Source: Candidatus Woesearchaeota archaeon
GTDB taxonomy: Archaea > Nanobdellota > Nanobdellia > Woesearchaeales > GW2011-AR9
Reading direction: 5' to 3'
Assembly (NCBI GenBank): GCA_964201585.1
Contig: CAXNDX010000001.1
Coordinates: 1 to 34,723, forward strand
Length of the DNA stretch: 34,723 nt
Part shown: piece by piece, positions 1-34,723 of the stretch
Layout of the letters: each line of letters starts with the position of its first letter
Numbering within the stretch: position 1 is the first letter of the stretch
Notes under the pieces: generated by a model
What the model was told of the DNA's origin: nothing
Databases searched by the model: none
Seen by the model: only the letters and a program-made list of their open reading frames with translations
Made by a program: the position numbers and the translations under genes

Positions 1-2
1 AC

Positions 3-725
3 TTTCTCAACCAAACCATCTACCAAGCGACCCCTATCATTTGTAGCACTCTTGTCAATCAATACCACTTCACAACTTCACTTTTCAACAGCCCGCTCAT
101 CTTCATCAACCACAATTCCCCAGAAATAAAAAGCTACGTCTCTGAAGAATTCAGTCCCTCCAAAGCCGAATATCATAACCCTCACGAAGTCAGTCTCATC
201 CACTCCCTTATCAAAAAATATCTTGAATCCGGAATCTCCCCCCAAGACATCGGCATTCTCAGTCCTTATACTGCCCAAGTCCGCGAACTCAACAAAATCC
301 TTCAACCATATAATATCACTGCTAAAACCATCGACAACTTCCAAGGCCAAGAAAAAAAAATCATCATCCTCTCACTTGTTCGTTCAAACACCTCCGGCAC
401 CGCAACACAACGTTTAGGCTTTCTTGTCGACGAACGCCGCTTCAACGTCGCCCTCACCCGCTTTCAATACGAATTAATCATCATCGGCAACCAAGACACT
501 CTATCCTCATATGAAGAATACTTTGACATCTACGACAATAAAATAAAAAAAATTTATTATAAATCATTAATCAACTACATCAAAGACAAAGGCATCTTCA
601 TCACTGATCTCTCTGCTTATGTAAAGAAAAATATTACATTTGAACAAGCCAAACGCACAATCTCTACTTCCGCAATAAATCAAAAATTTCAGCAAGAATT
701 GCAGCTGAAGATAAATAAAAAATAA
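3..725 (+). CDS. SF1 (Upf1/DNA2-like) helicase, C-terminal fragment; 5' end lies outside the window
   Basis: Frame 3 is open from the window edge to TAA at 723-725. It is absent from the ORF track because it has no Met. Translation carries SF1 motifs V-VI: DIGILSPYTAQV, TIDNFQGQEKKIIILSLVRSN, GFLVDERRFNVALTRF. Confidence 0.8.
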   Translation, partial: FLNQTIYQATPIICSTLVNQYHFTTSLFNSPLIFINHNSPEIKSYVSEEFSPSKAEYHNPHEVSLIHSLIKKYLESGISPQDIGILSPYTAQVRELNKILQPYNITAKTIDNFQGQEKKIIILSLVRSNTSGTATQRLGFLVDERRFNVALTRFQYELIIIGNQDTLSSYEEYFDIYDNKIKKIYYKSLINYIKDKGIFITDLSAYVKKNITFEQAKRTISTSAINQKFQQELQLKINKK

Positions 726-750
726 AATCTCATAACCTACTTCTGTAATT

Positions 751-3207
751 TCAAGAACGTGATGCAACAAGTGTAGGTTCACAGTTCATTTTTCGTTGCG
801 GATCTTTTAGATCATAACAAACCACTCCATCCGCTGTCCAGAACCATCTTTCTTTATCTTTTCCTTGATTATTATTTCCAACATCACTTTGAATTCCTAA
901 TTTAACATATCTTGCTTTATATCCTTTAATCTGACATCCCTCTGCATTACATGTACTCAAAGCACCAGCTGTATTTGGAATAACTCCCTCTTGTTTTTCA
1001 GATACAAGATCCTCAATTTTTTCTAGATATGGTGCCGTTCCATGCTGTCCTACAACCGTTTTCATCTCAGGATACTGTTGAGATAAAATCGAAAAACCAG
1101 GATATACTTGTTCTGGCAAATACTTCTTTTGTGCATCAACTGAAGGTTCAATAGAATTGGTATTTAGTGACATAGGAGCCCGTACGGTATTACAAGCACT
1201 AAATGCTACTTCTTTCACTTGTCCTTTACTTTTTTCTTTAGGAAAATCACTAAAATAAAACATATCAATCGGACTATGATCTTTACCTTCTAACACATTT
1301 GGTGCATCTCTCCAAATATAATCAGTATCCCCAAAATGATGGCCTGTTACAATTAATCGTTCACTATTTGTAAACGGGGGTGCATCACGACTACTTACAA
1401 TATAACACCCCTTCTTTCTACACCAATCTAATGAATCTTTCGCCAATTCTGCATGATCACCTGCAACAATAATCGTTGTTGTAACCTTTTTTGAACCATC
1501 TTGTGGTACTATTACTCTCCCAAAAGAACGTGTCATCTTATCCTCGCAATCATCCTGCACAGAACAAGTTACTATTTTATTTTCACGGTTATTAAAAAAT
1601 TGTCCATTTCCAGGGATTGTTGAAGCAGTAGAACTAGGTGGCACTTTATCTGCCATAAATTCATTCGAAGAAATATGTTGTAACATCTCTTTATTATCTT
1701 TAACAAAAAAATAATCTACTCTTCCTGCATTTATTTTAGCAAGATTACCTGCCCCTTTCATCCCACTCTTTTGATCAATCACAATTGTACTGGCTACCTC
1801 ATAATTCCCCTTCGTCTTTTCGCGTAAACTAGAATAAGAAACTCGACCATCAACAATATTTTTTGCCTCAACTTTATCATAATAATGGTTTGATATAACT
1901 TCAATCTTATCTCCATGCTGTATATTACTAAATTGTAATCTTTCTTTATATCTTACATCCCCAATTGATCCTGGCGTATTAACTATACAACTATATCCTT
2001 TATGTTGTTGACAAAAAGAATCCGCTTGTCTTGATTTTTCTTGTGTATAATATACTCCTGAACTACTCTTAACTTTTAATCTCGACCCCTCCTCTTTAAA
2101 CCCCTCTTTAGTTGACTTACCATCTACTAATTCAGTATTACCTTTTAATATAAATTGATCCGCTAAAAATCCATCTTTAGATCTGATTTCTCCTGAAAAT
2201 CCTATCGTTTGACCACGAACCATTCTTAAGACCAATTGTTCTGTATTACACTTTTCTATGCAACTACTTCTAATAATGTCTTCACCATTTTTTCGTTCAT
2301 ATGTAAAATCACCACGATATTGTATTTTTGTAATCTTGTCATCCTTTTTCTCCGCCTCTAATATCAACTGTCCTTGTTTAATATTTAAAGAAGAACTGCT
2401 CTCCTTTTTCGTCTGTAAAACAACCCCCCCTTCAACTGTAATAATCTGTTTTCCCAAATCATCTTTCTTTTGTGATAACCTCTTTGAACCAAAAATATTT
2501 GTTTCATCCACTTGAACCGAACCATCTTTCATCACTTTAGCGGATCTAAATTCACTTGGATTAAAAGTCGTACTTTTCCCTTCTAATTTTTTTAGATCTG
2601 CACTTAAACCAGGAATTTTACTAGAGGTTGTACTTTCTGGCATTTTCGCCTCTGCTAATTCCCCTTTTAATTTTTCTAATAATTCATTATTTGGTGCAAC
2701 TGTTAACATTGATCCACTGTAACTTGTAATCGATGCTCCTTTATCATATATCCCATATTTATTCCAAAACCATTGATCTTTTGCTTTTGTATTATCATTA
2801 AGTAATCCCACATTTTTTTGTGCTTCTTGATCAAATCGTTCTAATACTGCAGGGGTAGCTAATAATTTTGAATTATCATCTACTACTTTTGCTGCTCGTA
2901 CCGGATCTTGTGTGAACGCTGCATTAAGCACTTTTGGATTACTTCCAATTAATTCTGGTTTTTTTTGGACTGCAATCCATGCCTGCTCTGAATTTCGTTC
3001 AAACGCCATTGCCGGATTTGACTCAAAATGTTGTTGTACATATTCTGGATTCTGCCATGGATCTTCTACTGGTTGAGGCACTGACGGATCAGAAATCGGA
3101 AGCATTCCCTCACCCTCTCCTAAAATCTGTATACTCTCTAATAGAAATAAAGTTAAAAGAAGCACTACACTTAACACCACTTTTTTTTGCCAATAAATAT
3201 TTGTCAT
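751..3207 (-). CDS. Large secreted or surface protein, family not recognised; possible caspase/CHAT-like His-Cys pair near the C-terminus
   Basis: Long ORF. The ATG at 3207 overlaps the upstream TGA (ATGA at 3204-3207) and gives a signal-like N-terminus MTNIYWQKKVVLSVVLLLTLFLL. Alternative ATGs are at 3225 and 3234. LIVTGHHFG followed by VAFSACNT resembles a clan CD dyad (weak). Confidence 0.7.
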   Translation of the reverse strand: MTNIYWQKKVVLSVVLLLTLFLLESIQILGEGEGMLPISDPSVPQPVEDPWQNPEYVQQHFESNPAMAFERNSEQAWIAVQKKPELIGSNPKVLNAAFTQDPVRAAKVVDDNSKLLATPAVLERFDQEAQKNVGLLNDNTKAKDQWFWNKYGIYDKGASITSYSGSMLTVAPNNELLEKLKGELAEAKMPESTTSSKIPGLSADLKKLEGKSTTFNPSEFRSAKVMKDGSVQVDETNIFGSKRLSQKKDDLGKQIITVEGGVVLQTKKESSSSLNIKQGQLILEAEKKDDKITKIQYRGDFTYERKNGEDIIRSSCIEKCNTEQLVLRMVRGQTIGFSGEIRSKDGFLADQFILKGNTELVDGKSTKEGFKEEGSRLKVKSSSGVYYTQEKSRQADSFCQQHKGYSCIVNTPGSIGDVRYKERLQFSNIQHGDKIEVISNHYYDKVEAKNIVDGRVSYSSLREKTKGNYEVASTIVIDQKSGMKGAGNLAKINAGRVDYFFVKDNKEMLQHISSNEFMADKVPPSSTASTIPGNGQFFNNRENKIVTCSVQDDCEDKMTRSFGRVIVPQDGSKKVTTTIIVAGDHAELAKDSLDWCRKKGCYIVSSRDAPPFTNSERLIVTGHHFGDTDYIWRDAPNVLEGKDHSPIDMFYFSDFPKEKSKGQVKEVAFSACNTVRAPMSLNTNSIEPSVDAQKKYLPEQVYPGFSILSQQYPEMKTVVGQHGTAPYLEKIEDLVSEKQEGVIPNTAGALSTCNAEGCQIKGYKARYVKLGIQSDVGNNNQGKDKERWFWTADGVVCYDLKDPQRKMNCEPTLVASRS

Positions 3208-4613
3208 GAGATAACCATCTCCCATCGCTTCCATGTTCTCCCTTTCTTATTACTCACATCAACTCGAACTGAATGATAACCTCTCTCTTCTTTGTCAGGT
3301 ACAAACGAAATTAAGCCAGTTGAATTATCTATTAAAAATAAATTTGAATCACTCTCAAACATCACCGATTCATTTTTAATATTAACCAATGGAACTTTAA
3401 AAGTATACTGTTTACCTACTTTTGCATATTGTTTTTGGATTTCAGCAATCAGAGGGTAGCCTTCTCTTTGAACATTTATAAAAAGATATAATGGTTCTAC
3501 TCTTGTCATATTTTCTCCATCTGTAACCCTAATATAATAAACATATTCTCCATTGAAAAAGTCATTTGTATTTAATGTTAAAACCCCTTTAGCATCAATG
3601 AGTATATCATTCGGATCAACTTTATATGACAAATTACTACCTTCTGCACTAATCTTGTGCGTAAATATCCCCTCTGTAGTAATCATCCATGAATCTATTT
3701 TATGAAGCCGAAATATTTCATTTTGTTCATTAAATTGTTGTAATTTTACAACCGTATTAATCTCTTTATCCCACCTAAACCTCAGCGCAAAATTATACCT
3801 CAATTCCTTCTCTAAAAGCATAATTGGAAGTATAGCACTTACTAACACTTTCTCTCCATATTCACCCTCTTGTTTAAATTTAAGAATCACATTCTCTTCA
3901 GATAGTTTAGAAGATAACTCTCCCAACAATAAATATTCTTTCTCTTGTTCTTGTGCAACCAGATATTGTTTAATCAGAGTATACTCTTTTAAAACACTCC
4001 AATCTAACATCATTGTAAATGATTTCAACTCTTTTTTCTGTGAATTTTTTGAAATTTCAACCGGGAAATCCATTGATACTTTAGTTCTTTTTTCTAAAAA
4101 ATGTATCTCTATATTCGGTATTTCATAATTAAAAATATATCCCTCTTGAACAAATGCGGAAAAATTATTAATACAACTGCTAAACTTTTCTTCCGCAAGT
4201 TTACCTATTTGTTGTTCAATTATTAAAATATCTGGAATTTCACTCTTTGTCCCATCAAAATAAAGAGAAATATCCCTTTTTATCCCATCATAAACCCAAG
4301 ATTCTTTTCCATTACTTTTTGAAAAATTACTATCTCCTCCTGATAAAAGAACAATCAATGTACTCTCCATTATACTTCTCTCAAGACATGCATCAATGTA
4401 CTCTAAAATTGGTTGTGTTACTAACGGAACTTTTTCTTTAGTTTCCACCGTAGTAATAAGATTATCATTCTGGATGTATGTTATTCCAATAATTACAAAC
4501 AATAAAAATAACCCTAAGATTATAAATACCGTCACCTGGCCTCTTTTGTGCATAGTTTTCTCAAACTCTTCGGTGTTTTTAAAGATTTGCCTCTCGTTAA
4601 GTGGTGTATCCAT
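3204..4613 (-). CDS. Membrane-anchored surface protein with a KRGQ + hydrophobic N-terminal segment (class III/type IV pilin-like signal?) and a beta-rich C-terminus
   Basis: 469-aa ORF with HKRGQVTVFIILGLFLLFVIIG near the N-terminus. The C-terminal part reads as Ig/cadherin-like repeats (YYIRVTDGENMTRVEPLYLFINV; GYHSVRVDVSNKKG). It is translationally coupled to the next gene. Confidence 0.7.
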   Translation of the reverse strand: MDTPLNERQIFKNTEEFEKTMHKRGQVTVFIILGLFLLFVIIGITYIQNDNLITTVETKEKVPLVTQPILEYIDACLERSIMESTLIVLLSGGDSNFSKSNGKESWVYDGIKRDISLYFDGTKSEIPDILIIEQQIGKLAEEKFSSCINNFSAFVQEGYIFNYEIPNIEIHFLEKRTKVSMDFPVEISKNSQKKELKSFTMMLDWSVLKEYTLIKQYLVAQEQEKEYLLLGELSSKLSEENVILKFKQEGEYGEKVLVSAILPIMLLEKELRYNFALRFRWDKEINTVVKLQQFNEQNEIFRLHKIDSWMITTEGIFTHKISAEGSNLSYKVDPNDILIDAKGVLTLNTNDFFNGEYVYYIRVTDGENMTRVEPLYLFINVQREGYPLIAEIQKQYAKVGKQYTFKVPLVNIKNESVMFESDSNLFLIDNSTGLISFVPDKEERGYHSVRVDVSNKKGRTWKRWEMVIS

Positions 4614-4638
4614 TACAAAGTGACAAAAGATAGAAAGA

Positions 4639-4646
4639 TTTATAAA
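4639..4646. promoter_or_regulatory. Palindromic TATA box TTTATAAA shared by divergent genes
   Basis: The box centre is 29.5 nt from the ATG at 4613 (-) and 27.5 nt from the ATG at 4670 (+). This is the spacing expected for archaeal TATA-to-start on leaderless mRNAs. Confidence 0.5.
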
Positions 4647-4669
4647 TAGAGCCTTCTTCTACCTACAAT

Positions 4670-5461
4670 ATGACCTATTTAAAAAACACATTTTTGCCAA
4701 TGGTTCTCAGCTCAATGTATGTCTGCGCCTCTTATTCTCCTCCAATCTATGGCCAAGAAGCAGCCCCTAACGTACTTTTTCAACAAAGTAATCTTGAAAC
4801 AAAAATACTTGAAGATAAAGAAGAAAAACCACTCTCACAACCCTATCGCTTTAGTGAGCAAGACCTTAACAAATATCGGCGCTGGAAACAACAAGCAATC
4901 GACCATTCAAAAAAAACAGGAGAAGTTGTTCTTATTATTAATAAATCAACCTATGAATTAGATGTATATCAAAAAGGCCAATTTCAAAAAAAATTTCCGA
5001 TTGAATTAGGAAAAAATAATTACGATGACAAAAAAATTCAAGGAGATAATACCACTCCTGAAGGTTTTTATAAAATTAGAAAAGTCAAAGATATCAATAA
5101 TACCCATTTTTATCGCGCCGCAGAACTTGACTACCCAAACAAACAGGATATCGCAGAATTCCATAGATTAAAAAAAACAGGTGCGATTCCTAAAAATGCA
5201 ACAATTGGGGGAGATATCAATATTCACGGTAAAGGGAGTGGGATTTCTCCTCTCCAAGGTGGTTCCAATTGGACACAAGGATGTGCGGCTCTTTCTAATG
5301 AAGATATGGATGAATTATTTCAGTATCTAAAACAAGAGACTCAAGTTTTAATCATCAAATATGATAGCCCTATTATCTCAATTATTCCACCTGATAGCAA
5401 AACAGTTATAAAACATCTCAAATATCTCACTAAATCCATTGATCAATCAATTTTTAAGTAA
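4670..5461 (+). CDS. Secreted L,D-transpeptidase (YkuD/ErfK fold) protein
   Basis: Hydrophobic N-terminus. The catalytic region INIHGKGSG...GGSNWTQGCAALSNEDMDELF matches the YkuD HG...GC signature. Confidence 0.75.
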   Translation: MTYLKNTFLPMVLSSMYVCASYSPPIYGQEAAPNVLFQQSNLETKILEDKEEKPLSQPYRFSEQDLNKYRRWKQQAIDHSKKTGEVVLIINKSTYELDVYQKGQFQKKFPIELGKNNYDDKKIQGDNTTPEGFYKIRKVKDINNTHFYRAAELDYPNKQDIAEFHRLKKTGAIPKNATIGGDINIHGKGSGISPLQGGSNWTQGCAALSNEDMDELFQYLKQETQVLIIKYDSPIISIIPPDSKTVIKHLKYLTKSIDQSIFK

Positions 5462-5472
5462 AAAAATTTACC

Positions 5473-6012
5473 ATGACAACCCTCACCATCAAAAGCCACA
5501 CTTTTAAACCATTTGTCGTCAAAGACTCATTTAATCGCCGTGCTATTGGCTTCAGAAACACTATTCTCCAATCACTAGGCAAACTAGGCCTAACCGAAGA
5601 TGACATCGACGTACCAATGGAAGTCATGGCCCTCAAACGCGCTCCTGCCTCTGCGTTATGGTATCTTGGCGGCTATCGCCTCTATTACAGTTATAACGGC
5701 TCCATTAAATTCGTTGAAAACTTATACATTGTATCAAAAGTAATCGAACTTGAAGTTATATCTATTCTTAACGGCGAAAAAACCGCCGAAGACTTCATCC
5801 GCGACTTCACTGAAGATAAAGACATTGAAACCCAACGTAAACAAGCCCGCGAACTCTTAGGCGTTGAACATGGCACATTAGACTTAAACCTCATCAACCA
5901 AAAATTCAAACAACTAGCTAAACAACATCACCCTGACATGCCTGGCGGCAACCACGAAACTTTCAAAGCCATCAATCACGCCCATAAGACATTGAAGAGG
6001 GAGTTAGAATAA
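5473..6012 (+). CDS. J-domain (DnaJ-like) protein
   Basis: C-terminal J domain with an HPD motif: INQKFKQLAKQHHPDMPGGNHETFKAINHAHKTL. Confidence 0.8.
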   Translation: MTTLTIKSHTFKPFVVKDSFNRRAIGFRNTILQSLGKLGLTEDDIDVPMEVMALKRAPASALWYLGGYRLYYSYNGSIKFVENLYIVSKVIELEVISILNGEKTAEDFIRDFTEDKDIETQRKQARELLGVEHGTLDLNLINQKFKQLAKQHHPDMPGGNHETFKAINHAHKTLKRELE

Positions 6013-6142
6013 ATATTTTAGTATTCAATCTCATTATTATCTTCTCATAATTTCTACTATAACAACCATAAACCTATACTAATATACATTTTGATGACAT
6101 TTCGCACCATTCTATATATATAAGATAAAGTAAACTCGACAT

Positions 6143-6478
6143 ATGGTGTTCCAGTTAATCTTAAAGATTTTAAATTCTTTCTACCAAGATTATGAAAAAA
6201 GAAAATTGAAGCAATTCACAAATAATATGACTACAAAAGAAATCGCCACAGGTATGGTACATAAAGTACCAGCAGATTTACAACAAGCTCTTATCAATGC
6301 CCAAAAAGTAAGAATAGCGTGGAATAATCTTACACCACTCGCCCGCAATGAGTGGATTTGTTTGGTTACTTCAGTCAAGAAGCCAGAAACAAGAAAAGAG
6401 CATATCAAGAGAGTATGCGCACAGCTTCTTGAAGACAAGCGCAGACCATGTTGTTGGCCCGGTTGCCCTCATCGTTGA
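6143..6478 (+). CDS. YdeI/OmdA-like small protein
   Basis: VPADLQQAL...AWNNLTPLARNEWICLVTSVKKPETRKEHIKRV fits the YdeI/OmpD-associated domain pattern. TATATATA at 6113-6120 is centred about 26 nt upstream of the ATG at 6143. An alternative ATG is at 6227. Confidence 0.55.
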   Translation: MVFQLILKILNSFYQDYEKRKLKQFTNNMTTKEIATGMVHKVPADLQQALINAQKVRIAWNNLTPLARNEWICLVTSVKKPETRKEHIKRVCAQLLEDKRRPCCWPGCPHR

Positions 6479-6526
6479 AATAATTAGAATTGAATAAGAT
6501 TAAAAGCCCGCACGACATTTAATCTA

Positions 6527-7933
6527 TCACTTCTCCACCAACAACTCCACCACATTCTGATCCGGATCAACAAACGTCGTAATTACCCCATAACTCTTCT
6601 TCATCATCCGTTGCCCAATTACAACTCCTTTCGCTTCCAATTTCTCCGTAATCCGCCCCAACTCCTCAACTGAATTCACACGCAGCTGCACAAGCACCGG
6701 ATTATTTTTATTATACGTAAACGTATACACTTCTCTATTCTTTTGTGGTTCAATTGCAAACGTCGTCTCCCCTGTTTCAAAGCCAAACCAATTAGAAGTA
6801 TTCTTCTCACACGCCACAAGCCCAACCACATCCCGATAAAACGCAACCAATCGCGTCACATCAGACGTATACACATTCACATACGACATCTTCAACCCCT
6901 CTGACCTCGCTGAATTCTTCACCTCAACCATCGCCCCCGCAACCAACAAAGGAAACGCAATCGTCGCATCACAATACACTTTCACATGCAACGCATCAGG
7001 CCGAACTTTCCCCCACGAAATCGCTTCCTCAACTCGCGCACCCGAATCCGACCCATCAAACTCCTGCGCCGTATTAATATACACTACATAATCAAACCCC
7101 TCGCGAAAAATATTCGCATTCAACGCAAAATGTTTACTTATTCCCCCACCTAAAATAATTCCACCCGTCTTATCAACATTCAGCGTCAGATCCACAATGG
7201 CTTTAATCTCCCCTGCAACATCAACATAAAAATCAGGATGTGATTGCTTGAAAAAGAAAATCATATCCCCAAACGAACCATCAATCAACCCCGGACAAAA
7301 AACAGGAATATCATTCTTTGCCGCCCAATACAAAATCGATTTCTCATCATTAATCTTTAATCCAATCTCTCGAATCAACTCATGCGGCGTAAAAATCTTC
7401 CCCTCTTTCTTCTGTCTATCATACATCGCCAACAAAAACTCCTGCATAAACTGATCAAAATACGCAAACCGATCATTTGGTACAAACACATTCCCAATCC
7501 GATTAATTCCATGCTCAAATAACATCCTCCCTGACGCCTCAAACTGCCCCAGCACAAACGGCTTCAAACACTTAATAATATCCTCTTCAATTCCCCCTGC
7601 CGAAGTTACCAACACCTGCACTTTCTTATTCTTAACAAGATACTTGATAATCTCCCTATTCCCCGAACTCACCATATTCGACGTATAAGCGAGAAATATC
7701 ATCGCTTTCTCTCGTAGCATCACGCGCACAACCTCCATCGCTTGCGCTAAGTTAGTACCCTGAAACCCCATCTTACTATACGCCTGCAAAAACGACTGAA
7801 AATCCAACCCTTGCTCAAAATCATACCCTTCAATCACCGGATACCCCTCAAGCGTCATCGTCTCTTTAGGCATATATTGCGCATGCTTTTCTTTCAACCC
7901 ATCCTTATTATTCATATTCTCTGTAAATTTCAT
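6527..7933 (-). CDS. dys: Deoxyhypusine synthase fused in frame to a C-terminal glyoxalase/VOC domain
   Basis: DHS hallmarks are present: VTSAGGIEED, ILGGGISKHF, EAISWGKV. The same ORF continues without a stop into MSYVNVYTSDVTRLVAFYRDVVGL...VVELLVEK (VOC fold). GGAGG lies 11 nt upstream of the ATG at 7933. The track start is at 7951. Confidence 0.85.
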   Translation of the reverse strand: MKFTENMNNKDGLKEKHAQYMPKETMTLEGYPVIEGYDFEQGLDFQSFLQAYSKMGFQGTNLAQAMEVVRVMLREKAMIFLAYTSNMVSSGNREIIKYLVKNKKVQVLVTSAGGIEEDIIKCLKPFVLGQFEASGRMLFEHGINRIGNVFVPNDRFAYFDQFMQEFLLAMYDRQKKEGKIFTPHELIREIGLKINDEKSILYWAAKNDIPVFCPGLIDGSFGDMIFFFKQSHPDFYVDVAGEIKAIVDLTLNVDKTGGIILGGGISKHFALNANIFREGFDYVVYINTAQEFDGSDSGARVEEAISWGKVRPDALHVKVYCDATIAFPLLVAGAMVEVKNSARSEGLKMSYVNVYTSDVTRLVAFYRDVVGLVACEKNTSNWFGFETGETTFAIEPQKNREVYTFTYNKNNPVLVQLRVNSVEELGRITEKLEAKGVVIGQRMMKKSYGVITTFVDPDQNVVELLVEK

Positions 7934-7985
7934 AGTATAGCGAGCCTCCATTAAATTCGAACAGTTTATTATGCAATTTGCGAAC

Positions 7986-8131
7986 TATAGTGCAGGACAC
8001 AATTATTTGGTCATTTTACCTGCACTATACACAAGATGAGGCAACGATCTCATCTGTGCACAGGTGAAATCACTGTTTCACCTTGTGTTCCGAAGGACAT
8101 AACAAACATGATCAATTAATTATGTCCTTCG
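7986..8131. other. Array of four strong hairpins (structured leader or ncRNA candidate)
   Basis: Stems: tatagtgcagg/cctgcactata (7986-8029); agatgag/ctcatct (8034-8055); cacaggtgaaa/tttcaccttgtg (8059-8087, one bulge); cgaaggacataa/ttatgtccttcg (8091-8131). Confidence 0.5.
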
Positions 8132-8307
8132 CTATATATCCCAAAAATCTTATTTAATTTCTAAAGATTTTTGTTATATTATCGCACCTTCATTTATATC
8201 ACTAGTAATCAACTCAAAAACACTTAAAAAAATAAAATCTATAAACCTATCTATTTCTAACTCACAAAAACTCTTAACTTCCACTCATTCGCACTGTATC
8301 TCTCATT

Positions 8308-8463
8308 TTAATTCAAATCCCTCAATTCCATCATCAACTTATCTTGCTGTTCTCGATACTGTTCATAATGATCCTGGCATACAAATCGTCCGCCCCACTT
8401 CTTCGCCGCAGACTTCGAACAGCGCGGCTCTTCACATTCCTCTGGAATATCTTGTAATACCAT
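8308..8463 (-). CDS. Small (51 aa) Cys/His-containing protein, possible zinc ribbon
   Basis: Below the ORF-track size cutoff. Translation: MVLQDIPEECEEPRCSKSAAKKWGGRFVCQDHYEQYREQQDKLMMELRDLN (CX4C...CX2H). TTTATATA lies about 25-30 nt upstream on the - strand. Confidence 0.4.
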   Translation of the reverse strand: MVLQDIPEECEEPRCSKSAAKKWGGRFVCQDHYEQYREQQDKLMMELRDLN

Positions 8464-8565
8464 ATCCTACTAAATAGGTACGATTCTATATAAATATTTC
8501 TCTTAAAAACTACTCAAATCCTATTTTCGCTAAACGCTTAAATAGAAGAATATAATCTTCAACCC

Positions 8566-9198
8566 ATGCCAAAACACCAACCCAAAACTCACCCTAAAAC
8601 CATCGAAGAGGACCTCAAAACACTCAAAGAATCACATCTTTTAGCGCAGCCAAAACCATCCCCACTCACCTCATTTCTCACCAAACTCTTCTTCACCCTC
8701 GGCGGCCTCCTCATTATCCTACTATTAGCTTCATTCGTCTTCCTCTCCTACCCAATTGATCACATCATCGCAAGTAAACTCGAATCCCAATCTCCCCTCG
8801 CAAATACCTTAATCATCAATAACATCACCATTCTCTTCGAACAACACACACAACAACAACTCCAAGAAATCTACAACAACCAACAAAAAGTCGAATTCAG
8901 TGTCTGCCTACTTGGAACACTAGAACAAAAATCAGAAAACCAACAAAACAACCAACAACAAAAACAAATCTACCACATCACCTCCCTCTACACACCCACA
9001 ATGTATCAGCAAACCTTCAACCACGTCGTATTCCAACCCTGCAATAAAGACACCATAATCATGCTCCACTCCCACCCCTACAAAAGTTGTCTCGCCTCAG
9101 ATACAGATATCAACACCCTCACACAAACACAACAATCTAACTCTAATATTTTAATGATAATCATGTGCGAACCGAATAGATATTCAGTATATTCCTAA
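8566..9198 (+). CDS. Membrane-anchored JAMM/MPN+ metalloprotease-like protein
   Basis: One TM segment (LFFTLGGLLIILLLASFVFL), then EFSVCLLG and the JAMM motif MLHSHPYKSCLASDTD. A TATA-like CTTAAATAG lies about 26 nt upstream. Confidence 0.65.
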   Translation: MPKHQPKTHPKTIEEDLKTLKESHLLAQPKPSPLTSFLTKLFFTLGGLLIILLLASFVFLSYPIDHIIASKLESQSPLANTLIINNITILFEQHTQQQLQEIYNNQQKVEFSVCLLGTLEQKSENQQNNQQQKQIYHITSLYTPTMYQQTFNHVVFQPCNKDTIIMLHSHPYKSCLASDTDINTLTQTQQSNSNILMIIMCEPNRYSVYS

Positions 9199-9204
9199 AA
9201 TCAG

Positions 9205-9645
9205 CTACTCATCACACATTCCATGTTTTCTCATAATCTTATACAGCACAAAATCTCCACTATTTTCCGAATCAATATAAGTATCGTATGGATTCTCATC
9301 CAATATTTTTGTAAGTGCACCAAGTTTTTTTTCGTTTTCTTTCAGTTCCTCATTCATTCTTTGTACTACACTTCCATAATAAGTACTTCCCATCAACCCT
9401 CTAACCTCTACATTATTCACACCTCTTTTCTCCAACGCTTCTTTCATCTCCCACTCATAAAAACATTGATTTGAACAAATAATATCACTAATTACTGCAG
9501 AATCAATCACCACAAAATCCGCAATCGAACCAGTTTTTACATATCCTTCCGCAACTTTATTCATCGATTTTGTAAACTCTTTATTAGTGTTACAATGATA
9601 AACTGATTCATAACAATAATTTTCAATGTATAATATTTCTGCCAT
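9205..9645 (-). CDS. Hypothetical protein, last gene of the CYTH operon
   Basis: 146-aa ORF with GGAGG 10 nt upstream of the ATG. No family recognised. Confidence 0.55.
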   Translation of the reverse strand: MAEILYIENYCYESVYHCNTNKEFTKSMNKVAEGYVKTGSIADFVVIDSAVISDIICSNQCFYEWEMKEALEKRGVNNVEVRGLMGSTYYGSVVQRMNEELKENEKKLGALTKILDENPYDTYIDSENSGDFVLYKIMRKHGMCDE

Positions 9646-9667
9646 TTTTATTTTTCCTCCATTATTT

Positions 9668-10270
9668 TTATTTATTCATAAGCTCAATTACCCGAGTATA
9701 CTTCTGCTTGCTCATACATTCCAAATGGAATATATCCTCCACTCGTCTTCCTACATGATGTAGTATTCCTACATCACCATCTTTCAATTCTACCTCAAAT
9801 TCTTTGAACTCTTTGCCATTTTGTAATTTAAAATAATCCACAGTTGCTTCTAACTTTACCATTCCCTTCCCAAACACTATCTGCTGATGTTCAGTATCAG
9901 CATACGCCGATTCCAAAATCTCACCATAAAATCGCTCTAACCCAAACGTCTTTAATATACTCTGAGCATCCAACACTTCATTTGCCCAATGATTCTTTTC
10001 ATAACGATCATTAATTGGCCCAATCTTAAAATCGTAGCGGAACAATCCTTTATCTTTCTCAAGATCAAACCCCCCTACTCGACGAATCGTCTCTCCTTTC
10101 TGATATATCTGCAAATCTAGTGTATCATAATACTGAAACGTTCGTGTCACATGTTTTTGCAGCAGCACAGAAAAACCATTTTGAGTAATTATCTCTTCTA
10201 ATCCTTGTAATAGCTTTGCGCAATCATATTGCAAAGGGACATCATATTTCAATTCAATTTCTTTATTCAT
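9668..10270 (-). CDS. CYTH-domain protein (triphosphate tunnel metalloenzyme; class IV cyclase / triphosphatase fold)
   Basis: N-terminal EIELKY (ExExK), then YYDT, ETIRRV, and the acidic strand FEVELKDGD. Its ATG is coupled to the upstream stop (GTGAAGTAAAATG). Confidence 0.75.
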   Translation of the reverse strand: MNKEIELKYDVPLQYDCAKLLQGLEEIITQNGFSVLLQKHVTRTFQYYDTLDLQIYQKGETIRRVGGFDLEKDKGLFRYDFKIGPINDRYEKNHWANEVLDAQSILKTFGLERFYGEILESAYADTEHQQIVFGKGMVKLEATVDYFKLQNGKEFKEFEVELKDGDVGILHHVGRRVEDIFHLECMSKQKYTRVIELMNK

Positions 10271-10271
10271 T

Positions 10272-10700
10272 TTACTTCACCATTTCATCTAAAAAAGTAA
10301 CTTTAGTCTCATTTCGCGAATACTCCGGCACATTTATACACACACTTTCCAGTTGCGGATATTTTTGTTTATACATCTGCAGTATAGATTCTTTAAAGAA
10401 CTCTACAAATTTCTTTGGCACACTTCCATATCTTGTCGATTCCCCATACAGTTGCAATTCTCTATTTTCAATCTGTACTCTCCCTCCACCCAAAACTAAC
10501 TCTGGCTGTAGTGTGAATCCTTGTACAATCTCCTCATGCAGTGGACGTTGTGCATCATACCCTGCCCACAGGTCTACAGCATAAAGATCAAATAGATACA
10601 ATCTGTCTGAATTTGTCTGATGTCGATTAATCACAAATTTATGCCCATCACTTCCTATTTTTTCATCGATATATCCTGCTTTCAAGCCAGTCATTATCAT
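10272..10700 (-). CDS. Hypothetical protein, CYTH operon
   Basis: 142-aa ORF with GGAGG 9 nt upstream. No family recognised (LGGGRVQIENRELQLYGESTRYGSVP). Confidence 0.55.
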   Translation of the reverse strand: MIMTGLKAGYIDEKIGSDGHKFVINRHQTNSDRLYLFDLYAVDLWAGYDAQRPLHEEIVQGFTLQPELVLGGGRVQIENRELQLYGESTRYGSVPKKFVEFFKESILQMYKQKYPQLESVCINVPEYSRNETKVTFLDEMVK

Positions 10701-10737
10701 TTTTTTATTCCTCCTACTATATTTAGTATTTTTCTTA

Positions 10738-10857
10738 TCATTGTCGTATCACGCCAAGACCCTGCAGCGCAATCCATCTTGCTTTCTCTTGCGACCAGTG
10801 TGGATTCTTCCGCTCAAGCATATTTGTTATTTCTTGTAATTTATTATTATCTACCAT
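10738..10857 (-). CDS. Candidate 39-aa leader ORF of the CYTH operon
   Basis: GGAGG lies 9 nt upstream of the ATG at 10857. Translation: MVDNNKLQEITNMLERKNPHWSQEKARWIALQGLGVIRQ, ending in TGA at 10738-10740. Below the track cutoff. Confidence 0.35.
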   Translation of the reverse strand: MVDNNKLQEITNMLERKNPHWSQEKARWIALQGLGVIRQ

Positions 10858-10944
10858 TTTTATTTACCTCCATATCTGTCATAATAATCTAATTTCTCCA
10901 ACACCTACATAAAACTTTGTTGAAGAAATTTCTACAACAAAAAG

Positions 10945-10952
10945 TTTATAAA
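10945..10952. promoter_or_regulatory. Palindromic TATA box TTTATAAA between the CYTH operon and the 3-TM gene
   Basis: The centre is 26.5 nt upstream of the ATG at 10975 (+, leaderless). The same box would place a - strand start near 10922, upstream of the SD-led operon. Confidence 0.45.
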
Positions 10953-10974
10953 GAATAACGAATTTCCACTATCC

Positions 10975-11475
10975 ATGCCAACTAAAATCACAATGTTCCC
11001 TGGAGATAAGATTCGTTTTTTAACCGATATCCTGCGTAAACAAACCGCCCTTCGCAACCAAATCGAATCCCGTGCCAATATCACTATAGGCTTCTCAACC
11101 GCTATCCTCGCCTTCACCCTAAGCCAATCTTTGCAAGGCAAGACAAATACGGGCCTCATCATCATCCTCTCGTTCTCTATTCTCGCTCTGCTCTCTGGTC
11201 TGCTTGCGCTCAAACCATTACAACTATTTACCTCTAAAGGTCAAGCCCAAAGCGTGTTCTATCATACCGCTATCGCCAAACAAGATCTCGCCACATACAC
11301 CAAAAAATTAAAAGACATCACCAATAGCGAACAAAAAGTACTTGAACAATACGCCCTTGAAATTCATAACATGACCTACCACTCGATTCGCATCAAAAAA
11401 TTCCTCTCCAACCTCTCCATCAAACTCTTAGTATCCGGTATAATCATCGGTGGCATCATAACTCTCATCCACTAA
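10975..11475 (+). CDS. Small 3-TM protein resembling Pycsar-effector/SLATT-type (DUF5706-like) membrane proteins
   Basis: Amphipathic N-terminus, then two adjacent TM helices (ITIGFSTAILAFTLSQ; GLIIILSFSILALLSGLLAL). After these comes LKP...SVFYHTAIA...YALEIHNMTYHSIRIKKF and a final TM helix. Assignment is by remembered domain pattern only. Confidence 0.45.
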   Translation: MPTKITMFPGDKIRFLTDILRKQTALRNQIESRANITIGFSTAILAFTLSQSLQGKTNTGLIIILSFSILALLSGLLALKPLQLFTSKGQAQSVFYHTAIAKQDLATYTKKLKDITNSEQKVLEQYALEIHNMTYHSIRIKKFLSNLSIKLLVSGIIIGGIITLIH

Positions 11476-11504
11476 ATAATATCTCTTAATACCCTCACAC
11501 TCCC

Positions 11505-12263
11505 ATGGACATCTACCAAGACACATTATTTCGCGACCTCGAAAAACTCAACTTTACTATCAACGAATCCAAAGTCTACCTCACCTTAGTCAAGCTCGGC
11601 CCATCCCACGCCGGTTTACTTGCCAAAGAAACACAACTAGATCGCTCCAGCACCTATAACGCTCTCAGAAATTTAATTGAACGTGGCATCATCTCAACTA
11701 TATTTGAAAACCAGCGCACCATCTACGTTCCCGAAAACCCCAAGAAAATTCTCGACTACTACAAAGAAAAAGAAGCCATCGCTCAAAATATCATCCCTCA
11801 GCTTCAAGAACAATTCAACTTTCAAAAACCAAAAACCAACGTCAAAATATTTCAAGGCTACAAAGGCCTCAAAACTATCTTCCAAGACATCATCGATAAA
11901 TGCGATTCCAAAAATCCATACTACGTTCTCAGCTCCGAAGGCCACTTCAGCAAAAAAATGCCCTATTACGCTCCCCTATTTCGCAAACAAAAAGAACAAA
12001 AAAAAATCAAAACTCAAATGCTCATCCGCGAAACCAGAGAAAAACACACTCTTGGAAAATATTCGCAATACCGCAGCATACCTTTACGTGCAGAATCCCC
12101 CGTCACTATCAATATTTATGAAAACAAAGTAGCAATTCTCTTATGGGAAGACACCCCGCAAGCCATTGTCATTGACCACCCTGACGTTGCTCATATCTTT
12201 GAAGACTACTTCTCATTCATGTGGAAACATGCCAACATAAAAAATTCAAAGAAATCTTTATAA
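11505..12263 (+). CDS. TrmB-family transcriptional regulator
   Basis: N-terminal winged helix: LNFTINESKVYLTLVKLGPSHAGLLAKETQLDRSSTYNALRNLIERGII. The length and C-terminal domain are typical of TrmB. Confidence 0.8.
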   Translation: MDIYQDTLFRDLEKLNFTINESKVYLTLVKLGPSHAGLLAKETQLDRSSTYNALRNLIERGIISTIFENQRTIYVPENPKKILDYYKEKEAIAQNIIPQLQEQFNFQKPKTNVKIFQGYKGLKTIFQDIIDKCDSKNPYYVLSSEGHFSKKMPYYAPLFRKQKEQKKIKTQMLIRETREKHTLGKYSQYRSIPLRAESPVTINIYENKVAILLWEDTPQAIVIDHPDVAHIFEDYFSFMWKHANIKNSKKSL

Positions 12264-12287
12264 CCTCTCCTCTTTCTTCTCCTCACC

Positions 12288-13097
12288 ATGAACCTCATCG
12301 ACGACCATTGCCATTTAACCCACGTACTCTACAAAGACGACCTCAACGATGTACTCGCCAGAGCAAAAACCGCAGGCATCAAACGCATCTTAGTTTCCGG
12401 TGTGAATCCGCTTTCAAATCGTGAAGTTCTCAAACTCGTCCAACAACATCCAGACATCCTCAGAGCCTCTTTAGGCATCTATCCCATCGACGCCTTAGGT
12501 TTAGCCGAAGGCGACAGCGGCCTCCCTCTCCAAAAGACACCAATCGATATCGACCAAGAACTACTATTCTTCAAAGAACACAAAGACCACATCACCGCCA
12601 TCGGCGAAATCGGCATGGACTTCCATTGGGCAGCAAAAGAACAAACCTATCAACAACAAGCAACTAACTTTCGAAAAATCATTCGCTTTGCCAAAAGTAT
12701 CAACAAACCCATCGTCATCCACTCCCGTAAAGCCGAAGCCGAATGCATCCAAATCCTAGCCGAAGAAATACCAAATCACGAAATTCCCATAATCCAACAC
12801 TGTTTCTCTGGAAAAAAATCCTTAATTAAACAAGCCGCAGAGCTTGGTCACTACTTCTCTATCCCTACAAACCTCATCAAATCCGACCAATTCCAAACAT
12901 TGATAAAATTAGTCCCTTTGCAACAAATCACCACCGAAACCGACGGCCCCTGGCTCTCACCCTATAAAGACCAAAAAAACGAACCTGCTTTTGTCAGAGA
13001 TGCAATACAAAAGATCGCAGAAATAAAAGGAATCACTCCACAACAAACCGCAGACCAGATTTGGCAGAATTATTGTTTGGTGTATGGGGAGAAATAA
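12288..13097 (+). CDS. tatD: TatD-family metal-dependent hydrolase/DNase
   Basis: MNLIDDHCHL, IGEIGMDFHW, PIVIHSRKAE, TETDGPW. TTTATAAC at 12257-12264 is centred 27.5 nt upstream of the ATG. Confidence 0.9.
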   Translation: MNLIDDHCHLTHVLYKDDLNDVLARAKTAGIKRILVSGVNPLSNREVLKLVQQHPDILRASLGIYPIDALGLAEGDSGLPLQKTPIDIDQELLFFKEHKDHITAIGEIGMDFHWAAKEQTYQQQATNFRKIIRFAKSINKPIVIHSRKAEAECIQILAEEIPNHEIPIIQHCFSGKKSLIKQAAELGHYFSIPTNLIKSDQFQTLIKLVPLQQITTETDGPWLSPYKDQKNEPAFVRDAIQKIAEIKGITPQQTADQIWQNYCLVYGEK

Positions 13098-13127
13098 ACT
13101 AAAAGAGAAAAAGAAAAAATAAGATTA

Positions 13128-13694
13128 TTATTTTTTATCGTTATTCAATGCGTATCGAAGGAGTGGAAATGCCTGTTCTGCTTTGTCATGGACATAACTG
13201 GATGGTACTCGATACCCCGCTCCACTAACACATGTCTGTTTTCCTTTTTGACAAGTAAATGTTTGTACAGGTTTTCCCGCTTCATTCTTGACAAATCCTA
13301 TGGGTAGTTTAGTATATCCCCCATCCGTTGTGCAATAAGACCTTCCTTTTTTACAAGTAAACTCTTCTTTCTCAGTATAATCCCCTGAAAAAGTTGTTGG
13401 TGTAATCATATCTTCTATAGTGACAACTCTCTGTTCATTTGTAGGAAAATACATTACTATCTCTTTTCGTTGACGCGCAAAATTTTCTGCCACAACACCT
13501 ACCGGAATACGTTCATCTCCTTTATAGAGTACACGTGCTTCCATAAATAACGAATCACCCTCTTGACATACTTGTCGCGTAATTCTCCCTAACGCATCAA
13601 CTTCTGGTGCACTATGCGCATACCCCGCACTGGGCAAAGTTGCAATAACTGTTGAGACGATTGCAGTATATAATTTTTGTTGTAGATTTTTCAT
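13128..13694 (-). CDS. Secreted Cys-containing hypothetical protein
   Basis: Signal-like N-terminus MKNLQQKLYTAIVSTVIATLPSAGYAHS. Repeated FTC.KG..(Y/T)C motifs. GGAGG upstream. Confidence 0.55.
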   Translation of the reverse strand: MKNLQQKLYTAIVSTVIATLPSAGYAHSAPEVDALGRITRQVCQEGDSLFMEARVLYKGDERIPVGVVAENFARQRKEIVMYFPTNEQRVVTIEDMITPTTFSGDYTEKEEFTCKKGRSYCTTDGGYTKLPIGFVKNEAGKPVQTFTCQKGKQTCVSGAGYRVPSSYVHDKAEQAFPLLRYALNNDKK

Positions 13695-13841
13695 TGTAAT
13701 TTCCTCCGATTGAAACTTTTTTTACCCCTCTAATCCTCACTTCTCTCATAATAAGTGTTAAAAAGATTTCTATTTATAAATGTTTTGGTTATTTTGTCAC
13801 TTAATAGTGGTTTTTTAATTGGCGAAACATTTATATACTTT

Positions 13842-13861
13842 TAGTACATAACTATGTACTA
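13842..13861. promoter_or_regulatory. Perfect palindrome abutting the MNT start codon (candidate TA operator)
   Basis: tagtacata-ac-tatgtacta lies between TTTATATA (13830-13837) and the ATG at 13862. Confidence 0.45.
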
Positions 13862-14467
13862 ATGGTACTTACAGACAACGAAAAACATATCCTCACCTCC
13901 CTTCTACGTAACTATCAAGAGCAGCTAAGCATCAATGGCTTGGCAAAAAGAACCAACATCACTCCTAAAGGCACCTATAAAATTCTTAAAAAATTAGAAC
14001 AAGACCATATTGTCCAAAAACAAAGTATCGCCTCCGCTGACATTTATCATCTAAACTTTAAAGATGAAAAAACAAAAGATATCGTCAACTACGCATTAAA
14101 AAGCGTATCTCCTCCAAATTCATACGTCAAACTACTCCAAAAAGACCTCGAACATTTATACAACACCACTCATGCCGTTATCCTCTTTGGCAGTACTCTG
14201 AGCAAAGGCATACAAGCCCAAGATATCGATCTTTTAATTATTCTTGATAAAAAAAAATTATCCCTCATTCAATCAACAATTAAAGAAATTGAAAAGATCA
14301 TACCAAAAAAGATTCATCCTCTCTTTCAAACAAAAGCTGACTTTCATAAAAATATCCAAAAACAAGATCCTGTTCTGATAAATTGCCTACAAAAAGGTTT
14401 TATATTCAAAGGTCATAACCTCATTTATACTTTAATTAACCATGACGCAAACAGAAAAAAAAATTGA
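13862..14467 (+). CDS. Minimal nucleotidyltransferase (MNT) antitoxin with an N-terminal wHTH
   Basis: AVILFGSTLSKGIQAQDIDLLIILD matches the GS...D.D NTase motif. The N-terminal LSINGLAKRTNITPKGTYKILKKLEQDHIV reads as a wHTH. Confidence 0.75.
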   Translation: MVLTDNEKHILTSLLRNYQEQLSINGLAKRTNITPKGTYKILKKLEQDHIVQKQSIASADIYHLNFKDEKTKDIVNYALKSVSPPNSYVKLLQKDLEHLYNTTHAVILFGSTLSKGIQAQDIDLLIILDKKKLSLIQSTIKEIEKIIPKKIHPLFQTKADFHKNIQKQDPVLINCLQKGFIFKGHNLIYTLINHDANRKKN

Positions 14468-14936
14468 CTGGTGTCTAAACAAAGCACAAAAAGAAGGCAA
14501 GAAACACAAAGGTCTTCGTAGAATAGCTCCTAATGAATCAGAAGTCCAAAAACATCTCCTGAAAGCCCAGCGTAATCTTCTTCTGGTAGATGACCTCATA
14601 AAATTAAAATACAGTGATTGGGCTGTCAGCGCTATTTTTTACAGTATGTACCATTGTTTATTAGCCATTCTTTGGCACCATAGATATGAAAGCCGTAATC
14701 AGTCCTGCACCTTTGCTGTTATAGAACAACTCATTCTCGAGAAAAAGATCTCTCTCACGCTTGAAGAATTGCAGCATATTCAAGAAAGCCACACCGACCA
14801 TGAAGAAACAGTCGTTGATTTGCGTGAATTCTATCAATATGGAACTGAAACCGAAGTGGAACAAGAAAAGATTATCAAATTACAGCAAGAAGCCAAAGAA
14901 TTTCTAACAAAAGTAAAAACACTCTTACAAAAATAA
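14442..14936 (+). CDS. HEPN-domain toxin partner
   Basis: Overlaps the MNT gene by 26 nt. Helical HEPN-like core: DWAVSAIFYSMYHCLLAILWHHRYESRNQSCT. Confidence 0.7.
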   Translation: MTQTEKKIDWCLNKAQKEGKKHKGLRRIAPNESEVQKHLLKAQRNLLLVDDLIKLKYSDWAVSAIFYSMYHCLLAILWHHRYESRNQSCTFAVIEQLILEKKISLTLEELQHIQESHTDHEETVVDLREFYQYGTETEVEQEKIIKLQQEAKEFLTKVKTLLQK

Positions 14937-14957
14937 TACTTTAACACAACCAATACC

Positions 14958-15674
14958 ATGAATAACCTTTCACAATCCCTCATCCAATCCCTTCATCAGC
15001 ACGCCAACAAAGACAAAGCCCTCCTCTCCCAACGCTTCTTCAAAACCGCACATGGTCAATACGGTCACGGCGACATTTTTCTCGGCCTCACCGTCCCACA
15101 ACAACGTCACATCGCCAAACAATACTTTCACCTCTCTTTACCCCAACTCCAAACACTTCTCCAAACAAATATCCACGAACAACGCCTCATCTCATTAATC
15201 ATTTTAACCGAACAATACAAAATAGCAACAAAAGAAAAAAACGAACCACAACAGAAAGCAATCTACAATCTTTACCTCAACAACACCAACTGGATTAACA
15301 ACTGGGATTTAGTAGACATCTCCGCTCCAAATATCGTTGGTAATTATTTACTTGATAAAGAGAGAAACATATTATCTCAATTAGCCCACTCCCCTCATCT
15401 CTGGGAAAAACGTATCGCTATCGTCTCCACCTTCACATTCATCCGCAACCACCAATTCCAAGACACACTTCAAATCTCAAAAATCCTCTTAAACGACCAA
15501 CACGACCTCATCCATAAAGCGGTAGGTTGGATGCTGCGCGAAGTCGGCAAAAAAGACCAAGCAGTTCTCGAACAATTCCTCCAACAGCATCTCAAACAAT
15601 TGCCCAGAACAACATTACGATACGCCATAGAAAAATTTCCCAAACAAAAACGCAAAGAATATTTGAAAAAATAA
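14958..15674 (+). CDS. DNA alkylation repair protein (AlkD/AlkC-like HEAT repeat)
   Basis: RFFKTAHGQYGHGDIFLGLTVPQQRHIAKQY, WDLVD, WEKRIAIVST, GWMLREVGK. Confidence 0.75.
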   Translation: MNNLSQSLIQSLHQHANKDKALLSQRFFKTAHGQYGHGDIFLGLTVPQQRHIAKQYFHLSLPQLQTLLQTNIHEQRLISLIILTEQYKIATKEKNEPQQKAIYNLYLNNTNWINNWDLVDISAPNIVGNYLLDKERNILSQLAHSPHLWEKRIAIVSTFTFIRNHQFQDTLQISKILLNDQHDLIHKAVGWMLREVGKKDQAVLEQFLQQHLKQLPRTTLRYAIEKFPKQKRKEYLKK

Positions 15675-15676
15675 TA

Positions 15677-16579
15677 TTAACTTCGTTTTCCTCGCCGACT
15701 CCAATGATTCTTACCTCGTTTTTTAATTTTTGCCGGTGCCCTCTGTAATCGAGGCATACTCTCTTTTAGAATCCGCAAATAACTCCCCATACTTCCCCAC
15801 TCAATCTCTAAGCCAAATTGTTTATGAACCACCTTTAGTAATTCCTCTATTGTATAATTACAGCGTGAATCAGAAATACGATATAAAATCCCCTCTTGAG
15901 ATAACTGTTGGAGTGCATACACTCCTTGAAGTTGTCTAAGTCCATTTCCCGTAATCAACTCTGTTGCAAAAATAACTCTAGTGTCTGGTAATTGCAATGT
16001 AAAATTCTGAACCAAGCGATTCGCACTCGAAAGCGAGTATCCCAAATGATCCGCAATATTTTGCTGAGACATCTCTTGTAGATCAAATGGGCTACTACTC
16101 AAAATGTATTTTCTTTGAACCTCACACAAATAAGCTGCAATTTTTAACTGATTTTCTTCAAGCCACTTCCAATTGTGTAAAAATTGTCTTGAAAAATTTC
16201 CAGGATTATCAGAACCCTGATCTTTAAATTTCTCCAATTTTGCATAAATTGATTCATCCAAAAATGGATTGTACATAATCCCATAATTCCCACAATTTTC
16301 AGAAACTAACACTTGCGGTCGCTCTAAATATCGTTGTTCACTAACAGACCCTTGCACGCTCTTGCATATTTGAAGAAAAGATGGATGTGTAAAATAATTT
16401 CCCCTAGAGTGATACTCCGGTTCTTGTTGATAGAATTCTTGTACCGCAGCTAAACTTCGATCTAACACATCTTCCAACTCCAACGCCGAAAGTCCCAGTA
16501 TAGGATTTAAAATCGGCGAACGCGGTTCTGAACGCTGTACTTGTTGCACTCTATAAGATGTTCGAATTTCCAATTCCAT
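15677..16579 (-). CDS. Divergent sigma-54 (RpoN)-like protein
   Basis: Region-I-like ILNPILGLSALELEDVLDRSL. Core-binding-like RPQVLVSENCGNYGIMYNP and WLEENQLKIAAYLCEVQRKYIL. HTH: LQEMSQQNIADHLGYSLSSANRLVQNFTLQLPDTRVIFATELI. The RpoN box is degenerate. Confidence 0.65.
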   Translation of the reverse strand: MELEIRTSYRVQQVQRSEPRSPILNPILGLSALELEDVLDRSLAAVQEFYQQEPEYHSRGNYFTHPSFLQICKSVQGSVSEQRYLERPQVLVSENCGNYGIMYNPFLDESIYAKLEKFKDQGSDNPGNFSRQFLHNWKWLEENQLKIAAYLCEVQRKYILSSSPFDLQEMSQQNIADHLGYSLSSANRLVQNFTLQLPDTRVIFATELITGNGLRQLQGVYALQQLSQEGILYRISDSRCNYTIEELLKVVHKQFGLEIEWGSMGSYLRILKESMPRLQRAPAKIKKRGKNHWSRRGKRS

Positions 16580-16602
16580 TTAATGTGATAAATTGATAAT
16601 TC

Positions 16603-16610
16603 TTTATAAA
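16603..16610 (-). promoter_or_regulatory. TATA box TTTATAAA of the sigma-54-like gene
   Basis: Centred 27.5 nt upstream of the ATG at 16579, with no SD, so a leaderless layout. Confidence 0.5.
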
Positions 16611-16646
16611 ACTTCTGGTAGAATACTACTTATTAGTAAATACAAA

Positions 16647-17015
16647 TCACCTCCTAAACTCCACATTTTTAATATGTTCAAATTCTTTATCCCCTGTAAG
16701 AAATTTAATCCCTTTCTCCAACGCCAATTGATACCCTAAACAATCAGCATACGAAAGCTTCTTCTTTCTCTGTTCATAGCGAAACTTCATTGCTTTTTTG
16801 ATTGTCTCTTTCGTTGGCTCAATAACAAAAGGCAATAACGTCTCAAGCACCACATCTGCTTTTTCTGAACCTGCATCCGCAAGCACCGAATAATACACCT
16901 CTAACATATTAAGCAAAGTCAAAATGCCCGTATGCTGCTCAAAATAAGAGATGAATTTTAGATTATTATTCAGATACTCAATTATTGCATAACTATCATA
17001 AAAAAATACAGCCAT
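16647..17015 (-). CDS. vapC: PIN-domain toxin VapC
   Basis: MAVFFYDSYAIIEYL (N-terminal Asp) and YADCLGYQLALEKGIKFLTGDKEF (C-terminal acidic residues). Lies directly downstream of an AbrB-type antitoxin. Confidence 0.8.
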   Translation of the reverse strand: MAVFFYDSYAIIEYLNNNLKFISYFEQHTGILTLLNMLEVYYSVLADAGSEKADVVLETLLPFVIEPTKETIKKAMKFRYEQRKKKLSYADCLGYQLALEKGIKFLTGDKEFEHIKNVEFRR

Positions 17016-17026
17016 GCCTTACCTCA

Positions 17027-17236
17027 TTACCATCCTTCCCGCATTTCATTTTTAAGCTGTTGGGCTGATTTTTTAAAATGGACTAATCCTCGTAGCTTTG
17101 TAATATCTGCAACACTTTTAATTTCAATAATGATCCGCTGATTCTCCTGCAAATGTTCTTTATCCACAATTTCTTTAGGCAGAGTTATACCTAATGAATT
17201 TCCCCATTTTCGTGTAACCGTTTCAAATTCGCCCAT
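17027..17236 (-). CDS. vapB: AbrB/SpoVT-type antitoxin VapB
   Basis: TRKWGNSLGITLPKEIVDKEHLQENQRIIIEIK is a swapped-hairpin AbrB motif. Confidence 0.8.
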   Translation of the reverse strand: MGEFETVTRKWGNSLGITLPKEIVDKEHLQENQRIIIEIKSVADITKLRGLVHFKKSAQQLKNEMREGW

Positions 17237-17378
17237 TTTGGTATAATTAAAGTATAATTATATAAAACTTTCGCAAAAAATATATCTCTTTGAAATAAAA
17301 CCAAAAAATTCAATTATAATCTTTCTTCCATTTTTCCCATCCAAAACCATTATAAATAATATCCTAAAATACCCTCAA

Positions 17379-17630
17379 ATGTTCAAACTAAACGACGTTT
17401 TATACTACATCCTCAAAACCCCTCTTGGCTATCAAGCAAAATTTGAACTAGATGACGGCCTGCACGTTCAAGCAAAAATTGCAAAATTACAAGAACATAT
17501 CATCATTCACCAAGGTAAACTGTTACACTATTCCCTTGCCGACATCGTTATTCAAGAAGTCAATTCTGCCAACCTAAAAAATCAGTTCAACCCTTATTTC
17601 CTTGAAACCCGCCTTCGTGAAATCTACTAA
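17379..17630 (+). CDS. Hypothetical small protein
   Basis: 83-aa ORF. TTATAAAT is centred about 25 nt upstream. No family recognised. Confidence 0.45.
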   Translation: MFKLNDVLYYILKTPLGYQAKFELDDGLHVQAKIAKLQEHIIIHQGKLLHYSLADIVIQEVNSANLKNQFNPYFLETRLREIY

Positions 17631-17632
17631 GC

Positions 17633-18805
17633 TTACTCCACCTTCCGAAACAACTTCTGATAATTAAACCGTCCCAACATATAATCAGGCTTATATAACA
17701 AATACGCCACCGCCTCTTTTAACGAATACGCATCTTTATAATCCACAATCGCTTTAATCTGCTCCGGCGTAAATTTATAATCCCTAAAAAATAACGTGCA
17801 ATACTCAAATTCACTTTGTTTCAACTTTTCATACGTCTTAAAATGATGATGAAGCTTCGCATCATACTTTCGAATCACACCCTGAAATAACCACAACGGA
17901 TGCTTTTCCCCAAGATTAATATTAGTCACTTCCAACATCCCATTTCGTTCCAATGAAAACTTCTGAAACGCCAACTGTATCATAGAAGTTACTCCTATAA
18001 TCCCTTTTTCCATTGTCCATCTGCAGATATACAAAAACGCATCATACGTCGCCTTGCCGCATTTCTTCAGCAGCTTTTCTAACGGCTCATGCTCTTTAAA
18101 AATATGTTTTCCCTTCTTTTCAATAAGATATAATTTTACATTATTTATAATAAACAAATTCTTAAAACATTGAAACAACCGTTGCTGTTCCGTAAAATTT
18201 TCAATCGACCAGATATTATGCGTTCTATCTGCTAACTTTACCTGCATTGCTTTCTCTCGTATCCCCTCATCACGACACTGAAAAATACCAATAATCGACT
18301 TATAATAAAAATCACGCTTATGCCGTGTTAATAATCTTGTGATTGCAATAATCTCTTCTACCACTCTCAAGTCTATCTTTTCGCGTACTGCAACAACATT
18401 CATTTTCTCCTGCAATTCATGTAACACTACTTTTTCATATGCATCTAACTTTTTTATTCCTTCATTATCCTCTTTAATTTTGATCTGCTCTTTATACAAA
18501 TCCACTCGTTCCTCAACATAATCATGAATTAACCCCGCACATAATGTAACCACATCATTGACTCCTGCTTTCTTCAGATTCATCACCACATTCAACGGAT
18601 GGATAAACGGTTTCTCACCATTTTTTCTCAGGGGCATTTGTGCATACAACTCTTTTGTTTCCGTATACAAATAACAAAATAAGCCATACAACAAATGATT
18701 GGCAGCAACAAACTCTGTTGCTGCAACAATATTCTTCAATGGCCTCCAATGCTCTAACTCTTTAAATATTGTATACTCTTTAGAAAATTGATTACGTTCT
18801 GCCAT
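17633..18805 (-). CDS. RelA/SpoT-type HD-domain hydrolase (small alarmone hydrolase-like) with a long C-terminal extension
   Basis: FIHPLNVVMNLKKAGVNDVVTLCAGLIHDYVEE and QVKLADRTHNIWS match the (p)ppGpp-hydrolase HD pattern (HP...a.LLHD..ED ... KLADRLHN). Confidence 0.75.
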   Translation of the reverse strand: MAERNQFSKEYTIFKELEHWRPLKNIVAATEFVAANHLLYGLFCYLYTETKELYAQMPLRKNGEKPFIHPLNVVMNLKKAGVNDVVTLCAGLIHDYVEERVDLYKEQIKIKEDNEGIKKLDAYEKVVLHELQEKMNVVAVREKIDLRVVEEIIAITRLLTRHKRDFYYKSIIGIFQCRDEGIREKAMQVKLADRTHNIWSIENFTEQQRLFQCFKNLFIINNVKLYLIEKKGKHIFKEHEPLEKLLKKCGKATYDAFLYICRWTMEKGIIGVTSMIQLAFQKFSLERNGMLEVTNINLGEKHPLWLFQGVIRKYDAKLHHHFKTYEKLKQSEFEYCTLFFRDYKFTPEQIKAIVDYKDAYSLKEAVAYLLYKPDYMLGRFNYQKLFRKVE

Positions 18806-19027
18806 ACTCCACTCACTCTCTGCATCTATTTATATATATCATTCTTTCCCTCTACAAAAAATCAAAAAACTCATCCACAATCGTCTCCTCTTGCGTCGTA
18901 TCCCTATCATCCTCAAAAAAAGAATCAGTAACTTGTGCATGTATCATTCTGTAACACCTCTAATATGTCTATTAACCAAAAAGACTATATAAATTCACCG
19001 TTTAGAAAACATACTAAATAATCTTAA

Positions 19028-19897
19028 TCAATCTTTCAGCGCCTGGAACGCCAAAATATCTTCCGTACTCAACTTCTTCCCTTTCTTTAACTTCTCCTGC
19101 ACTTCCGCCGTTCGTTCTCGTACTTTCTGAGTATAACTTCGTGTATCATCCTCTTGAAACAACTTGCTCAATTCATCTACTCTTGCGCTCAGTTCATCTA
19201 ATTGCTTCTTCATTTCCTCAATTTTTGCTTTCTGCTCTCGTCCTTTTTCATCTAACGGCTTTTGTTGGTCACGCAACTTCTTAATCTCTTCTACAAATAC
19301 TGTCAACTGTTCATGTCGTTGTTGTGATTGCTGTGCTTTATCCTGAATTGAACGATGTGCATCCTGCGCTTCTCGTCGAGCTTGAGAAAAATCAGCCGTA
19401 ACTGTATTTGCTTCTTTCCACACATCCCCTAACGCACTTAACTCTTTATATCGCGCTCTCATCCCTTTAACCATTTTTGTTAACTGCTGTTCTTTGGTAA
19501 ATGGCATCACTTCTGTTTCAATTTTTCGCTCTAACGCTTCAATTTGATGTTTTAATCTGCCCGGTGACTCTGTTCCTTGCATCTTCTCCTGCAATTGCTT
19601 CTTTTTTTCATCCACATCTTTCTTCTCAGTAGATTTTTCCTGCACTTGAGAATTTAATTGATCTCGCTGCTCTTTCAACTTCTTCACTTCACCCGTAATA
19701 GAATCTCTCTCCCCTTTCATCTTAGAAATTTGACCTGCTCGCGCTTTTATCGTTTCACGTACTTTGCGCAATTCCCCAAACGTCGCTTCTTTTTGTAAGA
19801 ATAAATCTCGTAACTGCTGACGTAAAGAAGACACTTCTTTTTTTTTCTGCGTATATTCCACACGCAATTCATTTACATTTTGCGAAGATTCATCCAT
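19028..19897 (-). CDS. Archaeal coiled-coil protein (COG1340-like)
   Basis: About 290 aa, almost entirely heptad-like and rich in K/E/Q/L. The track start at 19906 is GTG; the first ATG is at 19897. Confidence 0.65.
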   Translation of the reverse strand: MDESSQNVNELRVEYTQKKKEVSSLRQQLRDLFLQKEATFGELRKVRETIKARAGQISKMKGERDSITGEVKKLKEQRDQLNSQVQEKSTEKKDVDEKKKQLQEKMQGTESPGRLKHQIEALERKIETEVMPFTKEQQLTKMVKGMRARYKELSALGDVWKEANTVTADFSQARREAQDAHRSIQDKAQQSQQRHEQLTVFVEEIKKLRDQQKPLDEKGREQKAKIEEMKKQLDELSARVDELSKLFQEDDTRSYTQKVRERTAEVQEKLKKGKKLSTEDILAFQALKD

Positions 19898-19980
19898 GCT
19901 CGTCACTGTGTATAATTAATTTAACTCTTAATATTATAATAAAAAAAATAAATAAAAAACAATTAAGTCTCACACGCATT

Positions 19981-20292
19981 TTATCCAAACAATGCGCCTA
20001 AACCAGCTGCTGCTGCTTCTTCAGACTTCTTAGCTTCTTCTTTAGCTTTTCCTTCGTCTTTCTTCGGTGCTGCTGCTGCTCCTGCCGGTGCTGCTGCAAC
20101 TGCTACTGGTGCCGCCATTGCTGCTTTCTTAATTGCTTCTGCAATATCTACTCCTTGTAAAGCTGCAACTAATGCTTTCACACGAGCGTCTTCAACTGCA
20201 ACTCCTGCCGCCGTAAGCACCGCTTTCACATGCGCTTCCGTAATTTCTTTTCCTGCTTTATGTAATAACATAGCAGCGTAGATGTATTCCAT
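19981..20292 (-). CDS. rpl12: 50S ribosomal stalk protein L12 (P1), archaeal type
   Basis: [19 protein letters not shown]..., an Ala/Pro hinge and the C-terminal [18 protein letters not shown] lies 8 nt upstream. Confidence 0.95.
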
Positions 20293-20351
20293 GGTATTTT
20301 CCTCCTTAATATTATTCTCTCTAGTTTTTATTATTTTATAGTTTTTTTTAT

Positions 20352-21191
20352 TTACAGATTAGCCTCTTCTTTGACAGACAACGCTTCTCGCTCGCTTTGT
20401 GCTAACAAGTCATCTTTTGTCTCTTCAGTGATGTATGCCGCATCCATTGCCACAGCTTTAGCTTCTTTGAATGCTTTCTGTAATAATACGTCTGATGTGT
20501 CTTTGCATGCATATGCCATTTCAACTGCTAAATTCATAGCCCATTGTGCCGCCTGCGTTACATTTCGTGCAAACTCAGCTTCATCAATATGCAAATGCCT
20601 GGAATCAAAAATAAATCCATCTTCCCAGACAGCCACTAAATCTAATCCAATCTCCATTGGCTTGATATCTAAACGCTTTAACACTTCTGCAAGCTTTGCT
20701 GAAATCACTTGGCCTTCCTTTGCCACTGTCGTATCAGTCATGATTGCAAGCTTACCTGCTTCTACTTTCGTCTTGATACCAACCGCTGCTAACTCTGAAA
20801 TGATTGGTCCAGGTGCAAAACTCGTTGGCCCTGCTTTAACAATAATCTCTCGTGGTGCAATTTGACCACCCTTAGCTGGCGCTTCCGATTTATTTTTTTG
20901 AATCGTCGCATATAACGAAAATGGATTATCTTTACTTAAGATAATTGCCGGCATTCCTTTGATACGCTCCCGCAACTGTTGAATATTTGGTTTATTTGAC
21001 TCATCTAACGCTCGTTGTAACAACTTCTTACGAGCCATGCGAATTTTCACACCACGCTTCGCAAGCGTTGAACGCATTACTTGATACTGCTGTGCAGGTA
21101 ATCTCTCTAAATTAACAATTCCAACGATAGGATACTCTTTAATCTCAGCAGTTAGCTGCTGTACTAGTTTCTTTTTTGCCTCGCTCACCAT
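20352..21191 (-). CDS. rplP0: 50S ribosomal protein L10 (P0), archaeal type
   Basis: 279 aa with a P0-type N-terminal domain ([21 protein letters not shown]). Sits between L1 and L12. Confidence 0.9.
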
Positions 21192-21193
21192 TG

Positions 21194-21835
21194 TTAGATC
21201 CTCACCGGCTTGCTCATCGTTAACTTGAGCTGCACATTTTTAATATTCTGCGCTTCACTTGGCAATTGTTTTACTGCCGTTTGATAGACAGTTAAAATAT
21301 TATCAATAATTTCTTCATCAGGTTGACTTTGTTTACCAATCATACACTGCAAATTCATCCCCTTCTTTGCGACTAAGCGAACCGATAAATTTAATCTCTT
21401 CACTAACACTTCCATGTTCGCATTTGGTGGTACAACACACCCTAACTTTGGGTTTGGCATCTTACCTTTCGTACCTAAAATCTTACCAAACGATGCCGCA
21501 ACTTTCGCCATCAATGTTGACTGCGCCACAAAATAATCATACTCTTCTGCTAACTTCTTGGACAGCTTTTTATCCATTGCATACTTTTGAAAATCAGATT
21601 CTCTAATAACAAGATCGCAGCATTTCACCGCTGAATCATATAACTGCTGATCAACAAACGCTGCAATTTTTAATTTTGTTCCTTTCGGATAATGTAACGT
21701 TGCAAAGAAATCTAACGGTGTCTGCTTAATAACCAGATTCTTCAGATTAAATATTAAATCATACGACTGAGAAAAATTTCTCTTCGGATTCTTCTTCAAC
21801 TCTTCAACTGCTTTTTGCACTTCTGCTTTATCCAT
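21194..21835 (-). CDS. rpl1: 50S ribosomal protein L1
   Basis: NFSQSYDLIFNLKNL...AAFVDQ...ILGTKGKMPNPKLG. GGAGG lies 7 nt upstream of the ATG. Confidence 0.9.
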   Translation of the reverse strand: MDKAEVQKAVEELKKNPKRNFSQSYDLIFNLKNLVIKQTPLDFFATLHYPKGTKLKIAAFVDQQLYDSAVKCCDLVIRESDFQKYAMDKKLSKKLAEEYDYFVAQSTLMAKVAASFGKILGTKGKMPNPKLGCVVPPNANMEVLVKRLNLSVRLVAKKGMNLQCMIGKQSQPDEEIIDNILTVYQTAVKQLPSEAQNIKNVQLKLTMSKPVRI

Positions 21836-21905
21836 TTAGTAGCCTCCTACAGCGCTGTGTAACACAGATGTAGTATTAACGGTTATGCTAATAGAATGCA
21901 CCTTA

Positions 21906-21913
21906 TTTATAAA
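21906..21913 (-). promoter_or_regulatory. TATA box of the rpl1-rplP0-rpl12 operon
   Basis: TTTATAAA lies about 74 nt upstream of the rpl1 ATG. This predicts a ~48-nt leader containing the hairpin ctgtg-tta-cacag and GGAGG. Confidence 0.45.
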
Positions 21914-22209
21914 GATTGCGGTAGTGGATTTCTACTTCCCTCTGCAACTATACAGCGCAGAACGTTTTGGCAATTTTCCAGCGTCATAATTCAATTTGTG
22001 TTCCGCATATCCCTTCCCTAAATCTGCTTTCTCCATAATCAAATCAAGCCCTGCACGTTTTTCTTTTTTGTCCTCTTTGCATCTGAGAAATCGCATCTCC
22101 ACTCGTATATATTAACAACGCACTTAATCCTTTGTACATAATTCTCACTCCTCCATTAATTATCACAGAACAGAAGTTGTTTATATAGCTAATGTGTGAA
22201 ATATTCAAA

Positions 22210-22372
22210 TATTATTATACGCATTTGCTTATTAGTATATTAAACTCAAATGTTTAATATAAGATCACTGCACCTAATTAGATATAAATGTGCAGTTATC
22301 TGTAACTGTGAACAAATGTTCGAAAATAATTCCCAGTTACTATAACTCTTACGCCTCCTAGTGATTTTTTTT
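22210..22372 (+). ncRNA. Candidate small RNA: TATA box, three hairpins, CCUCC tail, T8
   Basis: TTTATATA (22180-22187) predicts a start near 22210. Hairpins are at 22235-22258, 22267-22296 and 22302-22340. Then comes acgCCTCCtagtga and TTTTTTTT at 22365-22372. Confidence 0.3.
22296..22346. repeat. 51-nt hairpin element, copy A (conserved loop ACAAATGTTCGAAA)
   Basis: ttatctGTAACTGtgaACAAATGTTCGAAAaTAATtccCAGTTACtataac. A paralog is at 23560-23610. Confidence 0.6.
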
Positions 22373-22416
22373 ATGTCTAAACCTTAATAAACCCCAACAA
22401 CAATACTGCCCAAGCC

Positions 22417-23088
22417 ATGAATACTCCCCCACCCATTACCACAAAAGAAGTCTATCAATGGATCTTTGACACTTCCTTGCACGTCATGCACATCGAATAC
22501 TTTCTCAATCAGCTGCAAGTCGGTAAAAACGATCCGCAGCGTCCACATGACATCATCGGCCCAGGCAATAAATTCGAATGGGGTGTCATCCAAGGCCTCG
22601 CCTCACAATATCTTCCCAAAGGCGAAACCCGCTATCTCCCTCAAATAAAAGCCTCGTTAGATCTTCATCGCAGGCAATATCATCATCAGCAATGGAATTT
22701 TCAAAGTGAGACTGCAACTGATGACAGCCTCAAACTTGGCGCCGTTGATACCATCTGTTCCTTACTCGAAAACCGTCCCTACCAAGGCGGCAAGCATACA
22801 TATAGCGAAATTTATTACATCACCAGTAAAAATTCTGATTCCAAATTTTTCACACTTGGCAACATTCAAAAAGAAATGCAAAAAATCAAACAACCCTCAC
22901 TTGGCCGCCTCCTCTCCCTACGCGAATTTCCAAATATTGGTATTCCTGCCGAATCATACGACCTCCTCACCACGAGAATCCAAGAAACCCTCACACACCT
23001 CAACCAAGAACATAATCTAGATATAATCAAATGTGATCCGTACTTTCAACGTCCTTCATCAAGCCCTGCCATCTTAGGCTGTCAATAG
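22417..23088 (+). CDS. Hypothetical His-rich helical protein (HD-like / DUF5662-like?)
   Basis: HVMHIEYF, RPHDIIGPG, LDLHRRQYHHQQW, AVDTICS. The pattern only loosely recalls HD-type metal sites. Confidence 0.5.
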   Translation: MNTPPPITTKEVYQWIFDTSLHVMHIEYFLNQLQVGKNDPQRPHDIIGPGNKFEWGVIQGLASQYLPKGETRYLPQIKASLDLHRRQYHHQQWNFQSETATDDSLKLGAVDTICSLLENRPYQGGKHTYSEIYYITSKNSDSKFFTLGNIQKEMQKIKQPSLGRLLSLREFPNIGIPAESYDLLTTRIQETLTHLNQEHNLDIIKCDPYFQRPSSSPAILGCQ

Positions 23089-23091
23089 CAA

Positions 23092-23499
23092 TCACACTTC
23101 AGCTCTTTTTGTCCGTATTGGTCCTTTCTTTCTCTTAACTGGTTTATTTACACTTCCCACTTCTTTTCCACTCTCTACTTTTGATTCTTGCGTTACATCT
23201 TCCTCAACCTTCGGCCTTGGATTCTTCATCTCCTCAACCGTACGTTTAAACGCCTCTACTTGCTTCTCAGACAGCGAACCAAAACGAATACACGCCTCTT
23301 TAATATTTCGTAAAAAATAAGACTGCGCATAAAACTCTTTGGGAATATCAAACATCTTCTTATACTCTGGATTCTCAATCTCCTGATCCAACTGCTTCAT
23401 CTGACACGCTAAACAAATCGGATACTGCTTGCGCGAAAACATCTGCACCATATTTTTCTTACACTGCGCACATCTCTGTTGATATTTTGCAACTGCCAT
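23092..23499 (-). CDS. Zinc-ribbon protein with a basic C-terminal tail
   Basis: The first ATG gives MAVAKYQQRCAQCKK...YPICLACQ (CxxC...CxxC). The track start at 23547 is TTG and would run through an intergenic hairpin. Confidence 0.55.
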   Translation of the reverse strand: MAVAKYQQRCAQCKKNMVQMFSRKQYPICLACQMKQLDQEIENPEYKKMFDIPKEFYAQSYFLRNIKEACIRFGSLSEKQVEAFKRTVEEMKNPRPKVEEDVTQESKVESGKEVGSVNKPVKRKKGPIRTKRAEV

Positions 23500-23559
23500 A
23501 ATATTATTCTCCAATATAATAAATATCCATAGATTTTGAACAAACAATTGGATATTTAC

Positions 23560-23610
23560 TTATTAGTAGAAATCCACAAATGTTCGAAAGTAATGGATTT
23601 CTACTATAAT
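23560..23610. repeat. 51-nt hairpin element, copy B (13-bp perfect stem, conserved loop)
   Basis: ttatTAGTAGAAATCCAcaaatgttcgaaagtaaTGGATTTCTACTAtaat. Identical to copy A at 34 of 51 positions, with differences confined to paired arms. Confidence 0.6.
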
Positions 23611-23774
23611 TTATCTTTTATTTATTTTTAAATAAAAAAATATTTTTTCTTCAACTTTCACCACTTCTCAAAACACAATTCGCACTTTTCTTTAAATATC
23701 TTTTCGTACCATCATAAAGTACTCCCAACCTCAAAATAGAAACCTATTTAAACACCAACAAAATCTCTTTTAAC

Positions 23775-23913
23775 AGGGGGAAGTGGTAGCGAGAAAAAAG
23801 CAAACGTATAATGGCGAACAAAGATAAGTAAACAATAATTCGTCGCCATTATATTCTGAGGAACGCAGCAAATGCGGTCAATTATTTGCGTTCCTCATTA
23901 TGCGTTGTTTTTT
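23775..23913 (+). ncRNA. Candidate structured leader or small RNA upstream of the 23960 gene
   Basis: TATTTAAA (23745-23752) predicts a start near 23775. Two 11-bp hairpins follow (23807-23853 and 23857-23897), then T6 at 23908-23913. Confidence 0.3.
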
Positions 23914-23959
23914 GTCTCCAAATATTTTTTAGCACAACAATGGAGAGGTAGTCATAGCT

Positions 23960-24412
23960 ATGCAACACGAAATAGAAAACATCAACCAAGCTCTCGAAGA
24001 ACATCTCAGCTCTATCAACGACAACTCTTTAGAAATCCAATCGTTGTTTGACTATATGCGTGAAATCGAAGTCAAGATGGATAAAATTTCTCAGCGTCTC
24101 GACCAGCTCCAATTATCCTCCGATAAAATTCCTCAAAAACACACCGTCACACCATTAGACAAAACTGAAATGCGCGTATTCCTTACATTCTACACCGAAG
24201 AACATCCTTTAACATTTCAAGAAATCGCCAAGAAAGTCAATTTACCTTATACCATGATCCCAGATTGTTTATCCGCTCTAACCCAAAAAGGTATCCCACT
24301 GCAGCGCTCCTACTTCAAAAACCAACTCTTCATTAAACTTGATCCACAGTTTAAAGAGATGCAAGCCAAAGAGAATATTGTAAATCTGTCTTTGAGTTCT
24401 TTTATGGAATAG
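23960..24412 (+). CDS. Coiled-coil + winged-helix protein (putative transcriptional regulator)
   Basis: The N-terminal half is heptad-like. The C-terminal part, EHPLTFQEIAKKVNLPYTMIPDCLSALTQKGI, reads as a wHTH. GGAGAGG lies 12 nt upstream. Confidence 0.6.
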   Translation: MQHEIENINQALEEHLSSINDNSLEIQSLFDYMREIEVKMDKISQRLDQLQLSSDKIPQKHTVTPLDKTEMRVFLTFYTEEHPLTFQEIAKKVNLPYTMIPDCLSALTQKGIPLQRSYFKNQLFIKLDPQFKEMQAKENIVNLSLSSFME

Positions 24413-24458
24413 ATACTTTTTTTTTAACTACAAAAATAATTCTTAAAACTTTCAAACC

Positions 24459-25046
24459 CTAATTTTTCGCGTTCACCGTTAAATGCACAACTAACCCGCC
24501 TTCTCCCGACTTAAAGTACTGTACTTTATCTACATACGTATGCATAAATGACGTCCCTGTACCATTATTCGTACCCGGTTTTGGCGTATTCGTAAACTCA
24601 TAGAAATCTAACATTCGCTCTCGATGCTTTCCTTCTTTATGCCGTAACACAAACGGAATAAAATCCGCATTAAGAATCCCTCCCTGGTCAATTACTGAAA
24701 TTTCAAGCGTATCTTCTGCAATTTTATACGTCAACGTTATTTTTTTTGCAGGATCCAGTTTATTACCATGCTGGTGTGCATTCAATACCGCTTCATATAA
24801 CGCCGTAAAAAAATTAGGATTATATCCTTGATTTTCCGCCTCTCGCCCAATAGGTCCAATAATTTCTCTAATTTGCCCCGCATATTCTTTTCGATTTGTA
24901 CTTAAACAAAACTCTTTGATAATATAACTTGGCTTAATTTCATACGTAGGAATCTCAAAATTTCGTAAATCGACTGTTCCTTGACGTCGAAAATGCTCCC
25001 GAAGAACTGAATCTAAACTATCAACATCAAAAATATCTAGTGCCAT
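24459..25046 (-). CDS. HATPase_c-type protein resembling anti-sigma serine kinases (RsbW/SpoIIAB family)
   Basis: N box: ALYEAVLNAHQHGN. G1: ISVIDQGGI. G2: NNGTGTSFM. It is short (195 aa) and single-domain. TTTATAAA at 25068-25075 is centred 25.5 nt upstream of the ATG. Confidence 0.6.
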   Translation of the reverse strand: MALDIFDVDSLDSVLREHFRRQGTVDLRNFEIPTYEIKPSYIIKEFCLSTNRKEYAGQIREIIGPIGREAENQGYNPNFFTALYEAVLNAHQHGNKLDPAKKITLTYKIAEDTLEISVIDQGGILNADFIPFVLRHKEGKHRERMLDFYEFTNTPKPGTNNGTGTSFMHTYVDKVQYFKSGEGGLVVHLTVNAKN

Positions 25047-25163
25047 ACGCTCTTAAAATCAATCTTATTTATAAACATTTCTCTAAAAAGTGTTACTATA
25101 AAGTAAAAACAGAAAAAAACGACATCTCCCAAAATCTCAAAAGAGAACTTCTCCAAAAATAAC

Positions 25164-25994
25164 TTACTTCCCTTTCCTCACAAACGCATGCTTAATTTCA
25201 TCGCCATCAAACCCTTCCGGCGCTTTTCCCGTCATCGCATAATGATACAACGCCGTCAAGTAAATCCCTTGTAAACTCGCACTCACAACACTCAACCCCA
25301 CCCAATACACTAAAACAATAACTCCCACAATTAACACCGCACTCAGCGAACCACTTAATAACGCAATTCCTAACGGCACAATACCAAGTACTCCCAGCAA
25401 AAAGAATATCCCTCCCATCGAAAACTGCCCAACAACCGTCTCCCCCCACGTTTTCTTCAAAATATGCGTAGATCCTTTAATCGATTCAAACACCGATTTA
25501 TTCTCAAAAATCATCACGGGAACCACAAAAAAAGTAAGCAGCGTCCACGCCATCCCCAAGAGAGACAACACAATTTGTCCTACAAAATTATTCTCTAACT
25601 TATCTGAAATCATGCGTAAAATTAACCCAACCGTCGCTGAAATTACCGCCCATAACAAAATATTTGGCAAATGCTTAACCGCCGCATTCATTCCATCTTT
25701 AACCGTCGGATCTCCGCCTTGCAGTCGTATCCGCGCACACGCCACTAACCCTACATTAAAAAAAATCACAATAAAATAGCTTAAGATATAATACACAAAT
25801 AATAAACTATATAACATCACTCCTGGCGCAAATAACTCTGCTACAAATAACGGAATCACAAAAGACAGCAATAGCCCCATTGTAATAATACCTGACAGAA
25901 TCGGAAACCACATCATCTCCTTATCTTTTAATAAGATAGCATAACTCTGCTTCACAAGTATCCAGCTTCTTGACCAAGTTTCAAACATAACCAT
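25164..25994 (-). CDS. Multi-pass membrane protein, family not recognised
   Basis: 276 aa with about six hydrophobic helices. Confidence 0.65.
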   Translation of the reverse strand: MVMFETWSRSWILVKQSYAILLKDKEMMWFPILSGIITMGLLLSFVIPLFVAELFAPGVMLYSLLFVYYILSYFIVIFFNVGLVACARIRLQGGDPTVKDGMNAAVKHLPNILLWAVISATVGLILRMISDKLENNFVGQIVLSLLGMAWTLLTFFVVPVMIFENKSVFESIKGSTHILKKTWGETVVGQFSMGGIFFLLGVLGIVPLGIALLSGSLSAVLIVGVIVLVYWVGLSVVSASLQGIYLTALYHYAMTGKAPEGFDGDEIKHAFVRKGK

Positions 25995-26014
25995 CTACAA
26001 CTCTCGTTCTATTT

Positions 26015-26188
26015 TTAAAACTTATGGAGAAACTTCCTCATCCGAAAACCTTTCCTAAACTGTTCGCGCAGTGCTTTAGAATCAACTTGTGTTAAAATCC
26101 TTTTCAATTTCTTCTCCCCATAGGGGATATACCTCCATTTTAATACGCAACTTTCTTCATCATTAATATTTTTGATACAAACATCCAT
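26015..26188 (-). pseudogene. Truncated vapB paralog (internal in-frame deletion, no PIN partner)
   Basis: MDVCIKNINDEESCVLKW-RYIP-YGEKKLKRILTQVDSKALREQFRKGFRMRKF matches the N- and C-termini of the 82-aa VapB at 27490-27738. It lacks the central RHH helices. Confidence 0.5.
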
Positions 26189-26445
26189 ATTTACATAAAA
26201 ATTAGCGAGAAAGCCTCCAGCTTTAGCTGGAGGATGAATCGCAGTACGCTGATTTTTATGTTCAAGAAAATATGCAACGACATATTTTCTGAACAGAAAA
26301 CCGAAACAATCGGTTTTCTTGTTCCGAAAACTCGCCAATGTAGGCGAGGGCGTAAAGCCACGGCTTTTAGCCCGCGGATAGTTGCCGCAAGGCAACTTGA
26401 GAACCGCAGTGACCCTAGCCCGAGTAGGCGAGTTTTCGTTACACT
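26189..26445 (-). ncRNA. GC-rich, highly structured element of unknown class between the duplicated vapB promoter and the vapB remnant
   Basis: A 12-bp closing stem (26325-26336/26427-26438) encloses two hairpins: 26348-26373 and 26374-26407 (tetraloop GCAA on the + strand). Three more hairpins follow at 26291-26324, 26265-26290 and 26214-26233, then T5 on the - strand. Confidence 0.4.
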
Positions 26446-26496
26446 TAACTTGCAGAACTCTTTAAACTTTTCTCTATTTTATAACTTGTTATACTT
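26446..26496 (-). repeat. vapB promoter/operator repeat, copy 1
   Basis: Matches 27748-27798 at 48 of 51 positions. Contains TATA (TTTAAAGA on the - strand, 26459-26466) and the palindrome tataac-tt-gttata (26480-26493). Confidence 0.8.
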
Positions 26497-26497
26497 C

Positions 26498-26839
26498 TCA
26501 TTTAAATCCACTTGGGCCAATGGTTCGAAGAATATGCTTTATCTCATTAATTGTTTCCTGTTGATGATTTTTATCTGACATTCGTACGAATTGTAATAAC
26601 AGGTCAATCAATTTTTTCTCGTCAAGGCATCGTAATCTGAAGCCATCTGTAATGAAATAAACTCTAAAATTCTTATATTTTAATTCTTTTATTACAATTC
26701 CACCAACAGTACCTAGAATTTTTCTTTTATGTGGTGATGTTTCAAGAGATTCTAATAAATCAAGTATTTCGTGTGCTTCGCCTTTAAATTTAGTTGAAAT
26801 TTCTTCAAATAAAGACTTTACGATTTCAATTTTGGCCAT
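26498..26839 (-). CDS. RelE/ParE-superfamily toxin-like protein
   Basis: IVIKELKYKNFRVYFITDGFRL is typical of RelE/HigB-type toxins. Overlaps the upstream small gene by 22 nt. Confidence 0.55.
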   Translation of the reverse strand: MAKIEIVKSLFEEISTKFKGEAHEILDLLESLETSPHKRKILGTVGGIVIKELKYKNFRVYFITDGFRLRCLDEKKLIDLLLQFVRMSDKNHQQETINEIKHILRTIGPSGFK

Positions 26840-27030
26840 CTTTTATTTAATTCTTTTCTTGCTTCGTCTATCGACAGTGTGTCTTTTGAAGAGAATAAAA
26901 ATTGGCGTAATTGTTCTTTTACAGCGAGATCGTACATTCTTTTGATGATGTCTTCATAGGTATCTTCTTTGGAGCCAAAAGTACTTATCTGTTGTTTTGT
27001 TTCCGCGCTGATTTGGATAGTTGTGTTCAT
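26818..27030 (-). CDS. Small antitoxin-like protein (RHH-like N-terminus)
   Basis: The first ATG gives MNTTIQISAETKQQISTFGSKEDTYEDIIKRMYDL. The track start at 27081 is GTG. TTTATATA lies upstream. Confidence 0.5.
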   Translation of the reverse strand: MNTTIQISAETKQQISTFGSKEDTYEDIIKRMYDLAVKEQLRQFLFSSKDTLSIDEARKELNKRWPKLKS

Positions 27031-27090
27031 TCTATATCTACTATAGTGGCCATAGTATATAAATATTTCGCCAAAATTCACTCCAAATCC

Positions 27091-27489
27091 CTACAATTCC
27101 AAAATCACTTTCTTTAACCCTGGCACTCTCTTAAAATCACTATCTAACGTCAATAATGTATCTCCTTTCTCCATTGTCACGGCTGCGATAAATAAATCAA
27201 ATTGTGCAATTCCTAAACCTTTCTTTAACATCTGATGCAGCACCTCAGAAAAAAGTAAACCGCTGCGATACGTTGTTTGTAAAATTGTGTATTGTTCTAA
27301 CCTCTCTAATATCCTATCTTTATTTTTATCATTCTTGCCTAAAATCCCATAATAAAATTCGCAAAAAGTGAAGATCGTAATTGCCAATTCCACATCCGGC
27401 GCATCTTTTAACACCGCAATTTGTTGAATAATCTTTTCATTTCCTTTTTCTACTTCAATTAATACGCTTGTATCAAGTACAAATCCCAT
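27091..27489 (-). CDS. vapC: PIN-domain toxin VapC
   Basis: MGFVLDTSVLIE, then FCEFYYG, then LLTLDSDFKRV. The start codon abuts the vapB stop. Confidence 0.85.
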   Translation of the reverse strand: MGFVLDTSVLIEVEKGNEKIIQQIAVLKDAPDVELAITIFTFCEFYYGILGKNDKNKDRILERLEQYTILQTTYRSGLLFSEVLHQMLKKGLGIAQFDLFIAAVTMEKGDTLLTLDSDFKRVPGLKKVILEL

Positions 27490-27738
27490 TCAGAACTTCC
27501 TCATTTTAAACCCTTTCCTAAATTCTTCACGTAGTACCTTAGAATCTACTTGTGTTAAAATTCCCTTTAATTTTTTTTCTCCATAAAGAACCTTCTCCCA
27601 ATTACTTCCCTGACATGCACTATGATGTTCTTTGATGACTTTTGCAAAAAAATCCCCCATCTTTACTCCATGCCGTATTGATTCTGATTTAAACACACAC
27701 CATTCTTCTTCATTTATATTTTTGATACAGACATCCAT
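27490..27738 (-). CDS. vapB: RHH-type antitoxin VapB
   Basis: VCIKNINEEEWCVFKSESIRHGVKMGDFFAKVIKEH is a ribbon-helix-helix pattern. TTTAAATA is centred 26.5 nt upstream of the ATG. Confidence 0.7.
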   Translation of the reverse strand: MDVCIKNINEEEWCVFKSESIRHGVKMGDFFAKVIKEHHSACQGSNWEKVLYGEKKLKGILTQVDSKVLREEFRKGFKMRKF

Positions 27739-27747
27739 CTCTTCACC

Positions 27748-27798
27748 TAACTCGCAGAACTATTTAAACTTTTCTATATTTTATAACTTGTTATACTT
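27748..27798 (-). repeat. vapB promoter/operator repeat, copy 2
   Basis: TATA at 27761-27768 and palindrome tataac-tt-gttata at 27782-27795. Paralog of 26446-26496. Confidence 0.8.
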
Positions 27799-27827
27799 TT
27801 TTTAAGATAAAATAACCTTTCATACCC

Positions 27828-28724
27828 CTACGTCCTTGGCACATCTGTAGGTGAAACAACTTTTGTTCGAATATGATAATGCGTAGAGTGCCCCGGCTCA
27901 TGACGTAATACCCCTCCAACCTCATTCCATCTCTGCATCCCATACTTTCCAACCACATACGACCGTAATCCATTAATCAATTTCTGATCTAGAAAAATCA
28001 TCTCAACCTCAAACGGCCCTCGTACTACAGAATCAATAAACAACCAATTCGCATCAAGCGCCTGAGTATTATTAAAATCCGGATGTAACCCTCCTCTCTT
28101 TTTCATTTTAGTTGTGGCATTATAATATCTTCCTTCAACCACGTCATACCCATAAATCCCCACATCTACATCTCGACCATTATGATGACTTTTATGCGGT
28201 CGTAATCTCCCTCCTCCTTCCCGACTTAAATCATGCACAACCAACGGCACATCATACACCTCTTTCATCACACATGCCGAATAATTGATCACATCAACCA
28301 ACTCTTGGCGTCCATACGTCCGTTCAGGTTTTCGTATCTCTACTAACTCGCTCTCTTTCAACTTCATCTGTGAACGACCAATCAATCCTCGCAACCCTGA
28401 AGCTGGCATTCTATATTCATTTAATTTTACTCGACACATCACCTGTGGCCTATGCTCTTGTTCATTCATCTCTACCATACACTGTTCTAACGTTTTCCCT
28501 TCAGAAACAAGCCCCGTATATTTTTCTCTCTTATCCTCATTAACTTGTTTCACAAAAGAAGGAATATACTCCTCTGCTCTCACATAAGAACTATGTGCAG
28601 CTGCAACTGCTCCGACGACAAACGGCAGCAATCTTTTTCCAATTAAATGTAAATATTCTTTCATTCTTCTTAGTATCTCACGTACTCTACACCTAAACCA
28701 AGAACATACATTAAATCTATTCAT
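27828..28724 (-). CDS. LAS-family zinc peptidase resembling penicillin-insensitive murein endopeptidase MepA (M74)
   Basis: RPHKSHHNGRDVDVGIY and EPGHSTHYHIRT match the H..(.)..D and H.H zinc ligand motifs. A signal-like segment follows the alternative ATG at 28664 (MKEYLHLIGKRLLPFVVGAVAAAHS). Confidence 0.7.
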   Translation of the reverse strand: MNRFNVCSWFRCRVREILRRMKEYLHLIGKRLLPFVVGAVAAAHSSYVRAEEYIPSFVKQVNEDKREKYTGLVSEGKTLEQCMVEMNEQEHRPQVMCRVKLNEYRMPASGLRGLIGRSQMKLKESELVEIRKPERTYGRQELVDVINYSACVMKEVYDVPLVVHDLSREGGGRLRPHKSHHNGRDVDVGIYGYDVVEGRYYNATTKMKKRGGLHPDFNNTQALDANWLFIDSVVRGPFEVEMIFLDQKLINGLRSYVVGKYGMQRWNEVGGVLRHEPGHSTHYHIRTKVVSPTDVPRT

Positions 28725-28972
28725 CGGATTATTTGTAAAAAAAGTAAAAATAATCTAAAAACAACCTCAATCTAAAATAAAAAAATAAATCTATTTTCAT
28801 AAAGTGAACTGCTTTATCAAAAAGCATATACTGTATTTGTTTTTCACTTCAACTTCTTCAACTTATGAAATATCAATATCGGATACAACAAAATCAACAC
28901 GGCATACATTCCAAACAATAACCCATACCACTCTTTGTAAAATAACAGTCCTGCCATCGCCAACGTTCCCGC

Positions 28973-29953
28973 TCATCCAATATTCAAAAACAACTCTCTA
29001 CACCACCAAAAATTCATATCTTTTTCTTTCACATCCATACTAATTGCCAATCGTACCGGCGAACTAACTGTTGCTATAACTGTATACACTCCCATCACAA
29101 CTAAAAACCATACCAATGTAGTTGCAAACATAAATCCAATCGCACACAAAAATAACGACGAAAATAAAACCACAATATACTTCTTTCGCTCCTGTGTTCC
29201 ATCTGACACCTTTGCCACAAAAAACCCCGCAACTACCCCTGTAATTGCCACATAACTCCAAAAAAATCCTACTTCGGTTTCATTCTGCAAAAATCTCAGC
29301 GCATACACACTTAATATTACCGAACTAAAGAAATGTAATGCTCCCTCAAACATCGATATCGTTTTCAACCCTTTAAACCGTGCAATCGCCTCCCCTCGCT
29401 GCACCTTCCACACAACATCAGGAACTTTTCGCCAAAACCACCACATCGCCATAAAATATAATCCCGCCATCAGCAAAAATAACCACTTATATCCATAAAG
29501 CCGCATCAACAACGCTCCAATTGGTGGAATAATCATCGTTAACATTCCCGGTGCTACCATATAACTCCATGAATCCTGTGCATGTCTTGCTGAATGCGAC
29601 TCCTGAAAAAAAATCATATTCAACGGCACCCAGAATAAAATAATTAATCCTGCCCAACCAATAACATACACAAAAAACGCAATTTGCAAAGGCAATACAA
29701 AAAATCCAAACGCCATAACACAATTCAACATAAAACTCATACGCAAAAACCACTTACTCTTATACGTAGTCAAAAAAAACAACATCACTACACTCACAAT
29801 CGCAAGAGCCATATATCCAAAAATAAAAATCCACTTCCCATATCCCTGTTCGCGTAATAAAAACGGTAAAAAAAGAAATGAAATCGCCCAAAATCCCGTT
29901 TGTGTAAGCAGTAAGCGCAAGGGTAAAGAAAATCGTAAATTAAATCTCATCAT
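28973..29953 (-). CDS. MFS-type transporter, truncated at an in-frame TGA after about 10.5 TM helices
   Basis: A 6+central loop+4.5 TM layout. The same frame continues past the TGA (28973-28975) for 42 codons to the next stop at 28844-28846, completing TM11 and adding TM12. The track start at 29956 is GTG; the ATG is at 29953. Confidence 0.65.
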   Translation of the reverse strand: MMRFNLRFSLPLRLLLTQTGFWAISFLFLPFLLREQGYGKWIFIFGYMALAIVSVVMLFFLTTYKSKWFLRMSFMLNCVMAFGFFVLPLQIAFFVYVIGWAGLIILFWVPLNMIFFQESHSARHAQDSWSYMVAPGMLTMIIPPIGALLMRLYGYKWLFLLMAGLYFMAMWWFWRKVPDVVWKVQRGEAIARFKGLKTISMFEGALHFFSSVILSVYALRFLQNETEVGFFWSYVAITGVVAGFFVAKVSDGTQERKKYIVVLFSSLFLCAIGFMFATTLVWFLVVMGVYTVIATVSSPVRLAISMDVKEKDMNFWWCRELFLNIG

Positions 29954-29979
29954 CACTGCTCCCTATTTTTATACTACTC

Positions 29980-30441
29980 TCATTCTCTTAACACCGCAAC
30001 CATTCGTCGTAATATAAGATCCTCACGTTCCATGGACCCTTTATGAAAATCAAACCACACTCCATAAAACCACTCGCGTGAAAACATCCTCATTGAACCA
30101 TAATGTGGATCCTGCACATAAATATTCTTATCATCAATTCCTGCCACAAGTGACCAATGTCCCTCATCAGTTGACCACCATTGCACTAACACCGGAATAT
30201 TCTGAGTAATATACTCATTCACATTCGCAAATTGCGCAGTATCAATCACTCTTGTCTGCAATCCAAAATAGTTGCACCCTTTGATAATCCCATCTAACGA
30301 CACCCCTTTCTCACGTGTCGCTCCACACACCTGGGCAATCTCCTCTTCTGTTTTCTCACTCCCATAAAAATCAAGAATCATCTTAAGACATGCCGGTCCG
30401 CAAAACCCTGGTGACTGTGTAAACGGCTTATAATGCATCAT
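29980..30441 (-). CDS. Papain-fold thiol peptidase, C39-like (Peptidase_C39_2 / phytochelatin-synthase-like)
   Basis: FTQSPGFCGPACLKMILDFYG (catalytic Cys context) and EGHWSLVAGIDDKNIYVQDP (His/Asp). The track start at 30447 is TTG; the ATG is at 30441. Confidence 0.65.
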   Translation of the reverse strand: MMHYKPFTQSPGFCGPACLKMILDFYGSEKTEEEIAQVCGATREKGVSLDGIIKGCNYFGLQTRVIDTAQFANVNEYITQNIPVLVQWWSTDEGHWSLVAGIDDKNIYVQDPHYGSMRMFSREWFYGVWFDFHKGSMEREDLILRRMVAVLRE

Positions 30442-30447
30442 ACTCAA

Positions 30448-31644
30448 CTACTCACTCAACCCTTGTTTATATAACTCTCGCAAAAACATATTTCCTTGCG
30501 CCGCTCGTTCTGCTGTAAATCGTGTTGCGTTATATCCATCTTTTCGTAAATATCTATTTAAAGATGTTGAAGGATTAATTCCACTCTGTGTCATCTCAAT
30601 TATGGGATTAAGATATCCTTGCTCTGATTTAGACAACCCTTGTTCTGCAAATTGTATAATTTGACCCACATACTTCTGCATATGCTCAGATGTAAGCCCA
30701 TATCTAATCGCTTCCTGTTCTAACATTCGTAACGTTCGCAACGTTGGCAACACAATTTTTCGCTCCGAAAACTCATACTCATTATCTCGTTGCGCAATCT
30801 CAACTTTAATATTCTCTTGTAACATTCTATCATTACACCCTTTATACAATGCCATGGCTCCTAACCCATACTGCAACGGCGTGCTGTCACATGTTCGTAT
30901 TTCAAACGTTCCTGTTTTTCCAATTCCATCACGTGTACGAATCGGTGCATATCCTGTATTTTCTGGTGTAAACAACGAACCAAACTTTTCCGCTGACATT
31001 CCTGACGCACTCTGCCACTGCCAAAACCGTTCAATATTCTGCTTCTCCAACTCCTCTAACGTCTGCGGATAGTCCTGCAGTTGCGCATGCAATGGAAACG
31101 CTGAAAACACATGATACCTCATCAATTGGATTCGATGGCAATTCAAACTATTCAAGCCATCATAGCGTAAAGGTGACGTCGATGTAACACCATACGACAT
31201 CGGATCAAGTGCATATAACAACTGAAACTGCGCTAATTTTTTCTTCTCATTCGTATCTTGAGAAATATGAATATGGATTCCTGAAATCGTATTAATCTTT
31301 AAATTCTTCTCCCTGCCAATAATCGTATCATACGCATCATACCTCTCTTTACCTTCACGAGTAATTCCTTTTCCTGCTCCATACTCACTTGCCGCTACCG
31401 GATACACTCCATAATCAGCACAAATCTGTTCTAACAACCCTAATTTCTCCCTCATCTCTATTGCCAATTCACTAATTGTCTCCAGAGGTTTAGAATTATA
31501 CTCTACCTGTGCTAACGTCGCTTCGGCAACAAAACAACTCGGATTTCGTCTATCACCTAGAACTGTATCTGCTATATTAGAAAGATACCCCTCTTTATCT
31601 ATCAAATTCAATTCCACTTCCACACCTATAGATGATTGACTCAT
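30448..31644 (-). CDS. Carboxylate-amine ligase, glutamate-cysteine ligase family 2 (GCS2/YbdK-like)
   Basis: IGVEVELNLIDKEGYL, ISGIHIHIS and FEIRTCDS are typical of the GCS2 family. Confidence 0.8.
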   Translation of the reverse strand: MSQSSIGVEVELNLIDKEGYLSNIADTVLGDRRNPSCFVAEATLAQVEYNSKPLETISELAIEMREKLGLLEQICADYGVYPVAASEYGAGKGITREGKERYDAYDTIIGREKNLKINTISGIHIHISQDTNEKKKLAQFQLLYALDPMSYGVTSTSPLRYDGLNSLNCHRIQLMRYHVFSAFPLHAQLQDYPQTLEELEKQNIERFWQWQSASGMSAEKFGSLFTPENTGYAPIRTRDGIGKTGTFEIRTCDSTPLQYGLGAMALYKGCNDRMLQENIKVEIAQRDNEYEFSERKIVLPTLRTLRMLEQEAIRYGLTSEHMQKYVGQIIQFAEQGLSKSEQGYLNPIIEMTQSGINPSTSLNRYLRKDGYNATRFTAERAAQGNMFLRELYKQGLSE

Positions 31645-31702
31645 AATGTTATACCTCTTTTATCACAATTATTTAGCAAACATAAATTTTATTTGTAATC
31701 TA

Positions 31703-32740
31703 TTATTTGTCTAACTTTCCTGAACGTTCTAACGCTTCTGTCGCAATTCGCACAATTAACTGATCATACGTCATTCCCGCACCCTCAATCATATTTCGTA
31801 ACGTATCCCCAGTACTATGGATATCTGGATTAGCATTAATATCAATAATATACGGCACCGCTCGCCCTTGATCATCTCGTTTCACACGATAATCAAACCG
31901 TCCATAATCAGTTATTCCAAACAATTCCGCAATTCTTCCTGTATAATATTTTGTCATCTCCTCTAACGATTCTGGCAAGCCCGAAAATTCTGCCTTTGCC
32001 ACTTCATCCCATTTAATATCATAATCCCGAAACTTCGCTCTCCCCTCAAATCCCTTGCGGAACGCAAAATGCGCAACTTTCAAATACGATTTATTCGCAT
32101 TTCCCACAAAAAAACACGATAACTCTTTAAAATCTGCATCTTCCAGATACTCTTCTAACACCCACTGTGTCAAATCTCCTTTCTTTTGCTGTATCTCTTG
32201 TACTTTACCGCTCACCTGCTCAGGAGTATACATCACCGAATCTTTCGTCATGCCATAACTCCCATACGAATTACGCTGCTTTAAAATAACCGGAAACTTT
32301 TGTCCATTCCTCTTCTCGCTCATACCATCTCCCACTTCATCCCATTGCGAAAGTAATTGTACTTGCGGCGTTGGAATTCCCATCTCTTGCGTATATAATT
32401 TTGTAATATACTTATCTAACGTGCTTCGTAACACCGCACTTCCTGATCCCGTAAACGGAATTTTCAACACTTCCATAAACGACGCAATATGTGATTCATA
32501 TGCAATATTTTGATAAATCCCTAAATCTGCACAATTGAATACCAAATCAACTAGATTCCCTTCTTTTAACCGTTGCAAACCTTCTACCCATCGCAAATGA
32601 GTATCCAAATACAATCCTGCCACTGTATGCCCTTCTTTTCGTAATGCCTCTGTCACATCTTGTTGTATACCCCAAGAATTTTGTACTGGTTTTAGTTCAC
32701 TTTCACTAATCCCTTGATGTAATACGATAATATTTGCCAT
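31703..32740 (-). CDS. ATP-grasp ligase of the D-Ala-D-Ala ligase-like type
   Basis: N-terminal Ddl-like domain (VDLVFNCADLG...IPFTGSGS...DKYITK), a central FPVILKQRNSYGSYGM, and the C-terminal YGRFDYRV...YIIDINANPD. Confidence 0.8.
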   Translation of the reverse strand: MANIIVLHQGISESELKPVQNSWGIQQDVTEALRKEGHTVAGLYLDTHLRWVEGLQRLKEGNLVDLVFNCADLGIYQNIAYESHIASFMEVLKIPFTGSGSAVLRSTLDKYITKLYTQEMGIPTPQVQLLSQWDEVGDGMSEKRNGQKFPVILKQRNSYGSYGMTKDSVMYTPEQVSGKVQEIQQKKGDLTQWVLEEYLEDADFKELSCFFVGNANKSYLKVAHFAFRKGFEGRAKFRDYDIKWDEVAKAEFSGLPESLEEMTKYYTGRIAELFGITDYGRFDYRVKRDDQGRAVPYIIDINANPDIHSTGDTLRNMIEGAGMTYDQLIVRIATEALERSGKLDK

Positions 32741-32914
32741 ATAAATCCTCTTTTCACTTTATTATTCTTTTCTTTCTATGATTAATCACATTTCTCAAAC
32801 TATTAAAACGTATTTTTCATATTCTTTTCAAAACAGAAAAATATATAAGTAAAAAACACTTTTTCACAAAGAATAAGAACTTTCAACAAATAAAAATAAA
32901 ATATAACACACCCC

Positions 32915-33889
32915 ATGCTCCACAAAAAAGATTTACGGCTCTTATATGAACTCGATAGCAACTATCGTAAAACATTTACTCAGATCGGTAAAAAAATAAG
33001 AATGAGCGAACAATTAGTCAGCTATAAAATACATTCATTTGAAGAAAAAAAAATTATTCTTGATTATGTTCCTAATATCGACTATTCCCGTTTCGGCTAC
33101 CTTACGTTTATCGTCTTCTTCAAAGTCCATTACATCAACGAACAGAGCTTTGAACGCCTCACTCATAAACTCAAACAACATGAAAATATCACCTCCATAA
33201 TTGAATGTGACGGCAACTATGATTTGATGGTCACCTTCGCCGCAAAAAACCCCTCCTCTTTCAACAAAAAATTAAAACAATTAGTCTCTGAAAATCCAAA
33301 AGAACTTCGTCATCATACTATTCTTACAACCGTTGTAGAACATCACTTCCCTCGCAGTTATTTAATCGACTCAGAAGACCGCTATGACACCATTTTAGGC
33401 GGTGATCGTGAAGAAATCAAAATTGATCAACTCAATCTTAATCTCATCAAATCATTAATCAACGGCAAGAAAAAAGTAATTGACATCGCGCAAGAAATAA
33501 AAATCACTCCTAAAACCGTCATCACACACTTAAAATGGCTCGAAGAGCAACAAATCATCAAAAGCTATCGCCTCTTACTCAATCCTAAAGCAATGGACGT
33601 CTTTGCCAATATCATTTTAGTCAGATACCGCAATATTACATTAGAAGACGAAGAAAACTTCCGTCGCTTCTGTAAATACCATCCTAATGTCGTTGAATTC
33701 ACTAAAACATTTGGCGAATGGGATGTCGTCGTCCACACCGAAACAAACCATCGCGAACAATTCCGTAAACTCTCATTGCAGATTCGCGAAAAATTTGAAG
33801 ACATCATCGAAGCCAGCGACAACTTTCGCGTATTCAACATCCCCAAAAAACAATATCTTCCTCAAGAAATATTTAACGAAGAAAACTAA
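32915..33889 (+). CDS. Tandem-duplicated Lrp/AsnC-family regulator (two HTH+RAM units)
   Basis: Unit 1: DLRLLYELDSNYRKTFTQIGKKIRMSEQLVSYKI. Unit 2: NLNLIKSLINGKKKVIDIAQEIKITPKTVITHLKWLEEQQIIK. Each unit is followed by a RAM-like beta-alpha-beta segment. Confidence 0.75.
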   Translation: MLHKKDLRLLYELDSNYRKTFTQIGKKIRMSEQLVSYKIHSFEEKKIILDYVPNIDYSRFGYLTFIVFFKVHYINEQSFERLTHKLKQHENITSIIECDGNYDLMVTFAAKNPSSFNKKLKQLVSENPKELRHHTILTTVVEHHFPRSYLIDSEDRYDTILGGDREEIKIDQLNLNLIKSLINGKKKVIDIAQEIKITPKTVITHLKWLEEQQIIKSYRLLLNPKAMDVFANIILVRYRNITLEDEENFRRFCKYHPNVVEFTKTFGEWDVVVHTETNHREQFRKLSLQIREKFEDIIEASDNFRVFNIPKKQYLPQEIFNEEN

Positions 33890-33913
33890 AAATCACTTTT
33901 CAAAAAGCAATCT

Positions 33914-33970
33914 TTTTTCAATACTTCATTTTCTTCAATACTTTAATTTCTTCAATACTTTAATTTCTTA
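33914..33970. repeat. Tandem 17-nt direct repeats (about 3.4 copies)
   Basis: tttttcaatacttcatt / ttcttcaatactttaat / ttcttcaatactttaat / ttctta. Ends about 32 nt upstream of the sigma-70-like TATA box. Confidence 0.85.
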
Positions 33971-34001
33971 TTTGAAATATAACCTCTCAAGACCAGGAAT
34001 A

Positions 34002-34009
34002 TTTATAAA
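34002..34009 (+). promoter_or_regulatory. TATA box TTTATAAA of the sigma-70-like gene
   Basis: Centred 26.5 nt upstream of the ATG at 34032, with no SD, so a leaderless layout. Confidence 0.5.
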
Positions 34010-34031
34010 TCACTTTCTTTGCCAAAAAAAA

Positions 34032-34723
34032 ATGATTATCACAAATTATATCTCTGAAATCAGTCGCTATCCTAATCTCACAAGAGAAGAAGAATACTAT
34101 CTCGCACAAAAAGCAAAATTAGGAGACAAAGAAAGTAAACATACTCTCATAAAATCAAATCTTCGTTTTGTTGTCTATCTTGCTAAAAAATATCATCATC
34201 CTAAATACAACAATTTAATTGACCTCATTCAAGAAGGCAACATTGGTCTGATCAATTCCATAGATAGATACATACCCCAGTCTGGCAACAGATTAATAAC
34301 CTATGCCGCATACCACATTAAAGAACACATCATTACTTACTTGAAAGATAATCGATTTCCCATCGAGACGACAACAGAAGAAAAACGTCTCATTCCTAAA
34401 TTAAATCAATTCAGACAACAATACACCCAAGAAAAAGGAACTATTCCCTCTCTTGAAGAAATTACTTCCTGGCTCAATCAATATGCCCAAAAAAGATATG
34501 ACTCAACCGATGCCCTTTCTTTACTAGAACTCAGCCAGCAATCTCTAATCTATTTAGACACTCCTCTTAACGATAAGAAAACAGAAAGCTGGCACGATCG
34601 CATTCCCCATTCTACCCTCACAAGTTTAGATCATCTCGAACAACACAACTATCAATCAATAATTGAAAAAACAATTGACGCTCTAGAGATAGAAGATAAC
34701 ATAAAATATATCCTCCTCGCTCA
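34032..34723 (+). CDS. Sigma-70-family protein (regions 1.2, 2, 3 and the start of 4); 3' end lies outside the window
   Basis: Absent from the track because it runs off the window without a stop. YISEISRYPNLTREEE (region 1.2). LIKSNLRFVVYLAKKY...LIDLIQEGNIGLINSIDRY...ITYAAYHIKEHI (region 2). GTIPSLEEITSWL and IYLDTPLND (region 3). Confidence 0.85.
   Translation, partial: MIITNYISEISRYPNLTREEEYYLAQKAKLGDKESKHTLIKSNLRFVVYLAKKYHHPKYNNLIDLIQEGNIGLINSIDRYIPQSGNRLITYAAYHIKEHIITYLKDNRFPIETTTEEKRLIPKLNQFRQQYTQEKGTIPSLEEITSWLNQYAQKRYDSTDALSLLELSQQSLIYLDTPLNDKKTESWHDRIPHSTLTSLDHLEQHNYQSIIEKTIDALEIEDNIKYILLA

Follow-up and report, generated by a model that had tools for sequence, protein, structure and literature searches.

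Here we describe a 300-residue protein encoded in the window (the whole 34,723-nucleotide stretch of a Candidatus Woesearchaeota contig analysed here) that is a true homologue of sigma-54 (RpoN), with a resemblance beyond chance that can be seen only at the family level. It is no sigma-54 orthologue but belongs to a distinct family of short sigma-54-like proteins that have no core-binding domain (CBD). Most likely, at a probability we put at roughly 55%, the protein is a free-standing, sequence-specific DNA-binding regulator made from the promoter-recognition module of sigma-54. The interest of an archaeal relative of sigma-54 lies in the view, found in textbooks, that archaea have no sigma factors. 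A 2025 survey, in which 380 archaeal proteomes served as the negative control, found no bEBPs (the AAA+ activators of sigma-54) in them and gave sigma factors as absent from archaea (PMC12316311). We found no published description of a short sigma-54-like family. The gene, its promoter and the segments of the protein are as follows.

15677..16579, minus strand: coding sequence of the 300-aa short sigma-54-like protein, from the list of open reading frames (ATG start; stop codon 15677-15679)
16603..16610, minus strand: TATA-box-like TTTATAAA, centred 27.5 nt 5' of the ATG (A at 16579), a leaderless archaeal layout
16445..16579, minus strand: region-I-like N-terminus, residues 1-45, with the family motif GLSxLELExLLDxSL (profile-profile alignment)
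16325..16444, minus strand: family-specific helical linker (GNYF, CKxVxG), residues 46-85, conserved within the family and replacing sigma-54 region II and the CBD
16268..16324, minus strand: beta-hairpin, residues 86-104, equivalent to sigma-54 PDVLV...LN (E. coli 272-290), the tail of the Pfam CBD model (hhalign; structural model)
16097..16198, minus strand: long helix, residues 128-161, equivalent to the extra-long helix of sigma-54, W...Q..I..YLC..Q..Y (hhalign; structural model)
15995..16078, minus strand: helix-turn-helix (HTH), residues 168-195, equivalent to E. coli RpoN 363-390 (column counts; sub-threshold HTH matches; structural model)
15755..15874, minus strand: RpoN-domain equivalent, residues 236-275 (alignments)
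15773-15802, minus strand: RpoN box, residues 260-269, EWGSMGSYLR instead of ARRTVxKYR (alignments)
15680..15754, minus strand: very basic, lineage-specific C-terminal tail KIKKRGKNHWSRRGKRS, residues 276-300 (alignment with the relative P0002)

Both the 300-aa minus-strand frame and the TATA box were described in an earlier note on this DNA, which also held the promoter layout to be common to neighbouring genes. This is indeed the case, as a TATA-like octamer, its centre 25-30 nt 5' of the start codon, was found, with a strict pattern, at 8 or more of the 38 window genes, and the spacing at the window gene recurs at the genes of relatives in L003, L015 and L022. The peptides quoted at the time are all present in the translation (ILNPILGLSALELEDVLDRSL, residues 23-43; RPQVLVSENCGNYGIMYNP, 87-105; FLHNWKWLEENQLKIAAYLCEVQRKYIL, 133-160; the HTH stretch, 167-209; GSMGSYLRILKES, 262-274), and the protein is identical to P0001 in public assemblies. 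The archaeal setting proposed for the gene is supported, together with the promoter, by the ribosomal proteins L1, P0 (with RL10P_insert) and P1 and the deoxyhypusine synthase that the window carries. Sigma-54 homologues are otherwise bacterial and the source is a metagenome assembly, as would be expected if the assembly were chimeric or contaminating bacterial DNA had been joined to the archaeal flanks. We consider this extremely unlikely: the gene was assembled independently, with the same neighbours, from ERR3719144 and ERR5863107 (Logan); in GC content (0.378) and in GC3 skew on the plus strand (-0.68) it matches the ribosomal protein genes 4 kb away; its TATA box at -27.5 is of the archaeal type; and relatives lie on other clearly archaeal contigs. 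The misassembly against which the earlier note had warned is therefore not what produced this gene. Other observations on the window concern the extreme strand bias that the gene shares with its neighbours, several archaeal HTH regulators (among the TrmB, Lrp/AsnC, MarR and ArsR types), and enzymes of bacterial cell-wall type, i.e. a YkuD L,D-transpeptidase, an M74 murein endopeptidase-like protein and a D-Ala-D-Ala-ligase-like protein. Across the family loci examined, gene neighbourhoods are not conserved, and nothing in them points to a regulon.

Taken singly, the window protein fails every curated sigma-54 cut-off, with 12.0 bits against PF04552 (Sigma54_DBD; E 0.18; gathering score 22.8) and 14.4 bits against TIGR02395 (E 0.014; equivalog cut-off 277 bits), and single-sequence searches of Pfam, NCBIfam and the PDB were sub-threshold or empty. 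The homology emerges from the family, which we defined from relatives found by exhaustive HMMER search (about 80 representatives, mostly 250-300 aa). Relatives at E values from 1e-61 to 1e-3 align across residues ~24-280 of the window protein. Matches to PF04552 that pass or approach threshold occur in 45 of 60 relatives, the best of them (E 7.8e-15, 55 bits) above the gathering score; six relatives score 19-55 bits against TIGR02395, under its 277-bit cut-off; and, apart from one weak sigma-70/ECF superfamily match (P0018), the NCBIfam matches of relatives are to sigma-54 models. Compared by hhalign, the family profile matches E. coli RpoN at E 1.3e-10 and an eight-sequence sigma-54 alignment at a probability of 99.1% (E 1e-18), with window residues ~85-282 mapping onto E. 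coli RpoN 272-476. The sigma-54 diversity set was assembled from PLSDB plasmids, and an E. coli RpoN query gave only near-identical E. coli copies. Among 5.8 billion sequences, the family profile retrieved three-domain bacterial sigma-54 proteins at E values of 4e-11 to 1e-9; the family alignment recovered few family members in this word-indexed search, which was saturated. Two relatives (P0048, P0004) used as tblastn queries gave four matches, three lying under annotated rpoN genes and the fourth in an unannotated record.

The fold agrees with this assignment. AlphaFold modelled the window protein at pLDDT 88.5 and pTM 0.81 (a run with only two sequences was unusable, at pLDDT 36), and the best 25 Foldseek matches in the PDB are all sigma-54/sigmaN chains, with E values down to 9.5e-6. 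We also considered a Crp, IclR or MarR regulator and sigma-70 region 4; these were rejected, as all fell below curated cut-offs (the best, HTH_Crp_2, at 20.4 bits vs 27; Sigma70_r4_2 at 11.9 vs 25.7) and matched only 23-48 HTH residues. The sigma-54 match is collinear: the PDVxV hairpin, the long helix, the HTH and the RpoN domain follow one another as in sigma-54.

This collinearity upholds one half of the earlier claim that the RpoN architecture is present in order; the other half falls with region II and the bulk of the CBD, which are absent. PF04963, the CBD model, spans E. coli RpoN residues 116-303, and none of 60 family members matches it. Only its last ~30 positions (the hairpin, E. 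coli 272-303) align, about 85% of the domain being missing. Retention of the CBD was rejected on the comparison of window residues 30-86 with RpoN 57-271, where similarity was no better than in shuffled controls. Thus the core-binding-like segment described earlier reduces to this tail of the CBD model plus the long helix of the DNA-binding domain. Residues ~120-215 of sigma-54 are its main core-binding determinant. To speak of a sigma-54 gene is an overstatement because the architecture is incomplete, region II and the bulk of the CBD were undetected and the curated cut-offs failed. What is retained is well formed in the AlphaFold model, with hairpin strands at residues 90-95 and 98-103, the long helix as two helices (128-154 and 156-161; pLDDT 96-98) and HTH helices at 172-179 and 183-190. 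The hairpin keeps the equivalent of sigma-54 Pro274 in 52 of 61 relatives. Residues 31-50 are helical at pLDDT above 90, and the C-terminal tail, which is basic in P0002 too, is at 53-62. The proposed region-I-like stretch gains weak support, as the N-terminus aligns in register with sigma-54 region I (E. coli 8-47; P 0.0014; none of 200 column shuffles scored as high); PF00309 (Sigma54_AID) matched neither the window protein nor any of the N-terminal fragments taken from 46 relatives at E <= 10.

Within the family, the window protein (300 aa) follows the common order of region-I-like helix, linker, hairpin, long helix, HTH and RpoN domain. It carries all of the family motifs (GLSxLELExLL, GNYF, PQ[IV]xV...YN, W...Q..I..YLC..Q..Y and NLT[IL]QLPD..VIFA), here as GLSALELEDVL, GNYF, PQVLV...YN, WLEENQLKIAAYLCEVQRKY and NFTLQLPDTRVIFA. 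In E. coli, R383 is the HTH arginine that reads the -12 element, and the RpoN domain reads -24. The equivalent of Arg383 is R188, in a column that holds Arg in 47 of 61 relatives; the HTH motif STVSR is altered to SSANR. The RpoN box is kept in most relatives (R456 in 51/61, T457 in 46/61, Y461 in 48/61), its Arg-Thr and Lys-Tyr positions being conserved in 40-51 of 61; P0004 and P0205 are among those in which the box is intact. The window protein has lost both arginines, the T and the K of this box and retains only the Y, with W and G standing at the equivalents of Arg455 and Arg456 (R in 30/61 and 51/61 relatives, respectively). These column counts agree with the earlier description of the box as degenerate. 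The intact family box, (A/S)RRT(V/L)xKY, is also missing from P0002; this protein and that of the window together make up a long, divergent branch within the family.

The degenerate RpoN box and altered STVSR motif of this copy, its shortness relative to sigma-54 and the relaxed constraint on its C-terminal 65 codons (dN/dS 0.47 against the L003 homologue) might be taken for the marks of a decaying, functionless remnant of a horizontally acquired bacterial rpoN. This is very unlikely. The gene is under purifying selection, with a dN/dS against the same homologue of 0.28 overall and 0.19 across residues 1-230, its frame of 300 codons is uninterrupted and preceded by a TATA box of its own, and some 80 diverged relatives have the same length and the same motifs (NLTIQLPD, GLSPLELE). 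The confident AlphaFold model also argues against decay, as does a composition fully ameliorated to the strand bias of the host.

Could the protein nevertheless be a genuine initiation factor, which would bind archaeal RNA polymerase via region I, the long helix and the hairpin, in a closed complex remodelled by a bEBP-type AAA+ ATPase? The conserved region-I-like N-terminus, aligned in register, speaks for it, and so does one locus (L022), where a family gene (P0008) lies 8 kb from a bEBP-type AAA+ gene on a contig with the archaeal leaderless TATA layout. The 330-aa product of the latter gene, which follows nifS/nifU-like genes, resembles the bEBPs PspF, ZraR and NtrC1 in having Walker A and B motifs, an AAA+ core and lid and a Fis-type HTH_8 domain (5.4e-59 to ZraR). 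It is PspF-like, without a receiver domain. However, it differs from them in its loop, which reads GIASNV where GAFTGA would contact sigma-54, in its archaeal promoter layout, and in that no such gene is linked to a family gene at the other loci examined, the window included; bEBP linkage as a general feature of the family was rejected, this being the one locus with such a gene. In the window itself, neither profile searches nor local phmmer gave a Sigma54_activat match in any open reading frame, in line with the earlier statement that it holds no bEBP AAA+ activator; a bacterial RNA polymerase core was likewise not seen in the window. The check for GG-N10-GC promoters suggested with that statement showed no enrichment within the ~35-kb window, where TGGCAC-N5-TTGCW with up to three mismatches occurs 107 times (118 +/- 10 expected) and never with one mismatch or fewer. 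At the relatives' loci, -24/-12 elements are marginally enriched in a few, all intragenic, with no intergenic near-consensus site in the archaeal ones. Canonical -24/-12 promoters were thus rejected for the window and the relatives' loci, and the same search yielded no DNA target for the window protein. With -24/-12 elements not enriched, the core-binding domain absent and the one linked AAA+ protein without GAFTGA, we regard a genuine initiation factor as unlikely. The archaeal polymerase surface, moreover, differs from the bacterial beta-flap and beta-prime sites that sigma-54 uses.

The family extends beyond the window to further contigs with archaeal features, namely an archaeal LSU rRNA fragment (L020), a tRNA intron endonuclease with an archaeal-type Hel308 helicase (L023), and a Cdc6 lid domain on a contig (L025) whose family protein is named as coming from Candidatus Aenigmarchaeota. 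Metagenome-assembled genomes with family members include GCA_964395935.1, GCA_964441265.1, the Aenigmarchaeota one with MBS3056546.1, the bin of a 48.6-kb contig and GROS21 scaffolds of ~1 Mb. Two loci of higher GC (L018, L024) may be bacterial counterparts, akin to the non-bona-fide RpoN of Actinomycetota. All members scanned fall below NCBIfam cut-offs, and the family is therefore invisible to routine annotation; the only annotated member is named 'hypothetical protein' by NCBI. A contig scan of genomes with P0004 found only the contig of P0004 itself, and no degenerate DNA pattern covered more than 11% of members at acceptable specificity. A viral origin was rejected: no relatives turned up in IMG/VR (two protein scans and a motif scan), BFVD gave no structural match, and the matches in a phage collection were rpoN genes apart from one that is unannotated.

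Compared with known systems, the short family stands closest to bacterial sigma-54 (PF00309 + PF04963 + PF04552; TIGR02395), with which it shares the collinear match to E. coli RpoN 272-476, the Arg383 equivalent, the ARRTVxKY box of most relatives and a Leu-rich N-terminal helix aligning with region I. Unlike sigma-54, it is only ~60% as long, region II and the CBD (E. coli ~57-271) are undetected, the invariant K388-Y389 after the HTH gives way to the family motif NLT[IV]QLPD and D275 to Q or E, and the window genome is archaeal, with TBP/TFB-type promoters and neither -24/-12 promoters nor a GAFTGA activator seen. Partial derivatives of sigma-54, missing at least one of its three domains, have been described in bacteria, i.e. 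the truncated RpoN of Neisseria and the non-bona-fide RpoN of a few Actinomycetota (PMC12316311). Such truncated or partial proteins are not regarded as functional sigma factors, and the Actinomycetota cases were set aside without characterisation (PMC12316311). The short family, too, is without at least one of the three domains, whereas the truncation described there is the opposite of its own. The archaeal HTH regulators (TrmB, Lrp/AsnC, MarR, ArsR) offer another parallel: by analogy, the window protein is likely a small cytoplasmic DNA binder at TATA/BRE promoters, and its gene stands alone with its own promoter. It is unlike them in having an unrelated fold and ancestry, two DNA-reading elements and a region-I-like helix.

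We therefore favour a free-standing DNA-binding regulator. The gene encodes a native archaeal protein, predicted to be expressed, of a previously undescribed short sigma-54-like family. That family has kept the promoter-recognition module (beta-hairpin, extra-long helix, an HTH that would read -12 and an RpoN domain that would read -24) and a short region-I-like N-terminal helix. It is without region II and without the core-binding domain, which serves sigma-54 as its anchor on bacterial RNA polymerase. Sigma-54 is itself able to bind promoter DNA without core polymerase. We infer that the window protein does not act as a sigma factor and would work independently of contact with the polymerase core, most likely as a regulator of archaeal promoters of the TBP/TFB type, whose DNA it would probably occupy or bend. 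In the lineage of the window protein and P0002, which has lost the RpoN-box arginines and gained a basic tail, DNA would probably be read via the HTH (the Arg383 equivalent) plus non-specific contacts; DNA binding is less certain for the window copy because these arginines are lost. The conserved region-I-like helix would be superfluous in a simple DNA-binding regulator and so suggests some partner, for instance an AAA+ ATPase or the polymerase; a partner may be encoded elsewhere in the genome, of which about 35 kb was covered.

A different use of the same parts would be that of an effector or decoy directed at a bacterial partner, mimicking sigma-54 in its DNA- or activator-binding parts to disturb the partner's sigma-54 promoters or bEBPs. 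The retained domains are those that a rival for sigma-54 sites requires, and the window has its YkuD, M74-like and D-Ala-D-Ala-ligase-like enzymes of cell-wall type. Yet the N-terminus has no hydrophobic signal sequence, a secretion system is absent nearby, the -24-reading RpoN box is lost in the window copy, and the DPANN hosts known to us so far are archaea, all of which makes such a role highly improbable.

The window protein represents a conserved, selected archaeal family, unmistakably homologous to sigma-54 but without its polymerase anchor, and as such a natural dissection of sigma-54 into DNA-reading and core-binding modules. The origin of sigma-54, which is unrelated to sigma-70, is unexplained, and the family may provide a lead on it; alternatively, it may reflect bacterial initiation parts re-used as regulators after transfer into archaea. 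A bolder and rather unlikely proposal is that DPANN archaea, and probably some bacteria, possess the promoter-recognition module of sigma-54 as a protein family in its own right, either as a pre-sigma ancestor or as part of an archaeal AAA+-driven switch. If the former were true, the family would preserve the state from which sigma-54 arose, by such a DNA binder gaining a core-binding domain. A crude neighbour-joining tree groups the bona fide sigma-54 proteins in a single cluster, with the short family outside it, which is compatible with this ancestry. If the latter were true, some archaea would control their own RNA polymerase through an AAA+-driven switch of the enhancer type, in which this protein would work together with bEBP-like ATPases like that of L022. 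For the genome-reduced DPANN archaea, in which few regulators are known, the family is a candidate new class of transcription regulator.

The 300-codon ORF under study is homologous to sigma-54. Taken singly, its sequence gives only hints of that kinship, but the evidence at the level of its family is strong. Every RpoN-like peptide stretch that the earlier note had quoted by eye is found in the ORF. Alone, the protein stays below threshold against PF04552 (E = 0.18, 12 bits; cut-off 22.8), TIGR02395 (E = 0.014, 14 bits; cut-off 277) and the few helix–turn–helix (HTH) models that it matches, finds no match in a PDB sequence search, and retrieves just one homologue in a word-indexed search. An exhaustive HMMER search returned 80 cluster representatives (E <= 1e-3) that with few exceptions are 250–300 aa long, and 45 of the 60 members scanned match Sigma54_DBD, several above the gathering score (these spanning model positions ~27–150 of 160, RpoN box included). 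Six relatives match NCBIfam sigma-54 models, always over the final ~45% of a model and with scores far under the cut-offs, and there is one weak sigma-70/ECF match (family member P0018). The family consensus holds the sigma-54 signatures STVSR and ARRTVxKY, and the family profile aligns with E. coli RpoN (probability 96.9%, E = 1.3e-10) and with an eight-species sigma-54 alignment (99.1%, E = 1e-18), the confident part of the latter pairing window-protein residues ~85–282 with RpoN 272–476. Run against 5.8 billion sequences, this profile retrieved three-domain sigma-54 proteins (E = 4e-11 to 1e-9), and tblastn with single relatives led to annotated rpoN genes. AlphaFold, given a 60-sequence alignment, produced a confident model (pLDDT 88.5, pTM 0.81) for which Foldseek ranks only sigma-54/sigmaN chains among the top 25 PDB matches (E down to 9.5e-6; 230–270 aligned columns, TM ~0.42–0.46), with a high rmsd as expected of a flexible multi-domain protein.

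The RpoN architecture claimed for the ORF is present only in part. In E. coli RpoN the activator-interacting domain (AID) spans residues 5–48, the core-binding domain (CBD) 116–303 and the DNA-binding domain 317–475. The family matches RpoN from residue 272 on. The shared part starts with the PDVLV beta-hairpin, which forms the tail of the CBD model, and takes in the extra-long helix, the HTH and the RpoN domain; after the HTH, NLT[IV]QLPD replaces the KY that is invariant in sigma-54. Residues 30–86 show no similarity to RpoN 57–271 above shuffled controls, and therefore region II and ~85% of the CBD are absent. The N-terminal ~45 residues lie in register with sigma-54 region I (aligned pattern 'l.L.Q......GLSxLELExLL') with a score of 18.8 (P = 0.0014) that none of 200 column shuffles reached (mean 7.3, maximum 13.7). 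No family member scanned reaches the Pfam AID model, however, so that the alignment with region I is suggestive only. Residues ~120–215 are the main core-binding determinant of sigma-54; because the CBD is missing and the archaeal host presumably has no bacterial polymerase, we infer that the window protein is not a sigma factor.

The gene and its promoter lie as follows:

15677–16579, minus strand: short sigma-54-like coding sequence of 300 codons, from the ORF list
16603–16610, minus strand: TATA-box-like TTTATAAA, centred 27.5 nt upstream of the ATG

This is the archaeal layout that the earlier note had described. TATA-like octamers precede the start codon by 25–30 nt in at least eight window genes, and most genes lacking one have a GGAGG/GAGG Shine-Dalgarno-like site. 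The window is archaeal, encoding ribosomal proteins L1, L10/P0 with an RL10P insertion and acidic stalk protein P1, deoxyhypusine synthase, and TrmB- and Lrp/ArsR-type regulators. Two other sequencing runs, assembled independently, contain the identical gene with identical neighbours, and its GC content (0.378) and plus-strand third-position (GC3) skew (-0.68) agree with those of 36 of the 38 window genes, ribosomal protein genes included. Archaeal neighbours, independent assemblies and matching composition together make a chimeric join or contamination, the misassembly that the earlier note had considered, very unlikely.

Strand asymmetry in the window (1–34723) is extreme: plus-strand GC skew is -0.35 overall, and, on the plus-strand reading, 36 of 38 genes have a GC3 skew between about -0.4 and -0.9 regardless of coding strand (coding-strand values -0.65 for plus-strand and +0.75 for minus-strand genes). 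The asymmetry is common to the contig of a close relative, L003, and absent from other family loci. Several window genes are of bacterial cell-wall or peptide-processing types, namely a run at 27828–32740 (-) of an M74 murein-endopeptidase-like protein, an MFS transporter, peptidase C39, a GCS2-type ligase and a D-Ala-D-Ala-ligase-like ATP-grasp protein, and, apart from it, a YkuD L,D-transpeptidase at 4670–5461 (+). The deoxyhypusine synthase (474 aa, 6527–7951, -) carries a glyoxalase/dioxygenase-superfamily domain as a C-terminal fusion. A 195-aa HATPase_c_2 protein (24459–25046, -) matches the anti-sigma factors SpoIIAB and RsbW at sub-threshold level, two small HATPase_c genes lie ~4 kb from the family gene of locus L020, and a 166-aa window protein (10975–11475, +) has a weak sub-threshold match to PycTM, the Pycsar effector transmembrane domain (E = 1.9e-4).

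Other relatives also sit among archaeal genes: L020 has an archaeal 23S rRNA 3' end together with deoxyhypusine synthase, ZPR1 and OapB/C; L023 a tRNA intron endonuclease, an archaeal-type Hel308 helicase and TYW2; and L025 a Cdc6 lid domain, Mre11/Rad50-like genes and TYW2, its family protein being MBS3056546.1, 'hypothetical protein [Candidatus Aenigmarchaeota archaeon]'. The contig of member P0004, from a 0.1-µm groundwater fraction, is labelled an archaeal MAG. At L022 (28.6% GC), at least ten start codons have a TATA-like octamer 23–30 nt upstream and Shine-Dalgarno sites are almost absent, which is the archaeal leaderless layout. Two more distant members occur in DNA of higher GC (48–58%), on the ~1-Mb scaffolds L018/L019 and on L024:

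L018/L019 10001–10915 and L024 940–1842: distant family members, TTGACA-N16/17-TAnAAT ~7 nt before the ATG

This is a bacterial-type leaderless promoter, and the neighbours include Mur ligases, FemAB or an SLH protein; these hosts are probably bacterial, and the family probably occurs in bacteria as well. In a crude neighbour-joining tree, purely descriptive as it carries no support values, all bona fide sigma-54 proteins form one cluster with the short family outside it, the members that are putatively bacterial fall into a clade of their own, and the window protein and its closest relative, P0002, form a long branch within the known-archaeal clade. Locus L007 (7914–10109, +) has tandem family genes, the first (P0030, 471 aa) with an unrelated ~270-aa N-terminal extension and the second a shorter one (E = 2e-51 with the family HMM). 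No relatives were found in IMG/VR, BFVD or a phage collection.

The DNA-reading residues of sigma-54 are widely kept in the family. By column counts, the window protein and 47 of 61 relatives retain the equivalent of HTH Arg383, and 40–51 of 61 relatives retain each of RpoN-box R456, T457, K460 and Y461. The window protein has EWGSMGSYL at the box, which is indeed degenerate, as had been noted, and equally so in P0002; its lineage has also gained a very basic C-terminal tail. Compared with its L003 homologue, the gene has a dN/dS of 0.19 over residues 1–230 and of 0.47 over the RpoN-domain part. By this measure selection acts on the gene, the C-terminal domain being under relaxed or shifted constraint, and we consider a non-functional remnant unlikely.

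A protein of the sigma-54 activator (bEBP) type is encoded near one family gene:

L022 16556–17548, minus strand: 330-aa bEBP-type AAA+ protein with Sigma54_activat, AAA_lid_14 and HTH_8

This gene, 8 kb from the family gene and downstream of nifS/nifU/FeS-assembly-like genes, encodes Walker A and B motifs (ZraR match 5.4e-59), with GIASNV in place of the GAFTGA loop. No bEBP homologue was found in the other loci examined, and the bEBP AAA+ domain matches none of the window's ORFs, as the earlier note had held. Canonical -24/-12 elements, the GG-N10-GC promoters that the note suggested searching for, show no enrichment in the window, and the slight excess in L017, L022 and L007 consists of two-mismatch sites, intragenic at the L022 positions checked. 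Within the L024 family gene (1670–1684, +), TGGCACG-N4-TTGCT forms a perfect sigma-54 promoter core and codes for M-A-R-I-L-L; it may be coincidence in this 58% GC, probably bacterial locus. An AAA+-coupled mechanism, to which the conservation of the region-I-like helix and the one bEBP-like neighbour at L022 would point, is the more exotic reading and an improbable one. We also regard an effector role as unlikely.

No conserved gene neighbourhood was found across the family loci examined. Frequent neighbours are toxin–antitoxin pairs, with HEPN/NTase, HicA and ParE in relatives' loci. In the window, such genes lie at 13862–14936, 16647–17236 and 27091–27489: an MNT-like nucleotidyltransferase with an HTH and a 164-aa partner, a PIN gene and MazE/AbrB immediately upstream of the sigma-54-like gene, and a second PIN.

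Sigma-54 is the only sigma factor known to bind promoter DNA unaided. Since it does so by itself, the short family probably works as free-standing DNA-binding regulators at archaeal promoters, a role that we put at slightly better than even (roughly 0.55). Full-text searches of the published literature turned up no account of archaeal sigma-54-like proteins; 'RpoN' in DPANN papers denotes RNA polymerase subunit N. A 2025 survey reports sigma factors as absent from archaea, no bEBPs in 380 archaeal proteomes, and partial RpoN only as non-bona-fide forms in a few Actinomycetota and truncated ones in Neisseria (PMC12316311). An archaeal family of sigma-54-like proteins should surprise specialists, and the regulatory function that we infer for it is directly testable.

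What the first reader, a model, noticed from the sequence alone, without database searches (positions are those of the whole stretch)
22296..23610. Two 51-nt intergenic hairpin paralogs with an invariant loop and six compensatory base-pair swaps
Element A (22296-22346) and element B (23560-23610) align without gaps and are identical at 34 of 51 positions. The invariant parts are the flanks (TTAT..GTA and TACTATAA) and the loop core ACAAATGTTCGAAA.TAAT. The differences lie in the stem arms. At six pairs both partners changed so that pairing is kept: a:t to g:c, c:g to a:t, t:a to a:t, g:c to a:t, g:c to c:g, a:t to c:g. This argues for selection on a hairpin (RNA, or a DNA cruciform or dimer site) rather than chance palindromes. 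Half of B's arm (AGTAGAAATCCAC) recurs on the - strand at 21922-21934, 8 nt upstream of the rpl1 operon TATA box. A related hairpin (aaatatcca...tggatattt, 23521-23557) has the loop TTTGTTCAAAA on the - strand.
Basis: seen in the sequence. Interest (0 to 1): 0.6.

Follow-up and report, generated by a model that had tools for sequence, protein, structure and literature searches.

The report
Twin-hairpin miniature transposon copies (archaeal MITE)
The two look-alike hairpins are the end modules of two copies of a small, gene-less jumping DNA element (a MITE that duplicates a TA on insertion) scattered through this Woesearchaeota-type archaeal genome and some relatives; it is a new family of a familiar kind of selfish DNA, not a new RNA gene or regulator site.

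Summary
A (22296-22346) and B (23560-23610) are hairpins identical at 34 of 51 positions, with six pairs changed on both sides.

They are not isolated paralogs. Each is the right-hand unit of a non-coding mobile element:
- an A-type copy of 157 bp (22186-22342);
- a B-type twin hairpin of 90 bp (23517-23606).

A covariance model finds 10 units in this 0.99-Mb MAG. In relatives it finds 0 to 32 per genome, patchily, and only within one order.

Mobility is shown in four ways:
- conservation stops sharply at ...CTA|TA;
- an empty site differs from a filled one by the element plus one TA;
- one copy lies inside another repeat and is flanked by a duplicated CA;
- the B-type copy is absent from the syntenic locus of the closest relative.

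The TA duplication and the TAGTAA termini point to IS630/Tc1-mariner-type transposition. A 1.06-kb IS630-family element of Woesearchaeota has end repeats that resemble the units. The resemblance is strong for sister subfamilies, moderate for A and absent for B. No transposase of this type was found in this genome.

Stem covariation is very strong, but G·U is not favoured over A·C, which suggests a DNA-level palindrome. Why each end folds back on itself is unresolved. Verdict: a new member of a known kind; modest interest.

The parts
22184..22185 (.). Left copy of the duplicated TA target of the A-type element
   Evidence: Conservation among the four A-type copies starts at TATAGC.
22186..22342 (+). 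A-type element, 157 bp, TAG...CTA. It has a left hairpin unit, about 70 bp of extra internal hairpin modules, and a right hairpin unit.
   Evidence: Four copies at 94-99% identity over 161-172 bp, with sharp borders and different neighbouring genes: C1, C7, C12, C22. Coordinates.
22186..22228 (-). Left (partly decayed) hairpin unit of the A-type element, inverted relative to unit A
   Evidence: It corresponds to the left unit TATAGCAAATGTGTG..CACACATTTGC of the canonical twin elements in relatives.
22296..22346 (+).
   Evidence: R1 covariance-model hit of 72.1 bits; fold.
23515..23516 (.). Left copy of the duplicated TA of the B-type element
23517..23606 (+). B-type twin-hairpin element, 90 bp. 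It begins 18 nt upstream of the ATG (23497-23499) of the - strand 136-aa zinc-ribbon-like gene.
   Evidence: A second copy lies at C44:~463-560, 93% identical over 104 bp. The element is absent from the syntenic locus G001:C18.
23513..23565 (-).
   Evidence: R1 hit of 56.2 bits on the - strand; fold.
23560..23610 (+).
   Evidence: R1 hit of 74.4 bits; fold.
21924..21936 (-). 13-nt match to one arm of B. It is not part of a recognisable unit and is probably chance or a very old relic.
   Evidence: There is no R1 hit here, and the region is conserved in G001.

Best explanation
A and B are end modules of two copies of a miniature inverted-repeat transposable element (MITE) family. The family is confined to one order of Woesearchaeota-type (DPANN) archaea.

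The basic element is about 90-95 bp. It has two roughly 45-bp hairpin units placed head to head in inverted orientation, with termini 5'-TAG...CTA-3'. It inserts at TA and duplicates it. The A-type copy is the same element with extra internal hairpin modules.

Read from either outer end inward, a unit has three parts: a conserved terminus (TAGTAA/TAGCTAA), about 8 variable bases, and then the conserved 'loop' (...ATTTTCGAACATTT...). An inverted copy of the terminal ~11 nt follows.

Most likely mechanism (inferred): cut-and-paste mobilisation in trans by an IS630/Tc1-mariner-family DDE transposase. Its N-terminal helix-turn-helix domain would bind the end repeat as double-stranded DNA, including the 'loop' sequence. 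It would cleave next to the TA. This would explain why loop and terminus are conserved while the bases between them vary.

The perfect intrastrand pairing of each unit is a DNA-level palindrome. It is kept either by selection on a DNA hairpin or cruciform, or by template-switch correction of quasi-palindromes.

Shown: family membership, sharp borders, TA (once CA) duplication, empty and filled sites, nested insertions, patchy copy number, and covariation. Inferred: the transposase family, what the loop is for, and why the stems pair.
For: 1. Copies. The loop motif and covariance model R1 find 10 strong units in the 988-kb genome, with three stem types. All lie between unrelated genes, including between convergent gene ends.

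2. Borders. A-type copies share 161-172 bp and B-type copies 104 bp, with abrupt loss of similarity outside TATAG...CTATA. Across 66 units the bases after ...ACTA are TA in 62, and composition is random after that.

3. Empty site. G001:C10 reads GGTTTA[TAGTAAATG...CAGTTACTA]TAATTCTTG, where this genome (C51) reads GGTTTAATTTTTGG.

4. Nested insertion with a non-TA duplication. Inside repeat X (GCACCGA(C/T)AGGTGC in this genome), G001:C8 reads GCACCGACA[TAGCAAATG...GTTACTA]CAGGTGC. G003:C38 has one twin element inserted at the TA in the central linker of another.

5. The B-type element is missing from the otherwise 81-88% identical syntenic locus G001:C18.

6. Patchy copy number. Counts are 8, 4 and 32 in the three congeneric genomes and 0 in most genera of the family. 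Many hits lie at contig starts. 13 of 41 relatives have hits. In the phylum scan 12 of 301 genomes have hits, all within the same order.

7. IS630 link.
- 59 metagenome and 9 genome loci define a 1062-1075-bp IS630-family IS of Woesearchaeota. Its ends are TA|TAGTAAGTGACATAAGTTTTTAGACAG and TA|TAGCTAGTGACATAAATATTTATACAAATC.
- Beyond TATAG, units in G024 and G039 are 18-19/27 identical to these ends (p<0.001), and unit A is 14/27 (p about 0.02).
- Sister hairpin units in this genome (C36, C4, C6, C16:8194) are 22-25/30 identical to the IS end repeat.
- Fragments of this IS sit at contig ends in the congeneric genome G002.

8. For the IS630-family element ISY100, the transposase footprints the whole 24-bp end repeat, inserts at TA and duplicates it. 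30 bp from each end suffice for transposition (PMC2170065).
Against: - No IS630-type transposase was found in this genome (77% complete) or in G001 and G003, although G003 has 32 units.
- None of the IS copies examined carries a hairpin unit at its ends.
- Unit B alone is not significantly similar to the IS end repeat (10/27). The link for B therefore runs only through its shared loop and termini with the other units.
- Co-occurrence of the IS and the MITE family is weak. DDE_3 is present in 3 of 13 MITE-positive relatives (4 counting the G002 fragments) and in 2 of 28 negative ones.
- Known Tc1/mariner/IS630 chemistry does not need end hairpins, so the near-perfect covarying stems are not explained by this mechanism.
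Confidence: 0.88

Rival explanations
1. REP/REPIN-like elements mobilised as single-stranded hairpins by a Y1 (HUH) RAYT/IS200-type transposase. The twin inverted hairpins would be the REPIN doublet, and the loop or foot the recognition site.
For: The elements are inverted hairpin doublets with conserved loops and covarying stems, and B has GTAG...CTAC at the stem foot. Y1_Tnp genes exist in this genome (C37:7633-7977) and in 13 of 41 relatives.
Against: - Insertions carry a 2-bp target duplication, TA and once CA. By my knowledge of the families, Y1/HUH elements (IS200/IS605, REPINs) do not make one.
- The termini resemble IS630-family end repeats.
- No R1 unit lies near the Y1 gene of this genome.
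- G003 (32 units, 96% complete) and G001 have no Y1_Tnp.
- Y1 is present in 6 of 13 MITE-positive and 7 of 28 negative genomes, so there is no association.
Confidence: 0.05
2. A family of small structured RNA genes or cis-regulatory RNA hairpins. A companion first-reader note reads 22180-22372 as a promoter-to-oligo-T sRNA unit. On this view the loop is the functional site and the stems are kept by RNA-level selection.
For: Covariation is strong and the predicted hairpins are stable. A TATA-like TTTATATA lies at the left junction of the A-type copy and a T-run about 15 nt beyond its right end.
Against: - There is no Rfam match.
- Copies lie in both orientations relative to neighbouring genes and also between convergent genes.
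- The TATA-like sequence and the T-run lie at or outside the repeat border and are not shared by the other copies.
- Presence or absence varies between close relatives, with target duplication.
- G·U is not enriched over A·C among non-Watson-Crick cells: 9 against 8.
- The hairpin folds equally on both strands.
Confidence: 0.04
3. Palindromic operator sites for a local dimeric transcription factor (TrmB-like, Lrp-like).
For: The elements are palindromic, intergenic and close to promoters. A TrmB-family gene lies at 23960-24412.
Against: The half-sites (stems) differ completely between copies while the spacer is conserved, which is the reverse of an operator. Copies lie next to unrelated genes on many contigs and are mobile.
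Confidence: 0.02

Closest known systems
TA-duplicating bacterial MITEs tied to IS630: RUP of Streptococcus pneumoniae (thought to be moved by IS630-Spn1) and MITEEc1/ERIC-type elements (my own knowledge; MITEEc1_IS630 is named in PMC11602168)
   Same: Both are about 100 bp, non-coding, intergenic and multi-copy. Both have inverted ends and a TA target duplication, and both are presumed to be moved in trans by an IS630-family transposase.
   Different: Those elements fold as one long hairpin, with the left end pairing with the right end. Here each end folds back on itself, giving two hairpins with different stems. There is no sequence relationship, and the host is an archaeon.
Correia / NEMIS repeat-enclosed elements of Neisseria (my own knowledge)
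   Same: Both are 100-150 bp, have a TA duplication and termini beginning TATAG, lie next to promoters, and can create promoter-like junctions.
   Different: Correia ends are 26-bp plain inverted repeats with an IHF site. Their transposase is unknown. They occur in a bacterial genus only, and they have no twin-hairpin unit structure.
Sulfolobus MITE SM1 with the IS630-family ISC1048 (my own knowledge of Redder et al. 2001; not re-read here)
   Same: It is an archaeal MITE paired with an IS630-family IS.
   Different: SM1 is a plain internal-deletion derivative of its IS. The present family shares only the first ~30 nt of the IS end and has acquired an inverted copy of the terminus.
REP / BIME / REPIN elements with RAYT transposases (Bacteria)
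   Same: Both are doublets of inverted imperfect palindromes that spread as a unit. In both, stems vary between families and pairing is kept.
   Different: REPINs leave no target duplication and are moved by a Y1 HUH enzyme. Here a 2-bp duplication is present and the termini look like IS630 end repeats.
ISY100 (IS630 family, Synechocystis), biochemically characterised (PMC2170065)
   Same: It inserts at TA and duplicates it. Its transposase footprints the whole ~24-bp end repeat, and 30 bp from each end suffice for transposition. This is the mechanistic model proposed here.
   Different: It is an autonomous 947-bp element with no fold-back ends. It is a different lineage of the family.

Membership tests
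MITE (miniature inverted-repeat transposable element) | Short (under about 300 bp), no coding capacity | tested here: met
   The elements are 90 bp and 157 bp. No ORF of 40 aa or more lies inside the A-type element (22186-22342). The only listed ORFs that touch the B-type element (23517-23606) are upstream TTG extensions (to 23547 and 23543) of frames that begin in the neighbouring - strand gene, whose real start is the ATG at 23497-23499.
MITE (miniature inverted-repeat transposable element) | Terminal inverted repeats | tested here: met
   The outer 32 nt of the two ends are 18/32 (A-type) and 19/32 (B-type) identical as inverted repeats. The termini are TAG(C)TAA / TAGTAA.
MITE (miniature inverted-repeat transposable element) | Target-site duplication, shown by empty against filled sites | tested here: met
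   TA flanks 62 of 66 units. There is an empty site at own C51 against a filled one at G001:C10, and a nested copy is flanked by CA...CA.
MITE (miniature inverted-repeat transposable element) | Multiple dispersed copies with unrelated flanks; copy number varies among relatives | tested here: met
MITE (miniature inverted-repeat transposable element) | A related autonomous element with matching end repeats | tested here: inconclusive
   The IS630-family IS ends match sister subfamilies at 73-83% and the G024/G039 units at 18-19/27. They match unit A at only 14/27 and unit B at 10/27.
IS630/Tc1-mariner-mobilised element | Insertion at TA with a 2-bp duplication | tested here: met
IS630/Tc1-mariner-mobilised element | Cognate DDE_3 transposase present in the same genome | tested here: not met
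   There is no PF13358 or tblastn hit in G000 (77% complete), and none in G001 or G003. Only fragments occur, in congeneric G002.
IS630/Tc1-mariner-mobilised element | Transposase binds and cleaves the ends | not testable with these tools
   This needs EMSA or an in vitro transposition assay.
REP/REPIN-RAYT | No target duplication; insertion by a single-strand HUH mechanism | tested here: not met
   A 2-bp duplication is present.
REP/REPIN-RAYT | A RAYT (Y1_Tnp) gene flanked by the repeats and co-distributed with them | tested here: not met
   The Y1 gene at own C37 has no R1 unit nearby. G003, with 32 units, has no Y1.
Structured non-coding RNA family | Match to a curated RNA family | tested here: not met
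   There are 0 Rfam matches in the window.
Structured non-coding RNA family | Covariation of RNA type (G·U tolerated), one functional strand, conserved genomic context | tested here: not met
   Covariation is strong, but G·U (9) is about equal to A·C (8). The unit folds on both strands, and its genomic context is not conserved.

The most novel reading that the evidence does not exclude
The fold-back of each transposon end is a functional requirement and not a mutational by-product. This fold-back is the terminal ~11 nt paired with an inverted internal copy, kept through dozens of independent double substitutions. Two readings fit. (a) An IS630/Tc1-mariner-type transposase, or an unknown enzyme, in these archaea acts on extruded DNA hairpins or cruciforms. 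That would be a structure-dependent variant of TA-targeted transposition not described for this superfamily. (b) The units have been co-opted by the host, for example as portable TATA-bearing promoter or insulator modules. The B-type copy places its TATTTATTA|TA end 14-24 nt upstream of a start codon, where the relative without the element has its own TATA-like sequence.
Probability: 0.12. Interest if true: 0.6.

Novelty: new member of a known kind. Interest (0 to 1): 0.3.

Why it matters
This result removes a false lead. The hairpins are selfish DNA and not a new regulatory RNA. The same applies to the companion reading of 22180-22372 as an sRNA gene.

It also gives a usable description of a MITE family in tiny DPANN genomes: exact borders, a TA duplication, a covariance model and a candidate IS630-family partner with defined 30-nt end repeats. 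Earlier notes of this scan had not found a candidate enzyme for this kind of element.

Such elements break MAG assemblies, sit within a few bases of promoters in very compact genomes, and mimic RNA covariation. They therefore need to be masked before RNA-motif or operator discovery. The self-pairing ends are a small open question in transposon biology.

Tried and rejected
- Rfam scan and tRNA scan of the window found nothing.
- Loop-motif matches in the window with 3 mismatches are at chance level and lack hairpin context.
- Split-tRNA or T-loop, integron attC and origin-box ideas were considered from the sequence and dropped. The units lack those signatures and are mobile with a TA duplication.
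- Paralogous-promoter idea was rejected because neighbouring genes differ at every copy.
- Direct parent IS:
  - the IS630-type genes in G024, G039, G020 and G025 have no R1 unit at their ends;
  - neither do 9 genome loci and 59 metagenome loci of the Woesearchaeota IS630 lineage;
  - no transposase of that lineage is in this genome.
- The DDE_Tnp_1 and Y1_Tnp pair on own contig C37 has unrelated ends.
- The RAYT hypothesis is not supported by distribution or by the target duplication.
- The site next to the TrmB-like gene in G003:C35 also carries a B-type element, but its flanks are too diverged to tell shared ancestry from independent insertion.
- The A-type site in G001 is rearranged, with an extra ORF-like 600 nt, so it gives no clean empty site.

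Full report
**Observation**

Element A (22296-22346) and element B (23560-23610) are as described. They align without gaps and are identical at 34 of 51 positions. Of the 12 stem pairs, six are changed on both sides with pairing kept.
- Each folds into a 11-13-bp hairpin on either strand, with z = -3.8 to -5.0 against dinucleotide shuffles.
- The hairpin at 23521-23557 is also real.
- The 13-mer near rpl1 is at 21924-21936, not 21922-21934. No unit is recognisable there. It lies in promoter-upstream DNA that is 80% conserved in the closest relative, so I treat it as chance or a very old relic.
- There is no Rfam family and no tRNA in the window.

**More copies and true extent**

The window is contig C1 of a 988-kb, 100-contig, 38% G+C MAG. 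Related records are titled "Candidatus Woesearchaeota archaeon", from groundwater.

The loop motif finds seven hairpins genome-wide, with three stem types. Covariance model R1, built from nine units, finds ten strong units.

Flank alignment shows that A is the 3' end of a repeat with four copies (C1, C7, C12, C22). These are 94-99% identical over 161-172 bp. B is the 3' half of a repeat of about 100 bp with a second copy on C44. Both have abrupt borders at TATAG...CTATA.

Exact coordinates:

| Element | Span | Length | Flanking TA |
|---|---|---|---|
| A-type | 22186-22342 | 157 bp | 22184-5 and 22343-4 |
| B-type | 23517-23606 | 90 bp | 23515-6 and 23607-8 |

The B-type element is two hairpin units head to head in inverted orientation.

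In relatives the canonical form is the same twin: TATAG-CAAATGTGTG-loop-CACACATTTGC-TTATTA-GTAACTGTGAA-CAAATGTTCGAAAATAA-TTCACAGTTAC-TATA. The A-type copy is this twin with about 70 bp of extra small hairpins between the units. Other variants carry other internal hairpin modules. The genes next to each copy are unrelated, and two copies lie between convergent genes.

**Mobility**

1. In 66 units the sequence after ...ACTA is TA in 62. Beyond that, base composition is random.
2. G001:C10 reads GGTTTA[TAGTAAATG...CAGTTACTA]TAATTCTTG where this genome (C51) reads GGTTTAATTTTTGG. The difference is the element plus one TA.
3. In G001:C8 an element sits inside another repeat family ("X"; own copies on C31, C28 and C26 read GCACCGA(C/T)AGGTGC). 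There it is flanked by CA on both sides: GCACCGACA[TAG...CTA]CAGGTGC. This shows that the 2 bp are a duplication of the target and not part of the element.
4. In G003:C38 one twin lies in the central TA of another.
5. G001:C18 is syntenic with window 20352-25046 at 81-88% identity but lacks the B-type element.
6. Copy number is 8, 4 and 32 in the three congeneric genomes and zero in most genera of the family. Many hits lie at contig starts. 13 of 41 relatives have hits. In a sample of 301 genomes of the phylum, 12 have hits, all in the same order.

**Which enzyme**

A 2-bp TA duplication is the hallmark of IS630/Tc1-mariner elements. For ISY100 the transposase footprints the whole 24-bp end repeat, inserts at TA, and needs only 30 bp from each end (PMC2170065).

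DDE_3 genes occur in 5 of 41 relatives. The partial gene in G020 led to 9 genome loci and 59 metagenome loci of one IS630-family lineage of Woesearchaeota, 1062-1075 bp long. Its ends are TA|TAGTAAGTGACATAAGTTTTTAGACAGATTTATA (left) and TA|TAGCTAGTGACATAAATATTTATACAAATC (right).

Units read from the outer end inward resemble these ends in register, beyond the shared TATAG:

| Unit | Identity to IS end | Shuffle p |
|---|---|---|
| G024 and G039 units | 18-19 of 27 | <0.001 |
| Unit A | 14 of 27 | about 0.02 |
| Unit B | 10 of 27 | not significant |

A sister set of hairpin units in this same genome is 22-25 of 30 identical to the IS right end. These are C36:4598, C4:1494, C6:9064 and the solo unit C16:8194, which reads TA|TAGTAAGTGAC...GCCACTTACTA|TA.

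So a unit looks like the first ~30 nt of an IS630-type end followed by an inverted copy of its terminal ~11 nt. The "invariant flanks" are the terminus plus the TA, and the linker.

Caveats:
- No such transposase is present in this genome (77% complete), nor in G001 or G003.
- Only fragments occur at contig ends of congeneric G002.
- No IS copy carries a hairpin unit.
- Co-occurrence is weak.

**Covariation**

On 64 distinct units, 95.3% of cells pair, and 11 of 12 pairs show double changes. No shuffle and no slid register comes close.

Closely related stems differ by single, exactly compensated positions: GTAACTGTGAA, GTAATTGTGAA, GTAACGGTGAA, GTAATGGTGAA, GTAATGATGAA. Within young subfamilies, however, single changes are uncompensated, for example the T·C in A itself.

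Among non-Watson-Crick cells, G·T (9) is no commoner than A·C (8). The hairpin is equally good on both strands. This fits a DNA palindrome better than a selected RNA helix.

Known IS630 chemistry does not require it. Two explanations remain open: selection on a DNA hairpin or cruciform, or template-switch correction of quasi-palindromes (an established mutational process; my own knowledge).

**Rivals**

- **REPIN/RAYT.** Y1_Tnp genes exist (own C37:7633-7977; 13 of 41 relatives). However, the target duplication, the absence of units around the Y1 gene, and the absence of Y1 from G003 (32 units) argue against this.
- **sRNA gene.** The TATA-like sequence and the T-run around the A-type copy lie at or outside the repeat border and are not shared by other copies.
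- **Operator.** The half-sites vary while the spacer is conserved, which is the wrong way round.

**Local consequences (inference)**

The B-type copy begins 18 nt upstream of the ATG (23497-23499) of the - strand 136-aa gene. Removing it together with one TA restores ...AAGATAAAT-TA-TTGGAG..., which matches G001's ...AAGATAAAGGGAGAG.... The element therefore landed at the edge of the TATA-like box, and its own end (TATTTATTA|TA) now occupies that position.

**Earlier notes of this scan and the literature**

Earlier notes of this scan describe the same kind of twin-hairpin TA-MITE in other DPANN windows, with no enzyme found. I reached the MITE reading independently before reading them. They lower the novelty.

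A published census already reports a high MITE density in a Woesearchaeal genome (PMC11602168).

Noticed in passing
window 23809-23900: A third twin-hairpin block of 92 bp (TAATGGCGA...TCGCCATTA plus TGAGGAACGCA...TGCGTTCCTCA) lies upstream of the TrmB-like gene. It is absent from the aligned loci of both G001 and G003. G001 reads CAAACG|TGCGTTG where the window reads CAAACG-TA-[element]-TG-CGTTG. It is a different family from A and B and has few other copies in this genome (C24, C93).
   Followed up: partly
own genome C31:12223-12326, C28:9658-9768, C26:5-109, also C47, C98, C80, C59: Another multi-copy repeat of about 105 bp ('X': TAGAGAACTTTGCAAAAAGCAATTTG...GCACCGAYAGGTGC...GCTTAAAATTGCGCCATTGCAAAG...TTAGAGAAGTTTGA), often at contig ends. 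In G001 it has been hit twice at the same central YA by the twin-hairpin element.
   Followed up: partly
own genome C36:4598-4642, C4:1494-1600, C6:9064-9111, C16:8194-8241: A sister family of hairpin units with GTGAC-type stems. The outer 30 nt are 73-83% identical to the end repeat of a Woesearchaeota IS630-family IS. C16:8194 is a solo single-hairpin element flanked by TA.
   Followed up: partly
own genome C37:6658-7977: A DDE_Tnp_1 (IS4/IS5-type, 275 aa) gene and an adjacent, oppositely oriented Y1_Tnp (IS200-like, 159 aa) gene. Their ends are unrelated to the hairpin elements.
   Followed up: partly
G001:C18 ~5096-5697 (L068), opposite window 22000-22367: Where the window has the A-type element plus about 185 nt of ORF-poor DNA, the closest relative has about 600 nt with an ORF-like stretch. 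The locus has been rearranged, so no clean empty site exists for the A-type copy.
   Followed up: no
L090 (G003:C47:~122264-122350): One unit carries a tiny twin hairpin of about 36 nt (GCTTTGCtttaGCAAAG TCACgaacggagGTGAC) inserted in its loop next to the TTCGAA core. It resembles the very small hairpin modules reported in other DPANN windows.
   Followed up: no
G003:C35:~901-998 (L047/L075): A B-type twin element lies upstream of the ortholog of the TrmB-like gene (window 23960-24412), at a similar but not clearly identical position. Shared ancestry and independent insertion could not be told apart.
   Followed up: partly

Follow-up and report, generated by a model that had tools for sequence, protein, structure and literature searches.

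A non-coding, GC-rich block of 248 bp in the genome of an uncultured groundwater archaeon is probably a palindrome-rich, mosaic interspersed repeat, that is, a non-autonomous mobile element of the PATE, MITE, or BIME type. It occupies positions 26195 to 26442 of the window, by which we mean the whole stretch of 34,723 nucleotides that was analyzed. An earlier note on this DNA had offered a hairpin-rich, PATE-like mobile element as one of several readings, and this reading held up in kind because a second copy lies in unrelated flanks, relatives lack the element at the corresponding site, contigs break k-1 nucleotides into it, and it has modules in common with a multi-copy repeat of a related MAG. 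We file it as PATE/MITE/BIME-like and not as a proven PATE, since no transposase (Y1/HUH, TnpB, or DDE) was found in the ~95 kb of this genome that was read in total, nor beside any copy in relatives. One point against mobility is that only two copies of the exact variant are known.

The element is a new family within an already known class of selfish repeats rich in hairpins, from an archaeal lineage that has received little study, and the outcome is a reclassification, not the discovery of a new type of system. Palindromic repeats of the interspersed sort are familiar from bacteria and haloarchaea, but descriptions of them from uncultured groundwater archaea, with their small genomes, are scarce. 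Such genomes are usually regarded as streamlined and poor in mobile DNA. The repeat family breaks assemblies, adjoins promoters, stop codons, and tRNA genes, and can give a gene a 250-nt structured leader. It is relevant to MAG quality, to annotation, where it mimics an RNA gene, and to local gene expression.

Probable insertion into a duplicated vapB locus

The window comes from an archaeon and encodes deoxyhypusine synthase and a ribosomal protein L10/P0 with the archaeal insertion domain. Its G+C content is ~35%. The earlier note had described a GC-rich, structured block behind a duplicated vapB promoter, and both parts of this description were borne out. The G+C fraction is 0.455–0.46 between 26189 and 26445 versus 0.29–0.36 in the flanks, and the two promoter copies (26442–26496 and 27744–27798) are identical at 51 of 55 positions (93%). 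The duplication extends into the gene, with 81% identity in the N-terminal part of vapB (26137–26195 versus 27687–27745) and 80% in the C-terminal part (26031–26122 versus 27494–27585).

The duplicated promoter region (26444–26496, - strand; 93% identity to 27744–27798) is A/T-rich with TATA-like boxes, which suggests that it acts as a promoter, and the element cuts it off from its gene. What is left of that gene, vapB' (26015–26188, - strand), was delimited by alignment to its paralogue. It has 57 codons with an internal deletion, is not accompanied by vapC, and gave no Pfam match. The remnant abuts the leftover 3' tail of an AAA_14/DUF4143 gene that relatives carry at this place, and the last ~30 nt of this lost ATPase gene are still recognizable directly after the vapB' stop codon. 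The ATPase gene is replaced here by a strain-specific island of 1.8 kb (26030–27827). This island contains vapBC and a DUF7557/113-aa gene pair, after which come the promoter copy, element, and vapB remnant.

Set against the intact paralogue, copy 1 is an insert that separates the vapB' ATG from its promoter. Its limits (26195–26442, no strand assigned) come from alignment to the intact paralogous promoter-vapB junction, with the right border fixed by the second copy. The extent of the 257-nt interposed block of the earlier note is corrected to 243–248 bp with the right border at 26442, after TTAC. The predicted transcription start does fall at the edge of the element, as had also been pointed out. 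However, this coincidence loses its value as independent evidence for an RNA gene because the insertion went into a leader only ~5 nt long.

Eighteen syntenic loci were fetched from relatives. Fourteen are of the AAA_14 type (~86–92% identity in DUF6159, or membership in the same 90% TrmB cluster) and four, L007 to L010, are of the P0004 type (71% DUF6159 identity). The gene order is Peptidase_M74, AAA_14/DUF4143 ATPase, DUF6159, and HATPase in 14 of the 18 loci, and the spacer between the ATPase gene and DUF6159 is 26–33 nt in the AAA_14-type loci. The two P0004-type loci that reach the site, L007 and L008, have an unannotated 294-aa gene instead, with a spacer of 44–45 nt before DUF6159. The element was absent from the syntenic site in all 18 loci. 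In loci from relatives, Rfam returned only tRNA matches. A true empty site of the same allele was found in no sister strain for either copy, which counts against mobility; for copy 1 such a site would read AAGTGTAAATATGG.

Second copy, contig breaks and borders

The earlier note had suggested looking for additional copies, and a second one is present on the same contig (L039 17816–18079), 14.5 kb from copy 1 and ~6 kb past the end of the window. The copies are 100% identical over window positions 26227–26356 (130 nt) and ~98% identical over 26357–26442 (86 nt); they differ by two substitutions, one insertion, and one end. Both end on the same base, the last of GGCGAGTTTTCGTTAC, and their flanks are unrelated directly after ...CGTTAC. 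Copy 2 lies among unrelated genes, at a distance of 11 nt behind the stop codon of an orphan gene of 164 aa for which no homologues were found. It does not have segment 26195–26226 of copy 1, in place of which its - strand goes on as GTTCTCTACATAG. A hairpin module of 45 nt is nested in the middle of the three-way junction of copy 2, after position 26356, and the two substitutions beside this module create a perfect 7-bp hairpin, CCGCGGG/CCCGCGG.

A discrete RNA gene with its own promoter and an oligo-T tract had been another proposal, and copy 2 does not support it. No TATA-like A/T-rich box was seen upstream of copy 2, and the T5 tract sits in the copy-1 segment that copy 2 does not have. 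The promoter beside copy 1 is just that of vapB', which the element interrupted.

Assemblies break at the element. Two Logan contigs that approach copy 1 from its promoter (L021 and L022) and one that approaches copy 2 (L045) have their last 30-mer, GTAACGAAAACTCGCCTACTCGGGCTAGGG, in common. These contigs, from two sequencing runs, were taken to be built with k = 31, and 30 nt equals k-1. Stops exactly 30 nt inside the element are what the collapse of two copies with different flanks in the de Bruijn graph would be expected to give. Breakage by repeats could also raise the suspicion of an assembly chimera or artefact. However, we give this a negligible probability, given that the junctions are identical in two MEGAHIT assemblies (ERZ27280223 and ERZ27280297) and in the Logan contigs of two further runs.

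Copy 1 is flanked by a direct repeat, TTACA, read from the sequence at 26191–26195 and 26439–26443 (+ strand); the probability of such a repeat by chance is 0.9% (5 nt, with ±3 nt of slack). TTAC at 26439–26442 is common to both copies and also precedes the left end of copy 1. Because it is present at the border of copy 2, TTAC is either part of the repeat or a strict target site. Going by these letters, the TTACA repeat could be either a 5-bp target duplication (TTACA/TGTAA) or a target oligonucleotide with the sequence TTAC. At its other end, copy 2 lacks a matching direct repeat. The nested 45-nt module, which stands directly after GTAA, has a target duplication of at most 1 nt. Terminal inverted repeats are absent (the best end-to-end match is 10/23), and the far ends of copies 1 and 2 differ, so that the common border is known at one end only. 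Palindromes lie near both termini: a 14-bp end hairpin at 26194–26260, and an arm of the 12-bp junction stem that ends 4 nt from the other border.

Folding, modules and related repeats

The element folds with extreme stability on either strand. The minimum free energy of the RNA is -111.4 kcal/mol for the - strand (z = -10.5) and -111.7 kcal/mol for the + strand (z = -10.9), and none of 200 shuffled sequences was as stable. Folding with DNA parameters gave z = -10.3. Only 2 and 4 G-U pairs occur on the two strands among ~85 pairs. Equal folding of both strands with so few G-U pairs points to DNA palindromes rather than to an RNA made from one strand, and no strand is singled out for an RNA.

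Folding reproduced the architecture given in the earlier note, namely a 12-bp stem, a 114-nt three-way junction, and three further hairpins including one with a UAAA loop; the features below carry no strand assignment. The junction domain (26325–26438) was delimited from folds and copy-2 alignments and is closed by the pairing of 26325–26336 with 26427–26438 (CGAAAACTCGCC / GGCGAGTTTTCG). A GCAA loop on the + strand of the junction and two copies of GTAGGCGAG on the + strand, both noted before, can be read directly from the sequence. In the - strand view, three more hairpin domains follow the junction, the last of which holds CCUCCAGC-UAAA-GCUGGAGG. Two of these hairpins, GAACAGAAAACCG-AAACAAT-CGGTTTTCTTGTTC (26291–26324) and AGAAAATATG-CAACGA-CATATTTTCT (26265–26290), were found by folding and are identical in copy 2. 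They have a common AGAAAA/TTTTCT foot and differ in four upper pairs, all of them compensated. The long end hairpin seen in the folds (26194–26260) consists of CATAAAAATTAGCG...CGCTGATTTTTATG around CCTCCAGC-TTTA-GCTGGAGG, and its left arm (26195–26226) occurs only in copy 1. We rejected a snap-back origin of this arm because its middle is not the reverse complement of its partner. All four stems between 26194 and 26438 have feet that are alike: AGAAAA...TTTTCT twice, CGAAAAC...GTTTTCG, and ATAAAAAT...ATTTTTAT.

Three of the six reading frames across 26189–26445 are free of stop codons. The open -2 frame enters the vapB' ATG in frame (ORF 26015–26395), and in copy 2 it has 75 further open codons. 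Open frames of this sort are reminiscent of palindromic elements for which insertion in frame is tolerated. The three stop-free frames, joined and searched among 5.8e9 proteins, gave no relatives.

The statement that the block matches no known RNA class was upheld: no Rfam model reached its gathering score in the window, a search of 25900–26700 at E ≤ 10 produced nothing but noise, and ARAGORN detected no tRNA or tmRNA. SRP RNA, RNase P RNA, group II intron domain V, hammerhead and other small ribozymes, and H/ACA and C/D sRNAs were rejected because their defining motifs were absent or the Rfam models silent. An integron attC site was rejected for want of a GTTRRRY core, a CRISPR array because the 'spacers' are constant, and a tRNA intron with a BHB motif because the 12-bp stem has no bulges.

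One module of the junction (26376–26409, no strand assigned; it reads CACTGCGGTTCTCAAGTTGCCTTGCGGCAACTATCC on the - strand) recurs in hairpin repeats of related MAGs, as found by blastn and a pattern scan. The blastn matches, to L002/L014, L018, and L015, are 82–90% identical over 28–34 nt, and the pattern scan found the module on five contigs of MAG CAYSCV01 and on one of CAYJTE01. CAYSCV01 (GCA_964429715.1; ~90% protein identity to the window) has a hairpin repeat of ~170 nt on five contigs, with four of the five copies at contig ends. Parts of this repeat are homologous to the 34–45-nt junction piece at 26376–26409 and to the 45-nt insertion nested in copy 2. Its copies have a sharp common terminus, ending in GCAAAGTTCTCTATA, and its modules vary in order and number, including 73-nt tandem arrays. 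CAYJTE01 has another version of the hairpin repeat. On the + strand the loop of the module is GCAA in the window and in CAYJTE01 and GTAA in CAYSCV01. The copies in related MAGs are intergenic, lying in both orientations beside RIO kinase, TruD, a tRNA, an AsnC regulator, and a ribosomal-protein neighborhood.

Several features close to these copies were also recorded. A tRNA-Ala(CGC) with an intron of ~85 nt in the T-loop lies directly downstream of a repeat copy in CAYSCV01 (L018 6420–6581, - strand); ARAGORN missed it and Rfam detects only its 5' part. In CAYJTE01 (L015 600–870, - strand), a tRNA with an intron precedes an incomplete repeat of its own 3' half, in which a hairpin-module block of ~82 nt separates the variable arm from the T-arm. 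Next to this arrangement is a run of N, so that it may have arisen artificially during scaffolding. Toxin-antitoxin pairs of the MazEF type occur within 1–2 kb of repeat copies in related MAGs (L012 1071–1636 and L015 1702–2317; compare vapBC in the window).

Searches in larger collections found no close copy of the window-type variant in GTDB representative genomes, JGI metagenomes, or IMG/VR. A degenerate multi-seed search using a translated + frame against GTDB genomes, JGI metagenomes, and IMG/VR gave no relatives, and it likewise missed the window itself. From 274 kb of related sequence, a covariance model of the junction domain (R1) recovered the two copies and otherwise only weak partial matches at the known module. 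Comparison by blastn with phage and plasmid collections returned short chance matches only, and the stem-pair pattern had one GC-rich chance match in IMG/VR (L001). The module pattern in JGI metagenomes matched only a GC-rich bacterial sequence, an ambiguous 2-kb contig (L026), and a multi-copy repeat of ~350 nt in a MAG labelled Bacteroidaceae (L013 5490–5512, L016 272–294, and L019 7500–7522). This last repeat, near which no transposase was seen, has a 24-nt hairpin, GTTCAGAAGTTGCCTTGCGGCAAC, in common with the element; the match is probably due to chance.

Known systems, mechanism and alternatives

The PATEs of Haloquadratum walsbyi are gene-less derivatives of IS200/IS605-type elements. 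Their palindromes lie near the ends, inverted terminal repeats are absent, the terminal oligonucleotide is conserved, and there are heterogeneous versions as well as small repeats nested within the palindromes (PMC3119063). Our element resembles them in being too short for a protein, in the absence of terminal inverted repeats, in its palindromes near the ends, and in its short conserved border oligonucleotide, here TTAC. It is also similar in having homogeneous copies (>98% identical) next to heterogeneous relatives with only short common pieces, and a small repeat nested in a palindromic part. TTAC is also the target of IS608. In contrast to PATEs, no IS605-type parent whose ends match is known, neither tnpA nor tnpB turned up in ~95 kb, and the body of the element goes beyond two end hairpins in forming a closed multi-hairpin domain. 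Its 5-nt flanking direct repeat, too, could be a target duplication; neither IS200/IS605-type elements nor PATEs are known to make one.

As a comparison, MITEs such as Sulfolobus SM1–SM4 and the Correia/NEMIS elements are, like our element, non-coding, multi-copy, and intergenic sequences of 150–300 bp that are strain-specific and often lie by promoters, and the possible 5-bp target duplication of copy 1 would fit as well. The absence of terminal inverted repeats (10/23) and the difference between the far ends of the copies do not. REP/BIME mosaics and REPINs are bacterial and are mobilized by RAYT transposases; no such system is known from archaea. The likeness to REP/BIME consists in short hairpin modules of variable order, number, and orientation, in tandem arrays, in extragenic positions including just after stop codons, and in hairpins with conserved feet. 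By contrast, the modules are unrelated in sequence, the variant in the window is a single closed domain of much greater length, and no RAYT (Y1 HUH) gene was found in the sequence examined (precomputed Pfam lists). The omega RNA (reRNA) scaffolds of TnpB at the right ends of IS200/IS605 elements are similar in being structured domains of 100–250 nt that end at the element border, with a short motif (here TTAC) at the opposite border in the position of the TAM. Unlike at these loci, no TnpB was seen, and there is no Rfam or sequence similarity.

If the element is mobile, copy 1 would have entered the leader of ~5 nt that separated the TATA-type promoter of the vapB paralogue from its ATG, either next to TTAC or with generation of a TGTAA/TTACA duplication. 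Mobilization may have occurred in trans, by an IS200/IS605 TnpA-like or RAYT-like HUH transposase that recognizes hairpin feet on single-stranded DNA. Such a mechanism fits the absence of terminal inverted repeats and the nested module without target duplication; on the other hand, the 5-bp target duplication reading counts against the IS200/IS605 type because those elements are not known to make one. A probable side effect is that the captured promoter drives transcription of the element, which would then form a long structured leader before the dead vapB' and DUF6159. If a partner enzyme came to light, the sharply defined TTAC border together with the nested modules would offer a compact system in which to study hairpin-directed transposition in archaea.

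Extreme fold stability, the GCAA/GTAA GNRA loop, and compensated sister hairpins would also fit selection at the level of RNA. The RNA carried by the repeat could then be the functional entity, either as an omega-RNA-like guide scaffold of an IS200/IS605-derived PATE or as a paralogous small RNA family, and many PATEs do encode omega RNAs that are used in trans (PMC10055086). In the omega-RNA version, the transcript would come from the + strand and end at the ...CGTTAC border, and the 3' flank would serve as guide for a TnpB encoded elsewhere. Consistent with this, the junction domain abuts the one sharply conserved border, TTAC is immediately 5' of the other end in a TAM-like position, the + strand tetraloop is kept in both other MAGs (CAYJTE01, CAYSCV01), and both substitutions by the copy-2 insertion restore a perfect 7-bp hairpin. 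We nevertheless regard a functional RNA as unlikely, because folding is equally good on both strands and nearly free of G-U pairs, the junction is interrupted in its middle by a 45-nt insertion, family members lie in both orientations relative to neighbor genes, Rfam is silent even at E ≤ 10, and neither tnpB nor tnpA is present in ~95 kb. Far less credit still goes to the idea of a cis-regulatory leader (riboswitch-like, as raised in the earlier note, or attenuator) for the DUF6159 membrane protein. It is true that a promoter precedes the element and that vapB' and DUF6159 follow it on the same strand, and the two copies of GTAGGCGAG allow alternative pairing. However, synteny contradicts this role, since DUF6159 follows the preceding gene after only 26–45 nt, without the element, in every relative examined. 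The same sequence also occurs behind an orphan gene that is unrelated, 11 nt from its stop codon, and no Rfam model matches; we therefore consider such a leader highly improbable.

The location of copy 1 in a strain-specific toxin-antitoxin cassette island of 1.8 kb would suit a non-mobile remnant that was copied once by recombination, such as a scar of the ATPase cassette replacement or a piece of an integrated plasmid or virus (an att site or a single-strand origin). Only two copies of this variant are known, and the 73-nt tandem module arrays in a relative suggest slippage or recombination. A remnant of this kind is nonetheless improbable, as copy 2 lies among unrelated genes with no common flank, the copies in related MAGs are dispersed beside housekeeping genes, and phage, plasmid, and IMG/VR collections hold no true match. 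Slightly more doubtful again is that the hairpin modules are the RNA scaffold (guide-RNA-like or protein-bound) of an undescribed mobile system in small-genome groundwater archaea, or are modules of 36–45 nt that reshuffle by a transposase-independent, hairpin-templated mechanism. Either version would explain the mosaic architecture, the stop-free frames, and the perfect stems restored after insertion.

Two further observations concern the wider contig. An ORF with Sigma70_r1_2 and Sigma70_r2 Pfam matches lies at the end of the window (34032–34723) and runs on into L039 (11118–11990), on a contig that is otherwise archaeal. Beyond the start of the window and near the contig end (L042 15488–19835), a gene for a TPR-like protein of 1307 aa adjoins a 138-aa 23S_rRNA_IVP (Avd-like) gene, and this pair could be part of a diversity-generating retroelement.

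Follow-up and report, generated by a model that had tools for sequence, protein, structure and literature searches.

The source of the window, i.e. the whole 34,723-nt stretch of DNA analysed here, is a tiny archaeon of the symbiotic type (DPANN), bearing a conserved gene set whose most likely task is to assemble a small glutathione-like peptide independently of the ribosome and to trim and export it. We tentatively favour, with a probability of roughly 45%, a two-ligase pathway that turns predicted substrates into a gamma-glutamyl peptide of two or three residues, perhaps a thiol, and has a C39-family peptidase as its amidase. The analysis establishes the folds and shows that the catalytic residues are intact, that the gene linkage is conserved and that parts of the cassette are exchangeable. 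The conserved logic is a GCS2-type ligase plus a second ligase plus a hydrolase, each of which can be exchanged.

Four co-directional genes on the minus strand (28973-32740) lie opposite a tandem Lrp regulator gene, with stop-to-ATG gaps of 58, 6 and 26 nt by the ORF coordinates, where the first-pass annotation had placed them. All five ORFs scored above the Pfam gathering scores: the ATP-grasp ligase (PF07478, 38.5 bits), the GCS2 ligase (PF04107, 38.2), the C39 peptidase (PF03412, 67.9), the MFS transporter (PF07690, 49.0) and the Lrp regulator (PF01037 plus two HTH stretches). The earlier domain calls fit the comparative evidence. The arrangement is not due to chance; the same gene order was found again in relatives with 47-49% identical GCS2 proteins, as well as in closer ones. 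Co-location had been set beforehand as the check on which the small-peptide reading could fail; GCS2 homologues do adjoin partner genes in other genomes, and that reading is therefore favoured.

The GCS2-type carboxylate-amine ligase (30448-31644, minus strand; PF04107, 1.4e-9) has the fold of YbdK and gamma-glutamylcysteine ligase. The top Foldseek matches of its AF2 model (pLDDT 90.9) were YbdK (1r8g/1tt4, 3e-12), then plant GCL (2gwc), GshA and GshF; PafA appeared at rank 48, YbdK and GCL being far closer. The invariant acidic/His/Arg core consists of E9, E11, E41, E48, H124, H126, R171, R176, E248 and R250. On the YbdK subfamily model, whose cut-off is 176 bits, the protein scored 40, and it failed all GshA equivalog models; the EgtA model matched at E=0.051 only. 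The clade is small, with 18 matches in a word-seeded search, and a profile search of 1.84e9 representatives returned 489 sequences at E<=1e-3, of which 109 reached E<=1e-30. Within the genome collection, its members come from archaeal MAGs only, mostly DPANN, whose labels read Woesearchaeota, Aenigmatarchaeota, Nanoarchaeota, plain 'archaeon' or 'uncultured Methanosarcinales archaeon'. L027 (L-numbered names denote loci of relatives compared with the window), whose partner ligase is GshB-like, does not keep the N-x-x-N-C-H-R loop that is typical of core members, and therefore the acceptor may differ there.

The second ligase (31703-32740, minus strand; PF07478, 1.2e-9) is a Ddl-like ATP-grasp amino-acid/peptide ligase. 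Ddl enzymes are its best PDB sequence matches. Aligned to 8evy, the protein keeps Lys, Arg, Asp and Asn of the active-site motifs of Ddl, with Trp replacing the Tyr of the K-Y pair and Asp replacing the Glu Mg ligand. It is not a true Ddl, scoring 71.7-74.7 bits on TIGR01205 and NF002378 against cut-offs of 245.65 and 243. A GshB- or GshF-like identity was likewise rejected (blastp E=0.003 and 3.0), the protein falling in neither glutathione-synthetase family, and an archaeal pseudomurein ATP-grasp model matched weakly (2e-5).

The third gene (29980-30441, minus strand; PF03412, 1e-18) encodes a stand-alone C39-family cysteine peptidase of 153 aa. Its catalytic residues are intact, Q9, C14, H95 and D111 being invariant across its clade, and it carries a conserved additional C-terminal W-F-D-F...L-I-L-R segment. 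The AF2 model (pLDDT 85.4) was best matched by the ComA peptidase domain (1.5e-8), PCAT1, the pseudomurein endoisopeptidase PeiR (1.9e-7) and LahT150; papain-fold transacylases such as CtaG were also matched. The former label 'phytochelatin-synthase-like' holds at the level of the clan but not of the family, which is that of double-glycine-type C39 domains: PF05023 gave no match at E<=0.1 in the window peptidase, and the Nostoc phytochelatin synthase ranked 43 in the fold search (TM 0.70, E 1.5e-4), behind C39 domains, PeiR and toxin domains. Phytochelatin synthase (C83), of related fold, is a functionally attractive parallel because it is a papain-clan enzyme acting on a gamma-glutamyl tripeptide. 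In addition, active short C39 genes are paired with Ddl-like ATP-grasp genes, overlapping by 4 nt, in loci without GCS2, which supports a synthetase/amidase pair; in the wider short-C39 family, 60 of 74 loci have no adjoining ligase.

Across 38-50% GCS2 identity, GCS2 keeps its linkage to both a hydrolase and a second ligase. The order Lrp plus Ddl-like/GCS2/C39 occurs in the window, L009 (where genes overlap by 4 nt), L012, L030 and L032, and a Ddl-like/GCS2/Amidohydro_2 arrangement in L013, L024 and L015; glutamate dehydrogenase adjoins GCS2 and the Ddl-like gene in L001 and L015. The second ligase of the clade is Ddl-like, GshB-like (L027; PF02955 8.6e-35, NF003573 6.4e-47), GshF-C-terminal-like (L016; NF002688 3.9e-52, positions 432-753 of 756), GspS-like (L006; a borderline GSP_synth match, 28.5 against the Pfam cut-off of 29.3) or a second GCS2 (L029). 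A hydrolase partner is always present, with a fold that varies among active C39, a DUF3335 form, EgtC-like GATase_4, Amidohydro_2 and AAT; the gamma-glutamyl hydrolase EgtC is the best model match of the GATase_4 partner in L012. DUF3335 has been associated with peptide-ligase-like domains (PMC10318531). In the DUF3335-type partners, which are apparently inactive, the catalytic His is missing, and in most of them the Cys as well; the C39-like protein therefore cannot be an amidase in those loci. The four genes are no fixed unit: distant relatives keep the trio of ATP-grasp, GCS2 and C39 genes along with a divergent tandem Lrp, but the MFS gene is confined to close ones, and the second ligase and hydrolase are swapped elsewhere. 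Members of the clade often also have a glutaredoxin-like gene of YruB type nearby, within about 1-5 kb in 8 distinct loci; there is none in the window, and the YruB-type genes elsewhere carry no clear glutathione-binding signature.

This kind of cassette was already predicted by Iyer and Aravind. Iyer et al. (2008) proposed that glutathione-like peptides are the products of GCS2-sized ligases that adjoin a thiol peptidase or gamma-glutamyl cyclotransferase (PMC2588565), which qualifies the earlier statement that no characterised pathway matches. Their sets likewise combine a GCS2-sized ligase with a thiol peptidase or amidohydrolase and no Pup-like ORF; their examples are bacterial, with a GATase-like thiol peptidase, gamma-glutamyl cyclotransferase or transglutaminase fusion as partner (PMC2588565), whereas the present form belongs to an archaeal clade, includes a second ligase and has as its peptidase a true C39 whose triad is intact. 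Rawat and Maupin-Furlow (2020) reported GshA-type matches among DPANN archaea and, in some methanogens, split pairs resembling GshF, and no GshB in archaea (PMC7278568). Glutathione synthesis by GshA and GshB or by bifunctional GshF likewise sets a gamma-GCS-fold ligase beside an ATP-grasp ligase, and the sister loci L027 and L016 share its ATP-grasp kind; it differs in that the present GCS2 forms a separate clade, the window ATP-grasp lies outside both glutathione-synthetase families, and the operon includes a peptidase, a regulator and a transporter. In GshF, the gamma-GCS domain is fused to a Ddl-like ATP-grasp domain. Glutathionylspermidine synthetase (GspS) and trypanothione synthetase likewise couple an ATP-grasp synthetase to a papain-fold cysteine amidase, both working on one amide bond, and the short C39/Ddl-like pairs resemble a split GspS; L006 has a GSP_synth-like gene. 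The GspS amidase is a fused CHAP domain, whereas the C39 here is a separate protein. The amidoligase systems described by Iyer et al. in 2009 probably also rank among the closest known systems. The C39 domains of ComA, PCAT1 and LahT are the best sequence and fold matches, with the catalytic Gln, Cys, His and Asp kept; unlike the C39 of ABC exporters, the window protein stands alone, with no ABC transporter near and no double-glycine precursor gene found. The pairing of a GCS2-family ligase with a GATase_4 hydrolase is common to the ergothioneine set (EgtA/EgtC) and loci of the clade, but there is no EgtB, EgtD or EgtE, and the window has no GATase_4.

We infer the substrates, reaction order, transport direction and regulator ligand of the favoured two-ligase pathway as follows. 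With ATP, GCS2 would activate glutamate at its gamma-carboxylate and couple an amino acid there. To our knowledge, cysteine is the sole acceptor with biochemical precedent for this fold. The Ddl-like ligase would then add a residue at the C-terminal carboxylate, like GshB or the GshF C-terminal domain, or might first make the dipeptide acceptor. The C39 protein would be the cognate amidase or transpeptidase by which the product is trimmed, recycled or edited, in parallel with the CHAP domain of GspS and with phytochelatin synthase acting on glutathione. The product or a conjugate might be exported by the MFS or a DUF6159 protein, and the tandem Lrp may tune expression according to an amino acid. 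The earlier proposal of a gamma-glutamyl peptide made independently of the ribosome, then trimmed and exported, fits the comparative evidence, namely the conserved trio with Lrp and the sister GshB and GshF-C-terminal ligases, but not in its MFS, phytochelatin synthase identity or fixed four-gene unit. Several points count against the pathway: the window ATP-grasp is Ddl-like, not GshB- or GshF-like, and the L027 loop, the inactive DUF3335 partners, the ligase-free short-C39 loci, the truncated MFS and the glutaredoxin-like genes, YruB-type and absent from the window, do likewise. C39 domains usually cleave after the Gly-Gly of long leader peptides, not within tripeptides, which also counts against it.

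The MFS gene (28973-29953, minus strand; PF07690, 5.6e-13) ends at a premature TGA (28973-28975). In a tblastn search with the 369-aa orthologue of L013, the alignment passed straight across this stop, and the codon at its position is CGG in L030 and L032 and CGA in L013, all Arg. The genes of these three relatives are 36 codons longer, and their stop is retained in the window at 28865-28867. An in-frame remnant of the C-terminus (28865-28972, minus strand; the last 35 codons and the ancestral stop, translation AGTLAMAGLLFYKEWYG...) matches their residues beyond the window stop. The window MFS is thus C-terminally truncated, since an in-frame TGA replaces Arg and the relatives' genes read on, and is not the intact 12-TM-type transporter it was taken for. 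The MFS gene is limited to close relatives; besides the window, L013, L024, L030 and L032 have one after the ligases. In these four loci it is followed by a gene for a MepA-like Peptidase_M74 metallopeptidase with a hydrophobic N-terminal segment (window: 27828-28724, minus strand; PF03411 2.1e-7, NF006947 1.3e-7), absent from L009 and L012; this is a syntenic neighbour whose functional link to the cassette is uncertain. The multi-pass DUF6159 protein (25164-25994, minus strand; PF19656 3.8e-46) is a possible alternative membrane partner: its gene comes right after C39 in L009/L010 and is also found downstream in L024, L030 and L032, and toxin-antitoxin genes separate it from the cassette in the window.

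The linked MFS gene also suits the export of a di- or tripeptide with biological activity, for instance as an antimetabolite, signal or host-interaction factor, as in bacilysin-type clusters of L-amino-acid ligase and MFS, a reading we consider doubtful. In that case C39, or the amidohydrolase elsewhere, would be a maturation, pro-drug or self-immunity hydrolase. The swapping expected from diversifying selection is seen in L013, whose flanks are 79-82% identical to the window in nucleotides (proteins: Lrp 87%, MFS 76%, M74 72%), whereas the ligase-hydrolase module is 36-44% identical, with Amidohydro_2 replacing C39; the secreted-type M74 next door also fits. However, the commoner DUF3335/GCS2/GATase_4 form lies in a conserved neighbourhood of housekeeping genes, beside ribosomal protein S3Ae and Cbf5/TruB, without an exporter, which resembles core metabolism; in addition, the window MFS is truncated and no resistance or target-mimic gene is evident.

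Glutamate is added as a transient group and later removed by EgtA/EgtC (ergothioneine), BtrJ/BtrH/BtrG (butirosin) and the Puu pathway. A comparable cycle, in which GCS2 would add glutamate to an amine or amino acid as a protecting or carrier group and the hydrolase remove it once another enzyme has modified that compound, would explain the constant hydrolase of variable fold and agrees with the transacylase matches of C39 and the close relationship of BtrH to C39/C70 (PMC10318531). It is nevertheless unlikely, as the clusters hold no conserved tailoring enzyme (methyltransferase, sulfoxide synthase or carrier protein) and the conserved second ligase has no obvious role in pure protection and deprotection.

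In Pup-type tagging of peptides or proteins, cleavage by C39 would leave a small protein with Gly-Gly or Glu at its C-terminus, ready for ligation to target amines by the PafA-like fold of GCS2 and/or the ATP-grasp. C39 domains cut after double glycine, PafA is among the GCS2 fold matches, and inactive DUF3335-type proteins could serve as peptide-binding subunits; yet GCS2 is far nearer small-molecule ligases, and no conserved small ORF for a precursor or tag was found in or near the clusters or in the short window gaps, in agreement with the first-pass annotation. Iyer et al. (2008) were likewise negative for similar neighbourhoods (PMC2588565), and we regard tagging as quite improbable. Least probable of all is a role in the cell envelope, in which the ligases would make or recycle a stem peptide resembling that of murein or pseudomurein, together with the M74 endopeptidase and a YkuD L,D-transpeptidase encoded elsewhere in the window (4670-5461), for although Glyco_hydro_3 genes lie close to GCS2 in several loci and the PeiR and pseudomurein-model matches point the same way, the ATP-grasp is far below all Ddl and pseudomurein cut-offs, the loci read hold no Mur-type ligase or lipid-carrier gene, and the M74 linkage is confined to close relatives.

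The divergent regulator gene (32915-33889, plus strand) encodes a tandem (HTH-RAM-HTH-RAM) Lrp/AsnC-family protein; AsnC_trans_reg and HTH_24 each match two stretches, and the NCBIfam Lrp/LysM/LrpA models match both halves, confirming the earlier call of a duplicated regulator. Lrp homologues are divergent from the GCS2 cluster in L004, L009, L012, L013, L016, L030 and L032, in L004 even though GCS2 stands alone. The intergenic region (32741-32914) is AT-rich, with a TATA-like TTTATATA and imperfect inverted repeats, and is a putative binding site of the regulator. Positions 32795-32870 are 84% identical to L013, whereas the downstream ligase genes are not conserved between the two.

The four co-directional genes of the cassette lie on the minus strand and encode, in order, a 345-aa Ddl-like ATP-grasp ligase (31703-32740; Pfam Dala_Dala_lig_C, PF07478), a 398-aa GCS2 ligase (30448-31644; Pfam GCS2, PF04107), a 153-aa C39 peptidase (29980-30441 from the ATG; Pfam Peptidase_C39, PF03412) and an MFS membrane protein (28973-29953; Pfam MFS_1), with gaps of 58, 6 and 26 nt calculated from the ORF coordinates. 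A divergent gene on the plus strand (32915-33889), separated from the cassette by 174 nt, encodes a 324-aa tandem Lrp regulator (Pfam Lrp/AsnC). All five proteins exceed the Pfam gathering scores, and NCBIfam is concordant with Pfam, yet all five fall far under every equivalog cut-off. The ORF list, Pfam and NCBIfam confirm the layout described in the first-pass annotation, including the divergent duplicated Lrp gene; its interpretation stood in part, the feature being real and conserved, whereas a fixed four-gene unit was not borne out. The tRNA and Rfam scans of the window gave no matches.

A word-seeded search of 5.8e9 clusters recovered 18 GCS2-clade proteins, and a full profile search of 1.84e9 representatives recovered 489 at E<=1e-3 and 109 at E<=1e-30. 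Neighbourhoods were taken from the encoding contigs and a genome scan, and were annotated by BLASTP/phmmer against the seed proteins and by Pfam/NCBIfam; one distant family member (L028, 480 aa), located in an unrelated context beside GlmS-like, Wzz and DUF4012 genes, was excluded. Three closer pairs excepted, the GCS2 proteins of the loci read are pairwise 38-50% identical. In the window and in L009/L010, L012, L030 and L032, a tandem Lrp gene stands before Ddl-like, GCS2 and active C39 genes, followed by an MFS, DUF6159 or GATase_4 gene (pattern a); in L013, L024 and L015, Ddl-like and GCS2 genes are joined by Amidohydro_2, with or without MFS and M74 genes (b); and in L001 and L015, glutamate dehydrogenase occurs with GCS2 and Ddl-like genes (c). 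L011, L014, L017, L018 and L021, together with the cut contigs L019 and L020, carry the series DUF3335-type C39-like/GCS2/GATase_4, with a glutaredoxin-like gene about 1-4 kb off and often beside S3Ae (d). The other arrangements are GSP_synth-like/GCS2/GATase_4/DUF3335/unknown/GATase_4/glutaredoxin-like in L006 (e); tandem Lrp, then GCS2/GshF-C-terminal-type ATP-grasp/GATase_4 with a glutaredoxin-like gene further on in L016 (f); GCS2/GshB-like ATP-grasp/Amidohydro_2/unknown/DUF3335, also with a glutaredoxin-like gene further on, in L027 (g); GCS2/DUF3335/GCS2/GATase_4 in L029 (h); and tandem Lrp with GCS2 alone in L004 (i). A Neighbor-Joining tree of GCS2 gives one group for pattern a, one for b and one for c, and spreads the DUF3335-paired proteins over several branches. 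The recurrent patterns and the tree therefore indicate that the conserved logic is GCS2 plus a second amide ligase plus an amide hydrolase, rather than the exact quartet. Tandem Lrp and small redoxin genes are frequent companions of these clusters.

The second ligase of L027 is GshB-like (PF02955, 120 bits, 8.6e-35; NF003573, 6.4e-47), and that of L016 matches NF002688 over the C-terminal domain (177.6 bits against a cut-off of 425; 3.9e-52), a match which is evidence at the family level only because this ATP-grasp scores equally on cyanophycin synthetase. Both belong to the type whose sole characterised role is addition of glycine to gamma-Glu-Cys. Meanwhile, the best match of the GATase_4 partner is EgtC, which removes a gamma-glutamyl group. 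A small Cys-rich membrane-anchored protein (CC.E.R.QL.C) without family assignment is also encoded in five of the loci (L012 7478-7822, L014 9163-9531, L016 7203-7715, L017 9148-9501 and L021 10382-10843), always with a Glyco_hydro_3 gene, and in four of them these two genes have the GCS2 cluster on one side and the glutaredoxin-like gene on the other.

Comparison with two close relatives shows how the parts are exchanged. At the nucleotide level, L013 matches the window at 82% in the Lrp gene, 84% in part of the promoter region and 79% over MFS and M74, whereas in the ligase region (L013 2709-5842 versus window 29980-32740) the match is confined to approximately 500 nt of GCS2 at 65%. At the protein level, L013 and L032 are respectively 87% and 88.5% identical to the window in Lrp, 76% and 85% in MFS, and 72% and 69% in M74; the corresponding values are 36.5% and 88.5% for ATP-grasp and 44% and 80% for GCS2, and the C39 peptidase, 84% identical in L032, is absent from L013, which has Amidohydro_2 instead. 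L032 thus retains the window-type module with a flank divergence similar to that of L013, suggesting that the ligase-hydrolase module was exchanged inside a conserved regulator/transporter frame.

The GCS2 ligase scores 38.2 bits on PF04107 (threshold 21). A single-sequence search of the PDB gave no match at E<=1 and a profile search gave weak matches to plant GCL, so structure prediction was needed. For the model built from a 16-sequence alignment (pLDDT 90.9), the best Foldseek matches are YbdK 1r8g/1tt4 (E 3e-12, TMq 0.68), followed by the plant glutamate-cysteine ligase 2gwc, GshA and GshF, with glutamine synthetases and PafA ranking later. The protein scores 40.2 bits on the YbdK model TIGR02050 (cut-off 176.4), no more than 31 bits on the GshA models NF0100xx (cut-offs 332-437), and E=0.051 on the EgtA model TIGR03444; it belongs to a clade separate from the curated subfamilies and equivalogs. 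Ten residues (E9, E11, E41, E48, H124, H126, R171, R176, E248 and R250) are invariant among 11-16 sequences with identities down to 19%, and by analogy with the published gamma-GCS/GS fold these core residues would bind metal and phosphate. Core-clade members typically carry an N-x-x-N-C-H-R loop, which more distant members do not retain. The presence of glutamate dehydrogenase beside the clusters of L001 and L015 points to glutamate as a substrate, and this adjacency together with the GshB-like partners of L027 and L016 provides the only pointers, contextual ones, to a possible ligation of glutamate and cysteine.

The ATP-grasp protein has Ddl enzymes as its nearest sequence relatives, and only the generic C-terminal domain PF07478 passes its threshold (38.5 against 24); on the Ddl models TIGR01205 and NF002378 it reaches 71.7 and 74.7 bits, with cut-offs of 245.65 and 243. 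In E. coli DdlB the D-Ala-binding and catalytic set is K215/Y216, R255, D257, E270, N272 and S281, and the positions compared below would correspond to it. In a HMMER alignment with 8evy, the Lys, Arg, Asp and Asn line up and the ATP- and Mg-binding positions are retained; the Tyr of the K-Y pair is replaced by Trp, the Glu Mg ligand by Asp, and the Ser-Leu loop, which closes over the second D-Ala, by Thr-Leu with an insertion. The protein looks like an active Ddl-like ligase, and it falls in neither the GshB nor the GshF-C-terminal family. No mur genes were found in the window or the related loci, and the ATP-grasp gene is instead in an operon with GCS2 and C39; a literature search on Woesearchaeota, Ddl and peptidoglycan returned nothing. 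A true Ddl and a housekeeping GshA, the assignments that would have undermined the first-pass annotation, are both ruled out, since the curated cut-offs are missed widely and the two ligases share one operon.

The peptidase, once likened to phytochelatin synthase, is a C39 protein (PF03412, 67.9 bits against 22, E 1e-18). Its start at the ATG is supported because homologues begin MMHYKPF, and Gln9, Cys14, His95 and Asp111 are invariant within its clade. The best matches of its AF2 model (pLDDT 85.4) are the peptidase domains of ComA, PCAT1 and LahT and the pseudomurein endoisopeptidase PeiR. Phytochelatin synthase (C83) is rejected, as no PF05023 match was obtained at E<=0.1 and the Nostoc enzyme ranks 43 in the fold search, behind C39 domains. 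Unlike the C39 peptidases of ABC exporters, this one is a stand-alone protein, and no ABC transporter is encoded in the window or the related loci read. Nor do the clusters contain a conserved small ORF that could be a double-glycine-leader precursor, in agreement with the earlier failure to see a precursor-peptide ORF; the ORF list of the window and the annotated related loci likewise hold no conserved precursor or tag ORF, although a precursor could be encoded elsewhere.

In contrast to the short C39 of the window, which retains the triad, the DUF3335-type proteins of six loci (L011, L014, L017, L018, L021 and L006), the C39-like partners in the commoner type of cluster, have the catalytic Cys replaced by Thr in four and the His by Asn in all; they probably bind a ligand or partner without catalysing a reaction. 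When metagenomes were scanned with the short C39, 154 relatives were recovered. Among 74 short-C39 loci lacking GCS2, a Ddl-like ATP-grasp gene adjoins in 14, indicating that C39 and the Ddl-like ligase form a recurrent two-gene unit, whereas the other 60 have unrelated neighbours, so that C39 is not a dedicated marker of the cassette. The pairs without GCS2 often overlap by 4 nt, and in one the ATP-grasp is fused to a GNAT domain. Such a recurrent pair is as expected for a synthetase with its own amidase, as in glutathionylspermidine synthetase/amidase. The ATP-grasp with a C-terminal GNAT acetyltransferase lies beside a short C39 in L034 (496-1986, minus strand), L035, L036 and L038; the domains were confirmed for L034 alone. 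Another Ddl-like ATP-grasp gene comes next in L034, L035 and L038, giving an amidoligase set without GCS2.

The MFS protein (MFS_1 profile, 49.0 against 33.4) had been regarded as a 12-TM-type transporter; here, its gene is cut short by an in-frame TGA. The 369-aa orthologue of L013 aligns in one frame over 29953-28865, through the TGA at 28973-28975, a position at which the relatives have an Arg codon (CGG in L030 and L032, CGA in L013). The ORF stops 36 codons short of the orthologue end, and the reading frame stays open over the remaining 35 codons to the original stop (28865-28975, minus strand), implying that the last 35 residues are lost or that the gene is polymorphic or decaying. The TGA is a nonsense mutation or population variant truncating the exporter, and MFS function in the window appears doubtful. 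A public contig from a separate assembly also bears this cassette, and its MFS calls are split likewise (325 aa + 37 aa); the 37-aa "gene" of the public record is the displaced MFS C-terminus. The regulator contains two HTH and two RAM (AsnC_trans_reg) stretches in a single protein and misses every equivalog cut-off, and a search for operator sites in its intergenic region yielded only a single short conserved block and AT-rich repeats that are imperfect.

The folds, catalytic residues, linkage and exchangeability of parts are observed; what each enzyme acts on, the order in which the reactions run and the export of the product are inferred, as follows. GCS2 would make gamma-Glu-X; the Ddl-like ligase would extend it or supply a dipeptide acceptor; C39 would hydrolyse or transfer the product; the membrane protein would move it; and the tandem Lrp would sense an amino acid. 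We give this general two-ligase peptide mechanism a probability of about 0.45, slightly below even odds. That X is cysteine and the product a thiol is doubtful. In its favour, the characterised relatives from the GCS2 fold search are all gamma-Glu-Cys ligases, some loci have GshB- or GshF-like partners, and redoxin genes are nearby; in addition, DPANN with GshA-type matches have been reported, with no archaeal GshB recognised (PMC7278568). On the other hand, the ATP-grasp of the window is Ddl-like, the acceptor loop is unlike that of the GCS2 member paired with a GshB-like gene, and the nearby redoxins are YruB-type, with variable CxxC motifs (one CPWS) and no clear glutathione signature. In a broader and speculative form, which we hold to be unlikely as a whole, DPANN archaea would make their own low-molecular-weight gamma-glutamyl peptide, possibly a thiol cofactor in place of glutathione, by a lineage-specific GCS2, an exchangeable second ligase and an equally exchangeable amidase, with close relatives swapping the module in a fixed frame. 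Such swapping implies that the third residue, and hence the molecule, would vary by strain.

Module swapping and the MFS gene would also suit an exported bioactive peptide; this is rather unlikely, since pattern d loci sit among housekeeping genes and the MFS of the window is truncated. A transient gamma-glutamyl protecting-group cycle of the EgtA/EgtC or BtrJ/BtrH/BtrG kind would account for the ever-present hydrolase, and is improbable as tailoring enzymes do not accompany it. Tagging, which the first-pass annotation had offered as its alternative, would in a Pup-like form call for a tag ORF, of which there is none, and GCS2 is far nearer to small-molecule ligases than to PafA, making this reading very improbable. 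Envelope peptide metabolism could draw on the neighbouring M74, YkuD and GH3 genes and on the structural match to PeiR; with no Mur ligases and every Ddl threshold failed, it is likewise very improbable.

The two-ligase reading has precedent in the work of Iyer, Burroughs and Aravind, who described GCS2-sized carboxylate-amine ligases adjoining GATase-like thiol peptidases or gamma-glutamyl cyclotransferases, and ligases fused to papain-fold domains, and argued that the products are glutathione-like peptides, not protein tags (PMC2588565). Meanwhile, a survey of the papain superfamily noted fusions of DUF3335 to GNAT domains of the peptide-ligase-like type, as well as C39_2 genes in the vicinity of MFS transporters (PMC10318531). 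The cassette is of the same kind as these ligase/thiol-peptidase neighbourhoods, a kind so far only predicted, and nothing in it has been characterised experimentally. What is new here is an archaeal (DPANN) GCS2 clade, a catalytically intact stand-alone C39 in the set, an obligatory second ligase from at least four families as part of it, putative tandem-Lrp control, and probable module exchange between close relatives. It is a natural mix-and-match of amide ligase folds (GCS2, Ddl-, GshB-, GshF- and GspS-like), and its clade also mixes hydrolase folds (C39, Ntn and amidohydrolase). The gene logic will not astonish a specialist; it offers a concrete, testable route to a small peptide, possibly a thiol, in poorly understood archaea.

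DPANN genomes are very small, and in the current view these archaea obtain most metabolites from hosts; they would therefore not be expected to maintain a conserved, regulated two-ligase pathway, and it probably matters to them. For most archaea it is not known which small thiols are used (PMC7278568); should the product be a thiol resembling glutathione, the GCS2 clade supplies candidate genes and makes the question directly testable, and if it is exported instead, it could be a host-interaction molecule. The window and the related contigs carry archaeal markers, namely ribosomal L1, L10/P0, S3Ae, S19e and L31e, deoxyhypusine synthase, eIF-1A, exosome and proteasome subunits, and ThrRS with the archaeal editing domain. 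Species-representative genomes with the GCS2 clade are labelled Woesearchaeota, Aenigmatarchaeota, Nanoarchaeota or plain "archaeon", and one third-party MAG set bears the label "uncultured Methanosarcinales archaeon". From the markers and labels we infer a DPANN-type archaeon as the source.

Several other features of the window were observed. Although the contig is archaeal, it encodes two enzymes of a kind typical of bacterial murein metabolism: a protein with a YkuD L,D-transpeptidase domain (4670-5461, plus strand) and a MepA-like M74 peptidase whose N-terminus is hydrophobic (27828-28724, minus strand). Several related loci have Glyco_hydro_3 genes close to GCS2. Toxin-antitoxin genes part M74 from DUF6159 in the window, the two being closer in L030 (about 300 nt) and L032. 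A small ORF (27490-27738, minus strand) precedes the PIN-domain toxin gene (27091-27489), and the C-terminal part of 26015-26395 (minus strand) repeats it with the middle missing (MDVCIKNIN...YGEKKLK.ILTQVDSK.LRE.FRKGF.MRKF), as a decayed second antitoxin-like copy. A bacterial-type sigma-70 gene (regions 1.2 and 2; 34032-34721, plus strand, cut by the window end) adjoins the Lrp gene; a gene with weak similarity to the anti-sigma kinases RsbW/SpoIIAB (24459-25046, minus strand) lies approximately 9 kb from it, and L004 has a full four-region sigma-70 gene (15449-16735) near GCS2. The public gene call at 6527-7951 (minus strand) joins deoxyhypusine synthase to a glyoxalase-fold domain in 474 aa and looks like an unusual fusion. 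Finally, each 1-kb bin of 1-34000 shows a strongly negative GC skew (-0.10 to -0.54, mostly -0.25 to -0.47), also where genes are on the plus strand (about 11-15 kb), so the asymmetry, which is unusually large, is not just a coding-strand effect.

What the first reader, a model, noticed from the sequence alone, without database searches (positions are those of the whole stretch)
34002..34723. Sigma-70-family gene driven by a canonical archaeal TATA box
The partial ORF, invisible in the ORF track, has clear sigma-70 regions 1.2, 2.1-2.4 and 3 (NLRFVVYLAKKY, DLIQEGNIGLINSIDRY, ITYAAYHIKEHI). It lacks region 1.1, so it resembles compact SigB/SigF/FliA-like sigmas. TTTATAAA is centred exactly 26.5 nt upstream of the ATG with no SD, matching other leaderless genes here. 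The window also holds a sigma-54-like gene and an RsbW-like kinase fold. Together these suggest a retained bacterial-type sigma toolkit in an organism whose ribosomal and promoter features are archaeal.
Basis: partly seen in the sequence, partly recalled or inferred. Interest (0 to 1): 0.75.

Follow-up and report, generated by a model that had tools for sequence, protein, structure and literature searches.

The report
Bacterial-type sigma gene in a Woesearchaeon
A real bacterial-type sigma-70 family gene sits in the chromosome of a tiny DPANN (Woesearchaeota) archaeon and uses a normal archaeal promoter; such genes have been reported before, and this copy evolves fast, has lost the usual promoter-reading residues, and is cut short by a stop codon in this contig.

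Summary
An ORF starting at ATG 34032 (+) runs off the window and encodes a clear sigma-70 family protein: regions 1.2 and 2 by Pfam, and full-length matches to RpoS/RpoH/SigA. TTTATAAA is centred 26.5 nt upstream, with no SD. That TATA position recurs in 9 of 42 window genes, against about 0.2 expected.

The host is a Woesearchaeota archaeon. It is not a chimera: the junction appears in three assemblies, a sister species carries a syntenic orthologue, and the gene shares its neighbours' extreme strand composition.

New points:
- In this contig the ORF ends at a TAA four codons past the window, just before region 4.2. Two sister assemblies read GAA and give an intact 290-aa protein.
- The orthologue is only 42.5% identical, while flanking genes are 82-93% identical.
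- Consensus residues are kept in regions 1.2-2.2 (31/34) but largely lost after them (3/18 kept), including all 11 in region 4.

The sigma-54-like claim is unsupported. The RsbW-like protein is supported only at domain level, with no sign of linkage to sigma.

Sigma-70 genes in Woesearchaeota were reported by Castelle et al. 2021, so this is a new, divergent member of a known kind. Function is untested.

The parts
34032..34723 (+). Sigma-70 family ORF, first 230 codons. It continues 4 codons beyond the window to a TAA at window-equivalent 34734-34736 (L001 10703-10705). The intact allele in sister assemblies is 290 aa.
34038..34133 (+). Region 1.2 (aa 3-34)
   Evidence: Pfam PF00140 E=1e-8, 35.5 bits against cut-off 22
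34146..34355 (+). Region 2 (aa 39-108). The core-docking helix DLIQEGNIGL is conserved. The WW dyad of region 2.3 is replaced by Y94-H95.
   Evidence: Pfam PF04542 E=3e-11; conserved-column test; alignment to SigA
34374..34601 (+). Region 3 (aa about 115-190), divergent
   Evidence: Pfam r3 only E=0.075; covered by full-length RpoS/RpoH models and by Foldseek alignment to sigmaS 5ipl_F over 284 columns
34626..34721 (+). Start of region 4 (4.1, aa 199-230). Region 4.2 lies beyond the window, after the stop codon in this contig.
34002..34009 (+). TATA box TTTATAAA, centred 26.5 nt upstream of the ATG. The purine-rich stretch just upstream (aggaata) resembles the BRE-like stretch of other promoters in the window. 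This implies a leaderless mRNA.
   Evidence: the orthologue has TTTATAAA at -28.5
33913..33969 (+). 17-nt tandem repeat TTTCTTCAATACTTTAA, 3.4 copies, between the upstream regulator gene and the TATA box. It may be an operator, but it is specific to this species.
32915..33889 (+). Upstream neighbour: tandem-duplicated Lrp/AsnC-type regulator (324 aa), syntenic with sigma in the sister species
24459..25046 (-). RsbW/SpoIIAB-like GHKL ATPase (HATPase_c_2, 195 aa) with its own TATA box at -25.5. It is only a candidate partner; no link to sigma is shown.

Best explanation
This is a genuine sigma-70 family gene of bacterial ancestry with the architecture sigma1.2-sigma2-sigma3-sigma4 and no sigma1.1. 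The intact form is 290 aa. It is a long-term resident of a Woesearchaeota (DPANN) chromosome.

Shown:
- It is preceded by the host's standard BRE/TATA arrangement at the spacing this genome uses for leaderless genes.
- It carries the host's extreme strand-specific base composition.
- It occupies the same chromosomal slot (Lrp-like regulator, sigma, TerC) in a sister species.
- It evolves much faster than its flanking genes, but the ORF stays open with dN/dS below 1.
- It keeps the sigma1.2-sigma2.2 scaffold, including the helix that docks on the RNAP clamp coiled-coil in bacteria.
- Most of the consensus positions after that scaffold are replaced, among them the ones I recognise as promoter-DNA contacts (the WW dyad of sigma2.3 and the recognition helix of sigma4.2).

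Inferred: it no longer works as a canonical bacterial initiation factor. It most likely acts as a lineage-specific accessory transcription regulator. In that model sigma2 serves as a protein-docking module, most plausibly on the clamp coiled-coil of the archaeal RNAP, and the re-specified sigma4 HTH binds DNA.

In this particular contig a G-to-T change (GAA to TAA) four codons past the window end removes sigma4.2 and the conserved tail. This allele is probably a null or hypomorphic variant segregating in the population, or an assembler's choice of a minor haplotype.
For: Identity:
- Pfam r1.2 and r2 matches.
- AF2 mean pLDDT 84.9, with region 4 at 94-97.
- Foldseek top hits are sigmaS, SigA and sigma32.

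Archaeal residence:
- An L1/L10P/P1 operon, deoxyhypusine synthase and TrmB regulators lie in the window.
- The best named hits for L1 are Candidatus Woesearchaeota.
- A ThrRS with the archaeal editing domain lies downstream.
- The locus is identical in three assemblies.
- The sigma gene has G 0.11 and C 0.23, like other plus-strand genes; minus-strand genes have G 0.24-0.32.

Promoter: TATA positional enrichment is 9/42 against about 0.2 expected. The orthologue's TATA is at -28.5.

Selection:
- The syntenic orthologue P0243 is 42.5% identical, with dN 0.53 and omega about 0.33 (dS near saturation). Lrp is 82%, TerC 93% and HATPase_c_2 89% identical, with omega 0.07-0.09.
- Both orthologues keep full-length ORFs.
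- Region 4.2 and the tail are among the best-conserved parts between them, at 47-50%.

Asymmetric conservation against bacterial consensus: 31/34 conserved columns are kept in aa 1-92, 3/18 after that, and 0/11 in region 4. The changes include WW to YH, R231H, E250N, R253K and Q254P.

Nonsense allele: there are only 2 differences in 17,463 nt between this contig and a sister assembly, and both lie in region 4.

Precedent: sigma-70 genes were reported in DPANN, especially Woesearchaeota (PMC8204110).
Against: - No experiment or expression data exist. Binding to archaeal RNAP is pure inference, and no RNAP gene is in the contig to test an interface.
- Conservation of the sigma2.2 helix could be structural rather than an interaction surface.
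- Rapid evolution, the nonsense allele and the loss of DNA-reading residues are also what a decaying gene would show.
- Alternative bacterial sigmas also vary at 2.3/2.4, so loss of the WW dyad alone does not prove loss of promoter melting.
- dS is near saturation, so omega is imprecise.
- Only one clear orthologue exists. Other 'family' members are barely closer than bacterial sigmas.
Confidence: 0.6

Rival explanations
1. The gene is a non-functional relic of an old transfer from bacteria, drifting towards a pseudogene. The stop codon in this contig is the first visible lesion.
For: - Nonsense allele just before region 4.2.
- 42.5% identity to the orthologue against 82-93% for flanking genes.
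- All 11 bacterial consensus positions of region 4 and the WW dyad are lost.
- No close relatives in the genome or metagenome scans.
- No bacterial core RNAP is expected in an archaeon (PMC8204110).
Against: - Two of three assemblies have the intact 290-aa ORF.
- The orthologue keeps a full-length ORF despite about 57% amino-acid divergence. That is not expected without selection, and omega is about 0.33, below 1.
- Region 4.2 and the tail are among the best-conserved parts between orthologues.
- The promoter is conserved in both species.
- The fold is predicted with confidence.
Confidence: 0.15
2. It is a conflict-related gene in a hypervariable, exchangeable island. It could be a virus- or MGE-derived sigma-like factor used in defence or counter-defence. 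Alternatively it could be delivered to a bacterial host, whose RNAP it would still dock on through the conserved sigma2.2 helix.
For: - Fast evolution alongside other fast genes in the same stretch: Peptidase_M74 47%, MFS 38%, a 157-aa protein 42%.
- Gene content between DUF6159 and TerC differs between species.
- Within the sister species, the block Lrp-198aa-sigma-74aa-305aa is identical between two contigs whose flanking genes differ by 4-13% in nucleotide sequence.
- Several of the nearest non-family homologues sit in phage- or MGE-like contigs, with YopX, ParA and runs of hypothetical genes.
- The window holds bacterial wall-active enzymes: YkuD, Peptidase_M74 and a Ddl-like ATP-grasp.
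Against: - No integrase, capsid or known defence partner is nearby.
- PADLOC gives only a generic match to the sigma domain of MzaA, at 47 bits.
- No signal peptide or secretion system was identified.
- The gene has a fixed chromosomal position in two species and a host-type promoter.
Confidence: 0.15
3. This is the first reader's model: a working bacterial-type sigma toolkit, in which the sigma-70 homologue is controlled by an RsbW-like anti-sigma kinase alongside a sigma-54-like factor, operates in an archaeon.
For: - The 195-aa HATPase_c_2 protein best matches SpoIIAB and RsbW.
- It is strongly conserved, at 88.7% with omega 0.09.
- It is syntenic in both species.
Against: - The sigma-54 assignment fails (E=0.014-0.18; no RpoN box). 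The AF2 model is unusable, at pLDDT 33.
- The RsbW-like gene is 9 kb away, on the other strand, with its own promoter.
- Its evolutionary rate is about ten times lower than sigma's, which argues against a co-evolving pair.
- No STAS or PP2C partner appears in the ORFs scanned.
- All RsbW/SpoIIAB equivalog scores are far below their cut-offs.
Confidence: 0.06
4. It is an assembly chimera or bacterial contamination joined to an archaeal contig near 33.9-34.0 kb.
For: The sigma-70 family is otherwise a bacterial hallmark.
Against: - The same junction appears in three independent assemblies, with 0-2 differences in 17 kb.
- A syntenic orthologue is seen on 18 contigs of a sister species.
- Archaeal markers lie on both sides: L1/L10P/P1 upstream and the archaeal ThrRS editing domain downstream.
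- The gene shares the neighbours' extreme strand composition.
- It has a host-type TATA promoter.
Confidence: 0.02

Closest known systems
Sigma-70 family genes reported in DPANN archaea, especially Woesearchaeota (fam00359; Castelle et al. 2021, PMC8204110)
   Same: A sigma-70-classified protein encoded in a Woesearchaeota genome, with misbinning excluded by co-encoded archaeal markers. Function and control are unknown.
   Different: I could not obtain the family's sequences, so membership in that exact family is untested. This gene has only one clear orthologue (41-43% identity) among 1.8 billion representatives. The paper found no anti-sigma factors, whereas this contig holds an RsbW/SpoIIAB-like HATPase_c_2 protein, though no link to sigma is shown.
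Bacterial group 2/3 sigma factors (RpoS, RpoH) and primary SigA/RpoD
   Same: The domain order is 1.2-2-3-4. Models align end to end and the fold matches sigmaS, SigA and sigma32. The core-docking helix DLIQEGNIGL is conserved.
   Different: Scores are 95-123 bits against cut-offs of 241-572, so it is not a member of any equivalog. WW is replaced by YH in region 2.3. Region 4 keeps none of 11 consensus positions, including R253K and Q254P in the recognition helix. The host has an archaeal transcription apparatus.
Phage- or MGE-encoded sigma-70-like factors
   Same: Compact sigmas without region 1.1. Some of the nearest non-family hits (P0003, P0005) lie in phage-like contigs. They evolve rapidly.
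   Different: This gene sits at a fixed chromosomal locus in two species, among cellular genes and behind a host-type archaeal promoter.
RsbW/SpoIIAB anti-sigma serine kinases (for the 195-aa neighbour at 24459-25046)
   Same: It has an HATPase_c_2 domain. By my reading of the sequence, N-box-like (EAVLNAHQHG) and G-box-like (DQGG, GTGTS) motifs are present. RsbW and SpoIIAB are its best profile and PDB matches.
   Different: Scores are 24-30 bits against cut-offs of 135-155. It carries an extra N-terminal extension of about 50 aa. No STAS partner was found, it is not adjacent to sigma, and it evolves much more slowly than sigma.

Membership tests
Sigma-70 family (superfamily level) | Region 2 domain (PF04542) above the gathering score | tested here: met
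   43.4 bits against 24, E=3e-11, aa 39-108
Sigma-70 family (superfamily level) | Region 1.2 (PF00140), typical of groups 1-3 | tested here: met
   35.5 bits against 22, aa 3-34
Sigma-70 family (superfamily level) | Region 3 domain (PF04539) | tested here: inconclusive
   Pfam E=0.075, 13.6 bits against 25.3. However, full-length models and the Foldseek alignment span it.
Sigma-70 family (superfamily level) | Region 4 HTH (PF04545) present and translated | tested here: not met
   For the allele in this contig, TAA four codons past the window removes region 4.2. For the intact sister allele, Pfam r4 is below threshold (E=0.003-0.02), but the HTH fold is predicted at pLDDT 94-97 and TIGR02937 scores 72.5 against 42.9.
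Sigma-70 family (superfamily level) | Binds core RNAP and directs promoter-specific initiation | not testable with these tools
   Needs biochemistry. Only conservation of the sigma2.2 docking helix is shown.
Canonical promoter-reading sigma (groups 1-3) | Aromatic WW dyad of region 2.3 and conserved region 4.2 recognition residues (E. coli W433/W434, E585, R588, Q589; numbering from established knowledge) | tested here: not met
   Y94/H95 stand where 91-100% of 58 homologues have W/W. N250, K253 and P254 stand where 97-98% have E, R and Q.
RpoS / RpoH / RpoD / SigB-F-G equivalogs (NCBIfam) | Score at or above the curated family cut-off | tested here: not met
   RpoS 123.3 against 378.7; RpoH 105 against 323; RpoD 95.6 against 572; SigBFG 76.1 against 234
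DPANN sigma-70 set (fam00359, PMC8204110) | Sigma-70-classified protein on a contig whose co-encoded markers are DPANN/Woesearchaeota | tested here: met
   L1 best named hits are Woesearchaeota; archaeal r-protein operon and ThrRS editing domain flank the gene
DPANN sigma-70 set (fam00359, PMC8204110) | Sequence clusters with the published family members | not testable with these tools
   The family's sequences are not held, and the supplement search found nothing.
RsbW/SpoIIAB anti-sigma kinase (195-aa protein, 24459-25046) | HATPase_c_2 domain | tested here: met
   39.3 bits against 27.4
RsbW/SpoIIAB anti-sigma kinase (195-aa protein, 24459-25046) | Equivalog-level score; cognate STAS antagonist; genetic linkage to its sigma | tested here: not met
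   24-30 bits against 135-155. No STAS or PP2C in the scanned ORFs. The gene is 9 kb from sigma in a separate unit.
Sigma-54 (300-aa protein, 15677-16579) | Sigma54 DNA-binding domain with RpoN box, plus the core-binding and activator-interacting domains | tested here: not met
   Sigma54_DBD E=0.18, 12 bits against 22.8. TIGR02395 E=0.014, 14.4 bits against 277. No PDB hit at E<=10. I see no RpoN box (ARRTVAKYR, from established knowledge) in the translated C-terminus. AF2 pLDDT is 33.

The most novel reading that the evidence does not exclude
The protein is a working cross-domain transcription factor. Its intact sigma2 module would dock on the clamp coiled-coil of a multisubunit RNAP that is not its ancestral partner. 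That could be the Woesearchaeon's own archaeal RNAP, where it would compete with or complement TFE and Spt5. Alternatively it could be the RNAP of a bacterial host into which it is delivered, an idea prompted by the bacterial wall-active enzymes in the same window. In either case the re-specified sigma4 HTH would target a new set of promoters.
Probability: 0.12. Interest if true: 0.9.

Novelty: new member of a known kind. Interest (0 to 1): 0.45.

Why it matters
Sigma factors define bacterial transcription initiation, whereas archaea use TBP, TFB and TFE. A sigma homologue that is expressed natively and kept under selection in an archaeon raises the question of what it binds.

This locus provides a concrete test case. 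There is an intact allele and a naturally truncated one. A syntenic orthologue pair shows which surfaces are kept (sigma1.2-2.2; sigma4.2 and the tail within the lineage) and which bacterial DNA-reading residues are gone. A conserved RsbW-like protein is also available to test as a partner.

The presence of such genes in Woesearchaeota is already published and nothing here reveals function, so the advance is incremental.

Tried and rejected
- Genome-contig scan with the protein returned one chance bacterial hit at 31% identity and no relative among GTDB representatives.
- Metagenome-contig scan with the single protein found nothing. A 2-sequence alignment was flooded by ordinary bacterial sigmas at 28-43% identity.
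- A word-index search with the family profile returned only 3 further compact relatives (P0287, P0302, P0390), on short, uninformative contigs. Their neighbouring genes show TATA-like boxes at about -27 to -31, but their taxonomy stays unproven.
- P0391 and P0392 turned out to be ordinary bacterial RpoD-like proteins.
- I did not build a donor-lineage phylogeny. Pairwise scores show the P0241/P0243 pair is barely closer to the other compact sigmas than to bacterial ones, so a tree would not resolve a donor.
- Sigma-54-like protein: profile, PDB and single-sequence AF2 all failed.
- PADLOC gave no defence-system context for sigma.
- Rfam and tRNA scans of the window were empty.
- The supplement search of PMC8204110 for fam00359 found nothing.
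- A bacterial -35/-10 scan around the gene was not enriched.
- TAA recoding was rejected. TAA, TAG and TGA all terminate ordinary genes in the contig, and sister assemblies read GAA at that codon.
Full report
**1. What is at the coordinates.** An ATG at 34032 (+) opens a frame that stays open for 230 codons to the last base of the window. The ORF listing omits it because ORFs that run off the source are not listed.

Profile and structure matches are:
- Pfam Sigma70_r1_2: aa 3-34, E=1e-8.
- Pfam Sigma70_r2: aa 39-108, E=3e-11. Both Pfam matches are above the gathering scores.
- NCBIfam RpoS, RpoH and RpoD models align over aa 3-219.
- The best solved-structure match is B. subtilis SigA (7ckq_F, E=3.8e-21, aa 5-223).

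There is no region 1.1. The r1.2 match begins at residue 3, and the orthologue found later starts at the same Met. An in-frame TTG 20 codons upstream would only add a short, non-homologous extension running through the TATA box.

**2. Promoter.** TTTATAAA occupies 34002-34009 and is centred 26.5 nt before the A of the ATG. No GGAGG-like element follows it.

Across 42 confident genes, an exact TTTAWAWA is centred between -31 and -23 in 9 genes, including this one. Only 5 other matches fall anywhere in the 80-nt upstream regions. The window-wide density is 0.58 per kb per strand, so about 0.2 such hits are expected by chance. By my reading of the upstream sequences, these promoters share a purine-rich stretch just upstream of the box. 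Twelve genes, mostly internal to operons such as L1/L10/P1, have SD-like motifs instead.

The sigma gene therefore carries the host's standard signal for leaderless genes. This is a sequence inference, and no TSS data exist.

**3. Host and integrity of the contig.** The window encodes several archaeal markers:
- An archaeal L1 / L10P(P0) / P1 operon.
- Deoxyhypusine synthase.
- TrmB-type regulators.

The L1 protein's best named relatives are Candidatus Woesearchaeota (GTDB Nanoarchaeota), at 66-76% identity.

The exact protein was found on ENA contig ERZ27280223:k141_774866, which is 48.7 kb. The same locus occurs in two more assemblies, with 0-2 differences in up to 17.4 kb. Downstream lies a ThrRS with the archaea-specific editing domain PF08915.

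The whole region has an extreme strand asymmetry, summarised below.

| Sequence class | Measure |
|---|---|
| Plus-strand genes | G 0.11-0.18, C 0.22-0.26 |
| Minus-strand genes (own coding sense) | G 0.15-0.32, C 0.08-0.19 |
| Third positions, plus-strand genes | GC skew -0.65 |
| Third positions, minus-strand genes | GC skew +0.75 (in mRNA sense) |

The sigma gene (G 0.11, C 0.23) fits its strand. Chimerism and recent contamination are therefore excluded, and the gene has been resident long enough to take on the host's composition.

**4. The 3' end: a stop codon before region 4.2.** The called protein (P0001) is 234 aa, so the ORF ends at a TAA only four codons past the window. This is L001 10703-10705, equivalent to window 34734-34736.

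The same frame continues after the stop with a region-4.2-like sequence: QTNESLAKELQLPSNRIKPLCHRGLRVLRHALL.... With the stop masked:
- RpoS, RpoH and RpoD models align end to end. The RpoS score rises from 110.6 to 123.3 bits.
- The superfamily model TIGR02937 is passed, at 72.5 against 42.9.
- Pfam r4 stays below threshold, at E=0.003-0.02.

The second member of the 90% cluster, P0241, is exactly this read-through product. It is 290 aa, with Glu235 (GAA) in place of the stop and Tyr238 in place of Asn. It occurs in two sister assemblies.

Over 17,463 aligned bases, this contig and the sister contig differ at only those two positions, which are 9 nt apart. TAA recoding is excluded, because TAA, TAG and TGA all end ordinary genes here. 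Two linked changes look more like a real minor haplotype than random error, but this needs read mapping.

**5. Structure.** AF2 on the intact allele, with a 62-sequence alignment, gives a mean pLDDT of 84.9. Only the region 3.2 linker (171-202) is low, and region 4 scores 94-97.

Foldseek against the PDB aligns 269-284 columns to sigmaS (5ipl_F, E=2.3e-13), SigA and sigma32. The low TM-scores reflect domain arrangement in a free model compared with holoenzyme-bound sigma.

**6. What is conserved and what is not.** I took columns that are at least 80% conserved among 58 bacterial-type homologues.

| Part of the protein | Conserved columns kept |
|---|---|
| aa 1-92 (regions 1.2, 2.1, 2.2, including DLIQEGNIGL) | 31 of 34 |
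| From aa 94 onward | 3 of 18 |
| Region 4 alone | 0 of 11 |

Specific replacements are:
- The WW dyad of region 2.3 is Y94-H95.
- The R of the IRIP motif is E112.
- In region 4: R231H, E250N, R253K and Q254P. The last puts a proline in the recognition helix.

Mapping these positions to E. coli W433/W434, E585, R588 and Q589 rests on established knowledge of sigma70. Alternative bacterial sigmas also vary in 2.3/2.4, so this shows departure from the canonical promoter-reading residues rather than proof of lost function.

**7. Relatives and evolutionary rate.** An exhaustive HMMER search of 1.84 billion representatives found nothing above 46% identity (40% over the full length). One protein, P0243 (287 aa, 41-43% identical), shares the start, the length and the distinctive C-terminus GLR.LR.AL..HPEA..LFP.

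Its contigs (18 seen) are syntenic with ours. The shared gene order is:
- L1
- TrmB-like
- HATPase_c_2
- DUF6159
- Peptidase_M74
- MFS
- Lrp x2
- sigma
- TerC
- a zinc-finger protein
- ThrRS

The orthologue has TTTATAAA centred at -28.5.

Gene-by-gene comparison of the two species gives the figures below.

| Gene | Protein identity | Rate |
|---|---|---|
| Sigma | 42.5% | dN 0.53, dS about 1.6 (near saturation), omega about 0.33 |
| Lrp-like | 82% | omega 0.09 |
| TerC | 93% | omega 0.07 |
| HATPase_c_2 | 88.7% | omega 0.09 |
| DUF6159 | 91.6% | omega 0.08 |
| Peptidase_M74 | 47% | omega 0.49 |
| MFS | 38% | omega 0.42 |
| 157-aa protein | 42% | omega 0.50 |

Divergence is spread along sigma. 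Region 1.2 (50%), region 4.2 (47%) and the tail (50%) are the best kept between the orthologues.

Sigma is thus fast-evolving yet kept open and under net purifying selection. Within this lineage, region 4.2 is constrained even though it no longer resembles the bacterial consensus. That fits re-specification better than decay, and it suggests the truncated allele is defective.

The stretch between DUF6159 and TerC differs in gene content between species. In the sister species, a block Lrp-198aa-sigma-74aa-305aa is identical between two contigs whose flanking genes differ by 4-13%. This points to recent exchange or a sweep of the block.

Other compact sigmas of about 270-290 aa (P0248, P0249, P0253, P0258, P0287, P0302, P0390) are only marginally closer than bacterial sigmas. 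Their WW position varies: WW, WF, YY, CR, WY, YW.

**8. The 'toolkit' claim.**

The 195-aa protein at 24459-25046 (minus strand) has an HATPase_c_2 domain (7.8e-10). Its best matches are SpoIIAB (4e-7) and RsbW (7e-6; PDB 6m36, 1e-3), all far below the equivalog cut-offs. By my reading of the sequence, N-box-like and G-box-like motifs are present. Several points argue against a link to sigma:
- It lies 9 kb away, on the other strand, with its own TATA box.
- It evolves about ten times more slowly than sigma.
- No STAS or PP2C partner appears in the ORFs scanned.

It remains a candidate worth testing, because Castelle et al. reported no anti-sigma candidates.

The 'sigma-54-like' protein at 15677-16579 gives only generic HTH hits:
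- Sigma54_DBD E=0.18.
- TIGR02395 E=0.014.
- No PDB hit at E<=10.
- Single-sequence AF2 pLDDT of 33.

That claim is unsupported.

**9. Comparison with what is known.** Castelle et al. 2021 (PMC8204110) reported several things:
- Sigma-70-classified genes (fam00359) occur in DPANN.
- They are particularly prevalent in Woesearchaeota.
- Misbinning was excluded.
- No anti-sigma factors were found.
- The control mechanism is unclear.

No other paper in the library addresses them. The finding is therefore a new, very divergent member of a known kind. The following are not mentioned in the one passage of that paper that discusses sigma factors:
- The host-type promoter.
- The syntenic orthologue and the contrast in evolutionary rate.
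- The asymmetric loss of consensus residues.
- The nonsense allele.
- The nearby RsbW-like gene.

**10. Verdict.** The best explanation is a domesticated, fast-evolving sigma-70 family regulator of bacterial origin. It has probably been repurposed, with sigma2 as a docking module and a re-specified sigma4 HTH, and it is truncated in this contig. Identity and residence are shown, while the mechanism is inferred.

Rival explanations:
- A decaying relic (0.15).
- A conflict-related or host-directed island gene (0.15).
- A working RsbW-controlled toolkit (0.06).
- A chimera (0.02).

Interest is 0.45.

Noticed in passing
whole window 1-34723 (also L001, L007, L093): There is extreme strand compositional asymmetry that does not depend on gene orientation. 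GC skew of the plus strand is -0.10 to -0.54 per kb. Third-codon-position GC skew is -0.65 for plus-strand genes and +0.75 (mRNA sense) for minus-strand genes, and intergenic skew is -0.36. It reshapes protein composition: Gly, Val and Met are about 2-fold lower, and His about 2.2-fold higher, in plus-strand genes. No sign change occurs in 48 kb. The sister species shows the same pattern. The paper library holds nothing on such skew in Woesearchaeota.
   Followed up: partly
just beyond the window end (window-equivalent 34734 and 34743; L001 10703 and 10712): Only two differences separate this contig from a sister assembly over 17,463 nt, and they lie 9 nt apart inside sigma region 4. They are GAA to TAA (a stop) and TAC to AAC. 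The G-to-T change follows the direction of the plus-strand G depletion.
   Followed up: partly
33913-33969: A 17-nt tandem repeat TTTCTTCAATACTTTAA (3.4 copies, 92% matches) lies between the Lrp-like gene and the sigma TATA box. It is absent elsewhere in the window and from the orthologous locus of the sister species.
   Followed up: partly
4670-5461 (+), 27828-28724 (-), 31703-32740 (-), 29980-31644 (-): An archaeon carries bacterial cell-wall-type enzymes: a YkuD L,D-transpeptidase (1.1e-17), a Peptidase_M74 murein endopeptidase, and a D-Ala-D-Ala-ligase-like ATP-grasp. The ATP-grasp sits next to a GCS2 ligase, a C39 peptidase and an MFS transporter, which looks like a peptide synthesis and export cluster. 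This cluster is missing from the sister species' locus, and M74 evolves fast at 47% identity.
   Followed up: partly
6527-7951 (-): Deoxyhypusine synthase (5.9e-113) is fused to a C-terminal glyoxalase/VOC domain at aa 355-470.
   Followed up: no
10975-11475 (+): A 166-aa membrane protein matches the Pycsar effector PycTM (PADLOC 4.7e-11; Pfam 1.9e-4). No cyclase was recognised next to it, and the neighbouring 200-aa and 142-aa ORFs have no significant Pfam hit.
   Followed up: no
15677-16579 (-): A 300-aa protein with its own TATA box at -27.5 has an HTH segment (NIADHLGYSLSSANRLVQNFTLQLP). By my recollection, this loosely resembles the sigma-54 HTH. Statistical support is absent (E=0.014-0.18) and there is no usable model, so its identity is unresolved.
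   Followed up: partly
L093 versus L095 (sister species): The five-gene block Lrp-198aa-sigma-74aa-305aa is identical at the nucleotide level between two contigs whose flanking genes differ by 4-13%. This suggests recent recombination or a sweep of the sigma-containing block.
   Followed up: no
16647-17236 (-), 27091-27738 (-): There are two PIN-domain toxin modules. One (16647-17015) is paired with a MazE-like antitoxin (17027-17236). The other (27091-27489) is paired with an 82-aa ORF that has no Pfam hit.
   Followed up: no
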